In this document: positions 1 to 52,776 of the stretch, piece by piece | How positions within the stretch are numbered: the first letter of the stretch is position 1 | Layout: every line of letters starts with the position of its first letter | Assembly: GCA_001001705.1 (NCBI GenBank) | Contig: LCOG01000008.1 | Location: forward strand, 1-52,776 | DNA length: 52,776 bases | Direction: 5' to 3' | Source of the DNA: Parcubacteria group bacterium GW2011_GWA2_47_26 | GTDB taxonomy: Bacteria > Patescibacteriota > Patescibacteriia > GWA2-47-26 | The notes under the pieces: generated by a model | What the model saw: the letters and a program-made list of their open reading frames with translations, nothing else | What the model was told of the DNA's origin: nothing | The model's database searches: none | Translations under genes and position numbers: made by a program

Positions 1-93
1 GATTTCAAAAATCCCTTCAAAATCCTTGCCGAAGCCGAGCCCCGCCTCTGGCGGGGCGAGGCAACAATCGCCCAAAATCCGAATTCTGAAAAT

Positions 94-181
94 TGGCGGT
101 GGGGGTGGGATTTGAACCCACGAGACCCCGAAGGGTCACGGCTTTCCAAGCCGTTGCACTAGGCCGCTATGCGACCCCACC
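94..181 (-). tRNA. tRNA-Ser (anticodon GGA), class II with long variable arm, 3' CCA encoded
   Basis: Reverse complement reads GGTGGGG...ACGGC-TTGGAAA-GCCGT-GACCCTTCGGGGTC...GTGGG-TTCAAAT-CCCAC-CCCCACC-G-CCA. It has a 7-bp acceptor stem, a canonical T-loop and anticodon loop TTGGAAA. Confidence 0.9.
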
Positions 182-216
182 AAAATGCTTACATTGTGTC
201 CCTTCGGAACATCTCC

Positions 217-648
217 CTACGGGATGACAGTAGAAATGTTGTCCTGTAACAGCTCCTTAATACAGCACTGGGGAATGAGGACATTTGCTAATTCAAATTT
301 AGCAAGTTGCCATGCTATAAGCATTAAAGCCCCGACGACGAGGATTCCAAAACCCACGCCCAACCAAAAAGAAGTGCGCGGTGAGGTATATGAATGATTC
401 AAAATTGTCTTTTTACACTGTACATCTTTAACAATTGGCTCGACAGGTAGATTTTTGGGTGGCCCACTATCTGCTACAACTGGCTGTGTATTTCTGATTT
501 CTATGTTGGCCGATGCCGGTTGGACAATTTGCCGCGTATCCACGCCTAATTGATCTACTTGTAAAATATCGGAAACTTTTTTAGCAGATAACTTTACTGT
601 GCGCCGCACGGATGTCGCCTTTCGCGCAACTTTTTTATTTACAGGCAT
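217..648 (-). CDS. hypothetical protein with a basic N-terminus and one C-terminal TM helix
   Basis: 143-aa ORF. Hydrophobic stretch WLGVGFGILVVGALMLIAW near the C-terminus. No recognisable family motif. Confidence 0.4.
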   Translation of the reverse strand: MPVNKKVARKATSVRRTVKLSAKKVSDILQVDQLGVDTRQIVQPASANIEIRNTQPVVADSGPPKNLPVEPIVKDVQCKKTILNHSYTSPRTSFWLGVGFGILVVGALMLIAWQLAKFELANVLIPQCCIKELLQDNISTVIP

Positions 649-721
649 ATATTTAATTAGGATTCACTTGTATTTTTATAGTCTACACGAAAAAGTCGCT
701 ATATTCAAGGGACGCTCGCAA

Positions 722-792
722 AGCGGGTGAGCGGAATCGAACCGCCGTTTCATGCTTGGGAAGCATGCATTCTGCCATTGAACTACACCCGC
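722..792 (-). tRNA. tRNA-Gly (anticodon CCC)
   Basis: Reverse complement GCGGGTG..CATGC-TTCCCAA-GCATG..GGCGG-TTCGATT-CCGCT-CACCCGC-T. Cloverleaf is readable. CCA is not encoded. Confidence 0.9.
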
Positions 793-858
793 ATTTACCA
801 TGCCAATCTTTTAAGCAGTATCAACATATCACATAGTCCAAAAAGTTGGGAGGGCAAG

Positions 859-1245
859 TCACATCTCACCAAAAAAATAAATCCACCACTTATAAGAATT
901 AGAAAGATTGTTATTACCCATGGCATCTTCACCATTTCCCCCAACTCCATTTTTGCTTTCAACCACAACTAGATTCTCACCGGGACGCGCAAAGCCAAGA
1001 ACACGGCGCGCCTCACTTTCAAGAAATTCCGGCGTCTCTAAAGTATTAATTAGCGCCTCATAAGATTCGCGTTCCTTTGTTAAATCATCAACTTCAGATT
1101 GCAGGTTAGCAATTTCCCGACGAATAGCTCTATCGCTCCACTGTGCACGCGTTAAATTTACCGATAACAAAATCAGCAAAATAAGACCAACAACAAAAAA
1201 CCAGTGCGAATGATAGAATTTTTTCCAGCTAAATTGTTTGCGCAT
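859..1245 (-). CDS. septum formation initiator, FtsB/DivIC-like
   Basis: N-terminal TM helix, then a coiled coil (REIANLQSEVDDLTKERESYEALINTL), then EFLESEARRVLGFARPGENLVVV, which is typical of the DivIC/FtsB family. Confidence 0.6.
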   Translation of the reverse strand: MRKQFSWKKFYHSHWFFVVGLILLILLSVNLTRAQWSDRAIRREIANLQSEVDDLTKERESYEALINTLETPEFLESEARRVLGFARPGENLVVVESKNGVGGNGEDAMGNNNLSNSYKWWIYFFGEM

Positions 1246-1349
1246 ACCCGGTGCTACAACGCTTTATTAAAACTGTTAATTTGATTCGTAGTCATATGCT
1301 TACTTGTTGCCGGTGCCACTTTAAGCCATACAGTTGTAGCACCGGGCAT
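1246..1349 (-). mobile_element. 104-nt deletion derivative of the GIY-YIG inverted-repeat element (copy A)
   Basis: Minus strand reads ATGCCCGGTGCTACAAC...GTTGTAGCACCGGGT followed by the ATG of the FtsB-like gene. A 32-codon ORF, MPGATTVWLKVAPATSKHMTTNQINSFNKAL, runs from the left-arm ATG to a TAG inside the right arm. Confidence 0.7.
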
Positions 1350-1355
1350 ATCTCG

Positions 1356-1865
1356 TTATAATAATCCCGCCCCGCCATCATCAGATGGAAGCCGCTGCAA
1401 AAGTCCATTGAGAATTTTCAAGGCTTTACCGGGATTTTGCATATATTCAAAATCCAGCACTGTTTCACCGTTGCCCGCCACAATATGCAAGGTGCCGTAA
1501 TGAAATATCGTGCTCCAAAATCCGCGTATACGATGGGAGACATCATTAATGCGCGAAAGCAACATTTCTGAAACTGTGCGGTCAAAAAACCCGACTTGTC
1601 TGATTTTAACAACTCGTTTGGTCGTAATTATCAAAATATTAAACCTCCACATGACTAAAGTCTTTAATAAAGTTAAGAGTCCAACTGCGATTGAAAAGAC
1701 AAAAAAAATAACGCCCCACCTCCCCCAAGAAAAAAGCGGAAAGAGCAGGAAAAACGGCATTACAATTAAAAAGAAAGCAACAAAAATGTGGGCAAATAAT
1801 GTCAATAAATAACGCCTGGTGGCGAGACAAATCTTTTCATCAGCATCGAGATTAAATTGCTGCAT
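1356..1865 (-). CDS. membrane protein with bacterial PH domain (YdbS/YdbT-like, bPH_2)
   Basis: Two N-terminal TM helices, then ITTKRVVKIRQVGFFDRTVSEMLLSRINDVSH...GTLHIVAGNG, which matches the bPH_2 pattern. Confidence 0.55.
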   Translation of the reverse strand: MQQFNLDADEKICLATRRYLLTLFAHIFVAFFLIVMPFFLLFPLFSWGRWGVIFFVFSIAVGLLTLLKTLVMWRFNILIITTKRVVKIRQVGFFDRTVSEMLLSRINDVSHRIRGFWSTIFHYGTLHIVAGNGETVLDFEYMQNPGKALKILNGLLQRLPSDDGGAGLL

Positions 1866-1875
1866 AACAGTCCCT

Positions 1876-2931
1876 TTATCTCAAAGTGGCAGAAGTAGAA
1901 GCTGACGGCAAGGCTATTTCTTTTAGTAATTCCATGTCCTCTAAAATAATCCCGGTACCCCGAACTACACAAGTTAACGGATCGTCTGCGACGCGCACGG
2001 GTATCTCGGTAACTTTGGCAATCAGCCGATCCAAGCCCTTGAGCAACGCTCCTCCACCGGTCATGATAATGCCGCGTTCATAAATATCCGCGACGAGTTC
2101 CGGCGGCGTTGTCTCCAGCGCAGATTTTACATTTTCAACAATTTGTTTTACCGAGCGCGATAAAGCATCGCGAAGCTGACTGTCGTTAACCATAACCTCT
2201 TTAGGCAAACCATTCATCAAATCGCGGCCGCGCATTGGACATTCAAGCTGTTCGGACAGTTCAACCGCGGAACCGAGCTTTATTTTAACCTCTTCAGCCG
2301 TTTTTTCGCCGAGCAATAAATTAAAAACATCGCGCGCGTACTGAATAATATTGCGGTTCATCTCATCTCCGGCAACCGGAATGACGCGCCAATTTACTAC
2401 TCCGCCTAAAGAAATAATAGCAATTTCCGTAACCCCGCCTCCAATATCAATAATCATAGTGCCAAGCGCATCTTTAATAGGCAGACGCGCGCCAATCGCC
2501 GCCGCCATCGGCTCTTCCACTAAGTAAACCGAGCGCGCGCCAGCTCCAAGCACTGCATCCTCCACCGCTTTTCTTTCAACTTCGGTAAGATCAAGGGGCA
2601 CGCCGATAATAACGCGCGGACGAGGATAAAGAGAGCTCTTTCTTTCATGAACTTTTTCAATAAAATACTTGAGCATTTTTTCCGTAACTTCAAAATCAGA
2701 AATAATCCCCTTAACAAGAGGGCGGCAAGTTACAATATGCGCCGGGGTTTTGCCCAACATGTTTTTGGCCGTATGCCCCACAGCCAAAAGCTGGTCGGTC
2801 CGAGTATTAACCGCTACTATGGTCGGTTCATTGATTACAATGCCTTGGCCGCGCACATAAACTAAGGTATTGGCTGTTCCAAGATCAATGCCAATATCTT
2901 TTGAAAAACGGTGAAACAATTTATCAAACAT
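1876..2931 (-). CDS. mreB: rod shape-determining actin homologue MreB
   Basis: DIGIDLGTANTLVY, EPMAAAIGA, IDIGGGVTEIA and GIIMTGGGALLKGLD are actin-fold phosphate and adenosine motifs. Length is 351 aa. Confidence 0.95.
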   Translation of the reverse strand: MFDKLFHRFSKDIGIDLGTANTLVYVRGQGIVINEPTIVAVNTRTDQLLAVGHTAKNMLGKTPAHIVTCRPLVKGIISDFEVTEKMLKYFIEKVHERKSSLYPRPRVIIGVPLDLTEVERKAVEDAVLGAGARSVYLVEEPMAAAIGARLPIKDALGTMIIDIGGGVTEIAIISLGGVVNWRVIPVAGDEMNRNIIQYARDVFNLLLGEKTAEEVKIKLGSAVELSEQLECPMRGRDLMNGLPKEVMVNDSQLRDALSRSVKQIVENVKSALETTPPELVADIYERGIIMTGGGALLKGLDRLIAKVTEIPVRVADDPLTCVVRGTGIILEDMELLKEIALPSASTSATLR

Positions 2932-2933
2932 AG

Positions 2934-4250
2934 CTAGTCCATACTGCCTCCTAGTGCCTTGACCACATCTTTAAGCTTTAATATCTGCGGCGTATTTTCC
3001 GCTCTCTTCTTCAATTCAGCGCTATCGGCGCCGATACTTTTTTCACTGACAATTAACCTTGCTGGTATGCCGATTAAATCCGCATCATTGAGTTTTTCCC
3101 CCGCAGATATATTCTCACAATCGTCATACAATACTTCAACCCCGGCCTTTTGCAAAGCTTCATAGAGTTTTTTTGCGGCATTGCGTACTTGAATATCTTC
3201 TTGCAGGGCAACAAGATGCACCCCGAAAGGCGCGACCGTCTCGGGCCAGATAATTCCGCGCTCATCATGATGAACCTCTACAATGCTTCCCATGGCGCGT
3301 CCAAGCCCAATGCCATAACATCCCATAAGCGCAAGCCGATCCTTGCCGCCTGCATCTTTGACTGCCAAATTAAAAGCTTGCGAGTATTTTGTTTTTAGCT
3401 TGAAAATATTGCCCACTTCAATAGCGCGTTCCGCATGCACTGGTTTTCCGCATTTAGGGCATTTTCCGCCAGCTTCAAGATCGGTAATTTCGCGATTCTG
3501 CGCAAAGTCGCAAAGATTCTTCAGGCTTGTCTTGCGCGCACTCTCCTTGTTAATAGCAACAAAGTCGCGATTATTTTCGCAAACCATGACAATGTCTTCG
3601 CCAGCCGGAGTCAAGACTTGAAATTCATGTGAATATTTTGAAAAAGTCCCGCCCGATGCTTCAACTACAAGCGCCTTAAGGCCTAAACGCTCAAATATTT
3701 TTCGGTACGCAAGACTAACTGTATTGTAAAACTCATCGAGATCGCTTTCCTCAAGATGAAAACTGTATAAATCTTTCATTAAAAATTCGCGGCCGCGCAG
3801 AAGCCCCGACTTTGCCCGCGGTTCATCGCGAAATTTTGCCTGAATCTGGTATAAAGCGATGGGCAAGTCTTTATAGGAGTGTACAAATTTTTTAACTAAC
3901 GGAGTGATAATTTCCTCATGAGTCCAGCCAAGTCCGTACTCCCTATCGCCTCTGCCCGCAAATTGAAACATTACTTCGCGGCCCGGATCTTTCCAGCGCC
4001 CAGTTTTTTCCCAGTTTTCTTTGGGGTGCATGGCCGGAAGCAATAATTCCTGTCCGCCGATTCTATCCATTTCCTCGCGTATCACGCACTCAATTTTCTT
4101 AAGCACCCGTAAGCCCAGCGGCAAAAATGAATACACTCCGGCCATTAATTTATCAACAAAACCGGCGCGCAAAAGCAATTTTGCATTAACGCTCGACTCA
4201 TCAGCCGGAACTTCTCTTACTGTTTTGCTAAAAAGTTTTGACTGCAGCAT
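2934..4250 (-). CDS. proS: prolyl-tRNA synthetase, short form without the INS editing domain
   Basis: Class II aaRS motifs (REEMDRIGGQELLLPAMHP, FRDEPRAKSGLLRGREFLMKD, GCYGIGLGR) and a C-terminal anticodon-binding domain. It carries a Cys-containing insert with CPKCGKPV. Length is 438 aa. Confidence 0.9.
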   Translation of the reverse strand: MLQSKLFSKTVREVPADESSVNAKLLLRAGFVDKLMAGVYSFLPLGLRVLKKIECVIREEMDRIGGQELLLPAMHPKENWEKTGRWKDPGREVMFQFAGRGDREYGLGWTHEEIITPLVKKFVHSYKDLPIALYQIQAKFRDEPRAKSGLLRGREFLMKDLYSFHLEESDLDEFYNTVSLAYRKIFERLGLKALVVEASGGTFSKYSHEFQVLTPAGEDIVMVCENNRDFVAINKESARKTSLKNLCDFAQNREITDLEAGGKCPKCGKPVHAERAIEVGNIFKLKTKYSQAFNLAVKDAGGKDRLALMGCYGIGLGRAMGSIVEVHHDERGIIWPETVAPFGVHLVALQEDIQVRNAAKKLYEALQKAGVEVLYDDCENISAGEKLNDADLIGIPARLIVSEKSIGADSAELKKRAENTPQILKLKDVVKALGGSMD

Positions 4251-4268
4251 AGTCTCATCTCTAATTCG

Positions 4269-4688
4269 CTAATTCTCCAGCGCTCCAGACTCATCAAGAG
4301 TGTGCTTTACATTACGGCGCGGACGCTTATCTAAAGAAATAAAAAATAACTCTGCTGTTAGAATTAATAGGGCAAGCGGTAAGATATTCCACCATTTAAG
4401 TAATTTATATGCGGCTAGATTCAAAATTATAATCGTAAAAGCTACAACCAAAGTGGCTTCCCTTGCAATCGTTAATATTTCGGCTTTAGAGGCGGCTAGG
4501 CGAAAACGGATATGATGTAAAATAATACCCAAAAGCATGCAGGTTCCCAAAAGCGCCACGCTTACGCTCAAATAAAAAAGCATGTGAACAATCCACCCGC
4601 CGAAAAAAGGATCAAAACGAAACAGCACGAAAATCCAGGCTGCCCAAGCCACCAAACTCCCCATGCTTAATAAAACAAATGGAAACAT
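4269..4688 (-). CDS. hypothetical integral membrane protein (about 4 TM)
   Basis: 139-aa ORF made almost entirely of hydrophobic helices. No family motif recognised. Confidence 0.45.
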   Translation of the reverse strand: MFPFVLLSMGSLVAWAAWIFVLFRFDPFFGGWIVHMLFYLSVSVALLGTCMLLGIILHHIRFRLAASKAEILTIAREATLVVAFTIIILNLAAYKLLKWWNILPLALLILTAELFFISLDKRPRRNVKHTLDESGALEN

Positions 4689-4710
4689 AACCGCTTAAAT
4701 TTTCAGTCAT

Positions 4711-5295
4711 TTATTCTTCGCCTTCGCCGCCGCGCGGCTTGCCGATTTCCGAAAGCAACACATTCTCAACTTTTATACCCCGGGGATAAAAAATCCGTTC
4801 CAGCTCGTCTTTCAATTGCATCTCTACTGCGTCGCGTTGGTTGGTAATCAAATCTTGATATGAAAATCTTGAGGCAATCATGCGCAATCTTGAACGCACT
4901 GTCGGCCGCACAATTTTATCTACAAAATCCTCGCCGATATTCTGCCAAATATTGGGAATTTGATTAATATCAAGACGCAGTAAAATCGTACCCTCAATAG
5001 AAATCGCCTTACCATCAAGAGTGATAGCGCTAACCGGAATATCCCCCATGGCCCGGACATTTTTGAGATTAAAATCTTTAGAAAGGCGATATTCCAAAGT
5101 TTGCGTATTAAATAACTTAGCCCTTTGCCAAAACGGCACTTTCAAATGCAAGCCCGGCAAAAGGCACTTTTTTAGCACGCCTCGCCCTAAATCATAAACG
5201 CAAGCGACATATCCCGGCGGCACATACACAAAAAATCCTTTCAAAACATCCTCAACGACAAATGAATACATTAAACGATCTAAAGAATCATTCAT
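4711..5295 (-). CDS. SPFH/band-7 (prohibitin-like) domain protein
   Basis: VYVPPGYVACVYDLGRGVLKKCLLPGLHLKVPFWQRAKLFNTQTLEY followed by an IVRPTVRSRLR pattern fits an SPFH domain. Confidence 0.6.
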   Translation of the reverse strand: MNDSLDRLMYSFVVEDVLKGFFVYVPPGYVACVYDLGRGVLKKCLLPGLHLKVPFWQRAKLFNTQTLEYRLSKDFNLKNVRAMGDIPVSAITLDGKAISIEGTILLRLDINQIPNIWQNIGEDFVDKIVRPTVRSRLRMIASRFSYQDLITNQRDAVEMQLKDELERIFYPRGIKVENVLLSEIGKPRGGEGEE

Positions 5296-5311
5296 ATCTG
5301 TAGATTATTTA

Positions 5312-6061
5312 TTAAGTGGCGGCATGTCCGCCATTTACGATTTTATCATGCAAGCGCAGGGCGGTATGCTTAACGGCTTGCAATTTTTTGGTAAAAAATG
5401 GCCTAAACAAGTGCACAATATACGAAAATGCCATGGATGTCAAGATAAAAATAGTCTTAACCGCGGGCAGACTTGCTAGGATAACAAAAGACATCAAAGG
5501 AAACGCGTAGCGAAACAAGCTATCGCTTAAAGTCAGCGTATCGCGGCGATGCCGCTGGGAACGCCAAATTTGCCAGTACAAAAGAACGCCCACCAATCCC
5601 GCTACATATATATTTTTTTGTGCAATATCAAATCCTAGAAAACGAGTATTGATTACATCTGGCCGCGCTATGCTCGGATATAGCGCATTTAATTTGCCGG
5701 TCATTCCACCAACAAAAACTTGGTACAAAAGCACTAAAGCCAAGAGTTGTATGCCTAACAGGATCGCCGAAGCCCAAGGCTGAATCCGATTTGCGCGCAA
5801 GACTTCTCTAATATGATCTTTGCGGGCAATCGGATCATCTTTAAATTCATTTTGGATAGCAACCAAATCTTCCTGAATTTTTTCAAATTTGAAGCTGTTG
5901 CGTTCCGCTATGATTGAAAATGGGATAAGCACAACGCGCAAAGCCACAGTCATATAAGCAACCGCCAAACCCAGATTTTCAAAGGCTACGTTATTATAAA
6001 GCCAAATCAAAAAATTCAAAAGGGGCGTGAACAAATAATCATGCCAAAATATACTTAACAT
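5312..6061 (-). CDS. yidC: membrane protein insertase, short YidC/Oxa1 family
   Basis: GLAVAYMTVALRVVLIPFS, then an amphipathic helix (KFEKIQEDLVAIQNEFKDDP), then LANRIQPW-type TM helices. Length is 249 aa. Confidence 0.7.
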   Translation of the reverse strand: MLSIFWHDYLFTPLLNFLIWLYNNVAFENLGLAVAYMTVALRVVLIPFSIIAERNSFKFEKIQEDLVAIQNEFKDDPIARKDHIREVLRANRIQPWASAILLGIQLLALVLLYQVFVGGMTGKLNALYPSIARPDVINTRFLGFDIAQKNIYVAGLVGVLLYWQIWRSQRHRRDTLTLSDSLFRYAFPLMSFVILASLPAVKTIFILTSMAFSYIVHLFRPFFTKKLQAVKHTALRLHDKIVNGGHAAT

Positions 6062-6168
6062 AGATTTTGCATGGATTTAGTATAGCACAAAACGCAATCC
6101 AGCGCATCCACAGCCCTATATAAGTTGACACACTGTTATTTTTGCATTAAACTAAAAGCCTGCTCTTT

Positions 6169-6791
6169 TTGGCGGAGGAACGGAGGAATAGAATGTATGC
6201 CATGGCCCATCCGGTCCAGTTTGTAGTACTAACAGCCGAAGAGGAAAGAACGCTAGCCCGTAAATGGCTAGATCACGGAGATGAGAAAGCGCACACACGC
6301 TTGATGGGACTGTTGCCGAATATCCATTTTGGCCATTTCTTCCCAAATACGGCTGCGACTCGTTGAAAATCACTCGAAATAGCTCTGCTATTCCTGCGTA
6401 TTTTCAACTTCGTCTCGCTCGTATTTTGAAAGAACTATCTCAAAAGCATATTCGGCAGGAGTCCCTTGATGCAAGCCTGCATTGGCCTAACATGGAAAAT
6501 CGCCTGGGGCTTCAGGAATTACGGGTTCCCTGTGGAAGATTTGGCGCAGGAAGGCCAGCTTGGCGCAATCAAAGATCTTGCAAAATACGATCCCGCAAGA
6601 GCACGGTTGTACACCTACGCGGCATGGTGGATACGGGCGTACATCCTGACCTATGTTCTCAAAAACTGCAAGATCGTAGGAAGTTGTCGCGCGAACGTGT
6701 GCGACAGCTTGAAGCACGCGCCAAAGCCAAACTCCGCGCGCATATCGCGGCCACTTACGGTAAAGACGCTATAGCAACCCTACTAGGGTAA
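6169..6791 (+). pseudogene. sigma-70 family (RpoH-like) sigma factor remnant, split by a MITE and carrying an internal deletion and frameshift
   Basis: Region 1.2/2.1 (LTAEEERTLARKWLDHGDEKAHTRLM) ends at 6306. Region 2 (QACIGLTWKIAWGFRNYGFPVEDLAQEGQLGAIKDLAKYDP...YAAWWIRAYILTYVLKN) resumes at 6472 in the same frame. Region 4.2 (LSRERVRQLEARAKAKLR) follows directly in another frame, so regions 3 to 4.1 are missing. Confidence 0.8.
6307..6465. mobile_element. 159-bp MITE-like element (GGGACTGTTGCCGAATA family), copy 1, inside the sigma gene
   Basis: Terminal inverted repeats GGGACTGTTGCCGAATAT and ATATTCGGCAGGAGTCCC. Flanked by the direct repeat TTGATG (6301-6306 and 6466-6471). Removing the element plus one repeat restores the sigma reading frame. 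Confidence 0.85.
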
Positions 6792-6813
6792 GGCGATTCG
6801 CGAGGAGATATTG

Positions 6814-6845
6814 ATCGGTGTCGGGGGAACACCGATTTTGTTTTT
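6814..6845 (+). terminator. Rho-independent terminator after the sigma remnant
   Basis: ATCGGTGT-cggggga-ACACCGAT followed by TTTGTTTTT. Confidence 0.7.
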
Positions 6846-6980
6846 ATGGAATACTTTTGGTGGAAAAGGCAAGCATAAGAAAGTGTGCAATAACACACGG
6901 CCGTGAACTACTGCTCACGGATGCAAACAGCCCTTTTTAATAATTCAATTCGGTAACGGAGAAAAATAGGAATGTTGGAC

Positions 6981-7005
6981 GAACCCAAGGCTTAGCCTTG
7001 GGTTC
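6981..7005. repeat. CCAAGGCTTAGCCTTGG-type palindrome
   Basis: GAACCCAAGGCTTAGCCTTGGGTTC. The same core recurs at 11505-11544 (two copies) and 37850-37865. Confidence 0.8.
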
Positions 7006-7031
7006 GTAAGAAATCCAGATTTTATTGAATT

Positions 7032-7475
7032 TCAGATGGTCGTTGGCCAAATAAGTTTGCCATAATGATCATATATTGGGAGTCGGAGATTGGGATTGTT
7101 CTGCGTCGCCTCCAACATTTTCTGCAATACTTTGCGTTGCAAATCTTCTGATCCATAAGGCACGTGTATTCCATGGATAAGTCTAAAATAAAGTTCTCGT
7201 GATTTTTCTGCTTCAGATAATCCAACGGTTGTTCCTCTAATACTACTTTTACCTATACGCCCCAACCATTCATTCGTCCCCCGATTGTAGAAGCCAATAA
7301 TATCATCGCTTATCCCTTGAACGCTAAGCGATGGGTCATTTATTATGGAATCACTTACTTGAAAAATAATGCCAATTGGCTCTTTATCCTGATATGTTGA
7401 AAATTGTTGTAAAATAAAAATCGTTGCCTCGTGGCGTTCTTCAGGAGTATTAAGATTTTGCATCATTTTTTGCAT
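7032..7475 (-). CDS. hypothetical protein (AT-rich orphan)
   Basis: 147-aa ORF with no recognisable motif. The frame stays open a further 39 codons upstream without a canonical start. Confidence 0.4.
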   Translation of the reverse strand: MQKMMQNLNTPEERHEATIFILQQFSTYQDKEPIGIIFQVSDSIINDPSLSVQGISDDIIGFYNRGTNEWLGRIGKSSIRGTTVGLSEAEKSRELYFRLIHGIHVPYGSEDLQRKVLQKMLEATQNNPNLRLPIYDHYGKLIWPTTI

Positions 7476-7612
7476 GAGTTCAATTTCCTTCCTGAATTCC
7501 TCACACCACGCTGGTACCGGAGTTATTTTTTTCCTTTGAATTCTCTCAATCTCATCCTGTCTCTCTTTTACCCATTCCGCGCTACGACTATTTCAACGGG
7601 CATTAAATATAT

Positions 7613-7978
7613 TTATAAAACAAAAGCCCGCAATCCAATCATCGCGAGCTTCTCCCACTGCACCCCAAATGAGCAAATATTTTTTCTAATAGTCAGAAAA
7701 ACAGCTTCTTCCACCACATATACACCATAGGCATACCCACTAAAACCACAACAACGAACAGAACCCCAGTACGGGCCCATAGAAACTGCTACTGTGAGAT
7801 CCACCCATGGTGCTTCACTTCGGTTAAACTTTCCTCCTAGATTTCTGTGGAAATCGCGCGCGATGTTCCACAGAAATGCCGGGTCTCTCTGCAGCCCCTT
7901 AAGATTGGCGAGGAACTCTTGTGTAGGGCTCTCGGGCATGACAAGAATGTGAACCGTGCAACTGCACACTGACGTCAT
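7613..7978 (-). CDS. hypothetical protein
   Basis: 121-aa ORF with no recognisable motif. It lies between two degenerate regions. Confidence 0.3.
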   Translation of the reverse strand: MTSVCSCTVHILVMPESPTQEFLANLKGLQRDPAFLWNIARDFHRNLGGKFNRSEAPWVDLTVAVSMGPYWGSVRCCGFSGYAYGVYVVEEAVFLTIRKNICSFGVQWEKLAMIGLRAFVL

Positions 7979-8014
7979 GTCCCGTATGATTGCAAGGGGG
8001 ATGGTGTGGATAAC

Positions 8015-8037
8015 AAAAGCGGGGCATAAAGCCCCGC
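8015..8037 (-). terminator. Rho-independent terminator downstream of murF and the MITE
   Basis: On the minus strand, GCGGGGC-tttat-GCCCCGC followed by TTTT. Confidence 0.6.
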
Positions 8038-8048
8038 GCCCTTATCAT

Positions 8049-8195
8049 GGGACTGTTGCCGAATACCATTTCTACTGCAAGTTAAGAATTTTGGCTGCGA
8101 CTTTGTGAAACATTCTCAACATATACGCCGTATATGCTTCAAATGTTTCACTTCGTCTCGCTCAAAATTCTTACCTTTCGTAGAACCATGTGTCC
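8049..8195. mobile_element. MITE-like element copy 2 with a degenerate right terminus
   Basis: The first 132 nt (8049-8180) differ from copy 6 (48839-48970) at one position. Confidence 0.8.
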
Positions 8196-8296
8196 TAGAC
8201 CGGGCTAGACGATAGGAGCAAAAATTTAAGCGGCAAACCACACCCATCCCATACAACAGAAGTAGATAAAAATCTATCACATAACACACTTCTTGT

Positions 8297-9586
8297 CTAT
8301 GACAGCCATTCTTGACTTTGCCGACATAGCAACTCCTTTGCCTTGAGCGGTTCGGCCATTAATCCCCCTACCAGTTGCTCCATACGCATGCTTTGCGACC
8401 CTTTGATTAAGAGTAAATCTCCCGGTTTTATGCGTTCTTGTAAAAAATGCTCTACGCCGTCTTCAAGAGTATGAAAATGAAAAACGCGATCATTTGAAAG
8501 GCCGCTTTTAACAGCCTCTTCAAAAATCCATGCCGCGCTTGGACCAACGGCTAAGAGCACGTCTGCCTGTTTCGCGGCAATCCGACCCATTTCACGATGC
8601 TCTGCTTCAGTTAAATTGCCCAACTCAAGCATGTCGGCTAAAATTGCGTACCGTGTGGCGCCTTCTCTTAAAGAAAGGCGGCCCAGAGTTTCCAAAGCCG
8701 CTTTTGTCGCTTTAGGCGAGGCATTATAACTATCATCAATAATCCTCGCTCCCTTCACGCCGGCAATAATTCTCATCCGACCCGGAGGCGCGTTGTAATT
8801 TAAAAGCGCATTGGAGATTTCCACAAGATTCATCTCAAAAGCGCGTCCGACTGCCGCGGCGGCCAAGGCCGCGTATACATGCTGAAAACCCAAAGCGTTT
8901 CTTATATGCACAGGCACTGCCGCGCCATCTTGCACAGTTTTAAAATGGATACCGCCCAATTCCCCGCTTAACTGTATTTCAAGATGTTCTTGTATTTCTA
9001 TAGCCTTCAAATTAGCTCCGCTGACAATTCCATAGCCGACAACCGTGCCGTCTGTATATTCAGCAAAGGTCTGCACGATTTCATCATCCGTATTTAATAT
9101 CAATGTCCCCTCTTTTGGAATGGCTTCTGCCAAGCGCCGTTTTTCTACCGCAACCCGTTTTATGCTGCCGAAAAATTCCGTGTGTACCGGCGAAACAGCG
9201 GTTATAACTCCCACTCGCGGCGGAGCTAGTCTAACTAATTTTTGGATATCGCGAGGTCGATCCGCGGCCATTTCCAAAATCAAAATCGCTGGATAACGCG
9301 CCGGCATGATCAGTAGCCAAATTGCACGTAAAAATACTGTGAACCAGTGCACTAGAGATTTCCCCGGCGCCTTTGCGCCAATAATTGAAAGCGGAACGCC
9401 CAATTCGTTATTGTAATTCTTAGGTGATGCCCAGGTTGAAAACTTTGACGAGAGCACAGCCTGTATAGCTTCTTTAGTGGAAGTTTTGCCCACTGATCCA
9501 GTAATCCCCACAATTGTAGGACGATATTTTCGAAGTATTAAACGTGCAAACAGCTGGAGAAAACTGGTCAAAAAAGATTTTGTCAT
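8297..9586 (-). CDS. murF: UDP-N-acetylmuramoyl-tripeptide--D-alanyl-D-alanine ligase
   Basis: Mur ligase P-loop ITGSVGKTSTKE, the MurF-typical NYNNELGVPLS, and DDSYNASP. Length is 429 aa. It sits directly after the PBP gene, as in a dcw cluster. Confidence 0.9.
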   Translation of the reverse strand: MTKSFLTSFLQLFARLILRKYRPTIVGITGSVGKTSTKEAIQAVLSSKFSTWASPKNYNNELGVPLSIIGAKAPGKSLVHWFTVFLRAIWLLIMPARYPAILILEMAADRPRDIQKLVRLAPPRVGVITAVSPVHTEFFGSIKRVAVEKRRLAEAIPKEGTLILNTDDEIVQTFAEYTDGTVVGYGIVSGANLKAIEIQEHLEIQLSGELGGIHFKTVQDGAAVPVHIRNALGFQHVYAALAAAAVGRAFEMNLVEISNALLNYNAPPGRMRIIAGVKGARIIDDSYNASPKATKAALETLGRLSLREGATRYAILADMLELGNLTEAEHREMGRIAAKQADVLLAVGPSAAWIFEEAVKSGLSNDRVFHFHTLEDGVEHFLQERIKPGDLLLIKGSQSMRMEQLVGGLMAEPLKAKELLCRQSQEWLS

Positions 9587-9592
9587 AAAATT

Positions 9593-11473
9593 TTATGGTT
9601 CAACTGGCCTGCTAGGCTTTACTTCAAAATATTGTAGCAAAAATTTGGCTATATCGCCAAAAAGCGGCGCGGCAGTGCTTTCCGCGAATTGCACGCCACG
9701 CGGACGATCAATGCGCGTTAACATGACAAAACGCGGATCTTCTACTGGCGCAAATCCCGCAAAAGTTCCAATAGTTGCTCCCTGCTCATATCCCGGTCCG
9801 TCGCGGCGCGGAATTTGGGCAGTGCCTGTTTTTCCCGCTACATAATACCCCGGCACTCCCGCGCGTTTTCCATGGCCGCGTTCAACAGTCGAAGTCATCA
9901 TTCCCTTTAGCAACGTTGCGGCTTGCACTGAAATCACTTCACGTATTGTTTCCGGCGCAAATTGCACGACAGCCCCGGTGTTTTTTCGTATCTCCTCAAC
10001 AATATATGGCTTAACAAGCTTACCCTGATTGGCAATCGCCGCAAAAGCGGTAACCAACTGAATAGGCGTAACAGCAATACCTTGACCAAATGACGCCGTC
10101 GCCAAATAAATTTCACCCCGTTTTGAAAGCGCGCCTATATCGCCGTCAACTTCGGTGTCTAATTGAATATCCGTTTTCTTGCCAAAACCAAAACGCTCAA
10201 TATAATCTTGAAAACGATCAAACCCAACTTTTTCAGCGGCAAAAATCGCGCCGGTATTTAACGACTGTTCAAGCACCTGCGTCATGGTTTGCACGCCATG
10301 AGCTTTATTGTCAGAATTATTAATTTTATGCAGCCCAACTTTTATTTCACCGGTATCAGTATATGTTGTTTCAGGGGTCACCTCGCCGCTATCAAGCGCC
10401 GCCGCCATAGTTATGACCTTAAATACTGAACCCGGCTCATATTGCGCGGAAATTATTGGGTTATTAAAAACCGCTATATCTTCAACAGAGCGATACTCAT
10501 TCGGATTGAAACTGGGAGAATTGCACATTGCTAAAATTTTTCCTTCCGGGATTTTCATGATGATTACTGATCCTCCCGCGGCATCATATCGGTTGATAGT
10601 TTCTTCCAATTTATTGCAAGCGACATATTCAATAGCCCTATCAATTGTCAAAACTATTGCGCTTCCATCTTGTGCGGGCTGAAGTTCACGTCGCGAAACC
10701 GGAATCCAGCGTCCACCCACATCTTTCTCCCCCTCAAAAAAACCTGGAGCCCCCGCTAATTCATGGTTAAAATAACCCTCAATTCCATAACGGCCGGCTA
10801 ATTTATCGCCTTCGGCACCAACAAAACCGGCAATCTGCGCGCCAATCTCTTTGTTAGGATAATAGCGCACAGATTCTCGCACTGTGTCAATTCCCGCGAT
10901 ATGCAGCTCCTTAATCTGATCAACTACAGACTCCTCAACGCCGTGTTTTAAGGGCTCATAGGGGTCATCGCTTTTTGATAGCCTATCTAATAATTTTTGA
11001 TATTCGTCATTTGCATCCGTCATCGCGAGCCCCGATCCCGCCATCGCGGGACGGGGCGTGGCGATCTCAGGAGATTGCTTCGCTTCGCTCGCAATGACGT
11101 CGTGAGGACGCTTAATTCCAAACAATGGCGCGAGTTTATTAGCTGCATCCGCCGGATCGACAATCATTCTGGGGTCAGCATAAACCAAATAAAGATCCTT
11201 ATTTGTTGCCAGAGCAGTTAAACCGCCTCCTTTGCCTTCATGCATTAAAATTTCTCCTCGTTCAGGAAATAATTTGCGAAAAATTTCGCGTTGATCAGAA
11301 GCCAAAAGCCTATAAGTCGCGCTATCTAACACCTGTAATATAAATAGTCTAAAAATTATGATAAGACCAATAGCAACAAAAGCGCCCTTAATAATTTTAA
11401 GGCGCGTATCTGCGCGCGTAATTTTATGGCTAGTATAACTGCGCTTATTGCTATAACGACTAAAATAAGGCAT
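9593..11473 (-). CDS. ftsI: class B penicillin-binding protein (transpeptidase), FtsI-like
   Basis: N-terminal TM anchor. SxxK (GSVFKV), SxN (NSDN) and KTG (GKTGTAQ) motifs are present. The dcw-like position upstream of murF suggests ftsI, but pbpA/mrdA cannot be excluded. Confidence 0.85.
   Translation of the reverse strand: MPYFSRYSNKRSYTSHKITRADTRLKIIKGAFVAIGLIIIFRLFILQVLDSATYRLLASDQREIFRKLFPERGEILMHEGKGGGLTALATNKDLYLVYADPRMIVDPADAANKLAPLFGIKRPHDVIASEAKQSPEIATPRPAMAGSGLAMTDANDEYQKLLDRLSKSDDPYEPLKHGVEESVVDQIKELHIAGIDTVRESVRYYPNKEIGAQIAGFVGAEGDKLAGRYGIEGYFNHELAGAPGFFEGEKDVGGRWIPVSRRELQPAQDGSAIVLTIDRAIEYVACNKLEETINRYDAAGGSVIIMKIPEGKILAMCNSPSFNPNEYRSVEDIAVFNNPIISAQYEPGSVFKVITMAAALDSGEVTPETTYTDTGEIKVGLHKINNSDNKAHGVQTMTQVLEQSLNTGAIFAAEKVGFDRFQDYIERFGFGKKTDIQLDTEVDGDIGALSKRGEIYLATASFGQGIAVTPIQLVTAFAAIANQGKLVKPYIVEEIRKNTGAVVQFAPETIREVISVQAATLLKGMMTSTVERGHGKRAGVPGYYVAGKTGTAQIPRRDGPGYEQGATIGTFAGFAPVEDPRFVMLTRIDRPRGVQFAESTAAPLFGDIAKFLLQYFEVKPSRPVEP
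11019..11098 (-). repeat. GC-rich palindromic element translated in frame within the PBP gene
   Basis: On the minus strand GTCATTGCGAGCGAAGCGAAGCAATCTCC...GGGGCTCGCGATGAC, with inverted termini GTCATTGCGAGC and GCTCGCGATGAC. It encodes VIASEAKQSPEIATPRPAMAGSGLAMT in the non-catalytic N-terminal module. Confidence 0.75.
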
Positions 11474-11504
11474 AGCCGAAAGGCGGTCTAAAGACCATCA
11501 CTAA

Positions 11505-11544
11505 ACAAGGCTAAGCCTTGGGTCGCCCAAGGCCTTAGCCTTGT
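11505..11544. repeat. composite hairpin made of two CAAGGCTAAGCCTTG-type palindromes
   Basis: ACAAGGCTAAGCCTTGGGTCGCCCAAGGCCTTAGCCTTGT, in the spacer upstream of the PBP gene. Confidence 0.8.
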
Positions 11545-11574
11545 GCCAAATTTTGGAAGCCATGTAAACCATGT

Positions 11575-11976
11575 TTAACGTCTCGCAGTTAAGATAGACA
11601 TCACTTTACCGCCCAGCAAAGCGCCTATAAAAGACACCAATGCGCCATATAAAATTATAGGCCGCCATTGCGCAGTCGTAATAAAGTACACTGCAAAAGC
11701 TGGCAAGGTTCCCACCAGATAAACTATCACACCATACAACCATCCCGAATCGCGTTTAACGCCATAAACCGCAAAGCCAATTGCCCACATTATTCCAATA
11801 AAAAGTGAAACCAGTAAATGCTCTATTTGCCAGCCCGGAAGCAGCGCCGTATTTGGTATAGCAATTGCCAAAGGCACCACGGGTAAAAACTTGGATAACC
11901 CCCAAATCAGCAGTGAAATAACATAAAACAACAAACCAACAACCAATCCTGCTCCTAGAATTTTTTTATTGTTCAT
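11575..11976 (-). CDS. hypothetical integral membrane protein (4 TM)
   Basis: 133-aa hydrophobic ORF. Its ATG overlaps the stop of the upstream gene (ATGA). Confidence 0.5.
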   Translation of the reverse strand: MNNKKILGAGLVVGLLFYVISLLIWGLSKFLPVVPLAIAIPNTALLPGWQIEHLLVSLFIGIMWAIGFAVYGVKRDSGWLYGVIVYLVGTLPAFAVYFITTAQWRPIILYGALVSFIGALLGGKVMSILTARR

Positions 11977-12968
11977 CGCATATCACCTCCTATCTTATCA
12001 TTGCCCAGCGGATTGTATCCGTTTTCAATCTCGTCGCCGTCAAGATGTTCATCATCGTCGCTATCCGGATTAGCCGGATCAGTCCCATACACCTGCTCTA
12101 TTGTATCAGGAAGATGATCGCCATCAAAATCCGCTGAAAATTGCTGAATAGAAATGCGCGGGGATGTCAAAGATGACGGCATCGCGATTTTCTCCAAAAA
12201 AAGAGCTGCGTTTTCAAGTTTTGGAAAAACCTCTGCAACAGCTAAAAACCCCGATGGGGCATCCATCATCCAAACCGGCTCAAAACTAATCTGTCGGACA
12301 GTAATCTCTGACGCTTTCTCGCTCTTACCCAATTTCGCTTGTATATGCAAGCCTGCCGGCAGCCAAGTTTTAGAATTCAACATTATTTCCCCTTTAAAAT
12401 CTCGCAGTGCGCTGGGTGGCGCCTTAAATTCAAATGAATAATGGGCCTGCTTTTCATTGGACAAACGTCTGTCCAGTACAACATGGCTTACCGCATCAAA
12501 TAAAGCAAAAAGCGTTTGCGCTGTCTCCGGCGGCGCGTCTAATTTTATCCACTGATTATTAATAATTTTAAGCGGTAAAAAAGAAACTCTGATATAGTCG
12601 CCATCCTCCGCAAATCTTAGATCTCCCTTGAAGCGATAGTTATTTTTTTGATCATCTACAAGACCATCAAGATTTACTATCCCCTGCTTTTTCAAAAAAT
12701 CCAGTGACAACTTGGCCTGGCCTTTAAAACTAGGTAATTGTAAATAGGGTAGCTCCAGGGACACATCCGCTTCAAAAGTCACCGCGTTTTTTGTTCGTAA
12801 TGCTTGCACTGTCCTGAATTGCGCTGCCGCCGGCGGAATCCAAATCTGTGCGATTATCAATAAACCAATGCTGATTAATAATGCAACAAAAGCCACGGTT
12901 AATCGCATATCGAGTCGTAAAGAGAAACGTTCTCTAAATAGGCGGCGCTTTGACTTCTTCCCACTCAT
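11973..12968 (-). CDS. membrane-anchored protein with C-terminal thrombospondin type-3-like Ca-binding repeats
   Basis: TM anchor LTVAFVALLISIGLLIIAQIW. C-terminus DFDGDHLPDTIEQVYGTDPANPDSDDDEHLDGDEIENGYNPLG. A more likely start is the internal Met at 12908 (MRLTVAF). Confidence 0.55.
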   Translation of the reverse strand: MSGKKSKRRLFRERFSLRLDMRLTVAFVALLISIGLLIIAQIWIPPAAAQFRTVQALRTKNAVTFEADVSLELPYLQLPSFKGQAKLSLDFLKKQGIVNLDGLVDDQKNNYRFKGDLRFAEDGDYIRVSFLPLKIINNQWIKLDAPPETAQTLFALFDAVSHVVLDRRLSNEKQAHYSFEFKAPPSALRDFKGEIMLNSKTWLPAGLHIQAKLGKSEKASEITVRQISFEPVWMMDAPSGFLAVAEVFPKLENAALFLEKIAMPSSLTSPRISIQQFSADFDGDHLPDTIEQVYGTDPANPDSDDDEHLDGDEIENGYNPLGNDKIGGDMR

Positions 12969-13257
12969 TTAAGCCATCGCTCCATTTATAAGCTTTAAAT
13001 CTATGCGACACCTCATCCGGCGAGTAACTATACTCAATTTTTGAAGCGCTGCCGCCCAATTTTGAATATATGGTTTTTTTATCAAGCACAACCGGTTGAG
13101 TCGTGCGCTCTAATTTCATTTTGCCTTGCGGGCTGTCAAAACTAATAAATTCAACATACGCGTTCGGTATATATTCCAAATCATACCGGCCTTCTTCAAC
13201 CGCCTTGAATTTAGTTTTAACCATTGCTTTTATCTCATTCCACTTGTCGTCGCGCAT
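12934..13257 (-). CDS. hypothetical protein
   Basis: I place the start at the ATG at 13255-13257 (MRDDKWNEIK...), which is the last 3 nt of the right inverted repeat of the GIY-YIG unit. No family motif. Confidence 0.45.
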   Translation of the reverse strand: MRDDKWNEIKAMVKTKFKAVEEGRYDLEYIPNAYVEFISFDSPQGKMKLERTTQPVVLDKKTIYSKLGGSASKIEYSYSPDEVSHRFKAYKWSDGLNEWEEVKAPPI

Positions 13258-13550
13258 ACCCGGTGTCACAACTTCGATTTATAGTATAAGATTAAACGTT
13301 TTGCAAGAAAACGGCGTCCCCGAGTTGTCTTCAGATATTGCTCGCGTCGGCGCGCATCTTCTTCGTTGGTACATACTTCCGCATAAATGAACCGCATAGG
13401 TAGTCGTGATTTTGTGGAGAATACTTCTCCTTTATAATGTTGTAGAAGTCTTTGTTTAAGATTAGTTGTAAATCCTATATACCGATTGCCATCTTTCCTG
13501 CTCTCTAATATATAGACCCAGAAACCTATCGAAGTTGTGGCACCGGACAT
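13258..13550 (-). mobile_element. 293-bp unit: GIY-YIG nuclease ORF bracketed by 17-nt inverted repeats
   Basis: Left arm ATGTCCGGTGCCACAAC (13550-13534) and right arm GTTGTGACACCGGGTAT(G) (13272-13255) are complementary at 15 of 17 positions. The same arms bound the shorter copies at 1246-1349 and 42483-42609. Confidence 0.7.
13266..13550 (-). CDS. small GIY-YIG domain nuclease (94 aa)
   Basis: WVYILES...NRYIGFTTNLKQRLLQH...EEDARRREQYLK gives the GIY, YIG, Arg and Glu motifs. The start is set at the internal ATG (MSGATTSIGF), 4 nt after the pilT stop. The track start at 13601 would overlap pilT by 47 nt. Confidence 0.75.
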   Translation of the reverse strand: MSGATTSIGFWVYILESRKDGNRYIGFTTNLKQRLLQHYKGEVFSTKSRLPMRFIYAEVCTNEEDARRREQYLKTTRGRRFLAKRLILYYKSKL

Positions 13551-13554
13551 ACTC

Positions 13555-14589
13555 CTAAAAATATCTCCCTTTTTCCGATCCGCGATGCTTAGCCACGACA
13601 TCGGAAATAACGCCGTCTTGATAAAGTTTCTTGACTGCCATTTCCATGGTAACCATGCCGTCCCTTACTGAAGTTTGTATTACAGAGGCAATTTGCGCAA
13701 CACGATGCTCGCGAATCAAATTTGCAATAGCGGGATTAACCAACATAATTTCTCGCGCCGCAACAAGTCCACCACGTACAGTGGGTAAAAGCTGCTGCGC
13801 AATTACTGCCCGCAAGGTTGAGGCGAGCTGAATTAATACTTGGCGCTGACGGACCCCTTCAAACATATCAATAATCCGCTCTACCGTATCGGCCGCTGTC
13901 GGCGTGTGCAAAGTTGAAAGCACTAAATGTCCTGTTTCCGCCGCGGTTAATGCGGCCTGTATGGTTTCAAGGTCGCGCATTTCTCCAACCAAAATAACAT
14001 TGGGATCTTGCCGTAAAACATACTTCAAAGCGCTGGCGAACGAAGGCGTATCCTCCCCTACTTCTCTTTGCTCAATCATGCTTTTTGTATTCGTGTAGAG
14101 AAATTCTATCGGATCTTCTATCGTGATAATATGCGCTGACCTCTCCCGATTAATAATTTCAATCATCGCCGCAAGAGTTGTAGACTTTCCACAACCAGAC
14201 GGTCCAGTTACAAGAATTAGGCCGTGATTTAAATGGGTCAACGCATACATCACTTCAGAAAATCCCAAATCTTCCGGAGTGGGTATTTGTTGCGGAATCA
14301 AACGAGCCGCTAGACCAATCTGTCCCCGCTGAAAATGCAGATTGACGCGAAAGCGCCAATTATCATAAGAATATGCAAAATCCAGCTCGCGCTCATGCTC
14401 AAAATCCGCAAACTGTTCTTTAGTCAAAAGTTCAGTCAATAAACCGGCGAGATCGGTTTTTGTTAAAGGTGTATCCTCTACCGCTATAAGTTCGGAGGCA
14501 ATTCGCAAAGTCGGTTTCGTGCCGGCAATCAAGTGCAGATCCGAAGCTTTTTTATCAATGGCTAACTGAAAATATTTGTCAATTTTCAT
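13555..14589 (-). CDS. pilT: type IV pilus retraction ATPase PilT
   Basis: Walker A GPSGCGKSTT, Asp box, Walker B ILVGEMRD and His box TGHLVLSTLHT. The 344-aa length is typical of PilT. Confidence 0.9.
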   Translation of the reverse strand: MKIDKYFQLAIDKKASDLHLIAGTKPTLRIASELIAVEDTPLTKTDLAGLLTELLTKEQFADFEHERELDFAYSYDNWRFRVNLHFQRGQIGLAARLIPQQIPTPEDLGFSEVMYALTHLNHGLILVTGPSGCGKSTTLAAMIEIINRERSAHIITIEDPIEFLYTNTKSMIEQREVGEDTPSFASALKYVLRQDPNVILVGEMRDLETIQAALTAAETGHLVLSTLHTPTAADTVERIIDMFEGVRQRQVLIQLASTLRAVIAQQLLPTVRGGLVAAREIMLVNPAIANLIREHRVAQIASVIQTSVRDGMVTMEMAVKKLYQDGVISDVVAKHRGSEKGRYF

Positions 14590-14625
14590 ACCGTTAGAGG
14601 CAGGTCATCCTTAGACGACCGTACC
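14590..14625 (-). repeat. CTCTAACGG-type hairpin abutting the pilT start codon
   Basis: On the minus strand GGTCGTC-taag-GATGACC then TGCCTCTAACGGT then ATG. It shares GACCTGC(Y)TCTAACGG with the element at 45516-45630. Confidence 0.6.
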
Positions 14626-14720
14626 TAGTTAAATTATTAAATTGTTTATATTTTACACAAGTTATGACGACCACTGAAATAAATTGCCAAAAAAATCTAA
14701 AAATATATCAAAGAAATTTC

Positions 14721-15078
14721 GGGCTATTTCATATAACGGACGGAACGCGCCGCCCGTTGGCCAAAAGGCGAAGTCCGAGCAGAGCGAGGATTTCGCCAGC
14801 GAGCCCCGTACCAAAGCAGAGCTTGGTACGGGGTAGACTCCGCGAGCGATGTTGGCCAACGTTTCGCGATATCCGACGTTCCCGACCGAGACGAGCGGTA
14901 CAATCGCCCTGCCACAAGCGGGGCCACCGCGCAGGCGAGGAAGGGAATGTAGGAGAGGGCACAATTGTCGTTAGTCTAGCGACTTCTTATCTGTTGGGCA
15001 ATTGTTACTGACCAGACACTGCGTCCTCACGAACCGCGCCCGAACCGCATATCCGATGTTGTGCGCCGTAAAAAGCCC
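14721..15078. ncRNA. candidate structured RNA of about 360 nt, class and strand unresolved
   Basis: A GC-rich island inside AT-rich flanks with no credible ORF. The ends can pair (GGGCTATTT with AAAAAGCCC). Internal perfect hairpin CCCCGTACCAA-agcagagc-TTGGTACGGGG. There are RNase P-like strings (GGCGAAGTCCGAGC, GCGGTACAATCGCC, CCACCGCGCAGGCGAGGAAGGG), but I could not build a P4 helix. Confidence 0.3.
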
Positions 15079-15683
15079 TACCTATACTTATCGTTTAATT
15101 TTTTTATCTGATCCTGAACTTCTGTAAGAATGTTTTGTTGAGCTTCTTTATCCAACGATCTCAAGGCAAAGCAGTCAAGTATATTGCCATCAGAATCGAC
15201 TTCAAAATGAATAGGGCTAAATCTACGCCCTCGTTCATCATCTAATGATTGGCCATCTTTCATAACGAATATAAGAATTATCGCATATTCTGAAGATCCA
15301 GATTTAAGATTTCTGTGCCTGTTCAGTATGAGATGAACGGTATCTCCAACTGCAGCTTTATATAAATCAGATTCATAGTCACGGGCGTGTCCCATTTTTG
15401 ATTGTGTTCGTCTCTCCCATTTTGTGTTAGGATCTGCTGAATAAATTCTTAAAGCCTCTAAAGTTAAATCTCGTTCTTCTTCTTCGTATTTATCGTGGCA
15501 CGATAATAATCGTTGATAATCCTGATATTCTTGTTTTGTGAGATACTCTTTAAGAGGAGGCCACGTTGATCCCTTAAACTGGGTCTCATATTTTTTCTGA
15601 TATCTAATATCGTCTGCAGCTGCTTCAATTTTCCATTTCTCTGACGCCTTATTATCTGTAAAGTACCTATTAATGTTATCCAA
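15078..15683 (-). CDS. hypothetical protein (AT-rich orphan)
   Basis: 201-aa ORF, highly charged, with no recognisable motif. It sits next to the only plus-strand tRNA. Confidence 0.45.
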   Translation of the reverse strand: MDNINRYFTDNKASEKWKIEAAADDIRYQKKYETQFKGSTWPPLKEYLTKQEYQDYQRLLSCHDKYEEEERDLTLEALRIYSADPNTKWERRTQSKMGHARDYESDLYKAAVGDTVHLILNRHRNLKSGSSEYAIILIFVMKDGQSLDDERGRRFSPIHFEVDSDGNILDCFALRSLDKEAQQNILTEVQDQIKKLNDKYR

Positions 15684-15795
15684 TAATACCTTTTTTTGTG
15701 CTCTAAAATTTCTATAACATTTTTATCAGGATTTGATTCTTTCTCGTACATAATGATTATTTACTTCTAAGTATACTTTTAGTTAATACTAATAA

Positions 15796-15840
15796 TCCCG
15801 TTGAGTCTTAAAAGTAAATGCAGTTGTCTCTAACGGGATT
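15796..15840 (+). repeat. short CCCGTT/AACGGG hairpin
   Basis: AATCCCGTTGAGTC-(19 nt)-TCTCTAACGGGATT, with the same arm motif as 45516-45630 and 46895-46996. Confidence 0.6.
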
Positions 15841-15905
15841 CATACCTGTTGATTATACCGCATTGCTTGTCAAAACACAAGAAACGCGATACCATGTCAT
15901 ACTAA

Positions 15906-15979
15906 CGGGGTGTGGCCCAGTAGTCTAAGGCGCTGCGTTCGGGACGCAGAGATCGAGGGTGCGAATCCCTCCACCCCGA
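15906..15979 (+). tRNA. tRNA-Pro (anticodon CGG) with a non-canonical T-loop
   Basis: CGGGGTG..CTGCG-TTCGGGA-CGCAG..GAGGG-TGCGAAT-CCCTC-CACCCCG-A. The T-loop reads TGC where TTC is expected. It is the only RNA gene on the plus strand. Confidence 0.75.
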
Positions 15980-16010
15980 TTTTTGCAAATAAAACTCAAT
16001 CATGCCACAT

Positions 16011-16847
16011 TTAAATAATCTTTGACGCGGTTTTACGGGGAATAAATTGTGCGAGAATGATCAAGATAATTCCACCCGCAAATATTACTATCGACATTAT
16101 AAGCGCAGAGTTAAAGAGATTGTTGACCAAAAACCCCACAGCGCGCATTAGGCTTTCAGTCTGATCCGGCGCCTGTTCCGCCATAATCAAAGAAACCACT
16201 TTAGGCAGGCTTAACACGATAAGTCCCGCCAGCACACCGCCAAGAATCAGCACACCGCCAAGAAAACGCAATATCGAACGCATTGAGGTCATGGTCAGCA
16301 ATAGTATAAAAATTCCCAATACAATCAACAAGCCTAGTATAAGAGTCCTTATAAATTGCGCAAGACGGTAATAATTGCGCACCTCCTCTGCGCGGCTCAA
16401 AAAATTTTGTCGGCTATCCGACGGCATAATTTCAAGAATTGATAACTCATCCGGCACGCCCGGAATTCCTGTGCCGATATTTTGTTTTAACTCTTTCAGA
16501 TTGACCTTTATCACCAACTCTGAAGCTGGCCGATCAGAATTAAACCAAGCTAGCGCTGAATCCAGAGCTGCTTTTAATTGCGACTCAAAAAACTCCGGCG
16601 TGATTATGCGCGTAATCAGACTGCTCGCATCTTGCTTGCCCATCAAGGGCAACCCCGATTTATTCGCTTCACCTAATAATTGCATTCCCAGTTGATCAAC
16701 AGCCATCCCATAGAGATCAATCTCCTTGGCTGTTTGCACAAATAACTTTGAATCTCGCAAATGAGAAAATATACTCTGCGCTAAAATTGCAACAGCTAAT
16801 ATTAGGGAGGCTATCAATACACAAATAACAGCAAAACCTTTTTGCAT
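16011..16847 (-). CDS. hypothetical membrane protein (N-terminal anchor, extracytoplasmic domain, C-terminal TM bundle)
   Basis: 278-aa ORF with TM helices at both ends and no family motif. Confidence 0.5.
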   Translation of the reverse strand: MQKGFAVICVLIASLILAVAILAQSIFSHLRDSKLFVQTAKEIDLYGMAVDQLGMQLLGEANKSGLPLMGKQDASSLITRIITPEFFESQLKAALDSALAWFNSDRPASELVIKVNLKELKQNIGTGIPGVPDELSILEIMPSDSRQNFLSRAEEVRNYYRLAQFIRTLILGLLIVLGIFILLLTMTSMRSILRFLGGVLILGGVLAGLIVLSLPKVVSLIMAEQAPDQTESLMRAVGFLVNNLFNSALIMSIVIFAGGIILIILAQFIPRKTASKII

Positions 16848-16915
16848 AACACAGGGAAGAAAGAGAACACTTCTAACTTTTGCAAAACAAAATTAAAGGC
16901 GTTCTCTTTTTTCTC

Positions 16916-18076
16916 TTAGGGCAGCAGCTTCCTATACAATTGTTCAGTCTCATTAACGATTTTATCCCATTCAAAATATCGTTTGATAAAACCCAAGGCT
17001 AATTTGCCTTTCTCTTCAACTATTTCCGGGTGATTCAAAAGCGTCATCAGTTTTTCACAAAGATCTTCAGTGTTGCTTACCTCAAACGGAATGCCGGAAT
17101 GATCAATGGCCTCCAAATTTTCGGGGATATTAGAAATCAATACGCATTTTCCAAAACTCATGGCCTCAAGAATAGACAAAGACAGTCCTTCTGCTTCGGA
17201 AGGGTGAACATAAAGATAAGCATTGGCATAAAGCTCGTTTAGAACATCGCCAGTTTGGTAGCCAGTAAAAATAATGCGGTGATCTTCTTTAGCCAGCTCT
17301 TTCAAATATGTTTCGTAGTCATCGGTAAAACTCGGCGCGCCAACGATGGCCAGCTTCAACTCGCTCTTAAGCGTATCGGGAATATTTTTATAAGCTTCAA
17401 TCAAATAATGAATGCCCTTGTGTCGAATTAAACGCGCCACGGTTATAATATAGCGTCCTTTTTTAAGACCAAAACGCTGAAGATTTGTACTGCTCTCAAT
17501 TTTTTGCACTTTTACGCCATTGGGAATATATTTTATGGTTTTGCCATATTGTTTTTTGCAATATTTAACAATTGACCGTGAAACAGCAATTGTAGCATGC
17601 GGAATATGCACCGCTGTCCATTCTCCAAACTTTAGAATAAGGCGCGCAATCGCTCCCCATTTAGTATGAAAACGATCAATGGAATGAAAAGTTACGACAA
17701 TTTTAGCCCGTGTGAAAATACGCGGAAGCCAAGCCAGAAGTGCCGGACCTACGCCATGGAAGTGGATGATATCAAACCCTTTTGTGACTAGGTCACCGTG
17801 CGTTTGTGACCTAGTCACAAAAGGCAATACTACCTTAAGCGTCGCAAAAAATGTATAAGTGATCGTATCTAAATGTTTGGTTGGAATAGAAGGAACTCGT
17901 ACAATATGTATCCCTTGCCAAATATCATCTTTGGTCGCCACATAACGCGACCGCACATAAACCGTAACTTCGTGTCCGCGCTTAGCTAACCGCGTAGCTA
18001 GATCTTCAACATGACGCTCCACTCCCCCATCACGATAAAAGGGTACAGCCTTTTGACCAATAAAGGCAATTTTCAT
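16916..18076 (-). CDS. GT4-family (GT-B fold) glycosyltransferase
   Basis: N-terminal GGVERHVEDLATRLAKRGHEV and C-terminal EX7E region PSEAEGLSLSILEAMSFGKCVLISN. Confidence 0.85.
   Translation of the reverse strand: MKIAFIGQKAVPFYRDGGVERHVEDLATRLAKRGHEVTVYVRSRYVATKDDIWQGIHIVRVPSIPTKHLDTITYTFFATLKVVLPFVTRSQTHGDLVTKGFDIIHFHGVGPALLAWLPRIFTRAKIVVTFHSIDRFHTKWGAIARLILKFGEWTAVHIPHATIAVSRSIVKYCKKQYGKTIKYIPNGVKVQKIESSTNLQRFGLKKGRYIITVARLIRHKGIHYLIEAYKNIPDTLKSELKLAIVGAPSFTDDYETYLKELAKEDHRIIFTGYQTGDVLNELYANAYLYVHPSEAEGLSLSILEAMSFGKCVLISNIPENLEAIDHSGIPFEVSNTEDLCEKLMTLLNHPEIVEEKGKLALGFIKRYFEWDKIVNETEQLYRKLLP
17781..17821. repeat. CTAG-centred palindrome pair translated inside the GT4 gene
   Basis: TTTGTGACTAGGTCAC-cgtgcgttt-GTGACCTAGTCACAAA encodes FVTRSQTHGDLVTKG. 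Related GTGGCCTAGCCAC palindromes lie at 35962-35998. Confidence 0.7.
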
Positions 18077-18079
18077 AAT

Positions 18080-18919
18080 TTAAGGCCGAGAAAACTCAAA
18101 GTTTGAAAAATTCAGTATTGAGAAAACAGCTAAAATCCTAGTGATTATCCGTTCTATCATCAGACTCATCCTTGCAGAAATTACGCGTTTAAATAATTTA
18201 CTGACCGGATCAGTTTCGGTCTGATCGCTCAACGAGCCGCATCCCTGATCAGCGGGATAATCTACTCGCCCGTCGTTGTCATTATCATATCCGTCCGCGC
18301 AAGATGGAAGCACCTCCGGTCTAACTTCTGGCCCCAAAGGCATAACGGGCGCTTCAATAAGCGGCGGCTTTTCTCCTTCAATCGGGGGGAGTATGGCTTC
18401 TGGCGGAAGAGGCGGGGTCGGCCCGATAACAGGAGCGGGCTCTTCAATAGCATATAAAGCAGTCTTAGCCGAGGTAAATATATTTGTTCCTTCTCCGTCA
18501 TTGGCAAGTATTCGAACATTACGCACGTTCAGCGATACCGCACCGCTTCGCAATCCGCGGAAACGAATTTTGAATATCTCCCCCACCCCGGTAAACCCCG
18601 GAGCTGGTAGTCCGCCCGCAAATTCTACACGACCGGTTAATTTATTAAAGGCTGGCTCGCGCGCCCAAACCGTAATAAAAGAATTCGCGGAAGACAACGC
18701 AATGATCTCCACGCGTTCTTTAGGATAGACCATCACTCCTTCCAAAGCATTGATTGCTTGTTTTTGCGTATTAATTTTAACCGTTACTTCAAATTCATCA
18801 CCAACCTCTAGAGCACGAGTATTAGGATCAAAAGAAATAGTCGCCGCCGCTGATGCGCGCGCAAAAAATATCAGCGTAAAAACGCTTACTGCAACAATGC
18901 TTGCCGCGCGTCTAATCAT
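18080..18919 (-). CDS. secreted cohesin-like domain protein with Pro-rich linker and a CxDGxDNDxDG motif
   Basis: Signal-like MIRRAASIVAVSVFTLIFFARASA. Beta-rich domain ISFDPNTRALEVGDEFEVTVKINT...INALEGVMVYP...VEFAGGLP...IFKIRFRGLRSG. The start is set at 18919, which forms an ATGA overlap with the upstream stop. Confidence 0.55.
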   Translation of the reverse strand: MIRRAASIVAVSVFTLIFFARASAAATISFDPNTRALEVGDEFEVTVKINTQKQAINALEGVMVYPKERVEIIALSSANSFITVWAREPAFNKLTGRVEFAGGLPAPGFTGVGEIFKIRFRGLRSGAVSLNVRNVRILANDGEGTNIFTSAKTALYAIEEPAPVIGPTPPLPPEAILPPIEGEKPPLIEAPVMPLGPEVRPEVLPSCADGYDNDNDGRVDYPADQGCGSLSDQTETDPVSKLFKRVISARMSLMIERIITRILAVFSILNFSNFEFSRP

Positions 18920-19503
18920 AAAGACTTTGCTGGTGTCATGCGTTTTAGTCGCCATAATATAACGGCTAAAATAATCAATGCAAGCGCGGCAAATCCCGCA
19001 ATTCTCACTAGAACTAGAACGCCGGCCTTTGAAGGTTTGCCCTTTACTTCAAGACTAAAATCCGGCCGGATAATTTCTCCGCGCGTGCCCAAACCGTCAT
19101 TGAGATAAATTTCTGATTGCGGCGCCAGCGAAAGCGCATATGACCCGCGCGCGTTTATTTTAACCGCAACCTCAAGCAACACGGTACTACCCAACAATCC
19201 TCCGGGCACACCGCCCACTAATGATACGGTGCGCGCCGCTTCGTCGTATTTTGGCTCTTGAATCCAAATATTTACCGCAGAGTTTTCCTTGTTCAAACGA
19301 ACCAAGGAAAACTGCTCTGGCAAAGTAAAAGCTAGATTAAAAATATTTACGCGTTCTCCTTGGGTATCAACTCCGATTTTCAACGCGACCTCTTCGCCAA
19401 TCTGTACGGCATTTTTTTCCGCGCTAACTGTCAATACCGCCGCTTCGACATTAGACGGAAACATGAACAGCGCCACTATTATAAACAAAAATATTTTTAA
19501 CAC
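18916..19503 (-). CDS. cohesin-like domain protein with signal peptide and C-terminal TM anchor
   Basis: LTVSAEKNAVQIGEEVALKIGVDTQGERVNIFNLAFTLP...VSLVGGVPGG...LLEVAVKINARG, then the TM helix GVLVLVRIAGFAALALIILAVILW. Confidence 0.55.
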   Translation of the reverse strand: MLKIFLFIIVALFMFPSNVEAAVLTVSAEKNAVQIGEEVALKIGVDTQGERVNIFNLAFTLPEQFSLVRLNKENSAVNIWIQEPKYDEAARTVSLVGGVPGGLLGSTVLLEVAVKINARGSYALSLAPQSEIYLNDGLGTRGEIIRPDFSLEVKGKPSKAGVLVLVRIAGFAALALIILAVILWRLKRMTPAKSL

Positions 19504-19571
19504 AAAATTTTGGCTTAGCCTCGCCTAAAATCTAACAATTTCGCTGCGAAAATTATTAAGCAACAGGTCTA

Positions 19572-20711
19572 TTATCCTGTCCAATTGAATAGTAAAATAC
19601 TAAAATCTACAAGATCAACAATGTTATCTTGATTGATATCAACGCGAGGATTTGCTATGCCGTCTCCGGTCTGTTTCCAAAAAGCGAGCAAAATGCTAAT
19701 ATCCGCGAGATTAACCGCGTTATCAAAATTAATATCCGACCGCCTATATGTTGGCGCTCCCGGAATAGAAGAAGGGGTCGGGAGAATTGGGGAAATTGGA
19801 GGAGAAGGCGGAGTTGGAACAACCGGCGGAGTTGAAACCGCTGTAATAGTCAAAATCTGGGGCGCGCTCGTTTCGCTCTGATCTCCGTTTATTTGCGCTT
19901 TTGCGCGCAGAGTATAAGTTCCCGGATTTAACCTAGCAGTATCAATAGTCGTGGACCATGATCCCGTGCTTGCCGCTCTAGACACGCTCTCAATGACCGG
20001 GGGAATTTCTACTTTAACCGTACTGCCCGGAAAGGCAGTTCCACGCGCTGTAAATTTCGCGCCTTGAATCACGCTGGTTTCAGAAAGCTCAATTGTAGAG
20101 GGCAAAAAAATGTTTTCTATACCCGCTTGCTGAACTCCTAAAGGAATATTAAGCGTGTAAGTAATTAAAGGCGTACTGCGCCCCGCGCTGTCTTTGGCGA
20201 GCAAACCAAACGTGTAAGTATTACCGGAAGTTACCGCCTCAATAGAGCCGCTAAATGCGCCATCCGCTGCCGCACTGACTTGTTTGACAAGCGTCCCGTT
20301 CTTAAAAAATGAAATTGCCGCGGCAGGATAGGCGCGGCCGCTAAAAACCGTGTTTAGAGTAGTTGGCCCGGAAGTTACTGAACCGCCGGCCGAACCAGTC
20401 GTGCTAACCGTCGTACCGCCTACGGCCGGAGTTGGCGCAGCAACCGCGGCGGGAAACGTTAATGATCCGGCGTTAACCGTAAAACTTGAAGTAGTGGAAC
20501 GTCCAGTAGAAAGCTCGCCAACTACTCCATAAAGCCGATAAGAAGTTGAGCTCATCATAGCGCTTCCGGCGTCATTTACGACTGGATCAAGCACCTTAAA
20601 ATTTGGACTGGTAAATTCTGTCGCCTGAATACCAACAACAAAAAATCCTAAACTAAAAATCAGGAGTAGCACATAGAATATTCTGCTCATAAAAACTTTT
20701 CTTATTGTCAT
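19572..20711 (-). CDS. secreted Ig-like repeat protein with C-terminal dockerin-like module
   Basis: Signal or TM at the N-terminus and Thr/Ser/Gly-rich beta domains. The C-terminus carries duplicated Ca-loop segments DINFDNAVNLADISILL and DINQDNIVDLVDFSILL. Confidence 0.6.
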   Translation of the reverse strand: MTIRKVFMSRIFYVLLLIFSLGFFVVGIQATEFTSPNFKVLDPVVNDAGSAMMSSTSYRLYGVVGELSTGRSTTSSFTVNAGSLTFPAAVAAPTPAVGGTTVSTTGSAGGSVTSGPTTLNTVFSGRAYPAAAISFFKNGTLVKQVSAAADGAFSGSIEAVTSGNTYTFGLLAKDSAGRSTPLITYTLNIPLGVQQAGIENIFLPSTIELSETSVIQGAKFTARGTAFPGSTVKVEIPPVIESVSRAASTGSWSTTIDTARLNPGTYTLRAKAQINGDQSETSAPQILTITAVSTPPVVPTPPSPPISPILPTPSSIPGAPTYRRSDINFDNAVNLADISILLAFWKQTGDGIANPRVDINQDNIVDLVDFSILLFNWTG

Positions 20712-20744
20712 GACGAAACAGGCGTTTGTAATTCAAACTTCGTC

Positions 20745-23111
20745 TTATTCAGATTCGGCAGGCTCGCTACTGCTTTCAAGCGCGGCGATTTTGTCTTTCA
20801 CTTCTTGATTGTCAGCGGAAAGCTCAAGCACTTTCTTATACGCTTCAAGCGCGGCCGCAGTATCGCCTCGCTTCTCATAAATTGCCCCTAATGTAAAGTG
20901 CGCGTTCGCATAGCTTGAATTGCGGGCCAGAATTGCTTTTAAGATACTCTCGGACTTTTTTAAATCCTCGCCTTGCTTCCGGTTAAAATATAGCCGCGCA
21001 AGATTAAAGGCAACATCTAAATCGCCGCGCGCAAACTGTGCCGCTTGCTCGGCACGCTCAATAGCTTGATCAAAATTTTTGTCTCCCTCGGCCATCTGCG
21101 CTAGAATAAGGTACGCCGGCACATAATTGCGCTTAAGCGCAAGGGCTTTTTCAAAGTCAGCTTTAGCTTCCACGGTTTTTTTGTCATCGCGATAAATGAG
21201 GCCACGCGCAAGATAAAGCGCGGGGTTATTTGGTTCAAGCGCGAGCGCACTTACATACGCGTCAAGCGCCCATTGCGTTGCCTCCGGCGTAAGCGAGCGC
21301 ACTTGGGTATAAACTCCGCCTAACGTTTCCCAGGCCGCGGCAGAGCGAGGACTCAACTGTGTGGCGCGGCGCGCTTCTCCCACTGCGGCGCTGATTAACT
21401 GTCCCACTTTAGCTTTATTTGGCTCACTTGCGCCTGACTCAATAAGCGCGCTTTTAAACGCTCCTTGCGCCACTCCAATATGATATTCATAACGATTATT
21501 ATTCAAACGCAGAGCCCGCAAAAATAATGCCATGGCGCTATCGCTTCGATTTACGGCAAGCTCTTTAAGCCCCTTAGCATATAAATAATCCGCGGCGTAG
21601 AATCGTCCAAGATAAATGCCAAGCAGAGCAAGCGCCGCGATGGCAACCATTGCGCCAAATGAAGCGGCAAGCGACCATTGCGGCGAATTGCTATACGGCC
21701 GAACAAATTCGCGCGAAGCATGCGTGCCATAAAGTTCTCCAAGCAGAGCCAGAGAAGCTAGCAGTCCAAAAAAATATACCCACCCCACTGTCCCAAAAGG
21801 AATAAAAAACAAAAGCGCCAAAGTTAATAGCCACGCGCTTCCCACGGCTACAAAAAGCGAAGGAATAGAACGAGAACGCGGCTTCTCTTTTCCTCCTTTT
21901 GCTCCGGCCACGCTTTGAGCAACCAGACGAAATACGCCGAGTGCCAAGAATCCAGTAAAAACCCAAGCAATTATTCCAACTACTCCTACTCCCGCAGCCT
22001 GATGAACAATCTCGCTTGCGGGAGTATTGAACCGCACTGACCAGACAAAATTTTCATTAAACGAAACCGGACGATAAGCGGAAAAATCGTAGCCAAATGT
22101 ATTGGGGCCGCTTCCGATAAGCAGGCGGCCCACTCCTTCCTTAAGCATGCTCCACACAGTCTGCCAAGAAACGCTGTGCGTAAGGCTTACTTCAATGGGT
22201 GTTTCAACTGTAAGCAACGAGGGCGTGCCGAACACCGCAAACAATATAAAAATTATCCATAGCGCAAACCCAAAAGATATCAGGGTTAGACGAACCTTGG
22301 TAAAACGTATAAAACACGAAACCAAAAACAATCCGAGCGCCGCGGCGCTAACAATCATAAGACTGCGGTATCCTAGAGACACGATGGTTATAATAGAAAG
22401 CGCCACGGCGCCAGCCCAAAGACCTAGCCAGAGTGAGGAAAAACGCGCGTGATGACGTTCCGTCTCCGGTTCAATACTCGCCAAACGAGTCAACCCTATC
22501 AAAAGCGGAGGAAGCAATAGCATACTAAATCGGCTGTTAATCCCCTGAACCGTATTCCATGCTGGAAACACGCCGGGAAAATCAGCCAGACCAAACACTC
22601 GGCCCCAGTAATACAGCGTTGAAAGCCCGGCACCCGCGACTAAAAATCCCAAAAATCGCCGAACATGCCGCTCGCTTTCCATGTATTGCACCACAAGAAA
22701 AAAGAAAAGCAAATAAAACAGAATCGGCACGAATCCCCAACTTGTATTTCCGGAAAGCCCAAAAAAACTCGTAACGCGATCTTTGGAAAAAATGCTCGCC
22801 GCAAGAACCGCTATGCTTAAAATAATCAAAGGCATATCAAGAAATGTCCTTTTTACCGCGATTGTCCGCTCAACCATAACTTTGAATATCCAAGCCAGAG
22901 TACCAAGGCTTACCGTGGCGTAAAGAAGATACTGTTTATTGAACTCCAGCCATTCCGAGGTAAAAGGCAGGAAAAAAACAGGTATTAAAAAAATAAAAAC
23001 ATAAAGCGTGTTGCGGGTGATCACGGAAAGTATGCGACTGGTGGTCATAGAAATAGAGCTATTTAAGCAATTTTGAGCCTCATCACTAGCTTTATAATAC
23101 CATAAATACAA
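20745..23111 (-). CDS. polytopic membrane protein (O-antigen ligase/Wzy-like architecture) fused to C-terminal TPR repeats
   Basis: More than 10 TM helices followed by about 250 aa of TPR-like repeats (ALRLNNNRYEYHIGVAQG..., AKADFEKALALKRNYVPAYLILAQM..., ALEAYKKVLELSADN). The start is ambiguous; an alternative Met lies at 23048. Confidence 0.5.
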   Translation of the reverse strand: MYLWYYKASDEAQNCLNSSISMTTSRILSVITRNTLYVFIFLIPVFFLPFTSEWLEFNKQYLLYATVSLGTLAWIFKVMVERTIAVKRTFLDMPLIILSIAVLAASIFSKDRVTSFFGLSGNTSWGFVPILFYLLFFFLVVQYMESERHVRRFLGFLVAGAGLSTLYYWGRVFGLADFPGVFPAWNTVQGINSRFSMLLLPPLLIGLTRLASIEPETERHHARFSSLWLGLWAGAVALSIITIVSLGYRSLMIVSAAALGLFLVSCFIRFTKVRLTLISFGFALWIIFILFAVFGTPSLLTVETPIEVSLTHSVSWQTVWSMLKEGVGRLLIGSGPNTFGYDFSAYRPVSFNENFVWSVRFNTPASEIVHQAAGVGVVGIIAWVFTGFLALGVFRLVAQSVAGAKGGKEKPRSRSIPSLFVAVGSAWLLTLALLFFIPFGTVGWVYFFGLLASLALLGELYGTHASREFVRPYSNSPQWSLAASFGAMVAIAALALLGIYLGRFYAADYLYAKGLKELAVNRSDSAMALFLRALRLNNNRYEYHIGVAQGAFKSALIESGASEPNKAKVGQLISAAVGEARRATQLSPRSAAAWETLGGVYTQVRSLTPEATQWALDAYVSALALEPNNPALYLARGLIYRDDKKTVEAKADFEKALALKRNYVPAYLILAQMAEGDKNFDQAIERAEQAAQFARGDLDVAFNLARLYFNRKQGEDLKKSESILKAILARNSSYANAHFTLGAIYEKRGDTAAALEAYKKVLELSADNQEVKDKIAALESSSEPAESE

Positions 23112-23164
23112 GGATTAAAACCAATTATGCTGTGTATAACTCCTGCATGTATTCCAAGATATCC

Positions 23165-24337
23165 CTACACCTGAAACCCGTACCAAGCCTTCGCCTTTGA
23201 TGCGAAGTGAAATGAGATAAGGCTTGCGTCCTCTATACTCAACTCCTGCGCAAGGCGGTCAAGCGTATTTTGATCGCGTTCGGTTCCCTTTAGTTTTACT
23301 TCATACGCTTCTTTTTTCTTATCCCGCGTAACCAGAAAATCAATTTCCACTCCGGTCTTTTTCCGATAATAATTAAGCGCGACCCCTTGTGCGCGCAATT
23401 GGTGAAAAATCGCATTTTCAAATACTCGGCCAAATTCAACTTTGGCAATCTGCATAGCCAGTCCGCTGTCGCAGGCGTAAAATTTCGGCGCGCCGCGAAT
23501 TTCCACATCGCGACTGCGCGAATAAGGCCGTACCAAACTAATAAAATAAGTTCCTTCAAGAAATGCCAGATATTCTTTAAGTGTAAGGCGCGAAATTCCT
23601 AATTCCGCAGACAATTTGGAAATATCCAAACGACTGCCGATGCGCTCAAGCAGCAAAAGCATGAGATCGCGCACAATTTTATTATTGCGGAAATCACCCA
23701 GTTGAAGCACTTCCTTATTAAAATACGAGGAGAAAATATCGTTAAGCGCGTCGCGCTTTTCCGGCGCGGAAGATTTTGCCGCTACGCCGGGAAAACCTCC
23801 GAATTCCACATATTCTTTATATTGTGTTTGAAAATGCGTATAAAGCGACTCGCGCGTGATATAATCCGGCGGCACTTTAGCTGATTCGCCTTTGAGTGTA
23901 AGAAATTCTTCAAAATCAAGCGGATAGAGTTCATATAAATACTTGCGCCCAGCAAGCGATTCAGAAAATACGTTTTTAAGGTAAAAACTGGCTGAACCAG
24001 TAAGAAAGAATTTAATCGGATAATGGTCCGAAAGATATTTAACTATGGAGGGCATTGTCCGGACAAATTGTATCTCATCTAAAAATACATAGGAGCGCAT
24101 TTTTAGATTAAGACCAAGGGTTGAAAACTCATAGGCAATTGCCTCATAATCAATTTCTTCAAAATACTTTTGATGAAGCGGGTTTTCAAGATCAAGGAAT
24201 AACTTGTTATCAGAAGTAATACGCTCAAAAATCTGGCGCAAAAGTGTAGTTTTCTCGACGCGACGCATACCAGTTACCACGATTGCTTCGGGCGATTCTA
24301 GCCGCTCCAAATATAGGATGAAGTAGTTTACGCTCAA
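23165..24337 (-). CDS. AAA-type ATPase (AAA_14 plus DUF4143 architecture) with a degenerate Walker A
   Basis: VVTGMRRVEKTTLLRQ, then FLDEIQ (Walker B-like), then a C-terminal region typical of DUF4143. Walker A reads GMRRVEKT, with Glu where the conserved Gly is expected. The apparent start is TTG. Confidence 0.6.
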   Translation of the reverse strand: MSVNYFILYLERLESPEAIVVTGMRRVEKTTLLRQIFERITSDNKLFLDLENPLHQKYFEEIDYEAIAYEFSTLGLNLKMRSYVFLDEIQFVRTMPSIVKYLSDHYPIKFFLTGSASFYLKNVFSESLAGRKYLYELYPLDFEEFLTLKGESAKVPPDYITRESLYTHFQTQYKEYVEFGGFPGVAAKSSAPEKRDALNDIFSSYFNKEVLQLGDFRNNKIVRDLMLLLLERIGSRLDISKLSAELGISRLTLKEYLAFLEGTYFISLVRPYSRSRDVEIRGAPKFYACDSGLAMQIAKVEFGRVFENAIFHQLRAQGVALNYYRKKTGVEIDFLVTRDKKKEAYEVKLKGTERDQNTLDRLAQELSIEDASLISFHFASKAKAWYGFQV

Positions 24338-24481
24338 TCATATAATATAGTATACAAAAAGTCGGATATTTTGTCAAGTACTACTTTACATAAGATCCAA
24401 CTACCTCAAATGTATTGAAAAACGTAGATTCCCGCTTCCGCGGGAATGACAAAGTTTTGTTGTGTATCATTTCTCGACTAA

Positions 24482-27400
24482 CTATGATTCAGCCGGGGCC
24501 GGGGGTGACTCAACTGCCGGTTCAGGAGCTGGCTCTGGCGCGGGAGTAGGCGCGGATTCTTGAACTGGCGCGGGAGTAGGTTCTTCTGCTATGGGAGCTG
24601 GAGTGGAGGCCGATTCAGAAGTTGTCGCAGTCTCAATCGGTTCTGGCGCTGGCACTGCGGGAGAACTTTCCACCGGCGCAGAGGCTAGCGCAGGTTCAGG
24701 CGCAGGCGCAGGAGTAGGAGTAGGCTCCGGCGTAGAAACAGGCGCAGAGGCGGGTTCAACTGCTGAAACTGGGGCTTCTTCCGGTTCAACCTCAACTACG
24801 GCGGATGCAGGCTCTTCCGCTACACTTACGTCATCTTGGGGCGTAGCCCGGCCTGCCACAACCGAAGTTGTGGCACCGGGCGTAGCCGAAGGATCCCGCG
24901 ATTCTTGAGTGGCACGGGATTCTTCACGCTGTTCAGAATGACTGTCTTGGGATGTGGAAGATGCCGGAGCAACAGAAACACTGCTTGCGCTAGAGGCCGG
25001 CGCCTCACAAAGCGCTTTTACAAACTCGCCATTGCGAATACTTACACAATACTTCTCGCCCGTTGCCTCATCATACATAATCAACCGCTTCTTTACTTCC
25101 AAATCTTGAAGCATCATATTTCCGCTTGAATCAATGCTCCAAGCACCCGAGGAACTGGCAATGGCCAGCACGCCGGTAAGCGCGCGGCCATTCATATTGC
25201 CGTCAAAAGCGCTCGGTGCCGCAGCAATAGTCCCATCCGACGCTTGCGAGACCGTCAACTGATCCGGACCGTTCCAGAAGGTATTTATTACCTGTACCAT
25301 AACTTGCCCGCGCTCTTCATCAAATTGCGCAAGAGCCATACCAATCACGCGCCCAGAACGCGTAGCTTTCATGGCATGCCCTGGAGTTGAAGAGGTGGTG
25401 AGAAAATCCCCAACTTGGATGGATCCATTCTCGCGCGTCACCTTGACGGGTACGCGCCCGACAAGCGCGACGGGCAGTGGATTATCCTTATCCTCAATAT
25501 TATAGCCCGCAGAAGTGAAGTCACTGTAATTGTCAGAAACAATACCTACCACCGGTTCTTGATATGGTGTACTGGAACGCACCGTCTCTACAATGCGATG
25601 TCCTTGGGTAGTAACGACTTCACGAGTCCCGGGAACCACAATATCTCCGTACGAGACGCCTTGCGCTACAGGAAATTGCTCGGCATAGTCAGCCGTAGGA
25701 GCGCCGTTACAATCCTTAATTGCTTCGGTAGCCGCGCCATTAGTTTCATGACACAACGCATACGGCCCGTTAGCCCCTGTCGCCGTTGCAAAAGTGGCAA
25801 TCACCGTACCCGCCGTTTCCACAATAAACGCGCCCGCATTCACATTAATCGCATCATCCCAGCCGTCGCCGATTATCAATCCCGTCTCCGTCCCAGAACC
25901 GGCAGAAGTCAAAGCCGCAATGTTGACGCCATTAAGCGTGCCGGCGGCTGGACCAGAAGTGGTGGGTGAGACAATGTTTATCCCGGACATGGTACCACCG
26001 GTCACAATGGCGCCGGAGGCGGGAATAAGCACGCGCAGACCATCAGCCGTGACGGTGTCGCCGGTATTTTGGGTAATCACGGGCATGGTCACATTAAGAC
26101 CGCGCCAGGAAAGCACCGCGGCATTGGCGCCGTCAGTAACGCTTAACGCGCCGGCGGCAGAGATATTATATCCAGTGTAAGTGGTGGTGACAGCAGTATC
26201 AGCGGCGGTGAGTGCGTTCATGATGATGTTCGTACCCGTGATATCACGATCAACAGTGCCAGTGAGATTAGTATCAAAATCAAATTGAAGCCCGATTATA
26301 TCGCCAGCACCCTGTGTAGTAGCGCTCGCAAAATCCGCGTTGATGAGCGTGCCGAAAGTCCATTCGGTTTCTAGAGCAAAATCAAGGAAAGTACCGGTGG
26401 CTTGCGGAGTGATTGAAACGTCACCAAGTTCAGTAACCTTGAATACTAAAACCCCCGCGCCCGACAATTCATAATTATTGGCAATTATTTGGAAATCAGC
26501 TGTAGTTGTATCATTATTAGAGTCAATCGCTAATTTAAGATTAGCAGAACTTGCTCCTATAACTCCACCTGCTCCATTTAAGCCCCACTGATCTTGACTT
26601 GATACTTGCAAACCATATGTACTTAAAGTATTTCCACCAACTACAAAGCCGTCGGCTGTTATCTTACTTGATGCCGCGCCATTCACGGCAAAACCTATCT
26701 GGTTGGCCGCTACGGAATAGATGCCTGTGTCAGGGTCGCTTATAAACGCCAAACTAGGCAAAGCCGCGGTACCCGCGCCAAACCCAACATTCCCAGCAAA
26801 ACCAGCCGCCCACGATCTTGTGAGCGTCATGTTTGCCCCTTGCACTGGGTCATCTACATATAACGTATAAGCATCTGATATTGTCAGCGCGCCATCCGCA
26901 TTTCCCGCATAGGTGGGGCCTTGGATGAATACCTCTCTCTGCGTCGCCAGCGGCCCCGCTCCCGCCGCCCAGGTTTTCGTAGCGGAGAAATTAAAGTTTG
27001 CGCCGATATTTTCGGTGGCCGCGGTAAGATTTGTATGAGCCGCGCCTGTTAAAGTTAAGAAGGTTGCCAAGCCAGAAGCTATAGCTCCTTCTGTTAAAAT
27101 AAAATTCCGAGAACTTGCCCCAATTTGTAACGCCGTGCCACCACTGTGAATAATTCTAAATTCATCAGGGGAATTATCTGCAACGATAGACCATGTTCTC
27201 GAACTATTCGTTAATTCAATAGTGAAATCAGAAGCTCCTGTATAGGTTTGAGTGCTTGCCGTGAGAACACTGCGCGCGACATCATTCACACTGAACTCAA
27301 AAGTCGCTCCTGTCGGTACATTGAAATGGAGCTGGTTTGTTGCGTCTGCGTCGCGGCCTATTGAATAAGAAGCCGCTACCATTGCCACGCCGGTATCAAA

Positions 27401-30400
27401 TCTAACATGGTCATTCATCTCTAAAATACCTGTTGCCATGTCAAAAAGAGTCACACCGGCAAAGGCAAGGGTATCTCCCGTCTGGGTAATCGTGGCATCG
27501 CTGCTATCCCAGTTGATGACTGCGCCTTCGGCCAGAAACAAATCGCTGAACGCCGTTCCTGACACGCCAAGCGCGAGGCCGTCATCGGCATTGGGTTGAA
27601 GATTCGTCGCATTGAGAACAAGCTCATTAGTCCCGCCGATGCCCACCTCCAAAGACGTGGTAGCATTGATATCTGTGTCCCACCCAGAACCGACTGAAAT
27701 AGCGGTTTCCGTTCCTGAGCCGGCGGAAGTAAGGTTGGCGATCGCAATGCCTGTAAGAGTGCCCGCGGCAGGCCCTGAAGTTGTTGGCGCAATTATATTA
27801 ATTCCGGTTGATGTTCCGTCGGTTGTAATCGCGGATGAAGCGGGGAACACGATACGAATTGCATCCGCGGTTACCGTGCCCGTGGTTTGAGTGATGGCTG
27901 GAATTGTAATTGTCTCACCTCGCCAATTGATAGTTCCCGCGGCGGTGCTTTGAATTAAACCGGCGCTACTTGTGATTGTAATGCCACTCAATACCTCGGT
28001 GCCGGTTCCAGTGCGCGTAGCGCCATCAGTAGTAAGCGCGATATTGATCATATTCCGACCATTCGCGCCGGTTAAATTAGTGGCCAAATCAATATTTAGG
28101 CCCGTGAGCGCGCCAGCACCCTGCGTATTAGCTGACTCATACGAAACGTCAATAAGCGTGCCTGTGTCATTCATGCTTTCAAAATCCATCATATTTGCCG
28201 TAGTGATACTTGTGCCCGTAATAACAATAGCGGCGCCATCTCCACTGGGAACAAACGACGTCCGTCCATCGCTAAACATTGTAAACACATCCGAGTCTGT
28301 AGCATCCGCGTTTTGACTCGCACGTATGAACCCGGCCGAGGCATCTTCTGAAATCATATGCAGGAAATAGCCATTTGTAGAATTAGTGTCGTTGTATTCA
28401 AGACGAAGCAAAGCTGAATCAAATTGTGACCATGTTCCAGTTTTTTGAATTACCATGGCCGCTTGTCCAGCGGTGTCAAAGGTATTGGCATCACGAATAC
28501 CAATCCCAAAAGCTGATGGTGTGACAGCCTCTGTAAGACCGGCGCCGAACGCTCCGCCGACATGCAAGCCCTCATCCCACCCGGTTCCAATTGAAATAGC
28601 TGTTTCTGTGCCCGATCCAGCGGAGGTCAGGTTTCCGATTTGCATGCCATAAAGCGTGCCGGCCGCCGGACCAGAGGTTGTGGGTGAGACAATGTTTATC
28701 CCGGACATGGTACCACCGGTCACAATGGCGCCGGAGGCGGGAATGGTTACTTTCAGACCATCAGAGGTAATGGTGCCGGCGGTTCCGGTAATGGCAGCCA
28801 GTGTAATGTTGGTTCCAATTGAACTTACTGTACTACCGGCAAAATTTGCAGTTGCCACAGGAGCAGTAATATTCAGACCGCGCCAGTTGATAGTTCCAGC
28901 GGCGGTGTCTTGGGTAAGCGCGCCGGAGGCGGAATTATTGTAGGCAATGTAGGTTGTGGTATTGGCCGCGGATTGAGTGAGCGCGTTCATAACCACATTC
29001 GTGCCAGTGATATCGCGGTCAGTGGCGCCGGTAAGGTTGGTGTCAAAGTCAAACTGCAAACCAATGATGTCTCCGGCTCCTTGGGTGGTTGCGCCCCCAA
29101 AATTGGCGTTTATGAGCGTGCCTAAAGTCCACTCGGTTGCGAGTTCAAAATCAAGAAAGGTTCCCGTAGTATTGGGATCAATCGCAAGTGCACCGGAAGT
29201 TTCGGCAATAAAGGTGCCAGAATTAATGTTGATCGCGTCGTCCCAACCGGAGGCAATAGCTAAGCCTGTGGCCGTAATGGTGCCGGTGGTTTCGGATTGA
29301 GTCAGGGTGCCGATGTTTAAGGCATTTAAGGTAAGGGTGCCGGCCGCGCTAATAGTACCGGTAAAGGCATCCACGTCAATCACATTGAAGGTATCCGAGG
29401 CATTGACTGAAATTGAGGGGGTGATATCAATGACATTGCCCGAGGCATTAGAGCCGGTGAAAGTGAGCTGGAGCGCGTCAACGCCGTCAGTCGCTGAAGT
29501 GTCCCCGGAACCAATAGTCACGATGTCGGCGGTAGGGGTGGCATCCCCGTCAAAGTTAATGGTTTGTCCATCAATGATTTCCACATTAAAGTCACCCCCG
29601 GCAACGGCCAGAGAGTTCGCGGCATGGGTGAGGGTGACATCGCCATTATCAAAGTTGATGACTCCACCCGAGGCCAGGAAAAGATCTGACCACATTAAGG
29701 AGGTGGTGCCTAACGCATTAGAGTCGGTGGTGGCGGGTGAGAAAGCCGAGCTGGTCAGGGTTAGTTCATTGGTACCACCAATGCCGATCTCAAGTGAGGT
29801 GGTGGCATTGATATCCGTATCATATCCTGTACCAATAGAAATACCAGTGGTAGCAGAGTTGGTGGTGGTGGTGTTGGGTAAAGATAACCCAATAAACGTG
29901 TCAGCATCAGTGGATTCTGTCCAGTTGATTACCAAGCCATTGACGGCGTCTACTGCCGCATCGGCCGTAGAGATGGCGGAAAGATCCAGCACATCAATAG
30001 CGTTGACTGAAGTACCGGAAAACGCTACGACATCCCCAGCATTGGCACCAGTTTTAGTCACGTTGGCCGTATCTCCAGCATCGAGCGTCACATTAAAATC
30101 TCCGCCTGAAACATCAAGATCGCCGTTTGAGATAAGGATGTCGCCATCGGTAAGGACTAAAGAATCTACTCCGTCTCCACCGCCGTTTAAGGTGACTTGG
30201 CTGTCCGCGTCTGTATCTATAATCACGTCACCTGTGCCTCCAGGAGTAATAGTCAGAGATTCGTTTGTGCCTGTTGTAATAGAACCGTTGCCAAAGGTTG
30301 TTGTGGCTCCGGCGATGAATGAACCGTCCGTATAGACATTGCCTTCAATGCCTGCAATGCCAGCCACAAAAAGATCGTCTCCATCAAGTGTGAATCCAGC

Positions 30401-32095
30401 ATTGTCAAGAGTTTCTACCGCCGCGCCGACTGTCAGATTGTTGGTAAGGTTCAAGTCTCCGCTGTCTGTGAATGTCGCAAATGCAACGCCTCCATCCTGA
30501 ATGATGAAATCTGTTGTTGTTGAGAGATTGAAAACAAGGTCTCCGGCGGCGTCCACTGTAATGGTTTGACCGTTTGTATAGGCCTCGTCAAGAGTGACGC
30601 CGCCGTCAAGCGAGGTGAATTCGGCTGTTGAAATAAGTGTACCGGCAATGTCAAAAAGATTGGTGAATCCTCCGCCCGCGTCAATCACTTTAATGGCCGC
30701 GCCAATCGCGTCATCTAAATCTGAATTATCAATGACAAGAGAAGCATCAAGGCCTTCGGTTGAAGCAAGGTTATCAATGTAGATGCCATATTGGTCTGTT
30801 GTGCCAGAAGTCGTGTCAGAAGCTGTTGAGTTTATGGTCATCGAGTTTTCTGCCGTGGCGTTGGTAAGGGTTCGAGTTAGAGTAACGGTCTCTCCCGCTG
30901 TTCCAGTAATAGATAAGGCGGCGTCAAGAGAAGAAGCGTCAATAAATTTGTCGAAATCCAGCGTGTCGTCGGCAATATCCGCGTTCTCAATATTGGTAAT
31001 GGAATTCCCCGAACCGTTTGCGTCAAAAGAAACTCCTGTAATCGCGCCTGTTGTTGAGATGTCCCAATCCGATGAATCAATAGCCACTGTGCTCAAGTTG
31101 TTGCCAATAGAAATAGCTGTTGCTCCAGTGAGCGTCAGACCGCCAGCGCCTGTAATCAGGCCGTCGGCTGTGAGCGCTCCGATACCGGTCATGATCCCTG
31201 TGGCATCAATATCCCAATCCGAAGAGTTAACGGCAACCGTGTCGCCCCCATCGCCGAGCAACACCGCGCCTCCGGGTGTGAGAGTAAACGCTCCAGTTGT
31301 GGTGAACGTAGTTGATGTTCCATCAAATGCGATATCTGTATCAGCGATTGCGACATTGCCGTTTGCATCAAGAAGACCGCTTGCTGTCAAAGTTCCTGTT
31401 GCAGTAAGCGCATTGTTCACGGTGCTTGTTCCAGTGGCCGCACCCAGCGATAGCGTGGTAGCCGCTCCGCCGATATTCAAAGCAGTCGCTGTGGTATTTG
31501 CAAGATTAAATGTAGTCGCTGTTGTTGTAAAATCTCCGCCGTTTACCGCAAGATCAGCGCTGGTGGTAATGTTACCCGTAACCGTAATCTCGCCCGAAGC
31601 GCCGAGACGCAAAACATTATTAGCCGAGGTGCCCGCGTGCACACCATCCACAGTGTCGGCATTAATAGCAAATCCTGATGACGCGATTCTCTGCCGCGGC
31701 GCTAACGTTTCTGAAGTTGCAAAAATATCGCTTGTTGAAATTTCAACGCGCAAATATATGCTTGAATCCGAATCAAAATCAAGCGTTAACGCGTCAAACC
31801 CCGCGCTAGTGTCGCCAATAAGCGCGTTAAATACGCCATTCTGCACAGTAAGCCCGACAATCGCCGGATTTCCAGCGGGCCAAAGCTGGGTACCTCCAGT
31901 CAAATCGGAATAGATTGAAAATCGGAAATAAAAGGTCTGGCCGGAAGAACCTCCCAATAAATTACCACTCGCATCAGTAAGCCGTCCTTGATAGCTAATT
32001 ATACTTGGCGGCGCAGCCAAAGAAACCCTGAAAATTCCAAAAGTTAGCATCAGGGCTATTACCGAAAATGCACTTACAAACACAATCCTGCGCAT
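24482..32095 (-). CDS. giant (2537 aa) repetitive surface protein, fibre or adhesin-like
   Basis: N-terminal anchor or signal, then PPSIISYQGRLTD...LWP...VQNGVFN. Three modules of about 200 aa each end in SPTTSGPAAGTL..LTSAGSGTETAISIGTGWD. Tail-fibre-like strings are present (LEIGIGGTNEL...LGTTSLMWSDLFLA). A beta-rich C-terminal domain (ADYAEQF...PVALVGRVPVKV...GDFLTTSSTPGHAMKA) is followed by a P/A/E/S-rich tail. Confidence 0.85.
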   Translation of the reverse strand: MRRIVFVSAFSVIALMLTFGIFRVSLAAPPSIISYQGRLTDASGNLLGGSSGQTFYFRFSIYSDLTGGTQLWPAGNPAIVGLTVQNGVFNALIGDTSAGFDALTLDFDSDSSIYLRVEISTSDIFATSETLAPRQRIASSGFAINADTVDGVHAGTSANNVLRLGASGEITVTGNITTSADLAVNGGDFTTTATTFNLANTTATALNIGGAATTLSLGAATGTSTVNNALTATGTLTASGLLDANGNVAIADTDIAFDGTSTTFTTTGAFTLTPGGAVLLGDGGDTVAVNSSDWDIDATGIMTGIGALTADGLITGAGGLTLTGATAISIGNNLSTVAIDSSDWDISTTGAITGVSFDANGSGNSITNIENADIADDTLDFDKFIDASSLDAALSITGTAGETVTLTRTLTNATAENSMTINSTASDTTSGTTDQYGIYIDNLASTEGLDASLVIDNSDLDDAIGAAIKVIDAGGGFTNLFDIAGTLISTAEFTSLDGGVTLDEAYTNGQTITVDAAGDLVFNLSTTTDFIIQDGGVAFATFTDSGDLNLTNNLTVGAAVETLDNAGFTLDGDDLFVAGIAGIEGNVYTDGSFIAGATTTFGNGSITTGTNESLTITPGGTGDVIIDTDADSQVTLNGGGDGVDSLVLTDGDILISNGDLDVSGGDFNVTLDAGDTANVTKTGANAGDVVAFSGTSVNAIDVLDLSAISTADAAVDAVNGLVINWTESTDADTFIGLSLPNTTTTNSATTGISIGTGYDTDINATTSLEIGIGGTNELTLTSSAFSPATTDSNALGTTSLMWSDLFLASGGVINFDNGDVTLTHAANSLAVAGGDFNVEIIDGQTINFDGDATPTADIVTIGSGDTSATDGVDALQLTFTGSNASGNVIDITPSISVNASDTFNVIDVDAFTGTISAAGTLTLNALNIGTLTQSETTGTITATGLAIASGWDDAININSGTFIAETSGALAIDPNTTGTFLDFELATEWTLGTLINANFGGATTQGAGDIIGLQFDFDTNLTGATDRDITGTNVVMNALTQSAANTTTYIAYNNSASGALTQDTAAGTINWRGLNITAPVATANFAGSTVSSIGTNITLAAITGTAGTITSDGLKVTIPASGAIVTGGTMSGINIVSPTTSGPAAGTLYGMQIGNLTSAGSGTETAISIGTGWDEGLHVGGAFGAGLTEAVTPSAFGIGIRDANTFDTAGQAAMVIQKTGTWSQFDSALLRLEYNDTNSTNGYFLHMISEDASAGFIRASQNADATDSDVFTMFSDGRTSFVPSGDGAAIVITGTSITTANMMDFESMNDTGTLIDVSYESANTQGAGALTGLNIDLATNLTGANGRNMINIALTTDGATRTGTGTEVLSGITITSSAGLIQSTAAGTINWRGETITIPAITQTTGTVTADAIRIVFPASSAITTDGTSTGINIIAPTTSGPAAGTLTGIAIANLTSAGSGTETAISVGSGWDTDINATTSLEVGIGGTNELVLNATNLQPNADDGLALGVSGTAFSDLFLAEGAVINWDSSDATITQTGDTLAFAGVTLFDMATGILEMNDHVRFDTGVAMVAASYSIGRDADATNQLHFNVPTGATFEFSVNDVARSVLTASTQTYTGASDFTIELTNSSRTWSIVADNSPDEFRIIHSGGTALQIGASSRNFILTEGAIASGLATFLTLTGAAHTNLTAATENIGANFNFSATKTWAAGAGPLATQREVFIQGPTYAGNADGALTISDAYTLYVDDPVQGANMTLTRSWAAGFAGNVGFGAGTAALPSLAFISDPDTGIYSVAANQIGFAVNGAASSKITADGFVVGGNTLSTYGLQVSSQDQWGLNGAGGVIGASSANLKLAIDSNNDTTTADFQIIANNYELSGAGVLVFKVTELGDVSITPQATGTFLDFALETEWTFGTLINADFASATTQGAGDIIGLQFDFDTNLTGTVDRDITGTNIIMNALTAADTAVTTTYTGYNISAAGALSVTDGANAAVLSWRGLNVTMPVITQNTGDTVTADGLRVLIPASGAIVTGGTMSGINIVSPTTSGPAAGTLNGVNIAALTSAGSGTETGLIIGDGWDDAINVNAGAFIVETAGTVIATFATATGANGPYALCHETNGAATEAIKDCNGAPTADYAEQFPVAQGVSYGDIVVPGTREVVTTQGHRIVETVRSSTPYQEPVVGIVSDNYSDFTSAGYNIEDKDNPLPVALVGRVPVKVTRENGSIQVGDFLTTSSTPGHAMKATRSGRVIGMALAQFDEERGQVMVQVINTFWNGPDQLTVSQASDGTIAAAPSAFDGNMNGRALTGVLAIASSSGAWSIDSSGNMMLQDLEVKKRLIMYDEATGEKYCVSIRNGEFVKALCEAPASSASSVSVAPASSTSQDSHSEQREESRATQESRDPSATPGATTSVVAGRATPQDDVSVAEEPASAVVEVEPEEAPVSAVEPASAPVSTPEPTPTPAPAPEPALASAPVESSPAVPAPEPIETATTSESASTPAPIAEEPTPAPVQESAPTPAPEPAPEPAVESPPAPAES
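24830..24942 (-). repeat. composite palindromic element translated in frame near the 3' end of the giant gene
   Basis: On the minus strand GTCATTCTGAACAGCGTGAAGAATCCC...CCCAAGATGAC, with an inner hairpin CCCGGTGCCACAAC-TTCG-GTTGTGGCAGGCCGGG (24847-24880). It encodes HSEQREESRATQESRDPSATPGATTSVVAGRATPQDD. Confidence 0.7.
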
Positions 32096-32150
32096 GTGTT
32101 GATTATAACATTTTTCATATCAAGGAGGGGGGGGGGGTACTGTGGATAAC
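32096..32150 (-). promoter_or_regulatory. putative promoter of the giant gene: GTTATCCACA box, C11 tract, extended -10, start codon 6 nt after the -10
   Basis: Minus strand reads GTTATCCACA-gta-CCCCCCCCCCC-tccttgatatgaaaaa-TGT-TATAAT-caacac-ATG. The homopolymer is 32127-32137, the -10 is 32102-32107, and no SD is present. Confidence 0.5.
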
Positions 32151-32154
32151 TTAA

Positions 32155-33204
32155 TTACTTAACAAACTCTTCCCGCGCGGCTTCCCACAATTGCGGATAG
32201 CCTTGTATCTTTAGCCGCCACCACCATTCCACGCCCCAAGCATATATTTCATCAATTCCGGTCCTGCGGGCATAATCAATCGTGCTTCTAAATTCTTCCG
32301 GCGTCAACATGCGCAACTGCTCTTCTATAGGAACATTAATAATACTGTCCGGCGCCCACACTTCTAATTGCAGTTCTGTAATAATAAACCGCGGCGCCCA
32401 TGGGCGCAGGAGGCGTCCTTTTCTTGTATAAAACGAAGGCGGCAAAGGATAGGTGATATATCCAAAGGTTGGACTCCAAACCTTGCGATACAAACTAGTA
32501 CCAACAACATCGGCAACAACTGCAGAACGCAGGCCAAAAGACAATTCTCCAGATTCGGTCATGAGAATAGGCCGGGAATCAAGAGACCGTACAAGCTCCA
32601 CTTCCTTGTGCACAAACGCGTCAGGAATCGGAGGGCAATCGCCAAACCACCCAATAAACCCTTCATTCTCAATTTGCCAAGCCGTAATATTTATCCGCCC
32701 TTGAAAATGCTGAACTACCGTAGCCATCATTTCCAGTTGCGCTTTTTCAAATTCTGGCCGCTGTGGTCCAGCTCCCAAATCCAGCATGCGTTTCCATAAC
32801 GGACGAGATTCCGGCAGCCATGTTTGCGCCCATTGCGGCGCGCGGCATTCTGGCCAGCGCGGCAGTTTAAAACCAATGGTCGGCAAAACTGTAACATTCC
32901 GTTTAGCGGCCTCATCAATCATCCAATCATAATCCGCAAAATCAAAACGGCCGCGCGTGGACTCAATCTCATCCCAATTTATGCCAATTCGCACGCTCTT
33001 GACTTTTAGGTCATCCAAAATTTCCAGATACGCTTGTTTCCAATCCAAACCGAGATACTCGGCATATGATTTTGTAAAAGTAACTCCCCATGTTATGCTC
33101 TTGGCCTGCTCAATTTCGCGCGGAAAAAAAAGATACAAACTAAAAAACAAAACCAGCGCAATCACTGCAAGCAGAACACGTTTTATCCAACGCCAGAAAG
33201 CCAT
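32155..33204 (-). CDS. membrane-anchored TIM-barrel glycoside hydrolase (clan GH-A-like)
   Basis: N-terminal TM helix. VRIGINWDEIESTRGRFDFADYDWMIDEA, WQIENEG and LMTESGE resemble the acid/base and nucleophile strands of clan A hydrolases. Confidence 0.5.
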   Translation of the reverse strand: MAFWRWIKRVLLAVIALVLFFSLYLFFPREIEQAKSITWGVTFTKSYAEYLGLDWKQAYLEILDDLKVKSVRIGINWDEIESTRGRFDFADYDWMIDEAAKRNVTVLPTIGFKLPRWPECRAPQWAQTWLPESRPLWKRMLDLGAGPQRPEFEKAQLEMMATVVQHFQGRINITAWQIENEGFIGWFGDCPPIPDAFVHKEVELVRSLDSRPILMTESGELSFGLRSAVVADVVGTSLYRKVWSPTFGYITYPLPPSFYTRKGRLLRPWAPRFIITELQLEVWAPDSIINVPIEEQLRMLTPEEFRSTIDYARRTGIDEIYAWGVEWWWRLKIQGYPQLWEAAREEFVK

Positions 33205-33215
33205 AATAAAATACT

Positions 33216-33296
33216 GTCATTCTGAGGAGTCCCGCAGGCGCGGGACGACGAAGAATCTCGCACGAATGTGCGATTTTAACAGACACAGACAATGAT
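33216..33296 (+). repeat. intergenic copy of the GTCATTCTGA...GAAGAATCTC family
   Basis: GTCATTCTGAGGAGTCCCGCAGGCGCGGGACGACGAAGAATCTCGCACGAATGTGCG... It shares GAAGAATCTC-CACGAATGTG with the copy inside trxB. Confidence 0.7.
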
Positions 33297-33301
33297 AAGT
33301 T

Positions 33302-34630
33302 TCAGCTCCCATTGCGCAGCTCCTCCTCTATATCCGCCGCTTTATCAAGCACCAGGTTAGCATAATAATTGCAAATGCTTCTTGAGCAATTAGGACTGCC
33401 GCCAATATAGGCGCGCGCCGCGCGCAATTCGCCGGCACGCGTTTTTTCCGCCGCGCCTTGGCGCGATAATTTAATTGCCGCCGCTGTAAAAGCATCCTCA
33501 AGATTCCATGGCGAAGGCGGATTATGCCCTGTCAAGCTCGCTACCTCGCTTTCGTAAGCCAGCCAAGTCTGCGGCAAAAACTGCGCCGCACCCATAGCGC
33601 CGCCCCAGCCATACGACGGCGCTTTTGAAACCGGCGTTGTGTCCGGATCAAGACCTAATTTCTTCGTTATTGCCAAAAAGGCGTCATGATCGCGAGAATG
33701 CATATCCTTGCGCCAGTTGCCTCTCCCGACATTTTGTCCCAGACGCGATTCTACTTCAAGTACAGCAATAAGAAATGAGGCGCGAATGCCGCTCCGAATT
33801 GCCGCGAGTTCTCCGAGCCGCACCGCTTCTTCGGCAGAAACCCCCGCCCGCGCCAGATAGGTAATCTGCTCCCGAATCTTATCAAGATCGCGTTTCTTCG
33901 TCACAATCACCGCCATGATCTTGTTTTTTTCTTTTTCAATTTTAGTAAGAAATCCGGATTGACGCTTGCGCCTTTGCGCCACAATCTCACGCTGCGATTC
34001 TTCTATGCGCTTTAAACGTTCCTGCGATTCCTTGTTCTCAAGAATCTCGCCGCGATCGTTTTCTAACGCGCTTCGGGTTTCCCGCAGAGCATTCAAAATA
34101 TCCTGCAAAGAACCATGAAACTGGCTGAATTCATTTAGAACATTAAAAATATCCGACAATTTTTCCGCTTCAATTAGCCGATTGATCAATGGCGTCTCTT
34201 CGCGCTCTTGGAGCATCCGCAACGCAAGCGCAACCTTTCCTTTAAGGTCGCCGATCTTGCCTTCGGTTTTTTGAAGTTTATTCTCGGTCTGCCGTAATTC
34301 GTATCCAAGTTTTTGCAAAGTCAAATTCAGGCTCCGAATCTCCAACTCGCTCGCCTGAATTTTTTCATTCAGCGCGGCGATGTCGTTTTGAACCGTAGCC
34401 GCCTCGCTCTTTTTGCTGTCCACCGCTTTCCAATGATTATTAATCTGCTGTTCCAAGTTCGCAATTTGCCTCTCTCGCTCCTCAATAAGCTGCGCTATCT
34501 CCTCCGGCGTTTCGGCTCTCACAGCAACGGATGTAAAACCGAAAATAATAAACAAGAAAACTAGGAATCCTACAACAATTGGGTATTGTCTCATACTGCC
34601 ACAAGTATAACAAAAAACAATAGCGCCCAC
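33302..34630 (-). CDS. coiled-coil protein with C-terminal lytic murein transglycosylase (SLT_2/MltB-like) domain
   Basis: Long heptad region (residues 40-260), then LIAVLEVESRLGQNVG and GAMGAAQFLPQTW. An alternative start lies at 34594. Confidence 0.7.
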   Translation of the reverse strand: MGAIVFCYTCGSMRQYPIVVGFLVFLFIIFGFTSVAVRAETPEEIAQLIEERERQIANLEQQINNHWKAVDSKKSEAATVQNDIAALNEKIQASELEIRSLNLTLQKLGYELRQTENKLQKTEGKIGDLKGKVALALRMLQEREETPLINRLIEAEKLSDIFNVLNEFSQFHGSLQDILNALRETRSALENDRGEILENKESQERLKRIEESQREIVAQRRKRQSGFLTKIEKEKNKIMAVIVTKKRDLDKIREQITYLARAGVSAEEAVRLGELAAIRSGIRASFLIAVLEVESRLGQNVGRGNWRKDMHSRDHDAFLAITKKLGLDPDTTPVSKAPSYGWGGAMGAAQFLPQTWLAYESEVASLTGHNPPSPWNLEDAFTAAAIKLSRQGAAEKTRAGELRAARAYIGGSPNCSRSICNYYANLVLDKAADIEEELRNGS

Positions 34631-34696
34631 AACCCATCGAATTGAATCATCTAAAATGACACCTTGATTCCCTATGACATTTCCTTAACGCTACTC

Positions 34697-34732
34697 GTCC
34701 CGCATTTGGCTCGATCGAGCCAAATGCGGGAC
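34697..34732. repeat. perfect 36-nt palindrome
   Basis: GTCCCGCATTTGGCTCGATCGAGCCAAATGCGGGAC, followed by GTTTTGG on the plus strand. Confidence 0.8.
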
Positions 34733-34824
34733 GTTTTGGGAAGCATTTTATGGCACTCTCCGTATACTTCAGTGTGCAGTTCGATGTCATGATTAAATGA
34801 TCTGACACGTTCACTCATACATTA

Positions 34825-34986
34825 GGGGACTGTTGCCGAATACGCTTTCGTAACGAAAGGTAAGAATTTTGAGCGAGACGAAGCAAAAGGTATGAAGCAT
34901 ATACGCAGTATATGTTGAATAGCTTTTGCAAAGTCGCAGCCAAAATTCTTACCTTGCAGTAGAAATGGTGTTTGGCAACAGTCCCC
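34825..34986. mobile_element. MITE-like element copy 3, full length, inverted relative to copies 2 and 6
   Basis: Termini GGGGACTGTTGCCGAATAC and GTGTTTGGCAACAGTCCCC. TTAG is present on both flanks. Confidence 0.85.
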
Positions 34987-35004
34987 TTAGACAAGTCTAT
35001 TAAC

Positions 35005-35364
35005 CTACCTTGCCAAAAGCCAAATTGCGACTATAAGCAAAATTAAGCCGATGTATTGCGGCGGTGACAAACTTTCTCTAAATAAAAAAACGGAAATGAT
35101 CAAAACCACGGCAAAAGCCGCGGTCGTAATAAGCGGATAAGCCACGGCTAATTTCAAGCGCTGCAAAAGCAAACTATAAAGTGGAAAATTCAGCATAAAA
35201 AGAAGCGCTCCCAATAAAATCCAGGGATTCCCCACAATTTTTCCGAGATTGCCAAGTATATTTTTTACCTCTAGCGGCGGAAGTCTCTGGGTGCCAAATT
35301 TTATAAAAATGTTGGCAAAAGCGTTAGACAAGATTGTGATGATTAAGATAATGGCGGTTTGCAT
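35005..35364 (-). CDS. small DMT/SMR-type membrane transporter subunit (EamA/ArnE-like)
   Basis: 119 aa with 4 TM helices. The pattern NAFANIFIKFG...LAVAYPLITTAAFAVV is typical of small EamA-like proteins. Confidence 0.5.
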   Translation of the reverse strand: MQTAIILIITILSNAFANIFIKFGTQRLPPLEVKNILGNLGKIVGNPWILLGALLFMLNFPLYSLLLQRLKLAVAYPLITTAAFAVVLIISVFLFRESLSPPQYIGLILLIVAIWLLAR

Positions 35365-35384
35365 AAAAAATTAGTCAGGCTTAC

Positions 35385-35544
35385 GGGGACTGTTGCCGAA
35401 TGCCATTTCTACTGCAATCGCGTATATGCGGCTACGGCTTTGCAGAAATTTTTCGACAGATACTGCGTATATGCCTCAAAATTTCTGCTTCGCCTCGCTC
35501 GCATCTTCGCGATTTCGCTACGAAAGCGCATTCGGTACCCGTGC
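35385..35544. mobile_element. MITE-like element copy 4, overlapping the 3' end of the nucleotidyltransferase gene
   Basis: GGGGACTGTTGCCGAATGCCATTTCTACTGCAA...CGCTACGAAAGCGCATTCGGTACCC. Confidence 0.8.
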
Positions 35545-35947
35545 AAATGCGTCGCCGAATTTTTGTCGCTGATACGCCAGGATATTCGTCAATCCGCTTA
35601 ACCGGCAATCCTGCTGCTTTAAAAATTTTAATAACTAGATCATTTCCAGACCACGCCATATCAAACTTGCCTGCTTGTTTTTTTACCAGCTCTACCCATT
35701 CTGCGTCAGTCGCAGTATCCGGAAGTTCAATAATTTTATACTTTTCAGCGCCAATTCCTTTCATGACTTTATTCACCATTTCTTTGCGCTCCGCAAGCAT
35801 AAACGGATTTTTGTAAGTTCCTGACTCTTGCGGAGAACCAATCGCTACAATCAAAAGATTCGCGCGTCTAACGCAGTCGCGCATAGCCAACATATGGCCT
35901 TTATGCAAAGGTTGAAATCTGCCAATAAATAACCCGATCTCCTGCAT
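35432..35947 (-). CDS. nicotinamide-nucleotide adenylyltransferase-like cytidylyltransferase (NadM type) with a repeat-encoded C-terminus
   Basis: GLFIGRFQPLHKGH (HxGH motif) and SATKIRRRI (ISxTxIR motif). The start is set at MQEIG (35947). The last ~35 codons and the stop lie inside MITE copy 4. Confidence 0.7.
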   Translation of the reverse strand: MQEIGLFIGRFQPLHKGHMLAMRDCVRRANLLIVAIGSPQESGTYKNPFMLAERKEMVNKVMKGIGAEKYKIIELPDTATDAEWVELVKKQAGKFDMAWSGNDLVIKIFKAAGLPVKRIDEYPGVSATKIRRRICTGTECAFVAKSRRCERGEAEILRHIRSICRKISAKP

Positions 35948-35961
35948 ACTAAACGTCCGCT

Positions 35962-35998
35962 TGTGGCCTAGCCACAAAATTTATGTGGCTAGGCCACA
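35962..35998. repeat. two CTAG-centred palindromes
   Basis: TGTGGCCTAGCCACA and TGTGGCTAGGCCACA, directly upstream of the nadM-like start. Confidence 0.75.
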
Positions 35999-36006
35999 CC
36001 ACTGCC

Positions 36007-36456
36007 TTACTCCCCTGCCTTGACCTCAATCTTTCCTTTTTCCGTCGGCGCAATGTGATTATGGAACGGACAATCCTTAACTTCCGTAAAAACGAAGGAA
36101 TAACTCTCGCCTTTATCAAGCGCTCTTAGCGCATCAAATCCCGGACAAATCTTATGAGCCGGATGAACTCCTGACACCGGCCAAACGCTTTTGGCGCCGC
36201 GATTCTTAAAAGTTACTTTGGTGCCAGCTTTAATCCTCAATATCGCGGGGTTAAACAAACCGTCTTGGTATTCAATGATTGCCTCTGACACCGCCGGGGT
36301 TGGCGCAGGCACGACTCCGCTCTCGGGGCTCGCTTGCGGCGCTGGTCCAGTCCCGGCTGGCGGGCTAACTCGCGCGCCAAACCTTAAACATCCGGCCCCC
36401 AATAAAACGAAACCAACTAGTATAAGACTCGTACGAATTGTTTTTGGCATATGCAC
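36007..36456 (-). CDS. cupredoxin-fold (plastocyanin-like) lipoprotein or secreted protein
   Basis: Signal with LLGAGC. FNPAILRIKAGTKVTFKNRG...HP...CPFHNHIAPTEKGKIEV resembles a type-1 copper site arrangement. Confidence 0.5.
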   Translation of the reverse strand: MHMPKTIRTSLILVGFVLLGAGCLRFGARVSPPAGTGPAPQASPESGVVPAPTPAVSEAIIEYQDGLFNPAILRIKAGTKVTFKNRGAKSVWPVSGVHPAHKICPGFDALRALDKGESYSFVFTEVKDCPFHNHIAPTEKGKIEVKAGE

Positions 36457-36490
36457 GATAATACACTTATTAAATTTATACGATCGACCT

Positions 36491-37831
36491 TTAATATGGC
36501 GAAACCGTTTGCACTATCTTTATCTCTTCCGGCTTGTTCTCAACCAAGCGTTCAATATTAAATGTACCAAATTTGAAAGCCTCGCGATACCCGGACATTG
36601 CCGCTTTGGCTAAAAAGCCAGAACGCAGCCAATCGCTCAACCATTCACTTACAAAATCAGGATCCTCTTGCGGAACGCCGGCATCAAGAGTTAAAAGCCA
36701 GGCGCGATTGTACTCCTCTTGCGAACCAATCGGCGGCGCAATAATGATTGGCAAGCCTAGAGCGGTATAAAAAGACAGCTCTGACGGCTTAGTCCAAAGA
36801 ATATCTGTGGTGCGCAGCCATTTATTAAACTCAACAAAATATTCTTCTTTAGTCTTCGTAAACAGCACGCGCACGGCAGTATCCAAAGCGCTCCCGAGGC
36901 CTTGTTTTTCAATGTGCGAAGTAAAGTAATCGCGCACCTCTTCATTAATGCCGGCGATTAAATTAACCCGCATCTGGCGCGCAATTATTCTCTGACGTAA
37001 ATTTTTTACAATCGCGGCCCCAATCTCGCGTTGCGCGCCTGCGCCGCCAACAGCAAACGTAAGCGTTAAGGGATGATTTGCCTGAAGCGGCAATCTCTTC
37101 AAATGCAAACGCTCTTTAATATGAGTGGAATGCACTTTGAGATAACGCCGTGCGGGATCCAAATTAATAATTCGCCGGGCAAGATCATGCTGTAAAATGG
37201 TAAGATCAGTATCTAGGCCAATATTTTCTTTAGGCAAGGGAAAGCCCGTCAAAAAAATATTTCTCGGCGGCACGCCGTAAAGTTTCAGTCGCTCGGCAAC
37301 TCGATAAGTCGGGGCGCAATATTTAATACGGCTTTGCGACGGATTAACCGGAACCCATGCCCGAGAAATATCCGTGTCCGTCGCAATGCAATAAATCGGC
37401 CCGCGATAGCCCCAGTACTCGGCCATGTGCGCGACTGTAAAAAATGTGGCAATCAGCGGAAGTGGACGCCTGTTGAGCTCACCAATCAAATGGCGCCCCC
37501 AGCCTTTTTTAATAGTAGCCAAAGTGGCTTTAAGCTGCCAAATCGGTCGAGCTAAATTCCTGCGCGGATAAAAACTGGCGATCTCTTGCAGTTCATCCAT
37601 TAATTCAAAAAGCCCTTCTCCAATAATTGGTATACGCTTAAACCGGGACACAAACTCGTAAGCCTTCCTTAATTTCTCCCAGGTCTTGCGATCATTTTCC
37701 GGGATGCCTTTATAATTGTCAGCGCTAATAACGCTACCCACTGCCAAATGCCGCAAATTATAGGCCGGGCGTAAATGGCCATAACCCATGGTTACTGCCA
37801 CGACATACGCCTTTGTTTTTTTTATTGGCAT
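36491..37831 (-). CDS. GT-B fold glycosyltransferase, MGDG synthase/UgtP (GT28)-like
   Basis: N-terminal VVAVTMGYGHLRPAYNL (GxGH motif) and C-terminal FAVGGAGAQ...TKPSELSFYTALGLPIIIAPPIGSQEEYN. The start is set at the ATG at 37829-37831. Confidence 0.45.
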   Translation of the reverse strand: MPIKKTKAYVVAVTMGYGHLRPAYNLRHLAVGSVISADNYKGIPENDRKTWEKLRKAYEFVSRFKRIPIIGEGLFELMDELQEIASFYPRRNLARPIWQLKATLATIKKGWGRHLIGELNRRPLPLIATFFTVAHMAEYWGYRGPIYCIATDTDISRAWVPVNPSQSRIKYCAPTYRVAERLKLYGVPPRNIFLTGFPLPKENIGLDTDLTILQHDLARRIINLDPARRYLKVHSTHIKERLHLKRLPLQANHPLTLTFAVGGAGAQREIGAAIVKNLRQRIIARQMRVNLIAGINEEVRDYFTSHIEKQGLGSALDTAVRVLFTKTKEEYFVEFNKWLRTTDILWTKPSELSFYTALGLPIIIAPPIGSQEEYNRAWLLTLDAGVPQEDPDFVSEWLSDWLRSGFLAKAAMSGYREAFKFGTFNIERLVENKPEEIKIVQTVSPY

Positions 37832-37880
37832 AATGGGACTGTTGTGCAACAAGGCTAAGCCTTGGCGTTTTCAGTATTAT

Positions 37881-37913
37881 ACAAGAAGACAGTCCTCTTT
37901 GGAAGGACTGTCT
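37881..37913 (-). terminator. hairpin terminator after the HU gene
   Basis: On the minus strand AGACAGTCCT-tccaaag-AGGACTGTCT then TCTTGT. It lies 30 nt after the stop. Confidence 0.5.
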
Positions 37914-37942
37914 ATCTAGTGCAGCTTACTGTTTTCAACAAG

Positions 37943-38218
37943 TTACGACAATATCTCGTCTTTCGCCGCCTTAGCCATCCGGAACTTAACCACAGTTTTG
38001 GCCGGAATCTGGATCTGCTCGCCTGTGGCTGGGTTGCGACCCATTCGAGCTGCCCGCTGCTTTTTCTGGAGTTTTCCAAGCCCTGGAATTGTGAACTCCC
38101 CTACTCTTTTGGCCTCTTTATAGGCCAAATCTACCAAGACTTCCAGCAATTCCCCAGCTTCTTTGCGGGTCTTGCCAAGCTTTTCAGCCAAGGTATTAAG
38201 TAGTTGTGACTTATTCAT
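37943..38218 (-). CDS. hup: HU/IHF family DNA-binding protein
   Basis: MNKSQLLNTLAEKLG...FTIPGLGKLQKKQRAARMGRNPATGEQIQIPAKTVVKFRMAKAAKD. Confidence 0.9.
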   Translation of the reverse strand: MNKSQLLNTLAEKLGKTRKEAGELLEVLVDLAYKEAKRVGEFTIPGLGKLQKKQRAARMGRNPATGEQIQIPAKTVVKFRMAKAAKDEILS

Positions 38219-38339
38219 GCCTTTTGCCATAGGGCATTAATTTAAGGATTAAGTCCATAAAATATACCATTTTATCCAAGGGCCTGCAAGTTTGACTAAT
38301 CCACAGGCAAGATTCTCGCAATTTTTGGCTTTGCCGCCC

Positions 38340-39644
38340 TTATAATCCGTGCCTTCCGTCGGGTCCTGCGCCGCCATGGCTTTGATGGCCGACTACATCC
38401 TCGCGACCAGTAGCGAGAAGATAATCTTCAACCATTCCCTTGGGATACCAAAGAGCATACCAGCGATGAGATTCGCCGACTAATTCCTCGTCGCTATATT
38501 TATCACCATAAGCCTGAATCATGTAGCGATAAAAACCCCGCACTGCTTTTGCATGCGCACAGCCGCAATTTCTGTTCATGGTAACATTGTTTGGCCCGCC
38601 GCAGCAGTAACTGCAAGTCATCATGGTAGTAATAAGTTTCTGATATCTTGCTTCTTGTTCGTCTGATAACCTTATGGATGTCTCAAACGCTCCCCATCTA
38701 TTTTGAGCATTTACCGGATCATCAAAAGAAATATCTTCAGGAGCATAAAATGGTTTGCCAGCCGCTATCATTACGACTTTTGCCGCCTCAAGAGGATCCA
38801 GGCCTTTTGGTTCAGCCAGTACTTCAGTGATTGTTGGCCACGGCGCAATTGAAGTAGTTTTGCCATCGGGGTTTACTTTTGGAGCTAAAATCTGACGCTG
38901 GGCTTTTTGCTGAATTCCAAATAGCGCACGCAATCCGCCGCTACTGCGCGAAATGCTCTGCGCCTTAGGCACAAACGAGCCAATCAAGAATTGGTTGACC
39001 GCCAAGATCGCGATAATCGCCCAAACTAAACCATGTCGCAATCGTTTCTGTCGCGGCATAGCTTCTAACTGATGCGCTCCACTATCCGATACGACCCCTA
39101 CTTCGCGTGCACAGCCTTTTGTCTTAAATTTTGCAATGCGTTTTGACGCAAAAGCAATTGAGCCAAGCATTAATCCCAAACTCAAGGCTTTCAATTCCAG
39201 GCCCTTGAGCGGAAAAATGCTAATTCCTCCGCTAACCCCGATCAGCGTAAGCAAAAATGTTCCACAGACAGGACAACCTGAAGCAAACAAGCTTGTCAGC
39301 GTTCCGCCAACACCCCAGCCCGCAGCGTTTTTGTTTTTTGCATCTGTCGTGTGCCTAAAAAGCCATGCTAACAAAGCCGCGGACACTCCAAAGGCGATAA
39401 TCGCCGTGACAGTCATCAGCAAATATAGTGCCACATAAATCACGCCCAGAATTCTAGCTTTGCCCAACTCAAACGCGCTAAAATAGCTCCCATCCCAAGC
39501 CATGCTAAAGAAAGACGCCAGTGTCGTCGTGCGGCTCAATAACCAAAAGAGTGCTAGGGCAAATATTACACTCGAGGCTATGGCAATTTTACTATATGCT
39601 GATTCGCGCAGGATACTAATAATTACCTTCAGATTTGAACGCAT
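38340..39644 (-). CDS. Cys-rich polytopic membrane protein of unknown function
   Basis: TM region with an intramembrane GCPVCG. The soluble C-terminal domain carries CSYCCGG...CGCAHAKA. The start is set at ATG 39644 (MRSNLKV). Confidence 0.5.
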   Translation of the reverse strand: MRSNLKVIISILRESAYSKIAIASSVIFALALFWLLSRTTTLASFFSMAWDGSYFSAFELGKARILGVIYVALYLLMTVTAIIAFGVSAALLAWLFRHTTDAKNKNAAGWGVGGTLTSLFASGCPVCGTFLLTLIGVSGGISIFPLKGLELKALSLGLMLGSIAFASKRIAKFKTKGCAREVGVVSDSGAHQLEAMPRQKRLRHGLVWAIIAILAVNQFLIGSFVPKAQSISRSSGGLRALFGIQQKAQRQILAPKVNPDGKTTSIAPWPTITEVLAEPKGLDPLEAAKVVMIAAGKPFYAPEDISFDDPVNAQNRWGAFETSIRLSDEQEARYQKLITTMMTCSYCCGGPNNVTMNRNCGCAHAKAVRGFYRYMIQAYGDKYSDEELVGESHRWYALWYPKGMVEDYLLATGREDVVGHQSHGGAGPDGRHGL

Positions 39645-39670
39645 AATAATATTAGTGAAATAACCCAAAT

Positions 39671-39770
39671 TGTAGCCGCCGGCTTTAGCCGGCGCAATGA
39701 ACGCAGGTCCCGGCGTTGCCGAGGATTCTCGGTGTTAAACCGGAAATGAAGACCTGCGGCTACAGACTAG
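39671..39770. repeat. 100-nt intergenic hairpin element
   Basis: TGTAGCCGC...GCAGGTC at the left pairs with GACCTGCGGCTACA at the right. It also has an inner CCGGCTTTAGCCGG hairpin. Confidence 0.65.
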
Positions 39771-40031
39771 TTAACACCCGCCCACCATTGATTGCAAGCC
39801 ATTGCCACTCGCTGCCGCCGGCGCAGCTCCTCCCGACGACGCGGCTTGAGCAGGACGCACGCTAACAGCGCCCTTGAGACGAGCGAGCTGCGCGGTTTGC
39901 AAACCAGCCACTAGAGCAATGAGGATTAAAGCAACAATCTGCCAATTAAGTTTTGGCACGCGCAGAGTAATGGTTCCCCCTGCAGTTGAACTTGTATTTA
40001 CGGAATTAAGATTGTGTAATTCTTCAGACAT
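39771..40031 (-). CDS. small single-pass membrane protein ending in Gly-Gly-Cys
   Basis: 86 aa. TM helix WQIVALILIALVAGL, an Ala/Ser/Gly-rich tail, and C-terminus LQSMVGGC. Confidence 0.4.
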   Translation of the reverse strand: MSEELHNLNSVNTSSTAGGTITLRVPKLNWQIVALILIALVAGLQTAQLARLKGAVSVRPAQAASSGGAAPAAASGNGLQSMVGGC

Positions 40032-40080
40032 ATGTTGATTTATTAGATTATTAAATTATTAAGTGCTTAATTTACTTCAA

Positions 40081-40974
40081 TTATTCGTGATGGGATGACA
40101 TATCACCGGCACTCGGCTGACTCACGCTCGGCGGGACTGCCGCCGCATCTTCCGGTGACGGGGACTTGATAACTTTATTGGTTTTTAAATCATGATAAGT
40201 GCCCATCAGTGACTGGCCGTCTCGGAATACATACATGCCGTCTTTTTCAACTGTGCCAACCGACGGCCAGACTTGCTGGAACCGCGGATATTCTGCCAAG
40301 TCGCCAGTAAGCAGCAGTGTCGGCGCGCTTGCTATTCTATATTGCCTGACAAGACGCCTTCCCTCCGCATCATTGCGATCCATAAATTTTTCCTCCGCTG
40401 GCTGCATAGCCAGTCCAGCCAAAGCCTGGCGATGGAGCGTCGGATCATAACATTCCTTACATCCCTTGTCTCCCAGATATATCGCGGTAAAACGCCCCTT
40501 TACCGCGCCTGAAGCTACTTCAACATAAGGCGGCGGAATATTTGTTACAATAAGCGTGCCATCGGCTTCGCTGCGGCCCAAATTTTGCAAAAATGAGGCC
40601 TGATCAAACAGCTTCGCCGTATCTCCGCTAATAATTAAGGTCGGTACGCGCGTCACACTATATTTTTGGACAAGCTCGGCTCCTGCTTGTGACGCATACT
40701 CCAGACTTTCCTCTTTGCTGATTTTAACTTTACCGTTTTCTTTAAGCGGAGCAACTAAATTATTAATATCAAAACATTCTAGACAGGTTGGCGCAGTTAA
40801 AATTGTAAGTGCAATTTCCGCTGGTGCTTCCGCCTCCTCGGCCGCTTTTTTCTCGCCATCAACTTTATTTTGCATTCTGTATAAAAGCAAGGCGTTGACA
40901 ACTAAAAGTCCGCCCACCGCTAAAAAAATTAAAACGTGACCAAACGTGCTTAAGTTTATTTTTAATTTTCTCAT
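40081..40974 (-). CDS. membrane-anchored protein with two thioredoxin-like modules (CLEC and CKEC)
   Basis: TM anchor, then TAPTCLECFD...VTRVPTLIISG, and a second copy DKGCKECYD...IASAPTLLLTG. The start is set at 40974 (MRKLKINL). Confidence 0.6.
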   Translation of the reverse strand: MRKLKINLSTFGHVLIFLAVGGLLVVNALLLYRMQNKVDGEKKAAEEAEAPAEIALTILTAPTCLECFDINNLVAPLKENGKVKISKEESLEYASQAGAELVQKYSVTRVPTLIISGDTAKLFDQASFLQNLGRSEADGTLIVTNIPPPYVEVASGAVKGRFTAIYLGDKGCKECYDPTLHRQALAGLAMQPAEEKFMDRNDAEGRRLVRQYRIASAPTLLLTGDLAEYPRFQQVWPSVGTVEKDGMYVFRDGQSLMGTYHDLKTNKVIKSPSPEDAAAVPPSVSQPSAGDMSSHHE

Positions 40975-40996
40975 TATGGTAAAATAATATTTTATT

Positions 40997-41881
40997 TTAA
41001 TTTGATGAATTATAGTAGACCGAGGGCGCCGCGTCAAGCATAGGCCTCACGCATTGTTGCCGAGGGTGCATTGGACACATATTCACTCCTGCAGCCGCTG
41101 GTCTCACGAGAATCGTACCCGCAACCCCTAATACAATAGCAAGTGTTATAAAAACACTGGACACATCTAACTGAAAGCTGGCTTTCCAATTTGGTTTTAT
41201 AAGCCGGTCAATGCGTATGCTCAAACGTGAAGCAAAGCTAGCGGCTATACTCGCAAATTCAGGCCTTTGCACCATTTGTAAAAGAACGCCGCCCAAGGCC
41301 TGACGGCTATCTACCCGCTCATCTGCCTCTATTTCAGCCATAGTGCGATATTCAGAAATTAAATTGCGCAAAAACGGAGCAAAGAAAAAACTGTACTTTA
41401 CTGTATCCGTGACAAAAAACTTAAGGGGATGACGTTTTGCAACATGGTGCGACTCGTGCTGCAATATAGCGGCAAGCTCATCTTTTGATAAATTCCGCAC
41501 ACAATGCGCGCAAAGCGCGATTTTAGGACGCAAAAAACCAAAGGTAAATGATTCGCAATGGCTGCCGTTGAATAAAAACAATCCTTTCATTCCCTCATAT
41601 ACGCTAACATGTTTAAGCAATGTTCTTGTACGTATCAATGCGATCACTGCGTAAGTCATACCAACCAACACACCGACGCTAAACAAACCCGCAAAGCCAA
41701 GAATTGCCCAATCTCGCGCTGTTATCAAAGTATCCATAGCACAAGAACAACCCCCGGACGCGGACACGCGATCATTAACAATATGTGCCGCCGCTCTAAA
41801 CAATAAAATCTCCAATCCTGCCAGTACTGCAACTGTAGCCGCGATAGCCAAAACAATTTTTCTTTTGGCAGACCTTACCAT
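40997..41881 (-). CDS. M56-family (BlaR1/MecR1-like) membrane metalloprotease without a sensor domain
   Basis: LAAILQHESHHVAKRHPLKFF (HExxH), multiple TM helices, and a position directly after a BlaI-type repressor gene. Confidence 0.7.
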   Translation of the reverse strand: MVRSAKRKIVLAIAATVAVLAGLEILLFRAAAHIVNDRVSASGGCSCAMDTLITARDWAILGFAGLFSVGVLVGMTYAVIALIRTRTLLKHVSVYEGMKGLFLFNGSHCESFTFGFLRPKIALCAHCVRNLSKDELAAILQHESHHVAKRHPLKFFVTDTVKYSFFFAPFLRNLISEYRTMAEIEADERVDSRQALGGVLLQMVQRPEFASIAASFASRLSIRIDRLIKPNWKASFQLDVSSVFITLAIVLGVAGTILVRPAAAGVNMCPMHPRQQCVRPMLDAAPSVYYNSSN

Positions 41882-41901
41882 AAATTAAACTTTTGCAATA
41901 C

Positions 41902-42063
41902 TAGACCTGTTGCCTTATAACTTTCCTGGCGTTTTTGATGCCGTTTGAGCCGAAACTAATGAAGGACGAGGAGGAATAGCTCATGCTATTTCGACGAGTT
42001 CTGAATTTGTTGCAGGCCAAATCGGTGCGAAAACGGCCGGGAGATTATAAGGCAACAGGTCTA
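41902..42063. mobile_element. variant MITE with GACCTGTTGCC termini
   Basis: TAGACCTGTTGCCTTATAA...TTATAAGGCAACAGGTCTA. The right terminus contains the TAA stop of the repressor gene. Confidence 0.75.
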
Positions 42064-42482
42064 CTGTCATTCTGATCCGCCGTTGAGGCGGAACGGTTTA
42101 ATTTCTGACGCAATTCTTCCAACTGGCGCGGATCAACCTCTTCCAGAACATCAACAAATTGCGCTATTGCCACTGATCCAAAATTGCGAAGGATTTCCCC
42201 GAAAAGCACCCTGCTCGTTTTGGCATAAAACGCATCGCGATCATAAGCAGGCTTATAAATAAAACTCCCGTTTGGCAACTCCTCCCTAGATAAATATCCC
42301 TTTTCTGTCATGCGCGTCATCACGGTCATAACCGTTGTGTAAGCCAGATCCCGCCGCCGCCCGACTATCTGCAATATATCGCGCACAGTGCCCGCGCGCC
42401 TTTGCCAAAGCGCCTCTAAAATCGCTTTTTCAAGCATGCCTAAAAGTTGTCCCTTTTTCTTGGTATTCCTAATCAAGGCCAT
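42045..42482 (-). CDS. BlaI/MecI/CopY-family winged-helix repressor
   Basis: LEKAILEALWQRRAGTVRDILQIV...AYTTVMTVMTRMTEKGYLSRE. The last 16 codons come from two repeat termini. Confidence 0.8.
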   Translation of the reverse strand: MALIRNTKKKGQLLGMLEKAILEALWQRRAGTVRDILQIVGRRRDLAYTTVMTVMTRMTEKGYLSREELPNGSFIYKPAYDRDAFYAKTSRVLFGEILRNFGSVAIAQFVDVLEEVDPRQLEELRQKLNRSASTADQNDSRPVAL

Positions 42483-42609
42483 ACCCGGTGCTACAACACT
42501 TTATGCCAATATTGTTGCGTTAAATTCTTGAATCAAACTTATATTTATTGCCTTGCATTTCTACTTGTGCCGACGCCACTTTAATACCGACAGTTGTAGC
42601 ACCGGGCAT
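42483..42609 (-). mobile_element. 127-nt deletion derivative of the GIY-YIG inverted-repeat element (copy B)
   Basis: On the minus strand ATGCCCGGTGCTACAAC...GTTGTAGCACCGGGT followed by the ATG of the repressor gene. The mini-ORF reads MPGATTVGIKVASAQVEMQGNKYKFDSRI. Confidence 0.7.
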
Positions 42610-42614
42610 ACTAT

Positions 42615-42631
42615 TACTACAGCATGTAGTA
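42615..42631. promoter_or_regulatory. 17-bp palindromic operator candidate
   Basis: TACTACAGCATGTAGTA (TACA-N3-TGTA core). A second copy with one central change lies at 48765-48781. Confidence 0.55.
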
Positions 42632-42674
42632 TTGCCTGACTTATGTCAAATGAATCATGTGGATAACTAGCTTT

Positions 42675-43715
42675 CTAATCAAATCGCGCATCAGCAAAAA
42701 AAATTTCCACAGCCTTGCAGGGATCAACACTACAATAAAGCACATCGTAGACTGTTTGAATAAGCGGAGCCCGTATTTTATGTTTGCGCGCAAATTCGTA
42801 AAAAGATCTTGTTGCGCCAACCCCTTCAAAAGTATGCGTTTTATCCTTAAAAACAAATTTGCATGAACCCTCGCGGCAAATTCTCTCTCCCAGCGCGCGA
42901 TTGCGCCCTTCGCCAAGCCCCGTGACAATCATATCCCCCAAACCCGCAAGACCATGCACTGTTGAGGATTTGCCGCCCGCCGTTTTCACTACCTCGCTCA
43001 TTTCATGAAGCGCGGCTGTAGCCATAAATGCCTTGGTATTCATAGTTAAACGCATGCCGTCGCACATACCCAAAGCAATCGCGTACACATTTTTTAATGC
43101 GCTGCAAATTCCTACTCCTCTAAAATCGCTGGACAACGCTACTTTAAACGAGCGCGATTCAAATACATGGCGCACTAGCTCTCTAGCTTTGGAATTCTCG
43201 CTGGCGGCCACAACCGCAGTTGGTACGCCCTGCACAAATTCTTTGGCAATAGACGGACCGGAAATCGTAACTACACTGCGCCGCAAAATCGCCGGCAGCA
43301 CCGACTGGATAACCTCATGCATGGTTAAAAAAGTTTTTTCTTCCAAACCTTTAATGACATGGGCAATAATAACCCCACCACTTCCTCCCCTTAAATTAAG
43401 GGGAGGTGTAGGAGGAGTTATACAATGCGCCAGATGTTGCGTAGTCGCACGCACATACGGAGATGCGCAGGCCAAAACCACTAACGCCGACTTTTCTACC
43501 GCGGTTTGCATGCTCTTCTCCGGAATAATATTATGCGAAAGTTTGATGCCGGGTAAAAATTGTTTATTTTCGCCATCCGCTTTAATGGCTTGAATAGTCG
43601 CGGGATTATAATCCCAAAGCCAAACCCGGTGGCCATTTTTGGCAAGAATCTGGGCCACCGCGGTTCCCATGTTTCCAGCGCCTAAAACAGCCAAGCGTAT
43701 TTTTTTGCTAGGCAT
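42675..43715 (-). CDS. gpsA: NAD(P)H-dependent glycerol-3-phosphate dehydrogenase
   Basis: LAVLGAGNMGTAVAQILAKNGH (Rossmann fold), NKQFLPGIKL and ALKNVYAIALGMCDG. It contains a palindrome-encoded insert. Confidence 0.85.
   Translation of the reverse strand: MPSKKIRLAVLGAGNMGTAVAQILAKNGHRVWLWDYNPATIQAIKADGENKQFLPGIKLSHNIIPEKSMQTAVEKSALVVLACASPYVRATTQHLAHCITPPTPPLNLRGGSGGVIIAHVIKGLEEKTFLTMHEVIQSVLPAILRRSVVTISGPSIAKEFVQGVPTAVVAASENSKARELVRHVFESRSFKVALSSDFRGVGICSALKNVYAIALGMCDGMRLTMNTKAFMATAALHEMSEVVKTAGGKSSTVHGLAGLGDMIVTGLGEGRNRALGERICREGSCKFVFKDKTHTFEGVGATRSFYEFARKHKIRAPLIQTVYDVLYCSVDPCKAVEIFFADARFD
43366..43408. repeat. palindromic insert translated in frame within gpsA
   Basis: CCTCCCCTTAAATTAAGGGGAGG core (43374-43396). 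It encodes PPTPPLNLRGGSGGV. Confidence 0.7.
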
Positions 43716-43843
43716 ATAAACAAACGCCTAAATCATTAAAACTCTACTTGCAACAGGATCCCTCATGCTTACCACCTTCATGCCCTTCGTGGCTAGAAAC
43801 ACCGCTTAGAACTTAATTTTTTATACTAAACCTCGACCTTTGT

Positions 43844-44320
43844 TTACCCTAACCAACTGCGCAGTCGTGGAAAACGCGCGCAAATTGGCAAACCAGCACA
43901 CCAATTATCAAGTCCATAAATCCGTCCCGCGCGTATCGCCGCTAAAAATATCAAAGCGAGTGCATAAATTATATGCTCATCCACGATATACGAGTGAGGT
44001 TTAATGTATGGAAAACTCAATACTGGAAAATAATAAAGCAGCATCAGGAGAGCGCCGAGCACTGAACTCAATCGCACAAAAATCCCAAAAATAAGCGAGA
44101 TGCCGAGCAAGGTTAAACCCCATTCGTTAATAAAATTGGTAATCGGCAATGCGCTGGGCTGCAAAAACCATTGATAAAAACTCCCGAATGTCTGGGCATT
44201 TTGTAAATAACCCGCCGCTGACCAAGAAGGATTTAATATCTTAGTAACCCCCGCGTAAAACATGTACCACCCCATGCCTAGACGCAGGATAAAAAGTGAG
44301 ACTTTCTGGGCCTTATTCAT
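43844..44320 (-). CDS. DoxX-family membrane protein
   Basis: LFILRLGMGWYMFYAGVTKI followed by 4 TM helices. Length is 158 aa. Confidence 0.65.
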   Translation of the reverse strand: MNKAQKVSLFILRLGMGWYMFYAGVTKILNPSWSAAGYLQNAQTFGSFYQWFLQPSALPITNFINEWGLTLLGISLIFGIFVRLSSVLGALLMLLYYFPVLSFPYIKPHSYIVDEHIIYALALIFLAAIRAGRIYGLDNWCAGLPICARFPRLRSWLG

Positions 44321-44370
44321 AATAATTTAGTCTTAAATTTTAAAGTTTCCACAGCTAATATTGTACCACT

Positions 44371-44808
44371 TTACATCCGGCTTTTCAAAAGTTTGCCCGT
44401 AATATAGGCAATACCTGCTATATTTGATAAAAGCCCAACCCAAAAGAGCTGAATTTGATACTGACCAACTAGAGAAACCAGACCGGTTACCCCCAGTATG
44501 GGCAAAATATTAACAAGGTAGTGCGCGCAGCACGAGATCATGGCGCCCGTGGAAGTTGTGCCCGACACTGCCAGCACACCTGAAGCGCGGACACGATTAT
44601 GTAGCGAATTCTTAAGATAAGTATAAAGTCCGACTTGAATTCCAAACCCCAAAGCAAGACTCACAATAAAATACCAAAATTCAAAAAATTGACCTCGCGC
44701 AAAAGGCCATCCTGAAATCAAGGTCAGCAAAGTAAAATATAAACCTAATAAAAGTGATGAGGCTAAAATGCCAAACGCTATAGACTTTAGCCGAGCGTTT
44801 ACGGCCAT
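44371..44808 (-). CDS. membrane protein with an intramembrane CCxH motif
   Basis: 145 aa and 4 TM helices, with GAMISCCAHYLVNILP. No family is assigned. Confidence 0.45.
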   Translation of the reverse strand: MAVNARLKSIAFGILASSLLLGLYFTLLTLISGWPFARGQFFEFWYFIVSLALGFGIQVGLYTYLKNSLHNRVRASGVLAVSGTTSTGAMISCCAHYLVNILPILGVTGLVSLVGQYQIQLFWVGLLSNIAGIAYITGKLLKSRM

Positions 44809-45515
44809 ACTAATTCACGCATGGAAACACCAGCCAGATCCGTTACTACTAGCTTCGCGGCTCCCTCGATTTTAGGGAAACGCGCTATAAATTCCAGATG
44901 ATGCCCGCTTCCCTCTTGCTGTATAGCAGTCGGATTGATCATATTTGCTTGTCCATCCTGAAGTGCGATTTGCCGTTCCGGACTAAACGCGCTCAAATCT
45001 TCTGAATGCGTATTAATATTTATCGTGAAAACAAGTTCATCGCCCTCTTCAACAAACTCTGCGTCAACAGTTACATTGCCTTCCCCCGCGTCTGTTTTTA
45101 ATTCGCCTCGCCTGGAAACTGCCACAGAACTTTCCTGTGTTCCACCACTACTTGATGCGGTCGGAAGAGCGCATCCGCTTTCAGCCACAAGTTTTTCCAA
45201 TCCTTGTTCCCCTTCTAACTTTTTACCGCCCGAAAATGTCCACGTTGGATAACCATTAACTCCTGCTTCAATGCATCTTGCCGGATGTTTTGGGCATTCA
45301 ATGTATTGAACATAACGAAAAGAGTCTCCAAAAGCTTTTTTCTCATTTTGACAATGCGCGCACCACTCCGCGCCGTACATCGTTACTCCTTTATTGGTAA
45401 GACACTGCGCAAAAGCATCCAATGCTCCACTAGGCACTGCACTCGGGCGAAATAAATAGGATCCCCCACTTACTACCGCAACGATTATGACTGCCCCAAA
45501 TAAATATTTTTTCAT
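44799..45515 (-). CDS. secreted thioredoxin-like protein of the type fused to bacterial VKOR, plus a C-terminal beta domain
   Basis: MYGAEWCAHCQNEKKAFGDSFRYVQYIEC...GVNGYPTWTF matches the Trx-like partner domain of VKOR homologues. Confidence 0.65.
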   Translation of the reverse strand: MKKYLFGAVIIVAVVSGGSYLFRPSAVPSGALDAFAQCLTNKGVTMYGAEWCAHCQNEKKAFGDSFRYVQYIECPKHPARCIEAGVNGYPTWTFSGGKKLEGEQGLEKLVAESGCALPTASSSGGTQESSVAVSRRGELKTDAGEGNVTVDAEFVEEGDELVFTININTHSEDLSAFSPERQIALQDGQANMINPTAIQQEGSGHHLEFIARFPKIEGAAKLVVTDLAGVSMRELVWP

Positions 45516-45630
45516 CCCGTTAGAAGCAGGTCGCGGTCATGCCGCTCTGCTGATTAAGATTCAATGAGATAAAACTGACTTTTTGCATACAGTGGTTTAG
45601 TGAGGCATCGCGACCGCGGCTTCTAACGGG
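45516..45630 (-). repeat. 115-nt hairpin element filling the stop-to-start spacer (CCCGTTAGAAG/CTTCTAACGGG arms)
   Basis: On the minus strand CCCGTTAGAAGCCGCGGTCGCG...CGCGACCTGCTTCTAACGGG followed directly by ATG. It begins 1 nt after the upstream TAG. Confidence 0.75.
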
Positions 45631-45631
45631 A

Positions 45632-46105
45632 CTAGCAGCACTTATCCAATTTTTTTTCTAAATTTTTTACAGTAACAGAATCGCCGCGATCAATGTCTCG
45701 CGCCGCGCCACGACCGTGTTTACGCACAAAAAATGCGTACATCACAAGACCAAGAATCGCAACCGCAAAAATAAACGTCATCCAGCTCATATATTGTATA
45801 GCGCCGTACACTGCTAAAAATCCAGGCAACACTATCACTAACTTCCACCACATTGGATTTTCGGACGCCCACTTTATTGATTTTTCCCCCTGAAATGCAA
45901 TACCCACAACTGTACCACCCATTAAAATCGCGATGATCAATTGCCACGCCTCTATCTGCAGTGCGCCAATAAGCACGCCGAATATTAAAATCAACCAAGT
46001 TCCGCTTACACCCACGCAAGCCGGACAAATTTTGATCGCCATAAACCGACTTACTCCCCAAACGATGAGCGTAATAGCTGTAATTAGAACAAGAACCAAA
46101 AGCAT
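45632..46105 (-). CDS. membrane protein with a CPAC motif and C-terminal Cys-Cys
   Basis: 157 aa and 4-5 TM helices. KICPACVGV lies at the first TM boundary. The protein ends KLDKCC. Confidence 0.45.
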   Translation of the reverse strand: MLLVLVLITAITLIVWGVSRFMAIKICPACVGVSGTWLILIFGVLIGALQIEAWQLIIAILMGGTVVGIAFQGEKSIKWASENPMWWKLVIVLPGFLAVYGAIQYMSWMTFIFAVAILGLVMYAFFVRKHGRGAARDIDRGDSVTVKNLEKKLDKCC

Positions 46106-46111
46106 ATTTTT

Positions 46112-46894
46112 TTACAACAAGAAAATAATTATACCCAGAGCAATCATGGCCACCCCGCCCCAAATGCGCATCCCTTTTCTTTCTTTTTGCTGCCAAGCTT
46201 GAACTTTTTCCAGCAGCCCGCGATCGCTGGCAATAAGCAATATTACGACAAGCGGAAGAATAAAGATTAGATTGTACAAGATAAGATAGCCTAGTCCCCT
46301 AATAAAATTGGCTTTGTCATGCAAGAGACCCAAAATCATCAAATACGGCCCGCCAGTACAAGGAAATTCGCAAAGGCCAACCAACACGCCAAGAAGGAAA
46401 GCTGTAGGCAGCGAACTCTTTTCCATCAAGGACGCCATCCGATGATGCGCGACATGAGGAATTTTCAGCTTCAATGGAAACTTGGGTATAAATTCATTGA
46501 TCAGGTTTATTCCGCCCAATACAATCAAAAGCAGAGCGCCGACTTTGGCCATAAAATGCGGTGTATTGAAAATGTGCAGAGTCTGCAAAATCCCCAGCCC
46601 GATCATGATGTACACCAAAAATATGCCCGCGATATAGGTACTGCCGATCTTCAAGATGCTTGAACGCAATTTGCCAATGCTTAAAAGAAAAGCAATGGTT
46701 AAAATGAGCACGGAAAACGCGCAAGGATTGATGCTGTCAATAAGCGCTGATATTCCTACCAGCGGAAGCAGCCATTTTCCGCCATTAGACAAATTCCACA
46801 ACGCTGCTGTTCCAAAATTGCCAAAACGAAAAAGCGCGACCAAACCAAAAAGCGCTACTCCAAACGCAATCAATATAGCGATCCGTTTATTCAT
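46112..46894 (-). CDS. CcdA/DsbD-family thiol-disulfide electron transporter
   Basis: LIDSINPCAFSVLI and LCEFPCTGGPYL are the two conserved Cys-containing half-sites. The start is set at ATG 46894 (MNKRIAIL). Confidence 0.75.
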   Translation of the reverse strand: MNKRIAILIAFGVALFGLVALFRFGNFGTAALWNLSNGGKWLLPLVGISALIDSINPCAFSVLILTIAFLLSIGKLRSSILKIGSTYIAGIFLVYIMIGLGILQTLHIFNTPHFMAKVGALLLIVLGGINLINEFIPKFPLKLKIPHVAHHRMASLMEKSSLPTAFLLGVLVGLCEFPCTGGPYLMILGLLHDKANFIRGLGYLILYNLIFILPLVVILLIASDRGLLEKVQAWQQKERKGMRIWGGVAMIALGIIIFLL

Positions 46895-46996
46895 CCCGTT
46901 AGAAGTTGAAGAATAATTTTCTTTTAAGTGTCCGCTAGACGTTAGTCGGCTTCGTCCCGTTAGAGGTAGGACGCGGACTGCGTCCGCTACCTCCAA
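46895..46996 (-). repeat. hairpin element with two CTCTAACGGGA-type motifs, filling the stop-to-start spacer
   Basis: On the minus strand GGAGGTAGCGGACGCAGTCCGCGTCCTACCTCTAACGGGA...CAACTTCTAACGGG followed by ATG. Confidence 0.65.
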
Positions 46997-47539
46997 TCAA
47001 GGCGTTACATTTACGCTAATTTGCAACTGCAGAGGAGCTCCCTCTGAAGTCTCAATAGTGATTGCACGACTGATACGGCCAACTCCTGCTGGTCCGTGCG
47101 CCGCGGGATCATAAACTACATCAATGGTCGCTTCCTCGTCAGGCGCGATGCTTTCATTAATACGCGGAATAATACCATGCCCCGGCATGCCAAACGGCCC
47201 TTTGCGAGTCTCACCATTTATCAAAGTCGCTTCAGTGCACATGCACGAGGTGTACATTTTTACAATTGCAACTGGCTTATCGCCGGTATTCTTAACCTTA
47301 AACGGATGGGTTACTTTTCCGGCCGCCATAGAAATCGTGCCAAAATCATAAGAAAGCATATCTACTGATAGAGTACTAGTACCAGTCTCGCCACTGCCGC
47401 CATTCTGCTCTTCATGACTATCTGTCGGGCTGGCCGGCGCTGGCCCGGCAATCCAAATCAGACCGACTATAATTATTAAAATCATTGCGATACCAAAAAT
47501 CGTGTTTTGATGTTTTTTTATTTTTTCCTTGAAGTTCAT
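46997..47539 (-). CDS. DUF1573-type (ASH/Ig-like) secreted protein
   Basis: YDFGTISMAAGKVTHPFKVKNTGDKPVAIVKMYTSCMCTEA is the family signature. Confidence 0.7.
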   Translation of the reverse strand: MNFKEKIKKHQNTIFGIAMILIIIVGLIWIAGPAPASPTDSHEEQNGGSGETGTSTLSVDMLSYDFGTISMAAGKVTHPFKVKNTGDKPVAIVKMYTSCMCTEATLINGETRKGPFGMPGHGIIPRINESIAPDEEATIDVVYDPAAHGPAGVGRISRAITIETSEGAPLQLQISVNVTP

Positions 47540-47569
47540 AATTTTATTAATATTATGAAAGTTTTATTG

Positions 47570-48076
47570 CTAATGCGCCAACCGTTCAGGAGAGCGATTC
47601 TTATTATCTCTGATAAATTGCACCATACGCCCTTCGTCAAAATTATCTAACTTATCTAAACGCCCCCAAGACGCCAAAGCGATTTTCGCATCATTGCCGG
47701 GGCGATGTGTAACAATGACGCTCCCGGGATAGCGGCGCGCAAGTTCTTGCAATTTCAATTGCGTACTCTCGTCTATATCTTTATAAGCAATCCAAACTCC
47801 GCCATGCTCCAAATTATGTATTACTTGCTCGTCCGGCAATTCCCGATCATAAAATCCCCAGTCCGCGGCTTGCCCGTAATGCCAACCTGAAGTTGGCGGA
47901 TTAGAATTGTAAGGCGGATGAGTTGCACCCATAGCTATGTGTTCCCGTCCCATTGCCGAAACTGCGGTACCCGTCCGCTCCTCTTCCGGCTGAATAGCTA
48001 TATATATCAAACCGTAGATTATTCCAACCAAAACAAATGCCCCGGCTAGATATGTCCAACGCTTTTTAGACTGCAT
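47570..48076 (-). CDS. DUF3105-domain membrane-anchored protein
   Basis: PPTSGWHY and HNLEHGGVWIAY signatures, with an N-terminal TM helix. Confidence 0.7.
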   Translation of the reverse strand: MQSKKRWTYLAGAFVLVGIIYGLIYIAIQPEEERTGTAVSAMGREHIAMGATHPPYNSNPPTSGWHYGQAADWGFYDRELPDEQVIHNLEHGGVWIAYKDIDESTQLKLQELARRYPGSVIVTHRPGNDAKIALASWGRLDKLDNFDEGRMVQFIRDNKNRSPERLAH

Positions 48077-48089
48077 ACCCGTCTAAATT

Positions 48090-48734
48090 CTATTTAAAGA
48101 GATTTTTTCCTAGCTTCAAAATCAACATTATCAATAGCACTACTAACAAAATACCAATCACATACCACAGTGCAACAAAGCCTAAAGCATATGCTGGGCG
48201 TGAAACGCCTAACGCGCCCATCATATTTTGGGACTGCCCCGTAAATCCGCCCATCATGCCCCCGCCCATCATGGAAGCCATCATCGGCATCATGCCCATC
48301 ATTTGATTAACACCACCGGTGGTGCCACCCATCATATTATTTCCGCTTCCCATCACACCGCCTCCTACACCAACACCTGTTTCACATCCACTCATACGCT
48401 TACCCATTGTAACATGCATAGCTTTCTCACCAGCTTCACCCATCATCTGCTGCATCATCGTATCCATAGCTTCGTGTCCTGTACCCATCATCCGTTCCAT
48501 CAAAAATTCTCCAACCAGTCCAAAATCATCATCTTTCAAATCCGTACATTGCACCTTTTTACTGCGCAACCAATCAAAAAGTGCCTCACCCGGATTTTCA
48601 GCACTAGCAAGACTGCTCCCAAGATCAATATTTTCCTCTCCGGCATGCGCACTGACACCCCCAACCATTATAAAAAAGATTGCTAAAACCGCAACACTAA
48701 TGAAAAAATTGATACCGTGCTTATATCGTCTCAT
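48090..48734 (-). CDS. Met/Gly-rich exported protein with a C-terminal TM helix (possible Cu(I)-binding)
   Basis: MMGTGHEAMDTMMQQMMGEAGEKAMH and GGVNQMMGMMPMMASMMGGGMMGG. Confidence 0.55.
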   Translation of the reverse strand: MRRYKHGINFFISVAVLAIFFIMVGGVSAHAGEENIDLGSSLASAENPGEALFDWLRSKKVQCTDLKDDDFGLVGEFLMERMMGTGHEAMDTMMQQMMGEAGEKAMHVTMGKRMSGCETGVGVGGGVMGSGNNMMGGTTGGVNQMMGMMPMMASMMGGGMMGGFTGQSQNMMGALGVSRPAYALGFVALWYVIGILLVVLLIMLILKLGKNLFK

Positions 48735-48764
48735 AGAATGAAATTACTAAAATTATATCTTATT

Positions 48765-48781
48765 TACTACAGTATGTAGTA
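48765..48781. promoter_or_regulatory. second copy of the 17-bp palindromic operator candidate
   Basis: TACTACAGTATGTAGTA. On the minus strand it is followed by aataaga-TATAAT and the Met-rich gene start 31 nt away. Confidence 0.55.
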
Positions 48782-48838
48782 ACACAAAAGTTTTGTCTAG
48801 TCAAGCGTTGTGGATAACTTCTATGTACCCCGCCTAAT

Positions 48839-49000
48839 GGGACTGTTGCCGAATACCATTTCTACTGCAAGGTAAGAATTTTGGCTGCGACTTTGTGAAA
48901 CATTCTCAACATATACGCCGTATATGCTTCAAATGTTTCACTTCGTCTCGCTCAAAATTCTTACCTTTCGCGCACATGGCCGCATTTTTGGCACTGTTCC
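48839..49000. mobile_element. MITE-like element copy 6
   Basis: GGGACTGTTGCCGAATACC...TTTTTGGCACTGTTCC. 131 of the first 132 positions are identical to copy 2. Confidence 0.85.
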
Positions 49001-49073
49001 TCCTGCATAAAGCATATAAATAAGGGATTAAACTAAAGACGGACCTTTAACAAAGTATACCACAAAACTCGAC

Positions 49074-50432
49074 TCAATAAAGATAACCCCACGTCTGCAA
49101 TTTATCGCTATCATGAGCCCAACGCATGCCAATATCCGTACGATAAAACATGCTTTGCAGCATAATATTGCTAATCCTGCTGTACATTTGCTGGCGCGCT
49201 TCCGCGGCTGTAACACCTGAACCGGTAACTACCAACGCGTATCCGGATTCGCCAGCCAAACGCCAGTCGCCCTCAATCAATTTAACATCACCAATATGCA
49301 CGCCATCCAAATTATTCGGTTTTTTAAATAGTATGGAAATATCCCGATAAATCTCAAATTCTCTTTTATCCGAATACGGAAACGGCGGAACTGCTATAAC
49401 CGCCCCGATCTGAAAACCCTTTTTAACTTTTAAATCAAAGGGCTGACCGCTCGCCAAAGTATAAAGGAATTCACCCCATTGACTGGTAACTCCCTCCATT
49501 TGAATAGATATTGTTGGATATCCAAAACGACAAGTAAATTCCAGCGGGTATATGCCGCGAGCATTGGCAATACAATTAATATCTATGTAGCCTACATAGC
49601 CGCATTTTTTAAGATCTTCTTTCATTTTTGATAATGTAGCATTAAAAATAGTATTCGGCGGCGACCAATACATCAATGTCCCCATCTCACCCGTATATGG
49701 CCCAATATCGCCGGGAAAAAGTTTTTTATGTTCAAAATTTACATTGATCGGGTAAACAAAATCCTGCCCATTGAAAAACGCGCCAACAGCCACCTCAACT
49801 CCAGAGGCAAATTTTTGCAATTGAAAATTTTTGATTTTTTTTACCCAGGCTGTTTTATTATGCTCTAAAAGCTCCATGATATCCCGGCCATCCTCTTCTT
49901 TGCCTAGAAACAAAATTCCTTTAAAATCCGAGGAAATATATCCGGAAGGCTTCCAAACATAACGGCCGGGATTATTCTTCAGGAATGCTATGGCTTCATC
50001 ATAATTATTAAAATCCAAGTGAGGCAAAGTTAACATGCCTACTCGCCCCATTTCTGACTGGCCAAATTCCCGATCATCCTCCAGCTGATCCGTATATTGG
50101 GAACCGCCCACAACCAGTTTACCAGCCTTTCGCAATTTATCCGCTTTTGTACCAAAACCCGTATCGTCAAAAACTATAACATCAGCCCAGCCAACCTCAT
50201 TTTCCCAATCGCTGACTTTAGTTAAAATGCCATCATATACATCAACGTCGGTCTGCTCTTTGATATACATTTTTACCTCGTGGCCTTCTTTTTGAACTTG
50301 CCATGCCAAATCGCCATTCAAGCTCTCCCAGTCAACAAAGAGAAATTTTTTAGGCTGCGGATTTTCAATACTCTTAGCGCCATTATGCCCATTATGCAAC
50401 GAGATGCTGGGATTTTTTAGATCGCTAGCCAT
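49074..50432 (-). CDS. ATP-grasp enzyme, PurD (GAR synthetase)-like
   Basis: FEHKKLFPGDIGPYTGEMGT (compare DHKR..D.GPNTGGMG) and GYIDINCIANARGIYPLEFTCRFGYPT (compare LEFNCRFGDPE). Confidence 0.7.
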   Translation of the reverse strand: MASDLKNPSISLHNGHNGAKSIENPQPKKFLFVDWESLNGDLAWQVQKEGHEVKMYIKEQTDVDVYDGILTKVSDWENEVGWADVIVFDDTGFGTKADKLRKAGKLVVGGSQYTDQLEDDREFGQSEMGRVGMLTLPHLDFNNYDEAIAFLKNNPGRYVWKPSGYISSDFKGILFLGKEEDGRDIMELLEHNKTAWVKKIKNFQLQKFASGVEVAVGAFFNGQDFVYPINVNFEHKKLFPGDIGPYTGEMGTLMYWSPPNTIFNATLSKMKEDLKKCGYVGYIDINCIANARGIYPLEFTCRFGYPTISIQMEGVTSQWGEFLYTLASGQPFDLKVKKGFQIGAVIAVPPFPYSDKREFEIYRDISILFKKPNNLDGVHIGDVKLIEGDWRLAGESGYALVVTGSGVTAAEARQQMYSRISNIMLQSMFYRTDIGMRWAHDSDKLQTWGYLY

Positions 50433-50464
50433 ACCATTTATATATTATACATAATAAAAAGAAA

Positions 50465-50899
50465 TTAATCTACTTCATAATCACGGTAATCAACTGTCAA
50501 CTCCTCGCCTGCTTTGACGCATCTCACGGTATAAAGGTCGTTTATTCCATTTTTATCTTCCTTCGGTCGCAAATTCGGTTTTTTAGAAGTATTGGCAAAA
50601 AACGATATATTCATTCCATTCAAACCATGCTCTGGTATCCAAACTTTTGATCCTTCATACGTAAAAAAGTCAGCAACCATCTTTTGAATGCCCGGATGAA
50701 GCTCTTCAATCTCATTTTTATCAAACTCTATCCAACGTGTGTCGGCATTGGGTAAAAATGGATTTACACCTTTCGGAATATCCTTGATCGCAAAAATGCC
50801 GATACCATCTATAGGAGAACACTGTAATCTGCAATACGTGTGGCGCAAATTTGCAAGTAATCTAGATTTAAGCCGCCTCACATTTTTTGTAGCACTCAT
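50465..50899 (-). CDS. SET-domain protein (small)
   Basis: SPIDGIGIFAIKDIPKG...FFANTSKKPN...VKAGEELTVDY. The start is set at ATG 50899. Confidence 0.6.
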   Translation of the reverse strand: MSATKNVRRLKSRLLANLRHTYCRLQCSPIDGIGIFAIKDIPKGVNPFLPNADTRWIEFDKNEIEELHPGIQKMVADFFTYEGSKVWIPEHGLNGMNISFFANTSKKPNLRPKEDKNGINDLYTVRCVKAGEELTVDYRDYEVD

Positions 50900-50900
50900 A

Positions 50901-51060
50901 AGACCTCTTGCAGAATAATTTTTCGTTGCGAAATTCAAAAATTTTGAGCGAAAATTATGAAGAATGAGGAAGCGATGTGGCTATATCGTTGACGAATTCT
51001 GAATAATTTGCAGCCAAAATTTTTGAATTGCAGTAGAAAGGATTATTCTGCAAGAGGTCT
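50901..51060. mobile_element. variant MITE with GACCTCTTGCAGAATAAT termini, filling a stop-to-start spacer
   Basis: AGACCTCTTGCAGAATAAT...ATTATTCTGCAAGAGGTCT. The interior shares TTTTGAGCGA, GCAGCCAAAATT and TTGCAGTAGAAA with the main family. Confidence 0.8.
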
Positions 51061-51802
51061 ATACTCGCCAACCCATCACTAAATCATTGGAAACACCATA
51101 AACCATAAACCTCAAGGGTTTTCTAAATAAAAGGCACTTCCCTGTCTTACGCATCATCCTGCGCATCCACCCGATTGAAGGCAAACTATTAGCGGAGCAT
51201 AGATATGGCGATTGCTTTCTTGCTCCAAAAAGCTCGTAGCAAGAATTATCAGCTATCTTTTTTGGATACTTTGGCAAAGGAGCAAGATCGCTGCCATAAC
51301 GCACGGATTTTTTAGGCGGATATTTTTTAGATATTTTTTCGTCAAAAGCGTTCCATTTTTCAAAAATCATGGCTGGAGTATGCACGGTGCCGCGACATAT
51401 TGGTGCGCCACAAAAACATTCATGATCAACACATAACATTTTATCATTTTTATCTATCCCATAAAAATAAGAAACTGTCAATTCTTCTCCTTTAAAAATG
51501 CGCCGGAGAGTAAAGTATAACGTATGACCTTGAAAAGTATACATAGCACAATTCGGGGCACAAGAATGATTAATAAAATGAATTCCTGCGATTCGTGAAT
51601 CAGGCAAGATGCTCACTCGGTCATTATAATACATTTCGTAATGACCGCCCTGCCTTTTTTCGTAATCCTGATCGGCACGCACTACTTTACCTAAATAATC
51701 CCCTATCACTGTTCCGGGTTCAATTTCCGCGCACGCAAAAACTCCGCGGCCTTTATTACGTATTTTTTTCACTTCCCAATAATATTGCGGCAATAAAAAC
51801 AT
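51059..51802 (-). CDS. SET-domain methyltransferase with a post-SET Cys cluster
   Basis: NKGRGVFACAEIEPGTVIGDY, HFINHSCAPNC, FKGEELTVSY and CFCGAPICRG. Confidence 0.8.
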   Translation of the reverse strand: MFLLPQYYWEVKKIRNKGRGVFACAEIEPGTVIGDYLGKVVRADQDYEKRQGGHYEMYYNDRVSILPDSRIAGIHFINHSCAPNCAMYTFQGHTLYFTLRRIFKGEELTVSYFYGIDKNDKMLCVDHECFCGAPICRGTVHTPAMIFEKWNAFDEKISKKYPPKKSVRYGSDLAPLPKYPKKIADNSCYELFGARKQSPYLCSANSLPSIGWMRRMMRKTGKCLLFRKPLRFMVYGVSNDLVMGWRV

Positions 51803-51845
51803 AAGGCCTTAAAAAGTCTATATTGAGTGCGTAGCTAACCGCACT

Positions 51846-52776
51846 TCAAGATATTGACGGCACAACTACCGGCAAAGCATGAATATCGCAGGATTGCCCG
51901 CCATGAATTCCTAAATCCTGATACGCCGAAGTTGCCGCCATAGCGCCTTGCGCCGCGGCAATAATGTCTTGACGGAATGATCCGGCTCCGTCAGTAATGT
52001 CACCCGCTGCAAAAACGCCATCAACATTCGTCCGCATAAATTTATCAACATGAATATAGCCCCGCTCATCAAGCTTCACTCCCAACTTTTTAGCCATCTC
52101 GTTATTAGGCACTGCGCCGATTTGTATAAACAATCCCCCCAATTTTAAATTATCCGATCCTTGATATGGCCGCGATAAACGCACACCTTCAAACTTTTGA
52201 TCGCCAATAATTTCCTTGACTTCAGTCTCGTATAAAATCTCGGCCCTTCCAGTCTTTAGTAAATTTTTTTCAAAACGCTCCCAATTAACCGGCTCGGCTT
52301 TAATTTTAGCGCCGCGCACAATTAAATACAACTTGAACACATACTGCCCTGCCAAAATAGCGCCCTTAACTGACGCGTCACCGCCCCCCACAATAGCAAT
52401 CTCTTTTCCTTTATAAAGCGGGGCATCACAAGTCGTACAATAAGAAATGCCCTTACCGGTCAATTCCTTCTCTTTGGGCAATCCTAAACGGCGTGAACGC
52501 GCGCCAATGGCAAAGCAAACTGTGCGCGAAAGCAAATGCGCGCCGTCAGAAGTAAGCAAATCAAAACAATGCCCGCCAGTTTTGTCATCCTGAGCGTAAG
52601 CGAGGGATCCCGCGCGTATGCGCGAACCCACATTCGTGGGAGATTCTTCACTTCGTTCAGAATGACGTGGCATATGCGGGATGATGGACAAATTTCTGTT
52701 GGTGGATAATTGAAATTTTCCTGTATTGATAAGCAATTTTAGCTGTTTCTGATACAGTTTCACGTGTATGAAAATT
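51846..52776 (-). CDS. trxB: thioredoxin reductase-like flavoprotein, 5' end beyond the window edge
   Basis: GISYCTTCDAPLY (redox CxxC), IAIVGGGDASVKGA (NADPH site) and GVFAAGDITDG. The frame is open to position 52776. It contains a repeat-encoded insert. Confidence 0.75.
   Translation of the reverse strand, partial: IFIHVKLYQKQLKLLINTGKFQLSTNRNLSIIPHMPRHSERSEESPTNVGSRIRAGSLAYAQDDKTGGHCFDLLTSDGAHLLSRTVCFAIGARSRRLGLPKEKELTGKGISYCTTCDAPLYKGKEIAIVGGGDASVKGAILAGQYVFKLYLIVRGAKIKAEPVNWERFEKNLLKTGRAEILYETEVKEIIGDQKFEGVRLSRPYQGSDNLKLGGLFIQIGAVPNNEMAKKLGVKLDERGYIHVDKFMRTNVDGVFAAGDITDGAGSFRQDIIAAAQGAMAATSAYQDLGIHGGQSCDIHALPVVVPSIS
52584..52666 (-). repeat. GTCATTCTGA-family element translated in frame within trxB
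   Basis: On the minus strand GTCATTCTGAACGAAGTGAAGAATCTCCCACGAATGTGGG...CGCTCAGGATGAC. It encodes HSERSEESPTNVGSRIRAGSLAYAQDD. Confidence 0.75.

Follow-up and report, generated by a model that had tools for sequence, protein, structure and literature searches.

Introduction

Bacterial MITEs that disrupt genes have been described, the best comparable cases being Chunjie of Geobacter uraniireducens and the Correia elements of Neisseria (PMC10969869). The element treated here is likewise small, non-coding, and present in many copies, with terminal inverted repeats and target-site duplications, and it shares with Chunjie and the Correia elements a mostly intergenic distribution, the occasional disruption of a coding sequence, and a long hairpin (PMC10969869). 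It differs from them in its host, which belongs to the Patescibacteria (CPR), in its IS5/IS1182-like partner, and in a duplication of 5 bp. A second group of small palindromic sequences, the Rickettsia palindromic elements (RPEs), is known as in-frame insertions that are translated (PMC10969869). RPEs are likewise palindromes of about 150–160 bp that add a whole number of codons, whereas in the case presented here the element introduces stops into the frame of a host gene that is dead, and the other full copies lie outside recognisable genes. In the literature, no published description of MITEs in Patescibacteria (CPR) was found.

The window, that is, the whole stretch of 52,776 nucleotides that was analysed, corresponds to contig C8 of an 842-kb genome assembled in 26 contigs and about 80% complete; the kinship of its mobile elements points to the Patescibacteria. 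Here we describe a sigma-factor relic in this window that carries a MITE, together with the family and the partner insertion sequence to which the MITE can be tied.

A sigma-factor relic on the plus strand

Nearly all genes of the window are encoded on the minus strand, and the sigma unit has yidC (5312-6061, minus strand; Pfam 60KD_IMP) on one side and two orphan open frames on the other. A phage origin of these orphan frames was considered and dropped, with no PHROG or Pfam hits. The initial annotation regarded the sigma relic as the only plus-strand gene, and this holds: the other plus-strand frames of at least 120 aa lie inside longer minus-strand frames, with the exception of 35400-35816, a frame next to a MITE copy that shares part of its length with a longer minus-strand frame. 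The parts of the sigma locus are as follows.

6125..6153, plus strand: promoter-like site, TTGACA, a 17-nt spacer and TAAACT, with 10 of 12 consensus matches, recognised by consensus match alone
6182..6195, plus strand: Shine-Dalgarno sequence GGAGG (6182-6186), a 6-nt spacer and ATG (6193-6195), read from the sequence
6193..6791, plus strand: sigma-factor relic, an RpoH-like sigma-70 gene, pseudogene
6193..6305, plus strand: N-terminal sigma fragment, from region 1.2 to the start of region 2.1, whose 3′ end is the left TTGAT copy
6301..6305, no strand: left target-site duplication TTGAT, 5 bp, from sequence and family comparison
6306..6465, plus strand: MITE of 160 bp with terminal inverted repeats at 6306-6322 and 6449-6465, folding as a long hairpin
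6466..6470, no strand: right target-site duplication TTGAT, 5 bp, from sequence and family comparison
6466..6678, plus strand: sigma regions 2.1-2.4 in the original frame, ...QACIGLTWKIAW...YAAWWIRAYI...KNCKIV, with a Sigma70_r2 match of 50 bits
6679..6686, plus strand: deletion junction, with loss of RpoH profile positions 119-249 and a change of frame
6687..6791, plus strand: remnant of region 4.2 in frame +2, SRERVRQLEARAKAKLR..., ending at the stop TAA (6789-6791)
6813..6847, plus strand: terminator-like hairpin followed by a T run, just 3′ of the original stop codon

Removal of 165 bp (55 codons) in silico joins ...EKAHTRLM to QACIGLTWKIAW... in one frame. The joined protein is recognised by Pfam Sigma70_r2 at 4e-13 (49–50 bits against a cut-off of 24), and it matches the NCBIfam RpoH profile at 5e-27 along positions 20-118 of 289 in a single gap-free stretch, so that the N-terminal and region 2 fragments become contiguous on this profile once the insert is taken out. 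The junction is also free of gaps in an alignment with six sigma-32-like homologues. Thus the two proposals of the initial annotation concerning the protein, that the relic is an RpoH-like sigma-70 gene and that excision rebuilds a normal in-frame junction, are both borne out, the joint being that between regions 1.2 and 2.1. The RpoH profile alignment begins at residue 9–12 of the frame opened by the ATG at 6193, and the N-terminal fragment gives a weak Sigma70_r1_2 match.

As for the type of sigma factor, RpoH models are the top-ranked NCBIfam profiles for both sigma remnants, and the nearest proteins found carry a sigma-32 annotation, with an identity of at most 48%. Owing to the truncation, the whole-protein RpoH score of 94.7 bits lies below the equivalog cut-off of 315; the relic keeps about half of the gene, and what has been deleted includes the diagnostic RpoH-box segment. 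Taken as a whole, we consider 6193-6791 to be a dead RpoH-like (sigma-32-type) sigma gene with two independent lesions, a MITE insertion and an internal deletion, and we give this reading a probability of roughly 0.88.

Boundaries of the element and its target-site duplication

The inserted element was initially described as 159 bp long (6307-6465) and flanked by a 6-bp duplication, TTGATG. The hexamer is indeed present at 6301-6306 and again at 6466-6471, but the G at 6306 is the first base of the terminal repeat GGGACTGTTGCCGAATA, whose inverted partner, with 2 mismatches, ends at 6465. These terminal repeats are 17 nt long, and the 2 mismatches of the sigma-gene copy are absent from other copies, in which the repeats are perfect. 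The GGGACTGTTGCCGAATA motif occurs 7 times in the window, compared to 0.11 occurrences expected by chance. Correia elements duplicate TA, whereas the family comparison here points to five bases: all 14 perfect duplications, found at 8 MITE copies (this genome and two related genera) and 6 full-length insertion sequences (other Patescibacteria), consist of exactly 5 matching bases adjoining GGG...CCC, and the sixth base matches in 7 of the 14. Since G6306 belongs to the terminal repeat and 14 of 14 duplications are five bases long, the element is taken as 160 bp (6306-6465) with a 5-bp duplication, TTGAT, and the sixth base of the earlier reading becomes the first G of the repeat. Either way of drawing the boundaries, 159 plus 6 or 160 plus 5, removes 165 bp.

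That MITE and duplication together amount to 165 bp, a multiple of three, and that one reading frame of the MITE is open, could suggest a tolerated insert of the kind known from the Rickettsia palindromic elements, translated in-frame as 55 added codons within a working sigma factor. However, in the sigma frame the MITE carries TGA stops at 6364-6366 and 6427-6429. A recoding of TGA that would make the insert translatable was considered and rejected: TGA ends 146 of the 577 long open frames in the genome, about a quarter, and the genetic code is the standard one, so both in-frame triplets are real stops. Moreover, regions 3 and 4.1 are gone and region 4.2 is out of frame, which leaves no possibility of a full sigma factor. 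The in-frame stops and the deletion refute such a working translated product, to which we attach practically no credence, and the reading as a dead gene is kept.

The sigma-gene copy is 97.5% identical to C1:2243-2402 and 97.5–99% identical to its sister copies. Against Rfam, the MITE gave no match at an E-value of 1 or below, and its size of 160 bp leaves it without coding capacity recognisable by Pfam.

Independent contigs and the search for an empty site

Being a multi-copy repeat in an assembly that breaks at related repeats, the MITE could in principle have been mis-threaded into the contig, or the deletion could be a mis-join in a metagenome-assembled genome. The public runs that hold the sigma region are groundwater and soil metagenomes, and their contigs speak against both. 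At the left junction, the unique flank runs into the first 6–30 bases of the MITE in Logan X1 record 1, X3 record 9, and X10 record 1, and at the right junction Logan X1 record 7 and X6 record 24 join its last 30 bases to the unique right flank; the latter two also cross the deletion junction with zero differences. These contigs stem from different studies and samples, covering several groundwater and soil metagenome runs, at a low coverage of 3–5x, and they break inside the repeat, none spanning the whole MITE singly. Because independent metagenome contigs cover the left, right, and deletion junctions, an error of a single assembly is unlikely, and we regard an artefact as highly improbable and the two lesions as real.

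No empty-site allele was found in eight metagenome runs or in sequence collections, that is, no joints across the site. As neither an empty site nor a close intact orthologue was found, the MITE insertion is one that we infer from the continuity of the protein profile and from the duplication rather than from a before-and-after comparison.

The element family

Genome-wide, 62 terminal-repeat hits are present in the 842 kb, and two other genera of the same bacterial family have 10 and 13 terminal-repeat hits, including copies of 160 bp. Besides the copy in the sigma gene, the window holds the following.

8049..8185, plus strand: one-ended MITE copy with an intact left terminal repeat, stopping near element position 137
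34826..34985, minus strand: full 160-bp MITE copy from a different subfamily, flanked by ATTAG and CTTAG
35386..35541, plus strand: nearly full MITE copy with a degenerate right end
48839..48975, plus strand: one-ended MITE copy ending at the element position where the 8049 copy also stops

In a set of 21 paired copies, the 5-bp flanks match perfectly in 8 and at four or more of the five positions in 15, compared to 0% and 3.6%, respectively, in offset controls. An examination of the flanks of other copies had been proposed initially; duplications were found there (8 of 21 perfect), and their length proved to be 5 bp instead of 6. The other 13 full-length MITE copies in the genome lie outside recognisable genes. 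Further intragenic copies were looked for and none was retained: in-silico excision produced open frames across the site at a few copies, and their translations look like random sequence.

The hairpin is shared by the family. In 17 copies from three genera it comprises 47 base pairs, of which 95.6% are paired, while controls in which the partner was shifted by 1–3 columns reach 34–51%. Among its cells, 132 are changed on both sides of a pair, and only 9 are G-U. Within the GGCTGCGAC / GTCTCGCTC segment of the hairpin, a small number of mismatches and bulges are kept in every subfamily. In about 19 one-ended half copies a single terminal repeat survives, and the copy breaks off just beyond the apex of the hairpin.

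Covariation confined to Watson-Crick pairs points to a constraint at the level of DNA rather than of RNA. On this ground it might be proposed that the whole 160-bp hairpin is maintained as a DNA-level structure and that the MITE is more than a passive hitch-hiker, which we hold to be a speculative and rather unlikely reading; pairing could also arise by a non-selective route, for example if the arms are copied from each other.

The partner insertion sequence

A candidate source of the transposase is found within this genome. Contig C13 opens partway through an insertion sequence, with the 99-aa C-terminus of a transposase (C13:1-297) followed by a terminal repeat of the MITE type, and ends of this partner are found on six contig termini, three as left ends and three as right ends. 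The flank ATCAT is found both at the end of C9 and at the start of C3, so that a full copy with a 5-bp duplication bridges the two contigs. A stretch at C5:76349-78618 was tried as a full-length copy and rejected, as it consists of two unrelated terminal-repeat remnants flanking ordinary genes.

Full-length relatives with 55–70% identity to the transposase fragment occur in many Patescibacteria lineages, including Uhrbacteria, Doudnabacteria, Moraniibacteria, Kaiserbacteria, Falkowbacteria, and Saccharibacteria. They measure 1.2–1.3 kb and have one open frame of about 335 aa, GGGNCTGTYGCC ends, and terminal repeats of 16–18 bp, and six of them show perfect 5-bp duplications. The transposase carries the domains DUF772 (63.9 bits) and DDE_Tnp_1 (28.3 bits), both above their cut-offs. 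Against NCBIfam it scores 123.3 bits with IS5_4 (cut-off 140) and 134.7 bits with IS1182 (cut-off 270). Since both scores fall below the cut-offs, the partner is called a 1.25-kb IS5/IS1182-like insertion sequence only, an approximate assignment by profile similarity that places it in neither family.

IS5/InsH of E. coli is about 1.2 kb long, with one DDE transposase of about 330 aa, 16-bp terminal repeats, and a 4-bp duplication. The partner resembles the IS5 group in its size (1.2–1.3 kb), its single frame of about 335 aa with DUF772 and DDE_Tnp_1, and its repeats of 16–18 bp, and it differs in duplicating 5 bp instead of 4 and in remaining below the curated IS5_4 and IS1182 thresholds.

The identification of the insert as a MITE, made at the outset, is supported by its short length, its terminal inverted repeats, the 5-bp duplications, the many copies, and the partner insertion sequence. 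The further proposal that the family moves with duplication of its target is supported by the genome-wide flank statistics and by a cognate DDE insertion sequence that shares its ends and its duplication length with the MITEs.

A mechanism for the first lesion can be outlined as follows. A 160-bp non-autonomous transposon would have inserted at the boundary of regions 1.2 and 2.1, presumably through the DDE transposase of the 1.25-kb IS5/IS1182-like insertion sequence, whose termini (GGGNCTGTYGCC...) are the same. The duplication of TTGAT would have arisen as the target was cut in a staggered fashion and the gaps were repaired. With the MITE, two TGA stops have entered the sigma frame. Staggered cleavage followed by gap repair is the known behaviour of DDE transposases, and it is from this behaviour that we infer the chemistry at the sigma site, as opposed to having observed it.

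The internal deletion

The second lesion lies downstream. The original frame stops matching after ...LKNCKIV, which ends at 6678, and a piece in frame +2, RKLSRERVRQLEARAKAKLR..., matches RpoH profile positions 250-281. Against Sigma70_r4 the region 4.2 remnant scores 20.1 bits, below the cut-off of 24.1, and covers the last 20 profile positions alone. The deletion comprises about 400 bp, or some 130–140 codons, so that the RpoH-box segment, region 3, and region 4.1 are absent and the remaining part of region 4.2 is out of frame with region 2. This agrees with the initial description of regions 3 and 4.1 as lost and of region 4.2 as lying in another frame, with RpoH positions 119-249 missing.

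More than 210 bp separate the deletion junction from the right end of the MITE, which is intact, and the junction itself is without a terminal-repeat remnant. A deletion mediated by the MITE is unlikely for the same two reasons, and the deletion is treated as an independent lesion.

Order of the lesions and fate of the remnant

Beyond the two lesions, the relic is substituted at 9 of 39 near-invariant positions, meaning positions conserved in 13 or more of 14 homologues; among intact homologues the number of such differences ranges from 0–7 with a median of 1, and two of them reach 7. Conserved core-binding residues of the sigma remnant are among those substituted.

It had been stated initially that the MITE inactivated the gene and that decay came later. 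This order is not supported, as the data do not date the deletion relative to the insertion. We lean, by a narrow margin and on weak clues, toward a MITE that landed in a gene already non-functional or dispensable, as suggested by a young copy (97.5–99% identity to its sisters and a perfect duplication), by the position of the other 13 full copies outside recognisable genes, which suggests purging from useful genes, and by the 9 of 39 substitutions. The last clue to the order is weak because two intact homologues also differ at 7 conserved positions, and none of the three is decisive. In the converse sequence of events, the insertion struck a sigma gene that still worked and inactivated it, with deletion and frameshift following under relaxed selection. 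The insertion, with its two in-frame stops, would alone suffice to kill the gene, and a promoter-like site, a ribosome-binding site, a start, and a terminator that are still recognisable imply that the death of the gene is not very old; we judge this sequence of events plausible, if somewhat short of an even chance, against the clues just listed.

It may also be asked whether the insertion gave the remnant a new use. The right terminal repeat, a variant, provides a Shine-Dalgarno-like AGGAG at 6457-6461, suitably spaced at 7 nt before an in-frame ATG at 6469 in the duplicated target, and the frame opened there, which keeps a Sigma70_r2 domain above threshold, could encode a putative 101-aa protein of region 2 only that might compete for RNA polymerase. 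The repeat variant with AGGAG is, however, also found in the copies at C1:2243 and C18:20926 and is not site-specific, the conserved core-binding residues are changed, and a conserved homologue of the mini-protein was not found in searches of proteins and metagenome contigs. We therefore regard such an exaptation as very improbable, and a dead gene remains the preferred reading of the remnant.

Origin of the gene

The intact sigma factors of the genome are RpoD and two of the ECF type, three being found in an assembly that is 80% complete. An intact paralogue or orthologue of the relic, a search for which had been proposed initially as a check, did not emerge from searches of relatives, proteins, or metagenome contigs. 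The genomes of 40 relatives gave RpoD cross-hits only, at 34–42% identity; a search of 5.8 billion proteins with a length-padded query gave at most 48% identity, and a scan of metagenome contigs at most 47%. With regard to RpoH itself, none of the 41 genomes of the class has a match above the cut-off, every hit being a cross-match of RpoD. Comparison with the two closest relatives shows that yidC only is shared, so the neighbourhood is uninformative. Since no relative carries a true RpoH, the sigma gene is probably a lineage-specific acquisition by horizontal transfer that is now being lost.

Significance

Disruption of a gene by a MITE is textbook biology, and the sigma relic is a case of ordinary gene decay that documents a transposon insertion well; its main value is documentary. 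The insertion is precise to the codon and checked against protein profiles, and it fixes the duplication of this Patescibacteria MITE and insertion-sequence group at 5 bp. The case at the sigma site also ties the MITEs to an IS5/IS1182-like transposase in the same genome.

The hairpin covariation and the half copies bear on the behaviour of palindromic mobile DNA in these genomes. If the hairpin is indeed maintained as a DNA-level structure, the formation of a hairpin or cruciform may belong to the mechanism of transposition, and the MITE hairpin may drive palindrome-stimulated deletions that contribute to gene loss and genome reduction in Patescibacteria. As for the regulator, a CPR genome of 0.84 Mb once had a sigma-32-type gene that 0 of 40 relatives possess and that is being erased, which shows that regulators are both gained and lost even when a genome is ultra-small.

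Terminal repeats and hairpin of the element in the sigma gene

The MITE copy that splits the RpoH-like sigma relic carries a hybrid pair of terminal repeats, in which the left repeat (6306-6322) has GT at positions 7-8 and the right repeat (6449-6465) is of the CC/GG variant, and both ends have been confirmed by contigs of independent runs. The variant right end gives rise to an AGGAG motif (6457-6461), and an ATG at 6469 lies 7 nt downstream. In an alignment of 17 MITE copies from three genera (G000, G004, and G005), a 47-pair hairpin spans the entire element, corresponding to 6306-6465 in the window. Covariation along this hairpin is strong and nearly all Watson-Crick, with 132 cells in which both sides have changed and only 9 G-U cells, and the mismatches in its GGCTGCGAC / GTCTCGCTC segment are kept across subfamilies.

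Surroundings of the sigma relic

The sigma relic is followed by two orphan open frames, neither with any Pfam or PHROG match, and beyond these lies a truncated MITE copy. The relic and the two frames make up a 2-kb stretch that the nearest relatives do not share.

Orphan open frames downstream of the sigma relic
7032-7475, minus strand, 147 aa
7613-7978, minus strand, 121 aa

Short intergenic stretches 3′ of the relic (6880-6914 and 6980-7000) were found again on unrelated contigs of several metagenome runs, differing at 1-2 positions, and probably represent a further small repeat family. Elsewhere in the host's class, genome G032 carries a tandem array of three sigma-70-family genes, each encoding about 295 aa (contig C2, 105327-108081), for which the best models are RpoH-type, yet with scores below the cut-off.

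Partner insertion sequence and assembly breaks

The partner IS5/IS1182-like insertion sequence is present in three or more full-length copies that interrupt the assembly, and its ends lie at contig termini of the host genome.

Ends of the partner insertion sequence
Left end: C5 end, C9 end, C24 start
Right end: C3 start, C10 start, C13 start

Since the same ATCAT flank is found at the C9 end and at the C3 start, these two contigs are probably linked through a single copy of the insertion sequence.

Nested and one-ended copies

At C9:29097-29319, a partial MITE copy starting at 29191, of the same subfamily as that in the sigma gene, is nested within a copy of a different subfamily, whose CTTAA duplication is still perfect. 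Genome-wide, matches to the MITE terminal repeat number 34 in forward versus 18 in reverse orientation, and about 19 copies are one-ended, each having a single intact terminal repeat.

One-ended MITE copies
In the window: 8049-8185; 48839-48975
Examples outside the window: C1:19010, C3:43627, C5:99680, C11:17545, C19:971, C2:52300, C3:1807, C22:3608

These one-ended copies occur in both orientations, with variable break points shortly beyond the hairpin apex (element positions ~95-137), and may have arisen by palindrome-stimulated loss of one arm.

Follow-up and report, generated by a model that had tools for sequence, protein, structure and literature searches.

A palindromic repeat doublet lying in frame in a penicillin-binding protein gene of a Patescibacteria genome, and its likeness to CGTC-tagged REPs and to the hairpins of Ssn-type GIY-YIG cassettes

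Ogata and co-workers are said to have described in 2000 palindromic repeats that lie in frame in many protein genes of the small Rickettsia genome, at apparently tolerated surface positions. Two families of these Rickettsia palindromic elements (RPEs), RPE-4 and RPE-6, have been classed as CGTC-tagged REPs (Di Nocera, De Gregorio, Rocco, BMC Genomics 2013, PMC3733652). CGTC-tagged REPs are recognised by a terminal unpaired CGTC (often TGTC), a stem of 8-9 positions starting with A/T, a loop of 4-5 nt, and the tail CCA (PMC3733652). A GIY-YIG nuclease of single-stranded DNA, SsnA, is known from Neisseria meningitidis, where it is associated with NTS/SRM hairpins in the arrangement NTS-ssnA-NTS (Chenal et al., Nat Commun 2025, PMC11893778). 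In Ssn/SRM systems, hairpins in inverted orientation stand to either side of a gene whose single-domain GIY-YIG product has about 95 aa (PMC11893778). Site-specific ssDNA cleavage beside the hairpin was shown there only for the Neisseria and Wolbachia Ssn, the hairpin loops tolerated extensions in vitro, and the Neisseria system was read as a modulator of natural transformation, mobility being put forward as a hypothesis only (PMC11893778).

The window analysed here is a stretch of 52,776 nucleotides from a 0.84-Mb Patescibacteria genome (Parcubacteria group bacterium GW2011_GWA2_47_26). An initial annotation, made from the sequence of the window, had proposed that an insert of about 80 bp with inverted termini is translated within an FtsI-like penicillin-binding protein (PBP) and resembles the RPEs. 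The following features were located at this site:

9593-11473, minus strand: class B penicillin-binding protein, 626 aa, with PBP_dimer and Transpeptidase domains (ORF and domain matches)
11019-11098, minus strand: palindromic doublet GTCAT...ATGAC, 80 nt (fold, unit scan, flank and frame analysis)
11073-11098, minus strand: half-unit A, TGC type, GTCATTGCGAGCGAAGCGAAGCAATC, encoding VIASEAKQS
11067-11072, minus strand: spacer TCCTGA, 6 nt, between half-units A and B
11019-11066, minus strand: half-unit B, CGC type, in inverted orientation, encoding ...IATPRPAMAGSGLAMT

The insert was confirmed and measures 80 nt; RPE-1 is longer, about 100-150 bp. Read directly on the plus strand, 11019-11098 is GTCATCGCGAGC...GCTCGCAATGAC, and the coding (minus) strand consists of GTCATTGCGAGCGAAGCGAAGCAATC, TCCTGA, and GATCGCCACGCCCCGTCCCGCGATGGCGGGATCGGGGCTCGCGATGAC. 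The termini are inverted with a single T/C difference, and together with the flanking C (11018) and G (11099) they give the family-typical ends Y-GTCAT...ATGAC-R. Two hairpin units placed head to head make up the insert, all of whose stems are intact; its folding energy is −51.9 kcal/mol (z = −4.6 against shuffles). Half-unit A has the stem ATTGC/GCAAT, tandem G.A, and the inner GC-GAA-GC (GCGAAGC mini-hairpin). The loop of half-unit B holds two nested hairpins, CCCCG/CGGGG and then TCCCGC-CATC-GCGGGA, and a copy elsewhere in the genome (contig C10, 26626-26661) is of the same type minus the innermost hairpin. This innermost hairpin is similar to the NTS/dRS3 core. The spacer and the adjoining ATC/GAT form a junction palindrome, ATCTC-CT-GAGAT.

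Both half-units belong to a repeat family with the unit formula YGTC-AT-NNN-GA-[hairpin]-GA-NNN-AT-C and the consensus GTCAT-YSY-GA-[GC GAA GC or longer hairpin]-GA-RSR-ATC. A strict scan of the genome gave 119 units in 82 elements, a covariance model gave 111 hits, and the pattern GTCAT[TC][GCT][CT]GAG occurred 90 times in 842 kb; the 12-mer terminus alone was not above chance within the window. The hairpin form of the unit is conserved, and compensatory changes occur in it. Pairing was found in 96% of cells across 44 aligned units, GTC was invariant, and the pairs A6-U26 and U7-A25 were constant in the correctly aligned rows (three TGC-type rows were one base out of register). Covariation of the outer stem is partly circular, as the detector required that stem to be perfect; the inner pair was not imposed by the detection rule and is an unbiased covariation test, in which G-C occurred 23 times, A-U 19 times, and G-U twice, with no unit unpaired. 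The stem consists of 5 bp, tandem G.A, and 2 bp (9 positions), the loops are 3 nt (GAA, GCA, GTA) or nested hairpins of 10-40 nt, and the tail is C(C/T)CG. By tag and stem these hairpins are TGTC/CGTC-tagged REPs. Of 37 doublets, 26 have T and 7 have C immediately before GTC, and in the PBP copy both ends read CGTC.

No target-site duplication or direct repeat flanked the 37 doublets, the only conserved flanking positions being Y at −1 and R at +1; a classical MITE would have the terminal inverted repeats of a DDE-type IS and a target-site duplication. Doublet lengths modulo 3 followed no clean rule (coding 4/5/11, non-coding 6/4/7); the coding copies are not one class, and the element boundaries are thus not exactly defined. 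Rfam searches of the window at gathering thresholds returned three tRNAs only, and the terminal 11-mers retrieved only primers from the full-text literature.

Related copies had been predicted in trxB, in a giant gene, and between genes. All three are real, the intergenic one with a degenerate right arm:

24830-24942, minus strand: sister doublet SHSEQREES...ATPQDD, in frame in a 2537-aa ORF
52584-52666, minus strand: sister doublet RHSERSEES...AYAQDD, in frame in a Pyr_redox_2 (thioredoxin-reductase-like) ORF
33216-33296, plus strand: intergenic sister copy with an intact left unit (33216-33256) and a degenerate right arm

Nested within the left-unit loop of the copy at 24830-24942 is a palindrome of 31 nt that belongs to another family. 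Genome-wide, 46 of the 82 elements were at least 30 codons deep in ORFs open on both sides (39 long ORFs), so that about 39 of roughly 770 ORFs, at least 5%, are affected, an outcome in favour of the initial reading. The hosts are verified housekeeping genes and include PheT, PGK, UvrD, RecG, SMC, AtpG, FolD, TGT, RsmH, and a second PBP, and both class B PBPs of the genome carry elements. Pfam domains were found in 29 of the 31 host ORFs tested, one domain envelope often spanning the insert. Compared with random placement, elements were depleted in coding DNA (54/82 vs 89% coding, P = 1e-8).

All intragenic copies found leave the host frame open and stop-free, in both orientations and several frames, and each of the five same-strand intergenic copies that were checked lies between complete, distinct genes. 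These observations bear on whether the element is removed from the transcript, in an intron-like manner or by processing, leaving a PBP without the 27 additional residues. Perfect pairing of the ends would bring the flanks together, but removal at the RNA level would not need the stop-free frames, there was no split gene among the five flanking-ORF pairs, and neither an Rfam family nor a ribozyme was matched. R. conorii proteins with an N-terminal RPE-1 are, in a report cited in PMC3733652, described as expressed in vivo. The PBP gene was found in no RNA run. Removal from the transcript was considered very unlikely.

The best NCBIfam matches of the host PBP were SpoVD/PBP2/FtsI. Its ORF is open throughout, as had been claimed, and because of this open frame the insert would be translated as 27 residues of the PBP, 126-152 (VIASEAKQSPEIATPRPAMAGSGLAMT), in the non-catalytic pedestal. 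The position is a linker between LAPL(L/F)GI and YQxLLxRLSKxDDPYEPLK. Its length is hypervariable, 18-60 residues in 117 homologues, which agrees with the indel expected from orthologue alignment. The two closest genomes have unrelated sequence in the linker and lack the palindrome, and no decayed element copies were found in the DNA of the nearest PBP orthologues. A homologue from the metagenome scan (L178) has the linker KCKMENEKCEEG, identical to that of the G003 orthologue. An empty-site allele of this PBP was looked for in vain, and even its closest homologue shares only about 66% identity; we therefore infer the insertion event from family membership. A loop position, also proposed initially, is consistent with the AlphaFold2 model (mean pLDDT 92.4), where the insert is predicted as a short helix and coil with pLDDT 56-68 between bordering segments of about 97; solved PBP3/SpoVD structures align to the host PBP only from residue 155.

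One homologue with 64% identity, P0001, carries a same-type doublet (VIASAAKQS...DLAMT, protein sequence only) at the same PBP site, within linker residues unlike those of the host PBP. Persistence of the doublet despite differing flanks could mean retention under selection, and the intact stems of the PBP copy would also fit a co-opted insert whose hairpin or loop serves the PBP, as an mRNA stability or pausing signal or as an interaction loop. Recurrent insertion into a tolerant site explains the P0001 doublet equally well: P0001 is not sister to the host PBP in the single-gene tree, and the 14 other members of its clade have unrelated linker sequence, some of it from other repeats. The same peptides, moreover, recur in about 39 unrelated proteins, and the insert region is modelled as disordered. 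Co-option is an improbable reading, although slightly less so than removal from the transcript.

The site was also compared with metagenome contigs (four runs, about 4x). They show no empty-site joint. They break at the repeat, none spans the left junction, and 10892-11035 is without an independent contig, as could be expected if a repeat-induced chimera had placed the palindrome in the PBP gene during assembly. At the right junction, however, independent contigs of two different samples extend from within the element across 11099 and on through the flanking sequence with no mismatch. The PBP ORF is collinear with its homologues on either side of the insert in a single frame, and an insert of this kind occupies the same place in an independent homologue. 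An assembly artefact is the least credible of the explanations and can hardly be entertained.

Beyond this genome, GTDB genomes contained at least 120 stretches with the 26-nt degenerate unit, the number expected from our own calculation being about 0.1. Covariance-model hits in 40 relatives numbered 0-80, with none in 15 of them, and five genomes of the same family had 0, 2, 6, 8, and 29. Since the hairpin is spread over many phyla, the repeat is, judged from these matches, not a lineage-specific invention.

Some units flank genes. In contig C5 of this genome, a GIY-YIG ORF (33445-33744) is precisely enclosed by two units, one at 33401-33435 and the other at 33751-33792, and a second hairpin-flanked GIY-YIG cassette is found in contig C23 (5963-6300, with the ORF at about 6001-6300). 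The two Ssn-like proteins have Pfam GIY-YIG scores of 62.9 and 62.6 bits and sub-threshold NCBIfam matches only, and among solved structures UPF0213 BH0048 comes closest (E = 0.005). Among the 120 hairpin loci listed from other genomes, all three that bear a GIY-YIG gene (L083, L136, L143) have the order GTCAT-hairpin, ORF, hairpin-ATGAC; units thus flank GIY-YIG genes in four unrelated genomes. The terminal hairpin of the L083 and L136 cassettes (a Planctomycetota MAG and a Bacillota MAG) is the TGC-type hairpin of the PBP, with 28/28 nt identical to 11071-11098 (half-unit A and two spacer bases). The GIY-YIG ORF of full-length TGC-type cassettes is situated at the ATCTC-CT-GAGAT junction, and the spacers of the doublets agree in sequence with the junctions of the cassettes, CCCGT... 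and ...GCTTT(T)A(T/C)AGAACGGG. Because the short doublets retain the junctions that flank the cassette ORF, they would be ORF-less derivatives.

No TGC-type ssn cassette was found in the 80%-complete assembly of this genome; the ssn-like genes that it does contain are flanked by hairpins of the TCT/CCT and NTS types. Six canonical NTS-like copies are present, e.g. TGTCATTCCCGCGAACGCGGGAATCCAC. The SRM string HGTCWYN(0-2)YYVSBRHN(0-5)WNVSBRGN(0-2)RNCYNB gave 8 matches in the genome, compared with 1-6 in shuffled sequence; 6 of the 8 were NTS-like copies, and the string matched neither PBP half-unit nor the TCT/CCT consensus. The published search string thus misses these repeats.

The reading we favour, and consider likely, is that the PBP insert is a non-autonomous selfish element, the ORF-less doublet form of a hairpin-flanked cassette of about 390 bp encoding an Ssn-type GIY-YIG protein of about 100 aa. 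The doublet would have been inserted as DNA, probably via single-stranded hairpin intermediates cut in trans by an Ssn-like nuclease. Copies that broke a frame would have been purged by selection, with survivors only in intergenic spacers and tolerant protein loops, and the 27 extra residues would be synthesised as a tolerated surface loop that has no role in its own right. We know of no integration chemistry for a lone GIY-YIG nuclease, and mobilisation by the Ssn-like protein is what we infer.

Mobilisation could instead be ascribed to a RAYT (IS200/IS605-type Y1 transposase) acting on a REPIN-like element, and RAYT-mobilised REP doublets are the best understood precedent (PMC3337134). The genome has one Y1_Tnp/RAYT-like ORF (contig C5, 67971-68597), in which an HFH motif and YIHLNA occur; it scores 32 bits in NCBIfam, where the cut-off is 80, no GTCAT unit occurs within about 1 kb of it, and a different repeat family precedes it. 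RAYT-associated REPs carry the tag GTAG vs (T/C)GTC here, Di Nocera et al. did not observe CGTC REPs flanking any Y1 transposase (PMC3733652), and the units instead flank GIY-YIG genes. A RAYT origin is as unlikely as removal from the transcript, and it was rejected, the sole Y1 transposase-like ORF being without flanking units.

A wider possibility, offered tentatively and at less than even odds, is that ssn-type cassettes are autonomous mobile elements that use an ssDNA nuclease instead of a transposase. Their ORF-less doublets would then explain the spread of CGTC REPs and Rickettsia-type elements, and would be a major continuing source of in-frame loop insertions in Patescibacteria. The premise here is that intergenic space is scarce in these bacteria. 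If true, such insertions have hit at least 5% of the ORFs in this genome and have recurred at one PBP linker in separate lineages.

The findings add the candidate phyla radiation to Rickettsia and a few Proteobacteria as bacteria in which palindromic repeats have colonised genes in frame. The intensity is unusual, with more than half of the copies intragenic and hosts that include both class B PBPs, PheT, PGK, SMC, and the ATP synthase gamma subunit. Short intragenic doublets occur beside full Ssn-like GIY-YIG cassettes in one small genome, and the cassettes provide a concrete, testable candidate for the CGTC-REP enzyme that Di Nocera et al. did not find. For MAG annotation, the recurrent peptides (RHSERSEES, VIASEAKQS, ...LRMT, ...AQND) inflate protein lengths and seed spurious ORFs.

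With REPIN/RAYT systems (PMC3337134) the elements share the doublet of inverted hairpins, the short spacer, non-autonomous behaviour, and a presumed single-stranded hairpin substrate. REPINs have a GTAG tag, an HUH tyrosine transposase, and an essentially extragenic location, whereas the tag here is (C/T)GTC and the candidate enzyme a GIY-YIG nuclease. The likeness to Ssn/SRM is closer in layout: the 5' (C/T)GTCAT tag, the closing ...ATC, tens to hundreds of copies, tolerated loop extensions, canonical NTS-like copies, and a single-domain GIY-YIG gene of about 100 aa between inverted hairpins (contig C5, 33401-33792, and three other genomes). Unlike SRM, the abundant units, both PBP halves included, are built of an outer stem of 5 bp, tandem G.A, and an inner hairpin and do not match the string, and unlike Neisseria SsnA the Ssn-like proteins of this genome are putative nucleases. 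Chenal et al. mention neither Patescibacteria nor in-frame or intragenic copies (PMC11893778).

The resemblance to RPEs that had been proposed is supported by in-frame insertion into 39 ORFs and by the CGTC tag of RPE-4/-6. In both cases a palindromic repeat lies in frame in many intact protein genes, and the likeness is more than analogy because RPE-4/-6 are CGTC-tagged REPs, whose tag and stem rule the units follow; the feature known to be shared is the CGTC terminal tag (PMC3733652). The elements differ from RPEs in phylum and lifestyle (groundwater Patescibacteria) and in having full-length relatives in the same genome that are predicted to encode nucleases. With CGTC REPs they have in common the unpaired CGTC/TGTC tag, the A-T, T-A stem start, and head-to-head dimers, and probably a short unpaired tail. 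Where CGTC REPs lie inside ORFs they encode 20-30 residues, DNA repair and tRNA genes being frequent hosts, and the hosts here include UvrD, RecG, PheT, and TGT. The survey of CGTC REPs covered five phyla, Patescibacteria being absent, and recorded mostly intergenic copies and no dedicated enzyme (PMC3733652), whereas in this genome the intragenic share of the elements is 56-66% and units border a candidate enzyme gene on both sides.

The palindromic insert at 11019-11098 lies within the class B penicillin-binding protein (PBP) gene:

9593-11473, minus strand: PBP gene, 626 aa, with PBP_dimer and Transpeptidase; best NCBIfam matches SpoVD/PBP2/FtsI

The coding-strand sequence of the insert (11098-11019) is GTCATTGCGAGCGAAGCGAAGCAATC-TCCTGA-GATCGCCACGCCCCGTCCCGCGATGGCGGGATCGGGGCTCGCGATGAC, and its translation is stop-free and corresponds to PBP residues 126-152 (VIASEAKQSPEIATPRPAMAGSGLAMT, 27 residues). 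Its folding energy of -51.9 kcal/mol has a z-score of -4.6 when compared with dinucleotide shuffles. The sequence, the open frame, and the folding energy therefore bear out the initial annotation, which had described a palindrome translated inside the PBP gene at this position.

The 80-nt insert is built of two mutually inverted hairpin units (a doublet). The units form a hairpin family with the order (T/C)GTC, AT-NNN, GA, inner hairpin, GA, complement of NNN-AT, and C. The smallest inner hairpin is GC-GAA-GC, the GCGAAGC motif, a DNA mini-hairpin reported by Hirao et al. to be exceptionally stable. Unit types were named by the outer stem, for which the matched versions were TCT/AGA, CCT/AGG, TGC/GCA, CGC/GCG, TCC/GGA, CCC/GGG, and TTC/GAA. 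In 44 aligned 25-nt units, standard pairs occupied 96% of the pair cells, with the outer-stem covariation partly imposed by the detector and three TGC rows shifted by one base. The inner pair, not demanded by the detection rule, was G-C in 23 units, A-U in 19, G-U in 2, and unpaired in 0. Unit loops frequently contain additional hairpins. Nesting reaches three levels in the second half of the PBP insert, where the innermost hairpin, TCCCGC-CATC-GCGGGA, is similar to the core of NTS/dRS3 (NTS, a Neisseria-type hairpin of the Ssn system).

The PBP was aligned with 117 homologues, and the L114-D170 segment was 55 residues long in this protein vs 18-60 (median 22) elsewhere. In the DNA of the two closest genomes (65-67% identity), no palindrome was found and the residues at the site were unrelated, in agreement with the proposed insertion. 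The AlphaFold2 model of the PBP (118 sequences, mean pLDDT 92.4, pTM 0.86) predicted a short helix at residues 123-132 followed by coil up to 151, with pLDDT of 68 (residues 131-140) and 56 (141-150) vs ~97 on either side. Alignments to solved SpoVD and PBP3 structures began only at residue 155 or 172. Because of this low-pLDDT stretch, the structures aligning only past it, and the length-variable linker, the insert is modelled as an excursion from the non-catalytic pedestal, as expected for the suggested surface loop in the non-catalytic module. The 27 residues would be translated as a passive loop; their co-option for a function is improbable, with specific evidence against it.

The site is a tolerant one. 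In the homologue P0001 (64% identical), the protein-level comparison revealed VIASAAKQSQRSPRSDASDLAMT at the same position, corresponding to a translated TGC+CGC doublet. A FastTree phylogeny of the protein with the linker left out did not place P0001 and this PBP as sisters, and the tree neighbours of P0001 had different sequences at the linker, some repeat-derived in look (e.g. ANLRISNSEIRK). Peptides like ANLRISNSEIRK stand at the identical linker in other lineages, in P0004, P0009 (= G004, L003), and P0011; they look like translations of another AT-rich palindromic repeat. With different repeat-derived peptides at one linker, the site seems to have been repeatedly struck by different elements. 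We read the same-site doublets in P0001 and this PBP as probable recurrent insertion; the alternative is long retention of the doublet with loss in other lineages.

The source genome (842 kb, 26 contigs, 80%-complete assembly; the window is its contig C8), which belongs to Patescibacteria judging by the names of its homologues, was scanned for further copies. The strict scan yielded 119 units in 82 elements: 37 were doublets, and in 45 only one unit passed the strict rule. A covariance model of the unit gave 111 matches. Crude gene calling gave 772 ORFs and a coding fraction of 89.4%; by these calls, 54 elements were inside ORFs, 5 overlapped an ORF end, and 23 were intergenic. Elements in coding DNA were fewer than under random placement (P = 1e-8), and the intragenic share is far above the usual REP level. 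Of all 82, 46 lay deep in open frames, inside 39 ORFs (stop-to-stop frame running at least 30 codons either side). Domain matches were obtained in 29 of 31 host ORFs (30 were searched against Pfam; the other is the PBP itself, in whose homologues PBP_dimer and Transpeptidase are present), and a single domain envelope commonly spans the insert. Host genes included UvrD, RecG, RseP, PheT (two copies), PGK, FolD, SMC, a second class B PBP, XerC/D (two copies), several glycosyltransferases, Wzy-type ligases, ATP synthase gamma, PfkB kinase, TGT, RsmH, TyrRS/TrpRS, a reverse transcriptase, a histidine kinase, and the window's TrxB-like ORF, for which a translated copy had been anticipated. The frames are intact: all five checked intergenic copies with same-strand flanking ORFs separate complete, different genes (e.g. 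rplK|rplA, rplB|rpsS), and no out-of-frame gene split by a copy was found among the elements of this genome, including those five. Intragenic copies occupy both orientations and all stop-free frames, and thus give recurrent peptides (e.g. RHSERSEES, RHPERSEGS, VILxxxK, ...LRMT, ...AQND). Removal of the element from RNA is very unlikely and misassembly of the insert extremely so, since specific evidence stands against each.

Three placements were noted separately. The second class B PBP (C4:37896-39851) has a unit, DSLACGLRMT, at residues 536-545 within the transpeptidase domain. Doublets at C4:19582-19655 (rplK/rplA) and C6:22141-22208 (rplB/rpsS) occupy nearly the entire spacer inside ribosomal-protein operons. 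In the reverse-transcriptase ORF (RVT_1, C12:5873-6943), a CGC+TGC doublet is in frame and falls within the envelope of the RT domain.

Seven GIY-YIG matches were found in the genome, one of them in a cassette:

C5:33401-33435: TCT unit
C5:33445-33744: 99-aa GIY-YIG ORF, exactly between the two units
C5:33751-33792: inverted CCT unit

A second GIY-YIG gene, on C23, comes after an NTS-like unit. A homologue of the C5 protein was encoded at 3 of 120 loci from other genomes, and GTCAT-hairpin and hairpin-ATGAC bracket all 3. The cassettes of L083 (Planctomycetota MAG) and L136 (Bacillota MAG) have TGC-type hairpins, the right-hand one being 28/28 identical to window 11071-11098. Short doublets, oriented TCT-left and CCT-right, keep the left junction ...GAAGAATCCCGT and the right junction GCTTT(T)A(T/C)AGAACGGGATCC, the latter being the last codons of the cassette ORF. 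Because the junctions are retained, short doublets are cassette derivatives by internal deletion, and the PBP doublet, with the junction ATCTC...GAGAT, corresponds to a cassette of the TGC type. No full TGC-type cassette was found in the 80%-complete assembly.

The degenerate 26-nt unit occurred in at least 120 stretches of GTDB genomes vs ~0.1 expected by chance (our own calculation); the matches listed included Alpha-, Gamma-, and Deltaproteobacteria, Chloroflexota, Bacteroidota, Nitrospirota, Planctomycetota, Fibrobacterota, and Bacillota. Summed contig depths of the TGC unit were in the thousands in metagenomes from groundwater and soil. The distribution is patchy in this Patescibacteria class (matches per genome range from 0 to 80, and 15 of 40 relatives have none), and five genomes of the same family had 0, 2, 6, 8, and 29. 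The element probably spreads via single-stranded hairpin DNA cut in trans by an Ssn-like nuclease, and copies would survive only where frame and fold were spared. No target duplication was visible in the doublet flanks. Specific evidence also opposes mobilisation by a RAYT, which is highly improbable.

Other repeat families were observed nearby. Inverted repeats CCCGGTGYCACAAC / GTTGTGGCACCGG (window 13252-13551) flank another small GIY-YIG ORF (13266-13601, minus strand); ORF-less versions of ~110 nt are at 1240-1350 and 42477-42610. Within the loop of GTCAT units (window 24846-24877; C20:7216-7280) lies a minimal palindrome of 31 nt, CCGGYCTGCCACAACCGAAGTTGTGGCACCGG, flanked by the direct repeat GGCG(T/A)AGCC, which looks like a target duplication. 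A 134-nt palindromic family starting with GGGACTGTTGCCGAATA is found at 8047-8180, 35384-35517, 48837-48970, 34854-34990 (inverted), 6292-6472, and 50901-51060. Its relative is directly upstream of the sole RAYT-like Y1 transposase ORF in the genome (C5:67900-68600; HFH, YIHLNA; 32 bits vs the NCBIfam REP_Tyr_transpos cut-off of 80), and the two may form a TIR-type RAYT system. A third repeat, TTCATCCCGTTAGAAGCAGGTCGCGG (14585-14610, 45511-45536, 46951-46976), recurs in the DNA flanking a pair of truncated GIY-YIG ORFs (C15:13379-13507 and C15:18091-18222); its copy at 14585-14610 and the start codon of a PilT-like ORF (start at 14589) overlap.

CGTC-tagged REPs have a CGTC or TGTC tag, an A-T stem start, and head-to-head dimers, and are known from five phyla; intragenic copies are listed, with repair and tRNA genes as frequent hosts, and a dedicated transposase was not found (Di Nocera et al., PMC3733652). 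R. conorii RPE sequences terminate in CGTC, and the copies within genes of R. conorii are RPE-4 and RPE-6 (PMC3733652). The suggested likeness to RPEs is supported by the in-frame copies in 39 ORFs, the shared CGTC tag, and the assignment of RPE-4/RPE-6 to CGTC REPs. In the Ssn system, ssnA is a 94-aa GIY-YIG gene (cd10448) flanked by NTS (CGTCATTCCCGCGMAVGCGGGAATCYRG) and related SRM hairpins (Chenal et al., PMC11893778). SsnA and three homologues cleave ssDNA site-specifically beside the hairpin, hairpin loops are extendable, and NTS-ssnA-NTS was likened to an insertion sequence (PMC11893778). Patescibacteria and in-frame copies are unmentioned in the text of that paper. Canonical Neisseria-type NTS (e.g. 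TGTCATTCCCGCGAACGCGGGAATCCAC) occur alongside the variant units at C5:86163-86190 and five other places. The published SRM search string (PMC11893778) matched only six NTS-like copies in this genome, but neither the PBP insert nor the abundant TCT/CCT units. With its tag, stem, dimers, and hairpin-flanked GIY-YIG gene, the element appears, at the sequence level, to have the defining architecture of both the CGTC-REP and the Ssn/SRM frameworks, as a sequence variant that escapes the published SRM pattern.

Follow-up and report, generated by a model that had tools for sequence, protein, structure and literature searches.

A very small putative transposon of Patescibacteria that carries one GIY-YIG nuclease ORF and sits on host start codons

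Small GIY-YIG nucleases encoded between repeats have been described as Ssn systems, in which hairpin repeats stand on either side of the gene for a 94-aa single-domain enzyme (Chenal et al., 2025; PMC11893778). Hundreds of further copies of these repeats occur in the genome, and the IS-like look of the arrangement was remarked upon by the authors. The Ssn nucleases cut only single-stranded DNA (ssDNA) beside the flanking hairpin repeats, and they are still active when the halves of a hairpin are supplied on separate oligonucleotides (PMC11893778). GIY-YIG ORFs have also been reported within non-intron insertions of the rRNA genes of CPR bacteria (PMC11270868). Here we describe a related arrangement in a 52,776-nt contig (LCOG01000008.1; hereafter, the window) of Parcubacteria group bacterium GW2011_GWA2_47_26, and compare it with relatives from metagenomes.

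The unit in question occupies 289 bp of the minus strand (13259-13547) and consists of one 94-aa, single-domain GIY-YIG nuclease ORF (13266-13550, including the stop) that runs from repeat to repeat between 20-nt terminal inverted repeats. Reading along the minus strand, the stop codon of pilT (TAG, 13557-13555) is followed after 4 nt (GAGT) by the ATG at 13550-13548, which is the start codon of the nuclease and belongs to the left copy of a duplicated TATG (13548-13551). Directly after this ATG comes TCCGGTGCCACAAC, and the left terminal inverted repeat, TCCGGTGCCACAACTTCGAT (13528-13547), codes for nuclease residues 2-8 (SGATTSI). The ORF ends in AAG TTG TGA, and its stop codon (13268-13266) lies within GTTGTGACACCGGG and hence within the right terminal inverted repeat, ATCGAAGTTGTGACACCGGG (13259-13278), 8 nt ahead of the ATG of the host gene. 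The latter ATG (13257-13255) is part of the right copy of TATG (13255-13258) and starts a downstream gene of 107 aa (12934-13257). The initial annotation, made from the letters of the window, had placed the start and end of the ORF within inverted arms, the TGA in the right arm, the start codon of the next gene at the end of that arm and the beginning of the left arm 4 nt after the pilT stop, all of which proved correct. It had also described the arms as complementary at 15 of 17 positions, a count that stands if G·T pairs are allowed; by strict Watson-Crick pairing it is 14 of 17, and the real repeat is longer, with 18 of its 20 positions matching when counted inward from CCCGG (13528-13547 vs. 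13259-13278). The arm pattern occurs eight times in the window, compared with 1.1 expected occurrences, and none of 100 shuffles reached eight. An arm match at 30300-30312, with one mismatch, inside a giant ORF and without a partner arm, was treated as chance.

Three shorter units with the same arms, which the initial annotation had pointed out, were found on the minus strand. The first is 100 bp long (1247-1346), has perfect arms (CCCGGTGCTACAAC and GTTGTAGCACCGGG) and is flanked by TATG at 1347-1350 and 1243-1246 (CATA on the plus strand). Its 31-codon ORF opens with the left ATG (1349-1347) and is closed in the right arm by a TAG that lies 8 nt ahead of the ATG of a DivIC-like gene (859-1245). 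A homologous unit of 123 bp (42484-42606) has the same perfect arms and TATG flanks and is located at the start codon (42482-42480) of a gene for a BlaI/Penicillinase_R-type repressor; its internal ORF ends early, 37 nt short of the host ATG. In both of these units an ATG also precedes the left arm. The last is a mini-unit of 34 bp (24847-24880) whose two arms stand back to back with a TTCG loop. CTACG stands on both sides of it as a 5-nt direct repeat (24842-24846 and 24881-24885), and the insertion, 39 bases in all, leaves a 2537-aa ORF in frame and adds TPGATTSVVAGRA to its product. A direct repeat is found at every unit in the window, i.e., TATG at the long and both short units and CTACG at the mini-unit. 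From their sequence, the shorter units with the same ends read as deletion derivatives or non-autonomous copies.

The nuclease ORF belongs to the GIY-YIG superfamily by its match to Pfam PF01541 (E = 5.5e-16; 59.1 bits, above the 22.6-bit cut-off), as the initial annotation had proposed. Its catalytic residues (Y13, Y24, R34, H38, and E70) are invariant across 21 homologues, and a median dN/dS of about 0.16 among homologues indicates purifying selection on the ORF. The homologues are 94-106 aa long, with the GIY-YIG domain as sole match and no separate DNA-binding domain. An AF2 model of the protein showed a confident GIY-YIG fold (pLDDT 87.6), and the matches to this fold were UPF0213 BH0048 and SLX1 (the nearest two), UvrC-N, and I-TevI. 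The repeat-encoded residues 1-5 lack order in the model yet are conserved, and this conservation points to a constraint at the level of the DNA.

Relatives of the nuclease are encoded at a minimum of 562 metagenome loci. Of 55 unique full-length elements, about 50 had the layout of the long unit and lay where unrelated genes begin; this sample was collected by protein search and is hence biased toward intact, expressed copies. Elements of the family measure about 285-340 bp, and their ends are CCCNGTNNTACAACTTCGA... and ...TCGAAGTTGTANNACNGGG, again as 20-nt terminal inverted repeats. An NATG/element/NATG arrangement with identical N was present in 37 of the 55 unique long and 13 of 21 short elements, the duplicated pair in these 50 being T/T in 47, G/G in two and C/C in one; eight more elements showed NATG/element/ATG. 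Copies that are not on an ATG have other direct repeats (CCCG, CTTG, CAAGAG, and CTACG). The length of the direct repeat varies between 3 and 6 nt, which is unusual for one defined cleavage geometry. The genes downstream of the elements are genuine, as their Pfam domains start at residues 1-30, and include those for DnaB, PolX, a ComM-like protein, ABC and MFS transporters, a type IV coupling protein, a glycosyltransferase, and an epimerase; at least 10 unrelated gene families have identical ends and the duplication upstream of them. Start codons make up 7% of all TATG sites in the window and 32% of the non-coding ones, compared with about 90% of the sites occupied by elements. Among the 55 unique elements, the two repeats pair at a rate of 84-100% over positions 1-7 and 11-20, and this rate drops to about 30% from position 21 onward. 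Several repeat positions show three to four distinct Watson-Crick pair types, so that the co-variation of the arms suggested by the initial annotation extends to the family, and compensatory changes separate two sister short units of a single contig (L061).

Empty sites were found in relatives. At the orthologous locus of related Uhrbacteria (L106-L110) the order is pilT-TAA-T-ATG-gene, with a single TATG and without arms, and a syntenic locus in L127 reads bPH_2-TAA-GA-TATG-DivIC, likewise without arms; these relatives are distant, with only about 57% protein identity. The initial annotation had reasoned that arms present at the same loci in relatives, or a lack of further paired copies, would speak against an insertion. 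The relatives have no arms at these loci, and many further paired copies exist. Within populations, no insertion polymorphism was detected: all contigs of the window species keep all three units, the element P0067 is at one locus in every contig examined, and contigs L132 and L133 are 99.9% identical, with no indels. Apparent differences between contigs downstream of the BlaI gene turned out to be assembly gaps. Since presence/absence differences within populations were not seen, movement is not frequent.

Considering the target-site duplications, the recurrence of one architecture at dozens of loci that are unrelated, the co-varying repeats and the empty sites, we regard the unit as a real and widespread mobile element family of Patescibacteria, whose mobility is well supported by these sequence comparisons. 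It has terminal inverted repeats with fixed ends, a target-site duplication and, in distant relatives, empty orthologous sites, as does a transposable element with terminal inverted repeats, and its sole ORF encodes a GIY-YIG nuclease, which falls into none of the recognised transposase classes (DDE, DEDD, HUH, Ser, or Tyr). The initial annotation had spoken of an autonomous element with non-autonomous derivatives. The duplications and empty sites bear out a mobile element with shorter derivatives; as for autonomy, we infer that the nuclease itself may be the driver of movement. A phage-borne element was rejected, as IMG/VR viral contigs contained no relatives of the nuclease and plasmids gave three weak matches only.

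The three translational signals embedded in the window unit are a feature of the whole family, in line with the emphasis that the initial annotation had put on them. In 35 of 47 elements, the distance from the stop codon to the host ATG is 7-10 nt, with the stop usually located in the right repeat, and in a variant that is not on an ATG, an AATGA stop/start overlap leads across the right repeat into a ThiD-like host gene. Since translation of the nuclease starts at the left ATG, the element has no need to bring along a promoter or initiation region. Shine-Dalgarno sequences are scarce in the genome of the window (12 of 48 genes), and a host gene behind a GC-rich repeat without such a sequence would be translated by termination-reinitiation. 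This would keep insertions tolerable, even upstream of essential genes. Premature stops are present in 8 of 13 short units, and coupling is not kept in most of them; therefore, a host gene can survive insertion without it.

The two repeats close a predicted single-strand structure. Mismatches between them are of the G·T type in 17 cases and of the A·C type in 19, i.e., there is no excess of G·T on the sense strand. An RNA-level pairing signature was therefore rejected for want of a strand-specific wobble signal; the counts lend no support to an RNA role of the stem, and they fit a DNA hairpin and symmetric recognition by protein equally. We propose that the nuclease would recognise the stem formed by the two repeats in ssDNA, much as Ssn does its hairpin repeats, and would cut adjacent to it, after which host repair or ligation could finish excision or copying into fresh (T)ATG sites. 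Overall, the family is probably a selfish, very compact transposon of Patescibacteria, composed of one GIY-YIG ORF and 20-nt terminal inverted repeats on a host start codon, with translational coupling and nuclease movement directed by the stem. To a more far-reaching version we give slightly less than even credence: that the GIY-YIG protein is the sole movement factor encoded by the element, acts on the ssDNA stem of its ends, selects start codons and is made harmless by coupling, which would make the element a still-mobile counterpart of Ssn/NTS.

Other explanations share some of this evidence. The ends might be of the MITE type, with an unlinked transposase (DDE, HUH, or other) acting on them in trans and the GIY-YIG gene as a passenger that catalyses nothing and profits from carriage. 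Nuclease-free short units have indeed spread among loci and genomes, and target-site duplications of 4-6 nt are typical for DDE transposases. Moreover, GIY-YIG enzymes hydrolyse DNA and, to our knowledge, have no strand-transfer activity; the joining must therefore come from another factor. However, in about 50 diverged elements the nuclease ORF exactly fills the space between the repeats, which enclose nothing else, no larger element with the family's ends was seen, and a mere passenger would sit uneasily with the strong purifying selection on the nuclease. Long copies also appear to be commoner (at least 562 protein-bearing loci vs. 14 short paired units in species-representative genomes, in searches that are not equivalent). 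A Y1 transposase gene does exist in the related genome L128, near a related DivIC locus, but its flanking hairpins (TACAGAGGCTCAACCTCTGTAG) are its own and unrelated, with no family arms nearby, and a RAYT/Y1 enzyme was rejected as the mobiliser. We consider mobilisation in trans unlikely. Somewhat less likely again is a domesticated, Ssn-like host system in which ssDNA cuts at hairpin repeats modulate natural transformation or recombination, following the proposal for SsnA/NTS of Neisseria, the repeats being dispersed regulatory or restriction marks. Ssn itself is a precedent in protein size and in the placement of the gene between repeats, Patescibacteria possess competence and type IV pilus genes (pilT adjoins the window unit), and the units are retained in all population contigs. 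Against this, the nuclease gene recurs at numerous unrelated loci with a target-site duplication at each of them, and relatives show clean empty sites; tandem chains of elements (L065) and pseudogenised copies also occur, which is not the behaviour expected of a domesticated single-copy gene. The domesticated and transposon readings could both hold at once.

A free-standing homing endonuclease gene, which would spread only to the same locus of nuclease-free genomes through double-strand-break repair, would explain why the elements are precisely intergenic and why some positions are conserved among diverged genomes (L035/L037/L042), and GIY-YIG is a classical homing fold, seen in I-TevI and the Seg proteins, the former being among the fold matches. 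Homing, however, leaves neither terminal inverted repeats nor target-site duplications, and it yields no non-coding derivatives. The nuclease has no separate DNA-binding domain, and in place of one cognate locus with boundaries free of repeats and duplications we found the same ends upstream of many unrelated genes, which leaves this explanation very improbable. The strong predicted stem of the arms, which sequesters both AUGs, could instead suggest ordinary leader or intergenic RNA structure (attenuators, terminators, or RNase III sites), and the inner ends (...ACAAC/GTTGT...) loosely resemble the core sites of integron attC cassette boundaries. Ordinary UTR structure is refuted by the empty sites, since the arms are missing at the orthologous junctions of relatives; they are also found at unrelated genes and inside an ORF, and an Rfam search of the window at gathering thresholds returned three tRNAs only, none of them at the units. 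The analogy to attC is ruled out by motif and arrangement, as the arms are unlike RYYYAAC/GTTRRRY and are dispersed rather than arrayed, with no integrase noticed near the units. We give this last pair of explanations almost no weight.

If the GIY-YIG protein is the sole movement factor, the family would be the first class of transposon in prokaryotes to rely on a GIY-YIG nuclease for its movement and, at about 290 bp, the smallest autonomous mobile element known. The family would show that truly inserting elements are found among the small single-domain GIY-YIG/hairpin-repeat modules, which were presented in 2025 as ssDNA nucleases whose origin was unclear. The target duplications and empty sites speak for this, and it lends weight to the view that Ssn/NTS systems are domesticated transposons. 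The genetic economy is extreme, with essentially one ORF whose first and last codons double as terminal repeats; the element appears to borrow the host's translation start and to return the ribosome to the host gene, even ahead of the essential dnaB. For the annotation of Patescibacteria, this implies that copies of the element are likely to underlie hundreds of genes annotated as 'GIY-YIG family protein' as well as odd N-terminal extensions, and the GIY-YIG ORFs in non-intron insertions of CPR rRNA genes may be copies as well. The family may also be a source of new hairpin-specific nucleases whose recognition sequences co-evolve with them and which could serve as ssDNA tools.

The best relatives of the nuclease with solved structures are UPF0213/YhbQ/SLX1 proteins, namely BH0048 (1zg2; E = 5.2e-10), with EF2693 (1ywl) and the nuclease domain of SLX1 also matching. 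Unlike the element, UPF0213 genes are single-copy, of housekeeping type and without reported flanking repeats, and SLX1 requires SLX4 and carries a RING domain. REPIN/RAYT systems resemble the element in having a small nuclease gene between inverted short repeats and dispersed repeat-only doublets of about 100 nt with conserved pairing. The RAYT enzyme, however, is an HUH-Y1 protein (PF01797), whereas the ORF enclosed here is GIY-YIG; RAYTs are single-copy and vertically inherited, and REPINs lie after genes rather than on start codons, with neither target duplication nor overlap of ORF and repeat. The 'peel and paste' elements IS200/IS605 are likewise very small, have hairpin ends that are recognised in ssDNA and insert beside a specific tetra- or pentanucleotide, a role that the flanking TATG could play. 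They differ in their Y1 HUH transposase with its covalent intermediate, in subterminal hairpins instead of terminal inverted repeats, in the lack of a target duplication and in their size (about 700 bp or more vs. about 290 bp). Bacterial MITEs able to tolerate or exploit a coding context, such as Correia elements and Rickettsia palindromic elements, are short and share terminal inverted repeats, target duplications, hairpins and, in some cases, in-frame copies comparable to the 34-bp mini-unit, but they derive from or depend on DDE transposases or have an unknown mobiliser, and none has a full-length form with only a GIY-YIG gene or is tied to start codons.

No account of a start-codon element with a GIY-YIG gene and terminal inverted repeats came up in a full-text literature search, in which the Ssn paper was nearest (PMC11893778). 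Both systems have a single-domain GIY-YIG protein of about 94 aa without an extra DNA-binding domain, bracketed by hairpin-forming repeats (NTS, or SRM) that are present elsewhere in the genome, and in both the protein and the repeat co-evolve. The SRM motif (HGTCWY N0-2 YYVSBRH N0-5 WNVSBRG N0-2 RNCYNB) had no match in the 52.8-kb window and consequently does not flank the nuclease gene, compared with four matches flanking the gene in the positive control, L130. Membership of the Ssn clade (cd10448) is defined in that paper by an rpsblast or blastp match to SsnA. The profile of the element family is equidistant from the SRM-flanked Ssn of Azospirillum (41.5 bits) and UPF0213 BH0048 (42.6 bits), and the C-terminal region is KTTRGRRFLAKRL in the Patescibacteria element vs. 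KKWNRDWKIRLIEE in Ssn. Each flank is a complete hairpin in Ssn but half of one long-range inverted repeat in the element, whose repeats overlap the start and stop codons of the ORF and which, in the phylum Patescibacteria, occupies a start codon and has a duplicated (T)ATG. The gene-bearing unit is multi-locus, with empty sites in relatives, whereas the mobility of Ssn is only suspected from its IS-like layout. The view of the initial annotation that this organisation was undescribed is thus too broad as regards a nuclease gene between hairpin repeats, which was known from Ssn; the half-repeats overlapping the ends of the ORF, the start-codon duplication, the coupling layout and the direct evidence of insertion appear to be new.

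On the minus strand, the TAG stop codon of a pilT homologue with a T2SSE domain (13555..14589) is followed by GAGT and then by ATG TCC GGT GCC ACA AC, the start of the nuclease ORF of the 289-bp element (13259-13547). This 94-codon ORF matched the Pfam GIY-YIG model (E=5.5e-16), its 3' end (...AAG TTG TGA) lies within the right arm, GTTGTGACACCGGG, and T ATG directly after the arm opens the next ORF, i.e., the host gene (12934..13257, minus strand; 107 aa). The arm motif occurred 8 times in the window versus 1.1 expected, and 0/100 shuffles reached that number; seven matches fall in the element, two short units (1247-1346, 100 bp; 42484-42606, 123 bp) and a 34-bp mini-unit (24847-24880). The remaining match, at 30300, lacks a partner arm and was taken as chance. 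The initial annotation had claimed a GIY-YIG ORF with its stop codon inside the right arm and the next gene's ATG at the end of that arm, as well as four arm-bearing units, all of which was borne out. It missed the continuation of the terminal repeat inward to TTCGAT/ATCGAA, making 20 nt (18/20 matched in the window copy), and a direct repeat on both sides of every unit, read on the minus strand: TATG at the long unit (13548-13551/13255-13258), the 100-bp unit (1347-1350/1243-1246) and the 123-bp unit (42607-42610/42480-42483), and CTACG on both sides of the mini-unit. The ~490 nt upstream of pilT (14590-15077) contain nothing but short ORFs that overlap one another, on either strand, with no Rfam match.

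The protein collection held 73 homologues of the window protein (48-78% identity), the few named ones being from Patescibacteria, and their N-termini (MPGATTS, MPGVTTS, MPSNTTSS, MPGRRIS) and C-termini (..YYQSKL*), both arm-encoded, are conserved. A metagenome scan confirmed at least 562 loci, of 600 listed, encoding a relative of the nuclease, and the best 80 of these, together with other fetched loci, yielded 55 unique full-length (286-385 bp) and 21 short elements. All long elements were in sense orientation and ~50/55 shared one layout, i.e., (T)ATG, 20-nt repeat, ORF, 20-nt repeat, (T)ATG; between PrgI-like and TraC-like genes of an NCBI MAG (L001), for example, the order is TAA-T-TATG-CCCGGTGCGACAAC...GTTGTAGCACCGGG-TATG. 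ORFs opened by the ATG after the right repeat comprised 81-1097 codons, and 9/10 of those scanned matched Pfam (epimerase, MFS transporter, DnaB, HEAT-repeat protein, glycosyltransferase, ComM-like Mg-chelatase, ABC ATPase, type IV coupling protein, PolX). Their domains start within residues 1-30, which marks these ATGs as genuine gene starts. Both features that the initial annotation proposed to look for elsewhere, further paired copies and a gene start codon at the right arm, recur outside the window; the unit is genuine and much more widespread than the window alone indicates. A MAG labelled Oscillospiraceae carries a 112-bp unit (L014:1330-1441) with family arms (CCGGTGCCACAAC / GTTGTGGCACCGG), three perfect internal hairpins and an end, ..CCGGATATG, at what seems to be the start of a gene; either the contig is mis-binned or the family extends beyond Patescibacteria. 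At another locus (L074:3650-3762), a tRNA-Arg(GCG) gene (3673-3746) lies inside an inverted repeat, CCCAGTACTAAAAATTTT / AAAATTTTAGTACGGGG, that begins like the element arms; this may represent a tRNA gene carried by an arm-bounded unit, or chance. GIY-YIG ORFs have been reported in CPR rRNA gene insertions that belong to neither intron group (I or II) and are not homing-like (PMC11270868); these could be members of the start-codon element family.

The base before ATG on the left/right of the element was T/T in 47 cases, G/G in 2, C/C in 1 and discordant in 2, and in 8 elements the right side had ATG only. Since copies off ATG are flanked by other direct repeats (CCCG, CTTG, CAAGAG, CTACG), the flanking repeat does not belong to the element but is a target-site duplication. 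Start codons account for 29/397 (7%) of the window's TATG tetramers and 29/90 (32%) of the non-coding ones; the ~90% start-codon association of the elements exceeds what avoiding coding sequence would yield. T occupies position -1 in 33/48 window genes, making TATG the usual start context of this genome, and a Shine-Dalgarno sequence was found in only 12/48 by a loose criterion; nearly all genes lie on the minus strand. One locus (L065:1-660) holds a head-to-tail chain of a partial unit, TATG, a 309-bp nuclease element, TATG, a 141-bp unit, TATG, a second 141-bp unit, TATG and a host gene, in which element boundaries appear to have been reused as targets.

Arms at the same loci in relatives, the main objection raised in the initial annotation, were not found. 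In contigs of related Candidatus Uhrbacteria (L106-L110), TAA-T-ATG comes after pilT and opens the 107-aa gene's orthologue (57% identity), with a single TATG and no arms at the junction. Likewise, a syntenic relative (L127) has bPH_2-TAA-GA-TATG-DivIC where the window has TAA-CGAGA-TATG-[100-bp unit]-TATG. All three units were kept in every contig of the window species, so recent movement was not caught. Together, the target-site duplications, these empty sites, the recurrence of one layout at dozens of unrelated loci and the co-varying repeats agree with the mobile element and shorter derivatives proposed initially, and the mobile-element status of the family is well supported. In another relative (locus of P0093), the bPH_2-DivIC junction, occupied in the window by the 100-bp unit, has a 294-nt uncalled gap, the size of a full-length element.

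Short units at two loci (L015:2001 and L016) retain TTCGA...TCGAA and are plain internal deletions. Others (the window units, L011, L012 and L015:1501) have unrelated cores that are shared between loci and genomes, and therefore spread as non-autonomous copies. The mini-unit consists of two arms only and adds 13 codons in frame near the 3' end of a 2537-aa ORF (24482-32095, minus strand) with no Pfam match; in another element (L045), the N-terminal region contains a nested mini-hairpin of this kind.

In the set of 55 long elements, arm pairing reaches 84-100% over positions 1-7 plus 11-20 and drops to ~30% from position 21. The co-variation first noticed in the window extends to seven positions (4, 7, 8, 11, 14, 18 and 20) with two to four Watson-Crick pair types each, e.g., A-T 32, G-C 9 and C-G 7 at position 4, and C-G 27 and G-C 22 at position 18. 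Two sister short units on a single contig (L061) differ by a compensated change (CCCCGAC/GTCGGGG vs CCTCGAC/GTCGAGG). One subfamily, whose right arm must contain TGA, has mismatches at positions 8-10. Since the arms are coding, protein residue 4 is linked to the stop codon: GCT(Ala)/TAG, GTT(Val)/TAA and GTC(Val)/TGA. Arm mismatches in the long elements had no sense-strand G·U bias (17 vs 19), and to judge from these sequences give no indication of a role in RNA alone. The predicted single-strand fold was closed by the arms in short units, the mini-unit and whole elements. Homologues share invariant Y13, Y24, R34, H38, E70 and a basic C-terminal helix (GRRFLAKRL), and median dN/dS was 0.16 outside the arms. 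The AF2 model (pLDDT 87.6) is confident except at arm-encoded residues 1-5, its nearest solved structures being UPF0213 proteins BH0048 and EF2693 and the SLX1 nuclease domain, then UvrC-N and I-TevI. On these grounds the protein is functional. We infer that it is the enzyme that mobilises the element, by a mechanism acting on the stem in ssDNA.

After insertion, the sequence before the host ATG is the GC-rich arm; elements upstream of dnaB imply that downstream translation survives. The nuclease stop lies 7-10 nt from the host ATG in 35/47 elements and 16-56 nt in 10/47, the remaining 2/47 being pseudogenes. Such spacing suggests that nuclease and host gene are coupled, the latter being translated via termination-reinitiation after the nuclease stop. 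Coupling is not obligatory, since 8/13 short units have premature stops. Full-length elements off ATG (L032 and L043: 3932-4316; L087: 763-1080) carry an internal leader plus a start codon of their own. In the first two, a second ORF, with an AATGA stop/start overlap, continues across the right arm into a host gene (ThiD-like), whose N-terminus is element-derived.

The closest known system is Ssn/NTS (PMC11893778). Ssn proteins (cd10448), single-domain GIY-YIG enzymes of 94 aa, cleave ssDNA exclusively, beside a hairpin repeat, and cleavage persists with the hairpin halves on two oligonucleotides; NTS repeats occur in hundreds of copies, in 42% of homologues they bracket the gene, and the authors called the layout IS-like and proposed domestication (PMC11893778). 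The initial claim of an undescribed organisation therefore holds for the GIY-YIG start-codon architecture, absent from the full-text literature searched, but not for IS-like GIY-YIG/hairpin modules as such. A canonical Ssn/NTS module within a conserved operon is the 97-aa GIY-YIG gene between sufB and sufC on Azospirillum lipoferum 4B plasmid AZO_p3 (L130:1379-1890), flanked by two inverted doublets of CGTCATCCCCGCGAAGGCGGGGATCCAG, i.e., four NTS-like repeats. In contrast to Ssn/NTS, our element has a single long-range repeat split between its two flanks, half on each side; the arms extend over both ends of the ORF, and the unit occupies a start codon, with target duplication. The Ssn repeat motif (SRM) had 0 matches in the window, and the family's own profile gives near-equal scores to Ssn (41.5 bits) and to UPF0213 (42.6 bits), which places it at the same distance from both. 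A second, unrelated hairpin/nuclease module is found in an Uhrbacteria genome (L128:7900-8720): a 240-aa Y1_Tnp (RAYT-like) gene with an identical hairpin, TTTACAGAGGCTCAACCTCTGTAG, on both sides, the downstream copy adjoining the next gene's start codon (..GTAGGGTATG). Functionally, the start-codon element resembles both REPIN/RAYT and IS200/IS605, from which it differs in its enzyme. The family belongs with the known GIY-YIG nuclease/hairpin-repeat modules, among which several of its properties are new.

Follow-up and report, generated by a model that had tools for sequence, protein, structure and literature searches.

A conserved Patescibacteria gene trio as a probable cohesin–dockerin surface-anchoring module

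Three consecutive genes in the 52.8-kb stretch of DNA analysed here (hereafter the window) encode a dockerin-bearing stalk protein (DocP) and two cohesin-like proteins (CohA and CohB), and we consider, with a probability of roughly 0.6, that the trio is a conserved cohesin–dockerin surface-anchoring module of Patescibacteria (CPR). The best reading is a Ca-dependent device in which predicted cohesin–dockerin binding would hold a secreted stalk protein at the cytoplasmic membrane, possibly where a pilus has its base. The trio is a fixed unit of DOC, COH1 and COH2 genes, conserved across a whole bacterial radiation and frequently located beside pilus genes. Every feature named in an earlier sequence-only reading of this DNA was found at the position given there, on the minus strand. 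The features are as follows.

16916..18076, minus strand: GT4 glycosyltransferase (Pfam Glycos_transf_1, 3e-29; Glyco_transf_4, 1e-25)
18080..18955, minus strand: CohB (COH2 group), 291 aa (279 aa with the ATG at 18919 as start)
18916..18919, minus strand: ATGA overlap of the cohA stop and a cohB start, read directly from the sequence
18916..19503, minus strand: CohA (COH1 group), 195 aa, with signal peptide, cohesin-fold domain and C-terminal TM helix
About 18940-19029, minus strand: C-terminal TM helix of CohA, residues 159-188 (AF2 model)
About 19030-19440, minus strand: cohesin-fold domain of CohA, residues about 22-158
19572..20711, minus strand: DocP, dockerin-bearing stalk protein, 379 aa (366 aa with the ATG at 20672 as start)
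19575..19754, minus strand: dockerin module of DocP, residues about 320-379 (Pfam, phmmer, AF2)
19842..20360, minus strand: two tandem Ig-like domains of DocP (AF2, Foldseek, sub-threshold Pfam)
20412..20621, minus strand: N-terminal segment of DocP, TEFTSPNFKVLDP...SSTSYRL...SSFTVNAGSL, with weak likeness to the PamT N-terminus
20745..23111, minus strand: polytopic membrane protein of 788 aa (767 aa as called publicly), with TPR repeats at its C-terminus
23165..24337, minus strand: AAA_14/DUF4143 ATPase gene (Pfam)
24482..32095, minus strand: giant repetitive surface protein, ORF of 2537 aa with signal peptide

On the minus strand, positions 18919-18916 read ATGA, in which TGA ends CohA and ATG is a start of CohB, bearing out the proposed overlap of the two cohesin-like genes. 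Gene callers chose this start in six public contig copies. The 379-aa form of DocP begins at the first ATG, and the 366-aa form is that of public gene callers. DocP, CohA and CohB all have a signal peptide.

The AF2 model of CohA (pLDDT 94.6) shows a cohesin fold, and its helix of residues 159-188 agrees with the C-terminal TM anchor proposed for one of the two cohesin-like proteins. All 18 of the top 18 PDB matches of the model in Foldseek are cohesins, led by 2xdh (E 1.7e-7, target-normalised TM-score 0.76) and followed by 5aoz, 5m2o, 6kgc and 4dh2. CohA and CohB are paralogues with 29% identity (BLASTP, E 7e-13). Since neither protein matched Pfam Cohesin at E<=1, the fold call needed a family profile together with the structure model. 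The profile, built from 60 cohesin family sequences, matched 5aoz at E 4.1e-5 in the PDB, and PF00963 was matched by 20 of the 50 representatives of the CohA/CohB family. The proposed Pfam check for cohesin therefore gave no direct match for the pair itself and a positive result for part of its family, and fold and profile support the assignment of both beta domains to a divergent cohesin family, as the cohesin-like label had suggested.

In CohB, the signal peptide and beta domain are followed by a Pro-rich linker (PTPPLPPEAILPPIEGEKPPLIEAPVMPLGPEVRPEVLP) and a Cys/Asp-rich motif; this acidic, Cys-flanked motif (CADGYDNDNDGRVDYPADQGCG) precedes a short, weakly hydrophobic C-terminus. A match to the local cohesin-family HMM (E 3e-50) shows that CohB belongs to the cohesin family, the public 279-aa protein P0085 scores 171 with COH2 versus 104 with COH1, and NCBIfam acid_disulf_rpt is matched below threshold (E 1.2e-4). 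CohB is C-terminally short: its orthologues have 490-750 aa, and its similarity to them stops near residue 210. With this long C-terminal stretch missing, CohB may be impaired. The hydrophobic stretch at its C-terminus is borderline (Kyte-Doolittle 1.67), while a clear TM segment is present in 29/30 orthologues. Of the earlier description of CohB as secreted with a Pro-rich linker, the linker is confirmed and the secretion is uncertain. Neither a dockerin nor another known CohA-attaching module was found in CohB, which would therefore be unable to plug into CohA. Since COH1 and COH2 are distinct groups, both nearly always membrane-anchored (32/36 COH1 proteins have a TM segment after the cohesin domain, and the COH2 orthologues are as given above), CohB is best read as a second receptor and not as a dockerin-borne scaffold, contrary to the scaffold role first proposed.

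DocP begins with a signal peptide and an N-terminal segment modelled at low confidence, continues with two Ig-like domains and a Pro-rich linker and ends in the dockerin; it has no TM segment apart from the signal peptide. Its C-terminal end carries DINFDNAVNLADISILL and DINQDNIVDLVDFSILL, identical to the earlier quotation, and in the dockerin each of the two F-hand Ca loops, DINFDNAVNLAD and DINQDNIVDLVD, leads into a helix (D/F)SILLxxW, with WTG as the last residues of the chain. The Pfam check proposed for the dockerin gave 22.9 bits for Dockerin_1 (PF00404), exactly at the cut-off of 22.9. Solved dockerins were matched by phmmer (2y3n_B at E 6e-4, also 8ajy_B), and AF2 places helices at residues 322-330 and 354-362 of the 366-aa form with pLDDT about 90. 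Pfam, PDB and AF2 evidence thus supports the tail as a dockerin, in line with the duplicated dockerin-type loop proposed for the protein upstream of the cohesin genes. The module fits a 27-member family alignment, the mean identity between its two repeats is 58% across the family, and PF00404 was found in most of 29 DocP homologues.

Residues 105-277 of the 366-aa form are modelled as two beta domains (AF2, pLDDT>90), which match tandem Ig domains of the adhesins Bap, SiiE and intimin in Foldseek and reach 22.8 bits with Pfam Big_13, below its cut-off. The protein had been described as an Ig-like repeat protein, and the Ig-like pair proves to be the most conserved core among the homologues. 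Residues 15-96, located after the signal-peptide helix, are not confidently folded alone (AF2, pLDDT<50). This segment gives 26-27.5 bits with NCBIfam NF058579 PamT against a cut-off of 240, over profile positions 8/14-80 only; the profile is matched by 3 of the 29 homologues (best E 1.5e-9), and the N-terminal motif was found elsewhere only in the dockerin proteins of loci L007, L015, L036 and L044. No glycoside hydrolase was detected in DocP by Pfam, AF2 or Foldseek, which together with its Ig-like domains fits the non-cellulolytic nature that had been suggested for the set.

The order dockerin protein, COH1, COH2 was found in about 30 independent Patescibacteria loci and, since it is identical in them, the arrangement is far beyond chance. 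Using cohesin patterns only, 29 genome loci were retrieved, 25 of which include upstream sequence. A dockerin-ending ORF lies upstream on the same strand in all 25, directly adjacent in 21 and separated by one pilin gene in 4. Conversely, cohesin genes lie downstream in loci seeded on the dockerin protein. The co-occurrence in related genomes that the earlier reading had asked for is thus observed. A nearest-neighbour test places COH1 and COH2 in separate groups of orthologues (23/26 and 26/26). Single-protein gene models with COH1 followed by COH2 exist, but may be merged calls since an internal TM and a signal-peptide-like segment persist in them. Small COH+DOC proteins are encoded in 8 of these loci and alone in 2 more. 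In an exploratory analysis, dockerin distances showed partial correlations of 0.50 with COH1 and 0.31 with COH2, a mirror-tree signal confounded by shared phylogeny.

On the anchoring reading, DocP would be exported by Sec as a variable N-terminal 'head' on a rigid two-Ig stalk, joined by a Pro-rich linker to the duplicated Ca-binding dockerin. CohA would be exported and held in the cytoplasmic membrane by its C-terminal helix, and CohB would serve as the second cohesin receptor, anchored in nearly all relatives and shortened here. The dockerin may plug into one or both cohesins, and docking would keep DocP and its N-terminal contacts on the surface of a cell without an outer membrane. We infer the binding of the dockerin to CohA and CohB, its stoichiometry, its Ca dependence and the function of the head. 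Since the set recurs across the group, often beside pilus genes, its probable role is to fasten surface structures to the cell. Dockerin-like EF-hand pairs can also occur without cohesin partners, which we count against the anchoring reading, together with the missing Pfam Cohesin matches of CohA and CohB, the dockerin score lying exactly at the cut-off and the shortening of CohB.

A more specific version of this explanation, which we hold tentatively as a minority possibility, places the module at the base of a Pam-type (donor-strand-exchange) pilus as its anchor and takes DocP as a 'split PamR'. A preprint by Troman et al. describes PamA/B/E pilins, a PamT tip, membrane-anchored PamC/D chaperones and PamR, which terminates and anchors the pilus and consists of an N-terminal strand, two FnIII domains and a C-terminal TM helix; cohesin and dockerin are unmentioned there (10.64898/2026.03.03.709456). 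In DocP, the N-terminal strand or segment would engage the last pilin and be followed by the two Ig/FnIII-like domains, and the dockerin would stand in place of the TM helix, which the cohesin proteins would provide in trans. This architecture parallels that of PamR. The module lies among Pam genes (pilins and a TM-anchored chaperone-like protein) in 17/37 related loci, in the order chaperone-like, DOC, (pilin), COH1, COH2. The earlier description of the set as self-contained accordingly needs revision. Two neighbours in L008 exceed the NCBIfam CPR_Pam_pilin_C cut-off of 55, at 125.6 and 56.1 bits, and in L043, L040 and L017 the DOC proteins contain a homologue of the Pam pilin N-terminal domain (E 7e-18), while the dockerin takes the place of the acceptor C-terminal domain. 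DocP itself aligns with DOC proteins from Pam-linked loci across Ig-Ig-dockerin, and a giant fibrous protein is encoded beside the module here, as a 'tail fibre-like' neighbour is reported for pam operons of the same bacterial radiation. On the other hand, no Pam pilin or chaperone-like gene was found in the window, L007 or L015, and profile comparison showed no relation of the cohesin domains to the pilin N-terminal, pilin C-terminal or chaperone-like families. The weak PamT match of DocP, far below its cut-off, spans only the signal peptide and about 60 residues, and since PamT is said to have no donor strand, the segment that the two share may be something else (10.64898/2026.03.03.709456).

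A reading without binding between the dockerin and the cohesin-fold domains is, in our view, unlikely. On it, the cohesin-like domains would be carbohydrate- or host-binding beta-sandwich modules or structural spacers, the dockerin only a Ca-stabilised EF-hand pair, and the synteny that of co-regulated surface proteins. The missing Pfam Cohesin matches of CohA and CohB would fit such a reading, as would the integrin thigh/calf-type beta-sandwiches and a pilus domain in the CohA Foldseek list (E about 1e-5). A dockerin-domain protein of Southlakia epibionticum, SEML1_0315 (secreted, 927 aa, essential or growth-defective in Tn-seq), was read as glycan-targeting by Wang et al. 2023, whose annotation tables contain no cohesin (PMC10633639). 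This protein of a cultivated Patescibacterium is like DocP in being secreted and in having Ig/FnIII-like domains and a dockerin domain, and differs in standing by itself, with an alpha/beta hydrolase gene and a tRNA gene as neighbours instead of cohesin genes. However, the strict co-occurrence and fixed order, the existence of single-chain COH+DOC proteins, and best structural matches that are specifically cohesins, some solved in complex with dockerins, argue for binding, and the high conservation of both dockerin repeats is as expected for a binding surface.

Still less probable is the hierarchy first envisaged, with CohA as membrane anchor, CohB as secreted bridging scaffold and DocP as cargo in a modifying glycosylation locus. 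The borderline C-terminus and long Pro-rich linker of CohB would suit it, as would the flanking GT4 gene, the possibly Wzy-related polytopic protein and the O-linked sugar on the PamA pilin of M. amalyticus (10.64898/2026.03.03.709456). The absence of a CohA-attaching module from CohB and the membrane anchoring of its orthologues weigh against it, as do the flanking genes. The GT4 assignment is strongly supported by Pfam, but this gene, 4 nt downstream of cohB, has no homologue beside the module in any related locus compared and is outside the conserved module. In the polytopic protein, TPR repeats are strongly supported by Pfam, whereas no Wzy_C match was found with Pfam or NCBIfam. Its weak putative Wzy likeness comes from one remote profile link (hhalign, 96% probability, E 1.2e-9) to a 716-aa Wzy_C+TPR protein of L015, whose own Wzy_C score of 28.9 bits is below the cut-off of 31.7. 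The TPR part of the Wzy/O-antigen-ligase-like description thus stands, and the Wzy part is a sub-threshold assignment. Orthologues were found in L007, L015 and L008 only, directly upstream of the module in the closest relatives only, and the embedding in a glycosylation locus is accordingly not upheld.

The giant gene does lie in the flank as described, and the AAA_14/DUF4143 gene, missing from the earlier description, is located between it and the TPR protein gene. The giant protein matched no Pfam or NCBIfam family; L007 and L008 also have its C-terminal region upstream of the module (phmmer, E 1e-82 with an L007 fragment and 5e-7 with L008). The AAA_14/DUF4143 gene, absent at the corresponding position in the L007 gene map, possibly heads a candidate transcription unit reaching down to the GT4 gene. 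A promoter-like TTGACA-17-TATACT (24377-24349) and a terminator-like hairpin (24447-24428) lie on the minus strand, both of kinds no commoner than in shuffled sequences.

Compared with the cellulosomes of Clostridia and Ruminococcus (anchoring OlpA/OlpC and ScaE; type I/III dockerins), the anchoring module has the same cohesin beta-sandwich fold, a C-terminal duplicated F-hand dockerin on the docking protein and a cell-bound cohesin as the anchor. The top Foldseek matches of CohA include R. flavefaciens ScaB Coh3, C. acetobutylicum CohA2 and C. thermocellum OlpC/OlpA, and relatives of the module include one nine-cohesin protein and COH+DOC proteins comparable to adaptor scaffoldins. In contrast, this locus has no glycoside hydrolases, CBMs or multi-cohesin scaffoldin, its host is a non-cellulolytic ultra-small CPR bacterium from groundwater, its cargo is an Ig-domain stalk, and its anchor is a C-terminal TM helix instead of SLH domains or sortase. 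The dockerin belongs to a distinct subtype, with DFSILLxxW twice and a WTG chain end, and each dockerin protein comes with two conserved receptors of one cohesin each. Peer et al. reportedly described non-cellulosomal cohesin/dockerin modules as widespread in 2009. Of the non-cellulosomal cohesins, the Archaeoglobus fulgidus cohesin 2xdh is the best structural match of CohA, and the Clostridium perfringens toxin-complex cohesins 2jh2/2vo8/2w1n are among its top 15; both are used, as proposed here, outside plant cell-wall degradation. While those modules link enzymes or toxins or are orphans, the Patescibacteria set is a fixed three-gene operon unit.

Every gene between 16.9 and 32.1 kb in the ORF map of the window lies on the minus strand. 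In transcription order, the string reads as follows.

Genes of the minus-strand string, in transcription order
24482-32095 (-), first: giant protein of 2537 aa
23165-24337 (-), second: AAA_14/DUF4143 ATPase
20745-23111 (-), third: polytopic membrane protein with C-terminal TPR repeats
19572-20711 (-), fourth: DocP, the dockerin-bearing stalk protein
18916-19503 (-), fifth: CohA, a cohesin-like protein of the COH1 type
18080-18955, or with a start at 18919 (-), sixth: CohB, a cohesin-like protein of the COH2 type
16916-18076 (-), seventh: GT4 glycosyltransferase, with Pfam Glyco_transf_4 N-domain (E 1.4e-25) and Glycos_transf_1 C-domain (E 3.4e-29)

From the AAA_14/DUF4143 gene through the GT4 gene, no intergenic gap exceeds 68 nt, and the ATGA overlap that the sequence-only reading had placed between the two cohesin-like genes is present at 18919-18916, where public gene calls begin CohB. 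A strong terminator-like hairpin (24447-24428) and a promoter-like site (24377-24349, 11/12) part the giant gene from the remaining genes. Since such sites are no more numerous in the window than in shuffled controls, this separation is only suggestive. The AAA_14/DUF4143 gene stands between the giant and polytopic/TPR genes and is missing there in the orthologous locus L007, which suggests that it was inserted at its present position. The region is found in identical form in assemblies from Rifle groundwater and in the MAG GCA_001001845.1. The GT4 gene is followed by a gene for a 278-aa membrane protein (16011-16847, -) with a prepilin-like N-terminus MQKGFAVICVLIASLILAVA and a weak PilV match, and tRNA-Pro on the opposite strand (15906-15979, +) closes the string. 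Elsewhere in the window, the gene of a 344-aa PilT-like T2SSE ATPase (13266-14589, -) overlaps at its 3' end a 111-aa GIY-YIG nuclease gene by ~47 nt and is split into two gene calls in one public contig copy (L002). A 331-aa protein (11973-12968, -) has an N-terminal TM segment and Asp-rich C-terminal repeats (DFDGDHLPD...DPANPDSDDDEHLDGDE) that look like thrombospondin-type-3 Ca-binding repeats, with a weak CglD match.

The tail of DocP had been read as a dockerin, and this assignment stands. Residues 325-373 pass Pfam Dockerin_1 (PF00404) at the border (22.9 bits for a cut-off of 22.9, E 1e-4), and the tail matches the solved dockerin 2y3n_B in phmmer (E 6e-4). It contains two tandem 12-residue Ca-binding loops, D-I-N-F-D-N-A-V-N-L-A-D and D-I-N-Q-D-N-I-V-D-L-V-D, which have the Asp/Asn residues at positions 1, 3, 5, and 12 by which dockerin loops were recognized, and each loop is followed by the expected helix, predicted by AF2 with a pLDDT of ~90. 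Most of 29 DocP homologues carry PF00404, and the nearest named relative is a Candidatus Uhrbacteria protein (46% identity). Upstream of the dockerin, AF2 predicts a low-confidence N-terminal segment and then, confidently, two Ig-like domains, which resemble the tandem domains of the adhesins Bap, SiiE, and intimin in Foldseek.

CohA and CohB are paralogues (29% identity, E 7e-13). At E<=1, CohA matches no Pfam family and CohB does not match Pfam Cohesin (PF00963), and direct sequence searches of Pfam, NCBIfam, and PDB with either protein found no cohesin. The assignment required a family profile and a structure model. Relatives of the two proteins do pass PF00963: P0006 at 1.4e-6 and 20 of 50 family representatives, and there are many precomputed matches. 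When a 60-sequence family profile was compared with PDB, the sole significant matches were the R. flavefaciens ScaB cohesins 5aoz (E 4.1e-5), 5m2o (6.6e-5), and 5m2s (2e-3). The AF2 model of CohA (pLDDT 94.6) comprises a signal-peptide helix, a beta domain, and a C-terminal helix (159-188). In Foldseek, cohesins take ranks 1-18 for this model, with E-values from 1.7e-7 to 4.5e-6 and target-normalised TM-scores of up to 0.76, and a non-cellulosomal cohesin of Archaeoglobus fulgidus leads the list. CohA is thus predicted to form a flattened beta-sandwich of the jelly-roll type that superposes on solved cohesins, and CohB is assigned to the same family by its paralogy to CohA and the family HMM. 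By this route the earlier claim that both beta domains are cohesin-like holds, with the PF00963 threshold itself missed. CohA, CohB, and the DocP dockerin are divergent rather than textbook members of their families.

CohB is much shorter than its COH2 orthologues, and the shared homology stops near residue 210. Its C-terminal part (18080-18330, -) carries an acidic Cys-flanked motif CADGYDNDNDGRVDYPADQGCG with sub-threshold matches to an 'acidic double-disulfide repeat' and to the MopE metal-binding motif, the tail after this motif has no homology to COH2 orthologues, and the C-terminus is borderline hydrophobic. CohB looks like a truncated or remodelled COH2.

The cohesin-like domain is abundant, with 8,444 clusters at 50% identity in an exhaustive profile search (E<=1e-3). 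Cohesin-only patterns built from six close orthologues retrieved 29 genome loci from Paceibacteria, Nomura-, Kaiser-, Lipton-, and Doudnabacteria and from MAGs labelled Saccharibacteria. Two local HMMs were run over these loci, one of the cohesin-like domain and one made from 27 aligned C-terminal dockerins. In all 25 cohesin-seeded loci with upstream sequence, a dockerin-ending ORF lies upstream on the same strand, before two (sometimes three) tandem cohesin genes, and the pattern is the same in loci seeded on the dockerin protein or on other homologues. The proposed co-occurrence of the trio is therefore borne out in related genomes as a recurring gene order, DOC, COH1, COH2. First-position and second-position cohesins form separate orthologous groups, and 32/36 COH1 and 29/30 COH2 proteins have a hydrophobic segment after the cohesin domain. 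For CohB, the proposed role of a secreted scaffold is accordingly not backed by the comparison across loci. The module dockerins are a distinct subtype, in which DxNxDGxVNLxDFSILLxxW occurs twice and the chain ends in WTG; their two repeats are 58% identical on average. Every putative cargo protein, from 186 aa to >5000 aa, ends in this subtype. The locus L013 (1-9993, GCA_964368945.1) encodes a >5045-aa protein with FnIII repeats and such a dockerin end directly upstream of a COH1/COH2 pair, and giant proteins can thus apparently be docked cargo.

Eight loci (L021, L025, L028, L034, L037, L038, L039, and L042) add a protein of ~250 aa with one cohesin-like domain and a C-terminal dockerin (COH+DOC; for example L042 11460-12212), and in two others such a protein stands alone (L009 10001-10714 and L011 2956-3648). 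These proteins, just downstream of the module or solitary, are comparable to the adaptor scaffoldins of cellulosomes. Among the representatives P0065-P0090 there are gene models of 600-900 aa with a COH1-type and then a COH2-type domain in one chain. Between the two domains they retain both a TM segment and a stretch resembling a signal peptide. They could be genuine hairpin fusions or the product of gene calls that were merged. These 'fusion' models and a mirror-tree/partial-correlation analysis lend the module weak support, with caveats. One representative, P0084 (2276 aa), contains nine cohesin copies.

We consider it best supported that DocP is held at the membrane by dockerin-cohesin binding: it would be secreted and then kept there by one or both membrane-tethered cohesins. 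A rival reading, without any interaction between the cohesin-fold modules and the dockerin, fits poorly with the conserved synteny of DOC, COH1, and COH2 and seems the less likely one. Since two distinct anchored cohesins are always present and the dockerin is symmetric, each cohesin might occupy one dockerin face, or each might serve different dockerins, namely those of DocP and of the COH+DOC adaptors.

A link to the Pam pili of CPR bacteria came from a weak NCBIfam match: the DocP N-terminus resembles 'CPR-type pilus protein PamT' (NF058579) over profile positions 8/14-80 of 241 only, at 26-27.5 bits, below the cut-off of 240. According to a 2026 preprint, Pam pili are built by donor-strand exchange from the pilins PamA/B/E, with the tip PamT, the membrane-anchored chaperones PamC/D, and the terminator/anchor PamR, in which two FnIII domains lie between an N-terminal strand and a TM helix (10.64898/2026.03.03.709456). 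In the related locus L008, genes just upstream of the module exceed the cut-off for the Pam pilin C-terminal domain (NCBIfam NF058581). Iterative searches showed that Pam pilin genes and/or a TM-anchored chaperone-like protein adjoin the module in 17 of 37 loci, L008 included, so that in these loci the module is wired into a Pam pilus operon, in whose description neither the word cohesin nor the word dockerin appears (10.64898/2026.03.03.709456). The usual order is chaperone-like, DOC, (pilin), COH1, COH2, (COH+DOC), and in L043, L040, and L017 the dockerin protein itself bears a Pam-pilin N-terminal domain. The chaperone-like family (310-365 aa) combines a signal peptide with a TM segment at the C-terminus, and in 15 loci its gene immediately precedes that of the dockerin protein (for example L008 8307-9239, L046 4974-6068, and L019 5594-6664). 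It is weakly similar to the WxL-interacting-protein domain (WxLIP_PGBD; PF06030; E ~0.01) and probably represents the PamC/D-type chaperones.

The cohesin proteins could themselves be equated with PamC/PamD, which are described as two beta domains followed by a TM helix (10.64898/2026.03.03.709456). We judge this unlikely, because the structural neighbours of CohA are cohesins and not PapD/FimC, the same loci encode the separate TM-anchored chaperone-like family, and comparison with the profile of that family found no relation. Nor did profile comparison relate the cohesin domains to the pilin families, and homology to the nine-stranded Pam pilin N-terminal domain, also considered, gave no signal. 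In a further and more specific reading, the module would serve many Patescibacteria to attach fibres to the cytoplasmic membrane, be they pili of the Pam donor-strand type or other long structures, for instance the giant proteins encoded nearby. The dockerin protein would be the chain-terminating adaptor and do the work of PamR in two parts, with a soluble adaptor on one side and cohesin-TM sockets on the other, and its internally symmetric dockerin would be gripped simultaneously by two different membrane cohesins. We hold this tentatively, at a probability of roughly 0.3. Pilus or fibre anchoring with the dockerin protein as a split PamR is attractive for the family and unproven for the window, where neither jackhmmer from L008 seeds nor NCBIfam on 27 window proteins detected a Pam pilin or chaperone gene; none was found in the closest relatives either.

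The other neighbours in the window are not conserved with the unit, or only in a few relatives. Comparison across related loci rejected the GT4 and AAA genes as module members: GT4 has no counterpart near the module in the other loci, and the polytopic/TPR gene is conserved upstream of it in L007, L015, and L008 only. The framing of the region as a glycosylation locus thus finds no support across loci. Neither the polytopic protein nor its three orthologues match Wzy_C (PF04932) at E<=10. In hhalign it aligns with a Wzy_C+TPR protein of L015 (96% probability, E 1.2e-9), a kind of score that TM composition can inflate, and the Wzy_C match of that protein is itself sub-threshold (28.9 vs 31.7 bits). 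An 'O-antigen-ligase-like' identity is possible but unproven. The giant protein is secreted and rich in Thr/Gly/Ala; it contains long internal repeats, ends in a tail rich in Pro/Ala/Glu, and matched no Pfam or NCBIfam family. Its C-terminal ~430 aa recur only in L007 and, less strongly, L008, each time in a protein encoded upstream of the module. The 'tail fibre-like' neighbour described for pam operons is a possible counterpart of the giant protein. Searches of PDB sequences with this C-terminus, and separately with a Pam pilin, gave nothing useful.

Much of bacterial diversity belongs to the CPR bacteria, or Patescibacteria, which live on host cells and whose surface structures are built and retained on a cell that lacks an outer membrane. 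A fixed three-gene cohesin-dockerin unit across this radiation offers a concrete, testable attachment mechanism, provided that the predicted binding is real. In full-text literature outside subscription journals, neither a conserved DOC/COH1/COH2 operon unit of CPR bacteria nor a link between such a unit and pilus genes was found to be described. The one study of a cultivated CPR bacterium found to mention a dockerin protein took it as a possible glycan binder and listed no cohesin (PMC10633639). This protein, the essential SEML1_0315 of Southlakia, unlike DocP, does not stand in a trio context.

In a cellulosome, dockerins sit on carbohydrate-active enzymes and a scaffoldin carries several cohesins and a CBM. 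The trio of the window has neither: DocP contains only Ig-like domains, CohA and CohB each carry a single cohesin and lack a CBM, and the sole GH-like match in the window belongs to an unrelated 349-aa protein (32155-33204). A Pam pilus operon has pilins with the NF058581 domain and a membrane-anchored chaperone in the locus; neither was detected in the window. Cohesin-dockerin pairs outside cellulosomes are widely distributed, and non-cellulosomal modules are already known from structures of A. fulgidus and C. perfringens proteins. If the binding is real, the CPR module would be a new compact type of dockerin/cohesin pair that could serve protein engineering. Were the pilus or fibre reading true, it would be the first such appendage with a cohesin-dockerin anchor joint, and a two-cohesin clamp would make it the first obligate one-dockerin/two-cohesin receptor pair. 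Real binding would also carry the cohesin-dockerin principle beyond enzyme scaffolds, to the attachment of appendages.

Follow-up and report, generated by a model that had tools for sequence, protein, structure and literature searches.

A poly-C tract between a DnaA-box-like motif and a predicted leaderless promoter: a candidate contingency locus at a giant surface gene of a groundwater Patescibacterium

The promoter region of a gene predicted to encode a giant surface protein in an uncultivated groundwater Patescibacterium contains an unbroken run of 11 cytosines (C11), which we tentatively propose as a candidate for a promoter contingency tract like that of the Bordetella fim genes. This reading is drawn by analogy with that system, and we give it somewhat less than an even chance of being right. 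The tract lies at positions 32127-32137 on the minus strand (G11 on the plus strand) of the window, by which we mean the whole 52,776-base stretch of DNA analysed here. In the mechanism envisaged, the TGTTATAAT promoter would start transcription on the ATG or within 1-2 nt of it, giving a leaderless mRNA, while a factor, possibly DnaA, would occupy the AAGTTATCCACAG box upstream of the core promoter, with C11 occupying the stretch from this box to the -10 element. Slipped-strand gain or loss of C residues would then shift the factor on the box relative to RNA polymerase, in distance as well as in helical phase, and so turn transcription of the surface gene up or down. The contigs identical to the window originate in Rifle aquifer metagenomes (an ANAN16 scaffold and JGI 3300025308), and the source organism is related to Uhrbacteria. 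The other genes of the window are ordinary chromosomal ones, among them those for MreB, an aminoacyl-tRNA synthetase, YidC, PBP2, a Mur ligase, a PilB/T-type ATPase and a GT4 glycosyltransferase, and a Rfam scan returned tRNAs only.

The giant ORF (24482-32095, minus strand) encodes 2,537 amino acids, arranged as a signal or anchor helix at the N-terminus (MRRIVFVSAFSVIALMLTFGIFRVSLA), a conserved beta-sandwich, long fibre repeats rich in Thr, Gly, Ala, Asp and Asn, a globular C-terminal domain and a Pro/Ala/Glu-rich tail. The AF2 model places the helix at residues 2-20 with the beta-sandwich next to it. The ATG at 32095 is the true start of the gene, backed by the MRR and hydrophobic signal sequence that it opens, by alignment to the N-terminus of the orthologue (65-71% identity) and by the modelled helix and beta-sandwich. 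Searches of the protein against Pfam and NCBIfam, a PDB sequence search and a fold search returned no informative family. Its homologues, all from Patescibacteria (Uhrbacteria, Andersenbacteria, Magasanikbacteria and Parcubacteria), bear the phage tail-fibre modules Peptidase_S74 and Mtd_N, which would fit a host- or surface-recognition protein. The sequence-only reading had called this a giant surface gene, a reasonable label in view of the predicted signal helix, the beta-sandwich, the fibre-like repeats and the tail-fibre modules of the homologues, and the product is accordingly predicted to be a surface-exposed structure of the kind that contingency loci control. Within the coding sequence of homologous fibre genes there are G8 and C8 runs (L074, 2743-2750; L077, 4149-4156), of which the L074 run falls in the conserved N-terminal domain; these are possibly translational (frameshift) contingency tracts in relatives.

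Upstream of the giant gene lies a GH42-like gene (32155-33204, minus strand), and the intergenic region from its TAA to the ATG of the giant gene measures 59 nt (32154-32096). The minus strand from 32152 to 32093 reads AAGTTATCCACAG-TA-CCCCCCCCCCC-TCCTTGATATGAAAAA-TGTTATAAT-CAACAC-ATG, or in short form AAGTTATCCACAG-TA-C11-N19-TATAAT-CAACAC-ATG, where N19 ends in TGT and so yields an extended -10. The extended box motif AAGTTATCCACAG occupies 32152-32140 and its core, TTATCCACA, 32149-32141, which is -54 to -46 relative to the predicted +1 at 32095 and 33 nt ahead of the -10. GTA (32140-32138) stands between the core box and C11, which covers -42 to -32, and the 19 nt on the 3' side of the tract are TCCTTGATATGAAAAATGT (32126-32108). 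The extended -10, TGTTATAAT (32110-32102), has TG at -15/-14 and TATAAT (32107-32102) at -12 to -7, followed by the 6-nt discriminator CAACAC (32101-32096) and the ATG (32095-32093). The layout proposed in the sequence-only reading (C11, a 19-nt gap, TGnTATAAT, 6 nt and ATG) is thus borne out, with each of its elements where that reading had put it. A possible weak second extended -10, TGATATGAA (32114-32122, minus strand, 21 nt 3' of the box), is speculative; the locus L006 of a second genome bears ATATGCA after its C10 tract at the position matching TGATATGAA. An in-frame TGA at 32122-32120 blocks any 5' extension of the giant ORF. Translational phase variation was considered and rejected because C11 is outside any ORF and this TGA separates it from the ATG. 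The plus strand at 32119-32137 reads AAGGAGG and then G9, a perfect SD-like sequence that is probably meaningless, and a plus-strand gene behind it was likewise rejected, as the ORF downstream has merely 6 codons.

C11 exceeds chance and is a genuine outlier. No other homopolymer in the 52,776-base window, of whichever base, is as long, and no other G/C run reaches 7; under a first-order Markov model 0.014 G/C runs of at least 11 are expected where 1 is observed. Long homopolymers of every base are rarer in the window than the Markov expectation, as seen in C runs of at least 6 (2 observed, 11.5 expected) and A runs of at least 9 (0 observed, 3.6 expected). Like the tracts of contingency loci, C11 is longer than the genome background permits, and it is a homopolymer of at least about 8 nt between an upstream putative factor site and a -10 element.

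A predicted leaderless, -35-independent promoter in front of the giant gene is well supported by the sequence comparison. TATAAT at -12 to -7 puts the predicted +1 on the A of the ATG, and the -10 ends within the 6-8 nt ahead of the ATG that mark leaderless promoters, both here (TATAAT-CAACAC-ATG) and in the orthologue at locus L004 (TATAAT-ACCGCT-ATG). It is this conservation of the TATAAT-N6-ATG spacing that supports the leaderless promoter. In other members of the family the ATG follows the -10 element at 8-9 nt or at about 20 nt. TG at -15/-14 stands directly 5' of the consensus -10 in TGTTATAAT, which upholds the extended -10 of the sequence-only reading, with the same spacing in the orthologue, and TGn precedes the -10 in most of the homologue promoters sampled and is present in almost every promoter of the lineage that was sampled. 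A sigma-70 scan of the intergenic region found no -35/-10 pair, the nearest TTGnnn (TTGATA) being merely 10 nt from the -10, and the L004 promoter has no -35 either. Within the window TGNTATAAT has 2 matches against 2.6 expected, which is chance level by itself, so the promoter call rests on position and conservation and not simply on the match. The leaderless mRNA had also been argued from the lack of an SD, and that part of the argument falls away. SD cores precede 6 of the 50 window genes, where chance alone would give 5.1, AT content is 66% in the 20 nt ahead of start codons and 54% over the whole window, and the genome as a whole makes no use of SD; the absence of an SD before the giant gene therefore says nothing about a leaderless mRNA. 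Described leaderless mRNA promoters (PMC3898074, PMC3160421) share with this one the succession of TATAAT, 6 nt and ATG and the missing SD, and the spacing is conserved in the orthologue, whereas the contrast between genes without an SD and leadered genes with one is uninformative in an SD-free genome, where SD content cannot separate the two.

The absence of a -35 element bears directly on what a change in tract length could do. C11 had been described as overlapping the -35 position; it does cover -42 to -32, including the slot for a -35 hexamer at a 17-nt spacer (32125-32130, minus strand), but this slot reads CCCCTC, which is not a -35 element. There is thus no sigma-70 pair whose spacer the tract could fill in the manner of Neisseria porA. 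Since the 3' end of C11 is fixed relative to the -10 and there is no -35, a change in length cannot alter a -35/-10 spacing, and on gain or loss of C residues the slot would stay C-rich and unchanged. Only the sequence upstream of the tract, with the AAGTTATCCACAG box, would move.

The closest related locus, L004, belongs to a Candidatus Uhrbacteria MAG and has GH42-like, AAA_14/DUF4143 and TPR genes as syntenic neighbours. It reads GTTATCCACA-N31-TGCTATAAT-ACCGCT-ATG and contains no tract. Compared with the window, the box, TGn, hexamer and 6-nt spacing are conserved, whereas the discriminator and spacer sequences differ, and such conserved spacing with differing sequence is the signature of a spacing constraint. 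Closer orthologues were sought with the N-terminal 189 aa, and none exceeded 71-73% identity. A genome-contig search with the GH42-like neighbour gave one relative at 40% identity, which is not syntenic and is uninformative. Tracts are rare among the homologues. No G/C run of at least 7 was found in about 60 distinct promoters of N-terminal-domain homologues (80 metagenome loci surveyed), nor in the promoters of three further module-homologue loci, L094, L095 and L097. With about 65 homologue promoters devoid of it, the tract is not a family feature, and the orthologue manages without it.

A second tract is present in L006, from a genome of 61% GC (the window has 45.6%), which reads AAGTTATCCACA-N8-C10-N29-TAGAAT-N10-ATG. 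This C10 precedes a gene for a 582-aa signal-peptide protein with a 172-aa module 66% identical to the giant protein, and 0.010 runs of at least 10 would be expected in the locus. The Patescibacteria loci fetched, about 370 kb in all, contain no G/C runs of at least 9 other than the C11 of the window and this C10. The box and tract of L006 are about 10-14 nt farther from the best -10 (47 nt) than in the window; with this difference in geometry the two cases are not strictly equivalent.

The core of the upstream box, TTATCCACA at 32141-32149, is an exact match to the DnaA-box consensus 9-mer. The window has 4 exact copies against 0.4 expected (8005-8013, 32141-32149, 42658-42666 and 48809-48817, minus strand), all of them intergenic, upstream of genes and on the gene strand. 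In 409 kb of Patescibacteria DNA, 36 distinct copies were found where 3.1 are expected, an enrichment of about 12-fold, and the motif takes the extended form aAGTTATCCACAg. In the 120 nt upstream of 183 distinct extended -10 sites, a forward box was found at 12 sites and a reverse box at just 2, and every forward box sits 21-22, 31-35 or 38-41 nt from the -10 hexamer. The 33-nt distance that results with C11 is the modal value, and that of the orthologue is 31 nt. Besides the window, boxes occur at promoters in L004, L006, L022, L028, L030, L042, L049, L051, L061, L067 and L072. We take the box to be a putative binding site for a transcription factor, possibly DnaA. DnaA regulates promoters through single or few boxes in Escherichia coli and Bacillus subtilis, and the sites here resemble such transcription-factor sites in being exact 9-mer consensus matches that are single, promoter-close and orientation-specific. 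They differ from known DnaA regulons in that the motif extends to AAGTTATCCACAG, a putative site identified by sequence match, and in being far more widespread, with a box at about 7% of the sampled Patescibacteria extended -10 promoters. The library of papers that was searched contained no report linking DnaA boxes with Patescibacteria. A replication origin was rejected as an explanation, as the window has its boxes singly, spread across 40 kb, and is without a dnaA or dnaN gene.

Several further features were seen around the boxes. In two of the window copies of TTATCCACA, TTGACA or TTGACT stands 4-8 nt downstream. A multi-box arrangement that contrasts with the single boxes elsewhere is found in L066 (about 2060-2090, reverse, 126-144 nt upstream of the gene start), where the cluster TTATCCACA-N9-TTATCCACA-T-ATCCACA precedes a homologue with KYITLKEAAKLSGY at its N-terminus, resembling a helix-turn-helix extension. 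When viral contigs were scanned for the box followed by C9, 5 matches were returned, at or below chance and in unrelated origin-like contexts; they include AAAGTTATCCACA directly followed by C9 in L089 and L090 (IMG/VR contigs, viral or plasmid-like), again not above chance, with the L090 match adjoining GGGTGTAAAC iterons in an origin-like context. The window also contains three copies, 88% identical, of a repeat about 135-150 nt long, two in the same orientation (8049-8181 and 48834-48970), both just upstream of TTATCCACA boxes, and one in the opposite orientation (about 34830-34990), at which the short assemblies L001 and L002 break. This repeat folds as one long hairpin (-63.7 kcal/mol, z = -7.6) with the ends GGGGACTGTTGCC...GGCAACAGTCCCC and resembles a MITE/REP element or a structured RNA, with no match in Rfam. 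A 17-nt palindrome, TACTACATRCTGTAGTA, occurs twice in the window where 0 are expected (42615-42631 and 48765-48781, minus strand), one copy ahead of a BlaI/CopY-type repressor gene (42045-42482), which has a BlaR1-like M56 peptidase gene (40997-41881) downstream, and the other ahead of an unannotated gene for 214 aa (48090-48734). It is probably the operator of the BlaI/CopY-type repressor and would define a small regulon.

The length of the tract across assemblies bears on most of the explanations that compete with a contingency locus. C11 is present in four assemblies (the window, L001, L002 and L098) within unique flanks; L001, L002 and L098 are 100% identical to the window, perhaps deriving from the same population or reads, and show no length polymorphism. 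Exact-protein look-ups with the GH42-like, SLT-like and giant proteins retrieved only contigs 100% identical to the window, and a scan of metagenome contigs for TTATCCACAGTA-N3-30-TCCTTGATATGAA, open to any tract length, gave 0 matches in a collection that apparently excludes the known JGI contig. The C10 tract is the same in L006 and L007, two identical assemblies whose independence as samples is doubtful. A sequencing or assembly error, in the run itself or in its exact length, is exceedingly improbable: homopolymers this long are error-prone, and the MEGAHIT contig L002 (ERZ27254739 k141_19240) ends at window position 32122, 5 nt past C11, but the tract recurs in four assemblies within identical flanks, and that of an independent genome in two. 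The end of the L002 contig could fit length heterogeneity and equally a failure to sequence through the homopolymer. The single length throughout, together with the many homologue promoters without a tract, also counts against a contingency locus, as does the fact that the association of tract and box was noticed post hoc, and with an extended -10 the upstream sequence may matter little. In favour of the contingency locus are the C11 in a homopolymer-avoiding window, the modal 33-nt distance of the box and the C10 in a second genome. The same uniform length and tract-free homologues suit a neutral product of slippage, in which a C-rich seed after the box expanded by chance and was tolerated, with neither a role nor meaningful variability, the tolerance arising because an extended -10 promoter needs no -35. 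The box at 8005 in the window, with TTATCCACA-CCATCCCCC, offers a plausible C-rich seed, and L004 keeps the promoter layout free of any tract. Neutral slippage is possible but on the doubtful side, given that a genome purging homopolymers so strongly should make an unmaintained 11-mer short-lived and that a second long tract stands at the same relative place in an unrelated genome of 61% GC.

Selection might instead have fixed the length. On such an account C11 would be a static element, either a rigid poly(dG)·poly(dC) spacer or a protein-binding site, which may hold the box at its modal 33 nt, exclude contacts of sigma region 4 or the alpha-CTD, or both. The box distance is exactly the modal one and close to the 31 nt of the orthologue, and the identical length in all assemblies agrees with this account; yet any sequence could act as a spacer, as L004 illustrates, and the most mutable of sequences is an implausible choice for a fixed spacer in a homopolymer-avoiding genome, so that we regard a static element as decidedly unlikely. 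More improbable still is that the giant gene is transcribed mainly together with the upstream SLT-like and GH42-like genes, TGTTATAAT being incidental or a minor internal promoter and the C-run belonging to an mRNA spacer, with at most a possible role as a C-rich, Rho-loading-like or structural element. A search for an intrinsic terminator between the GH42-like and giant genes found none, which makes read-through transcription into the giant gene possible, and some transcription may consequently bypass the promoter described here. SD-free translation also means that internal initiation needs no special signal, and the chance-level frequency of TGNTATAAT points the same way. Transcription of this kind is difficult to reconcile with the conservation of TGnTATAAT-N6-ATG in the orthologue, which has a different upstream gene (AAA_14), and with L006, whose upstream gene is divergent, so that its spacer must hold a promoter. 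Farther upstream, between the EamA-like and SLT-like genes, lies a perfect 38-nt palindrome (34696-34733, CCCGCATTTGGCTCGATCGAGCCAAATGCGGG plus flanks), probably a bidirectional terminator hairpin.

If C11 is a contingency tract, it has close parallels among characterized systems. Promoter homopolymer switches are textbook knowledge in Neisseria, Bordetella, Haemophilus, Mycoplasma and Campylobacter. The porA, opc and fetA promoters of Neisseria meningitidis have recognisable -35 and -10 hexamers, and the tract between them alters their spacing. These poly-G or poly-C tracts share with C11 the position of a homopolymer in a surface-protein promoter, and in Neisseria slippage alters promoter strength, whereas the present promoter has no -35 hexamer and the 3' end of its tract is fixed 19 nt from the -10. 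The vlp genes of Mycoplasma hyorhinis, a lipoprotein multigene family, have a poly-A tract in the -35/-10 spacer that switches variable surface proteins. Both are promoter homopolymers in reduced-genome, surface-dependent organisms, but here there is one giant fibre gene and a poly-C upstream of the -35 slot. The closest likeness is to fim2, fim3 and fimX of Bordetella pertussis and B. bronchiseptica, where about 7-19 C lie between an activator site (the "fim box") and the -10; this C-stretch overlies the -35 region and, by its length, determines how far the activator sits from the -10 and thereby how much transcript is made (PMC1891110). The window likewise has a C run between an upstream site and the -10 of a putative surface-structure gene, over the -35 region. 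In Bordetella there is experimental proof of the BvgA activator, of polymorphism in length and of an effect on expression, while the present case is known from sequence and has a DnaA-box-like 13-mer, a predicted leaderless mRNA and an environmental Patescibacterium as its setting. Within the candidate phyla radiation, the one example of slipped-strand-type hypervariation that we found is a Gracilibacterium gene for a large extracellular protein with a hypervariable in-frame 9-mer repeat (PMC6851277). There a tandem repeat in the coding sequence alters the sequence of the protein, whereas C11 is a promoter homopolymer. A search of the candidate phyla radiation literature for a promoter homopolymer switch found none.

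A broader reading, which we consider unlikely, would make AAGTTATCCACAG a phylum-wide, orientation-specific, promoter-proximal element serving a global activator, either DnaA or a factor specific to the lineage, with the poly-C tract acting as a stochastic switch in at least two lineages. The box would act at three separate spacings to extended -10 elements (about 22, 33 and 40 nt), and a hypermutable poly-C would lie between box and core promoter of host-attachment fibre genes. No simple-sequence contingency locus would have been described in the candidate phyla radiation before it. The widespread box is a more original by-product of this analysis than the tract itself and, should it prove real, would give Patescibacteria their first proposed regulatory motif of a general, promoter-proximal kind.

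Patescibacteria are ultrasmall and mostly episymbiotic, and they need surface structures to find and hold host cells. To our knowledge, the diversification of such surface proteins is known only from diversity-generating retroelements and one reported case of a coding repeat. The contingency hypothesis is testable on reads, as public metagenome time series exist for the site. If it is true, environmental uncultivated bacteria, too, would use contingency loci of the type known from pathogens for bet-hedging.
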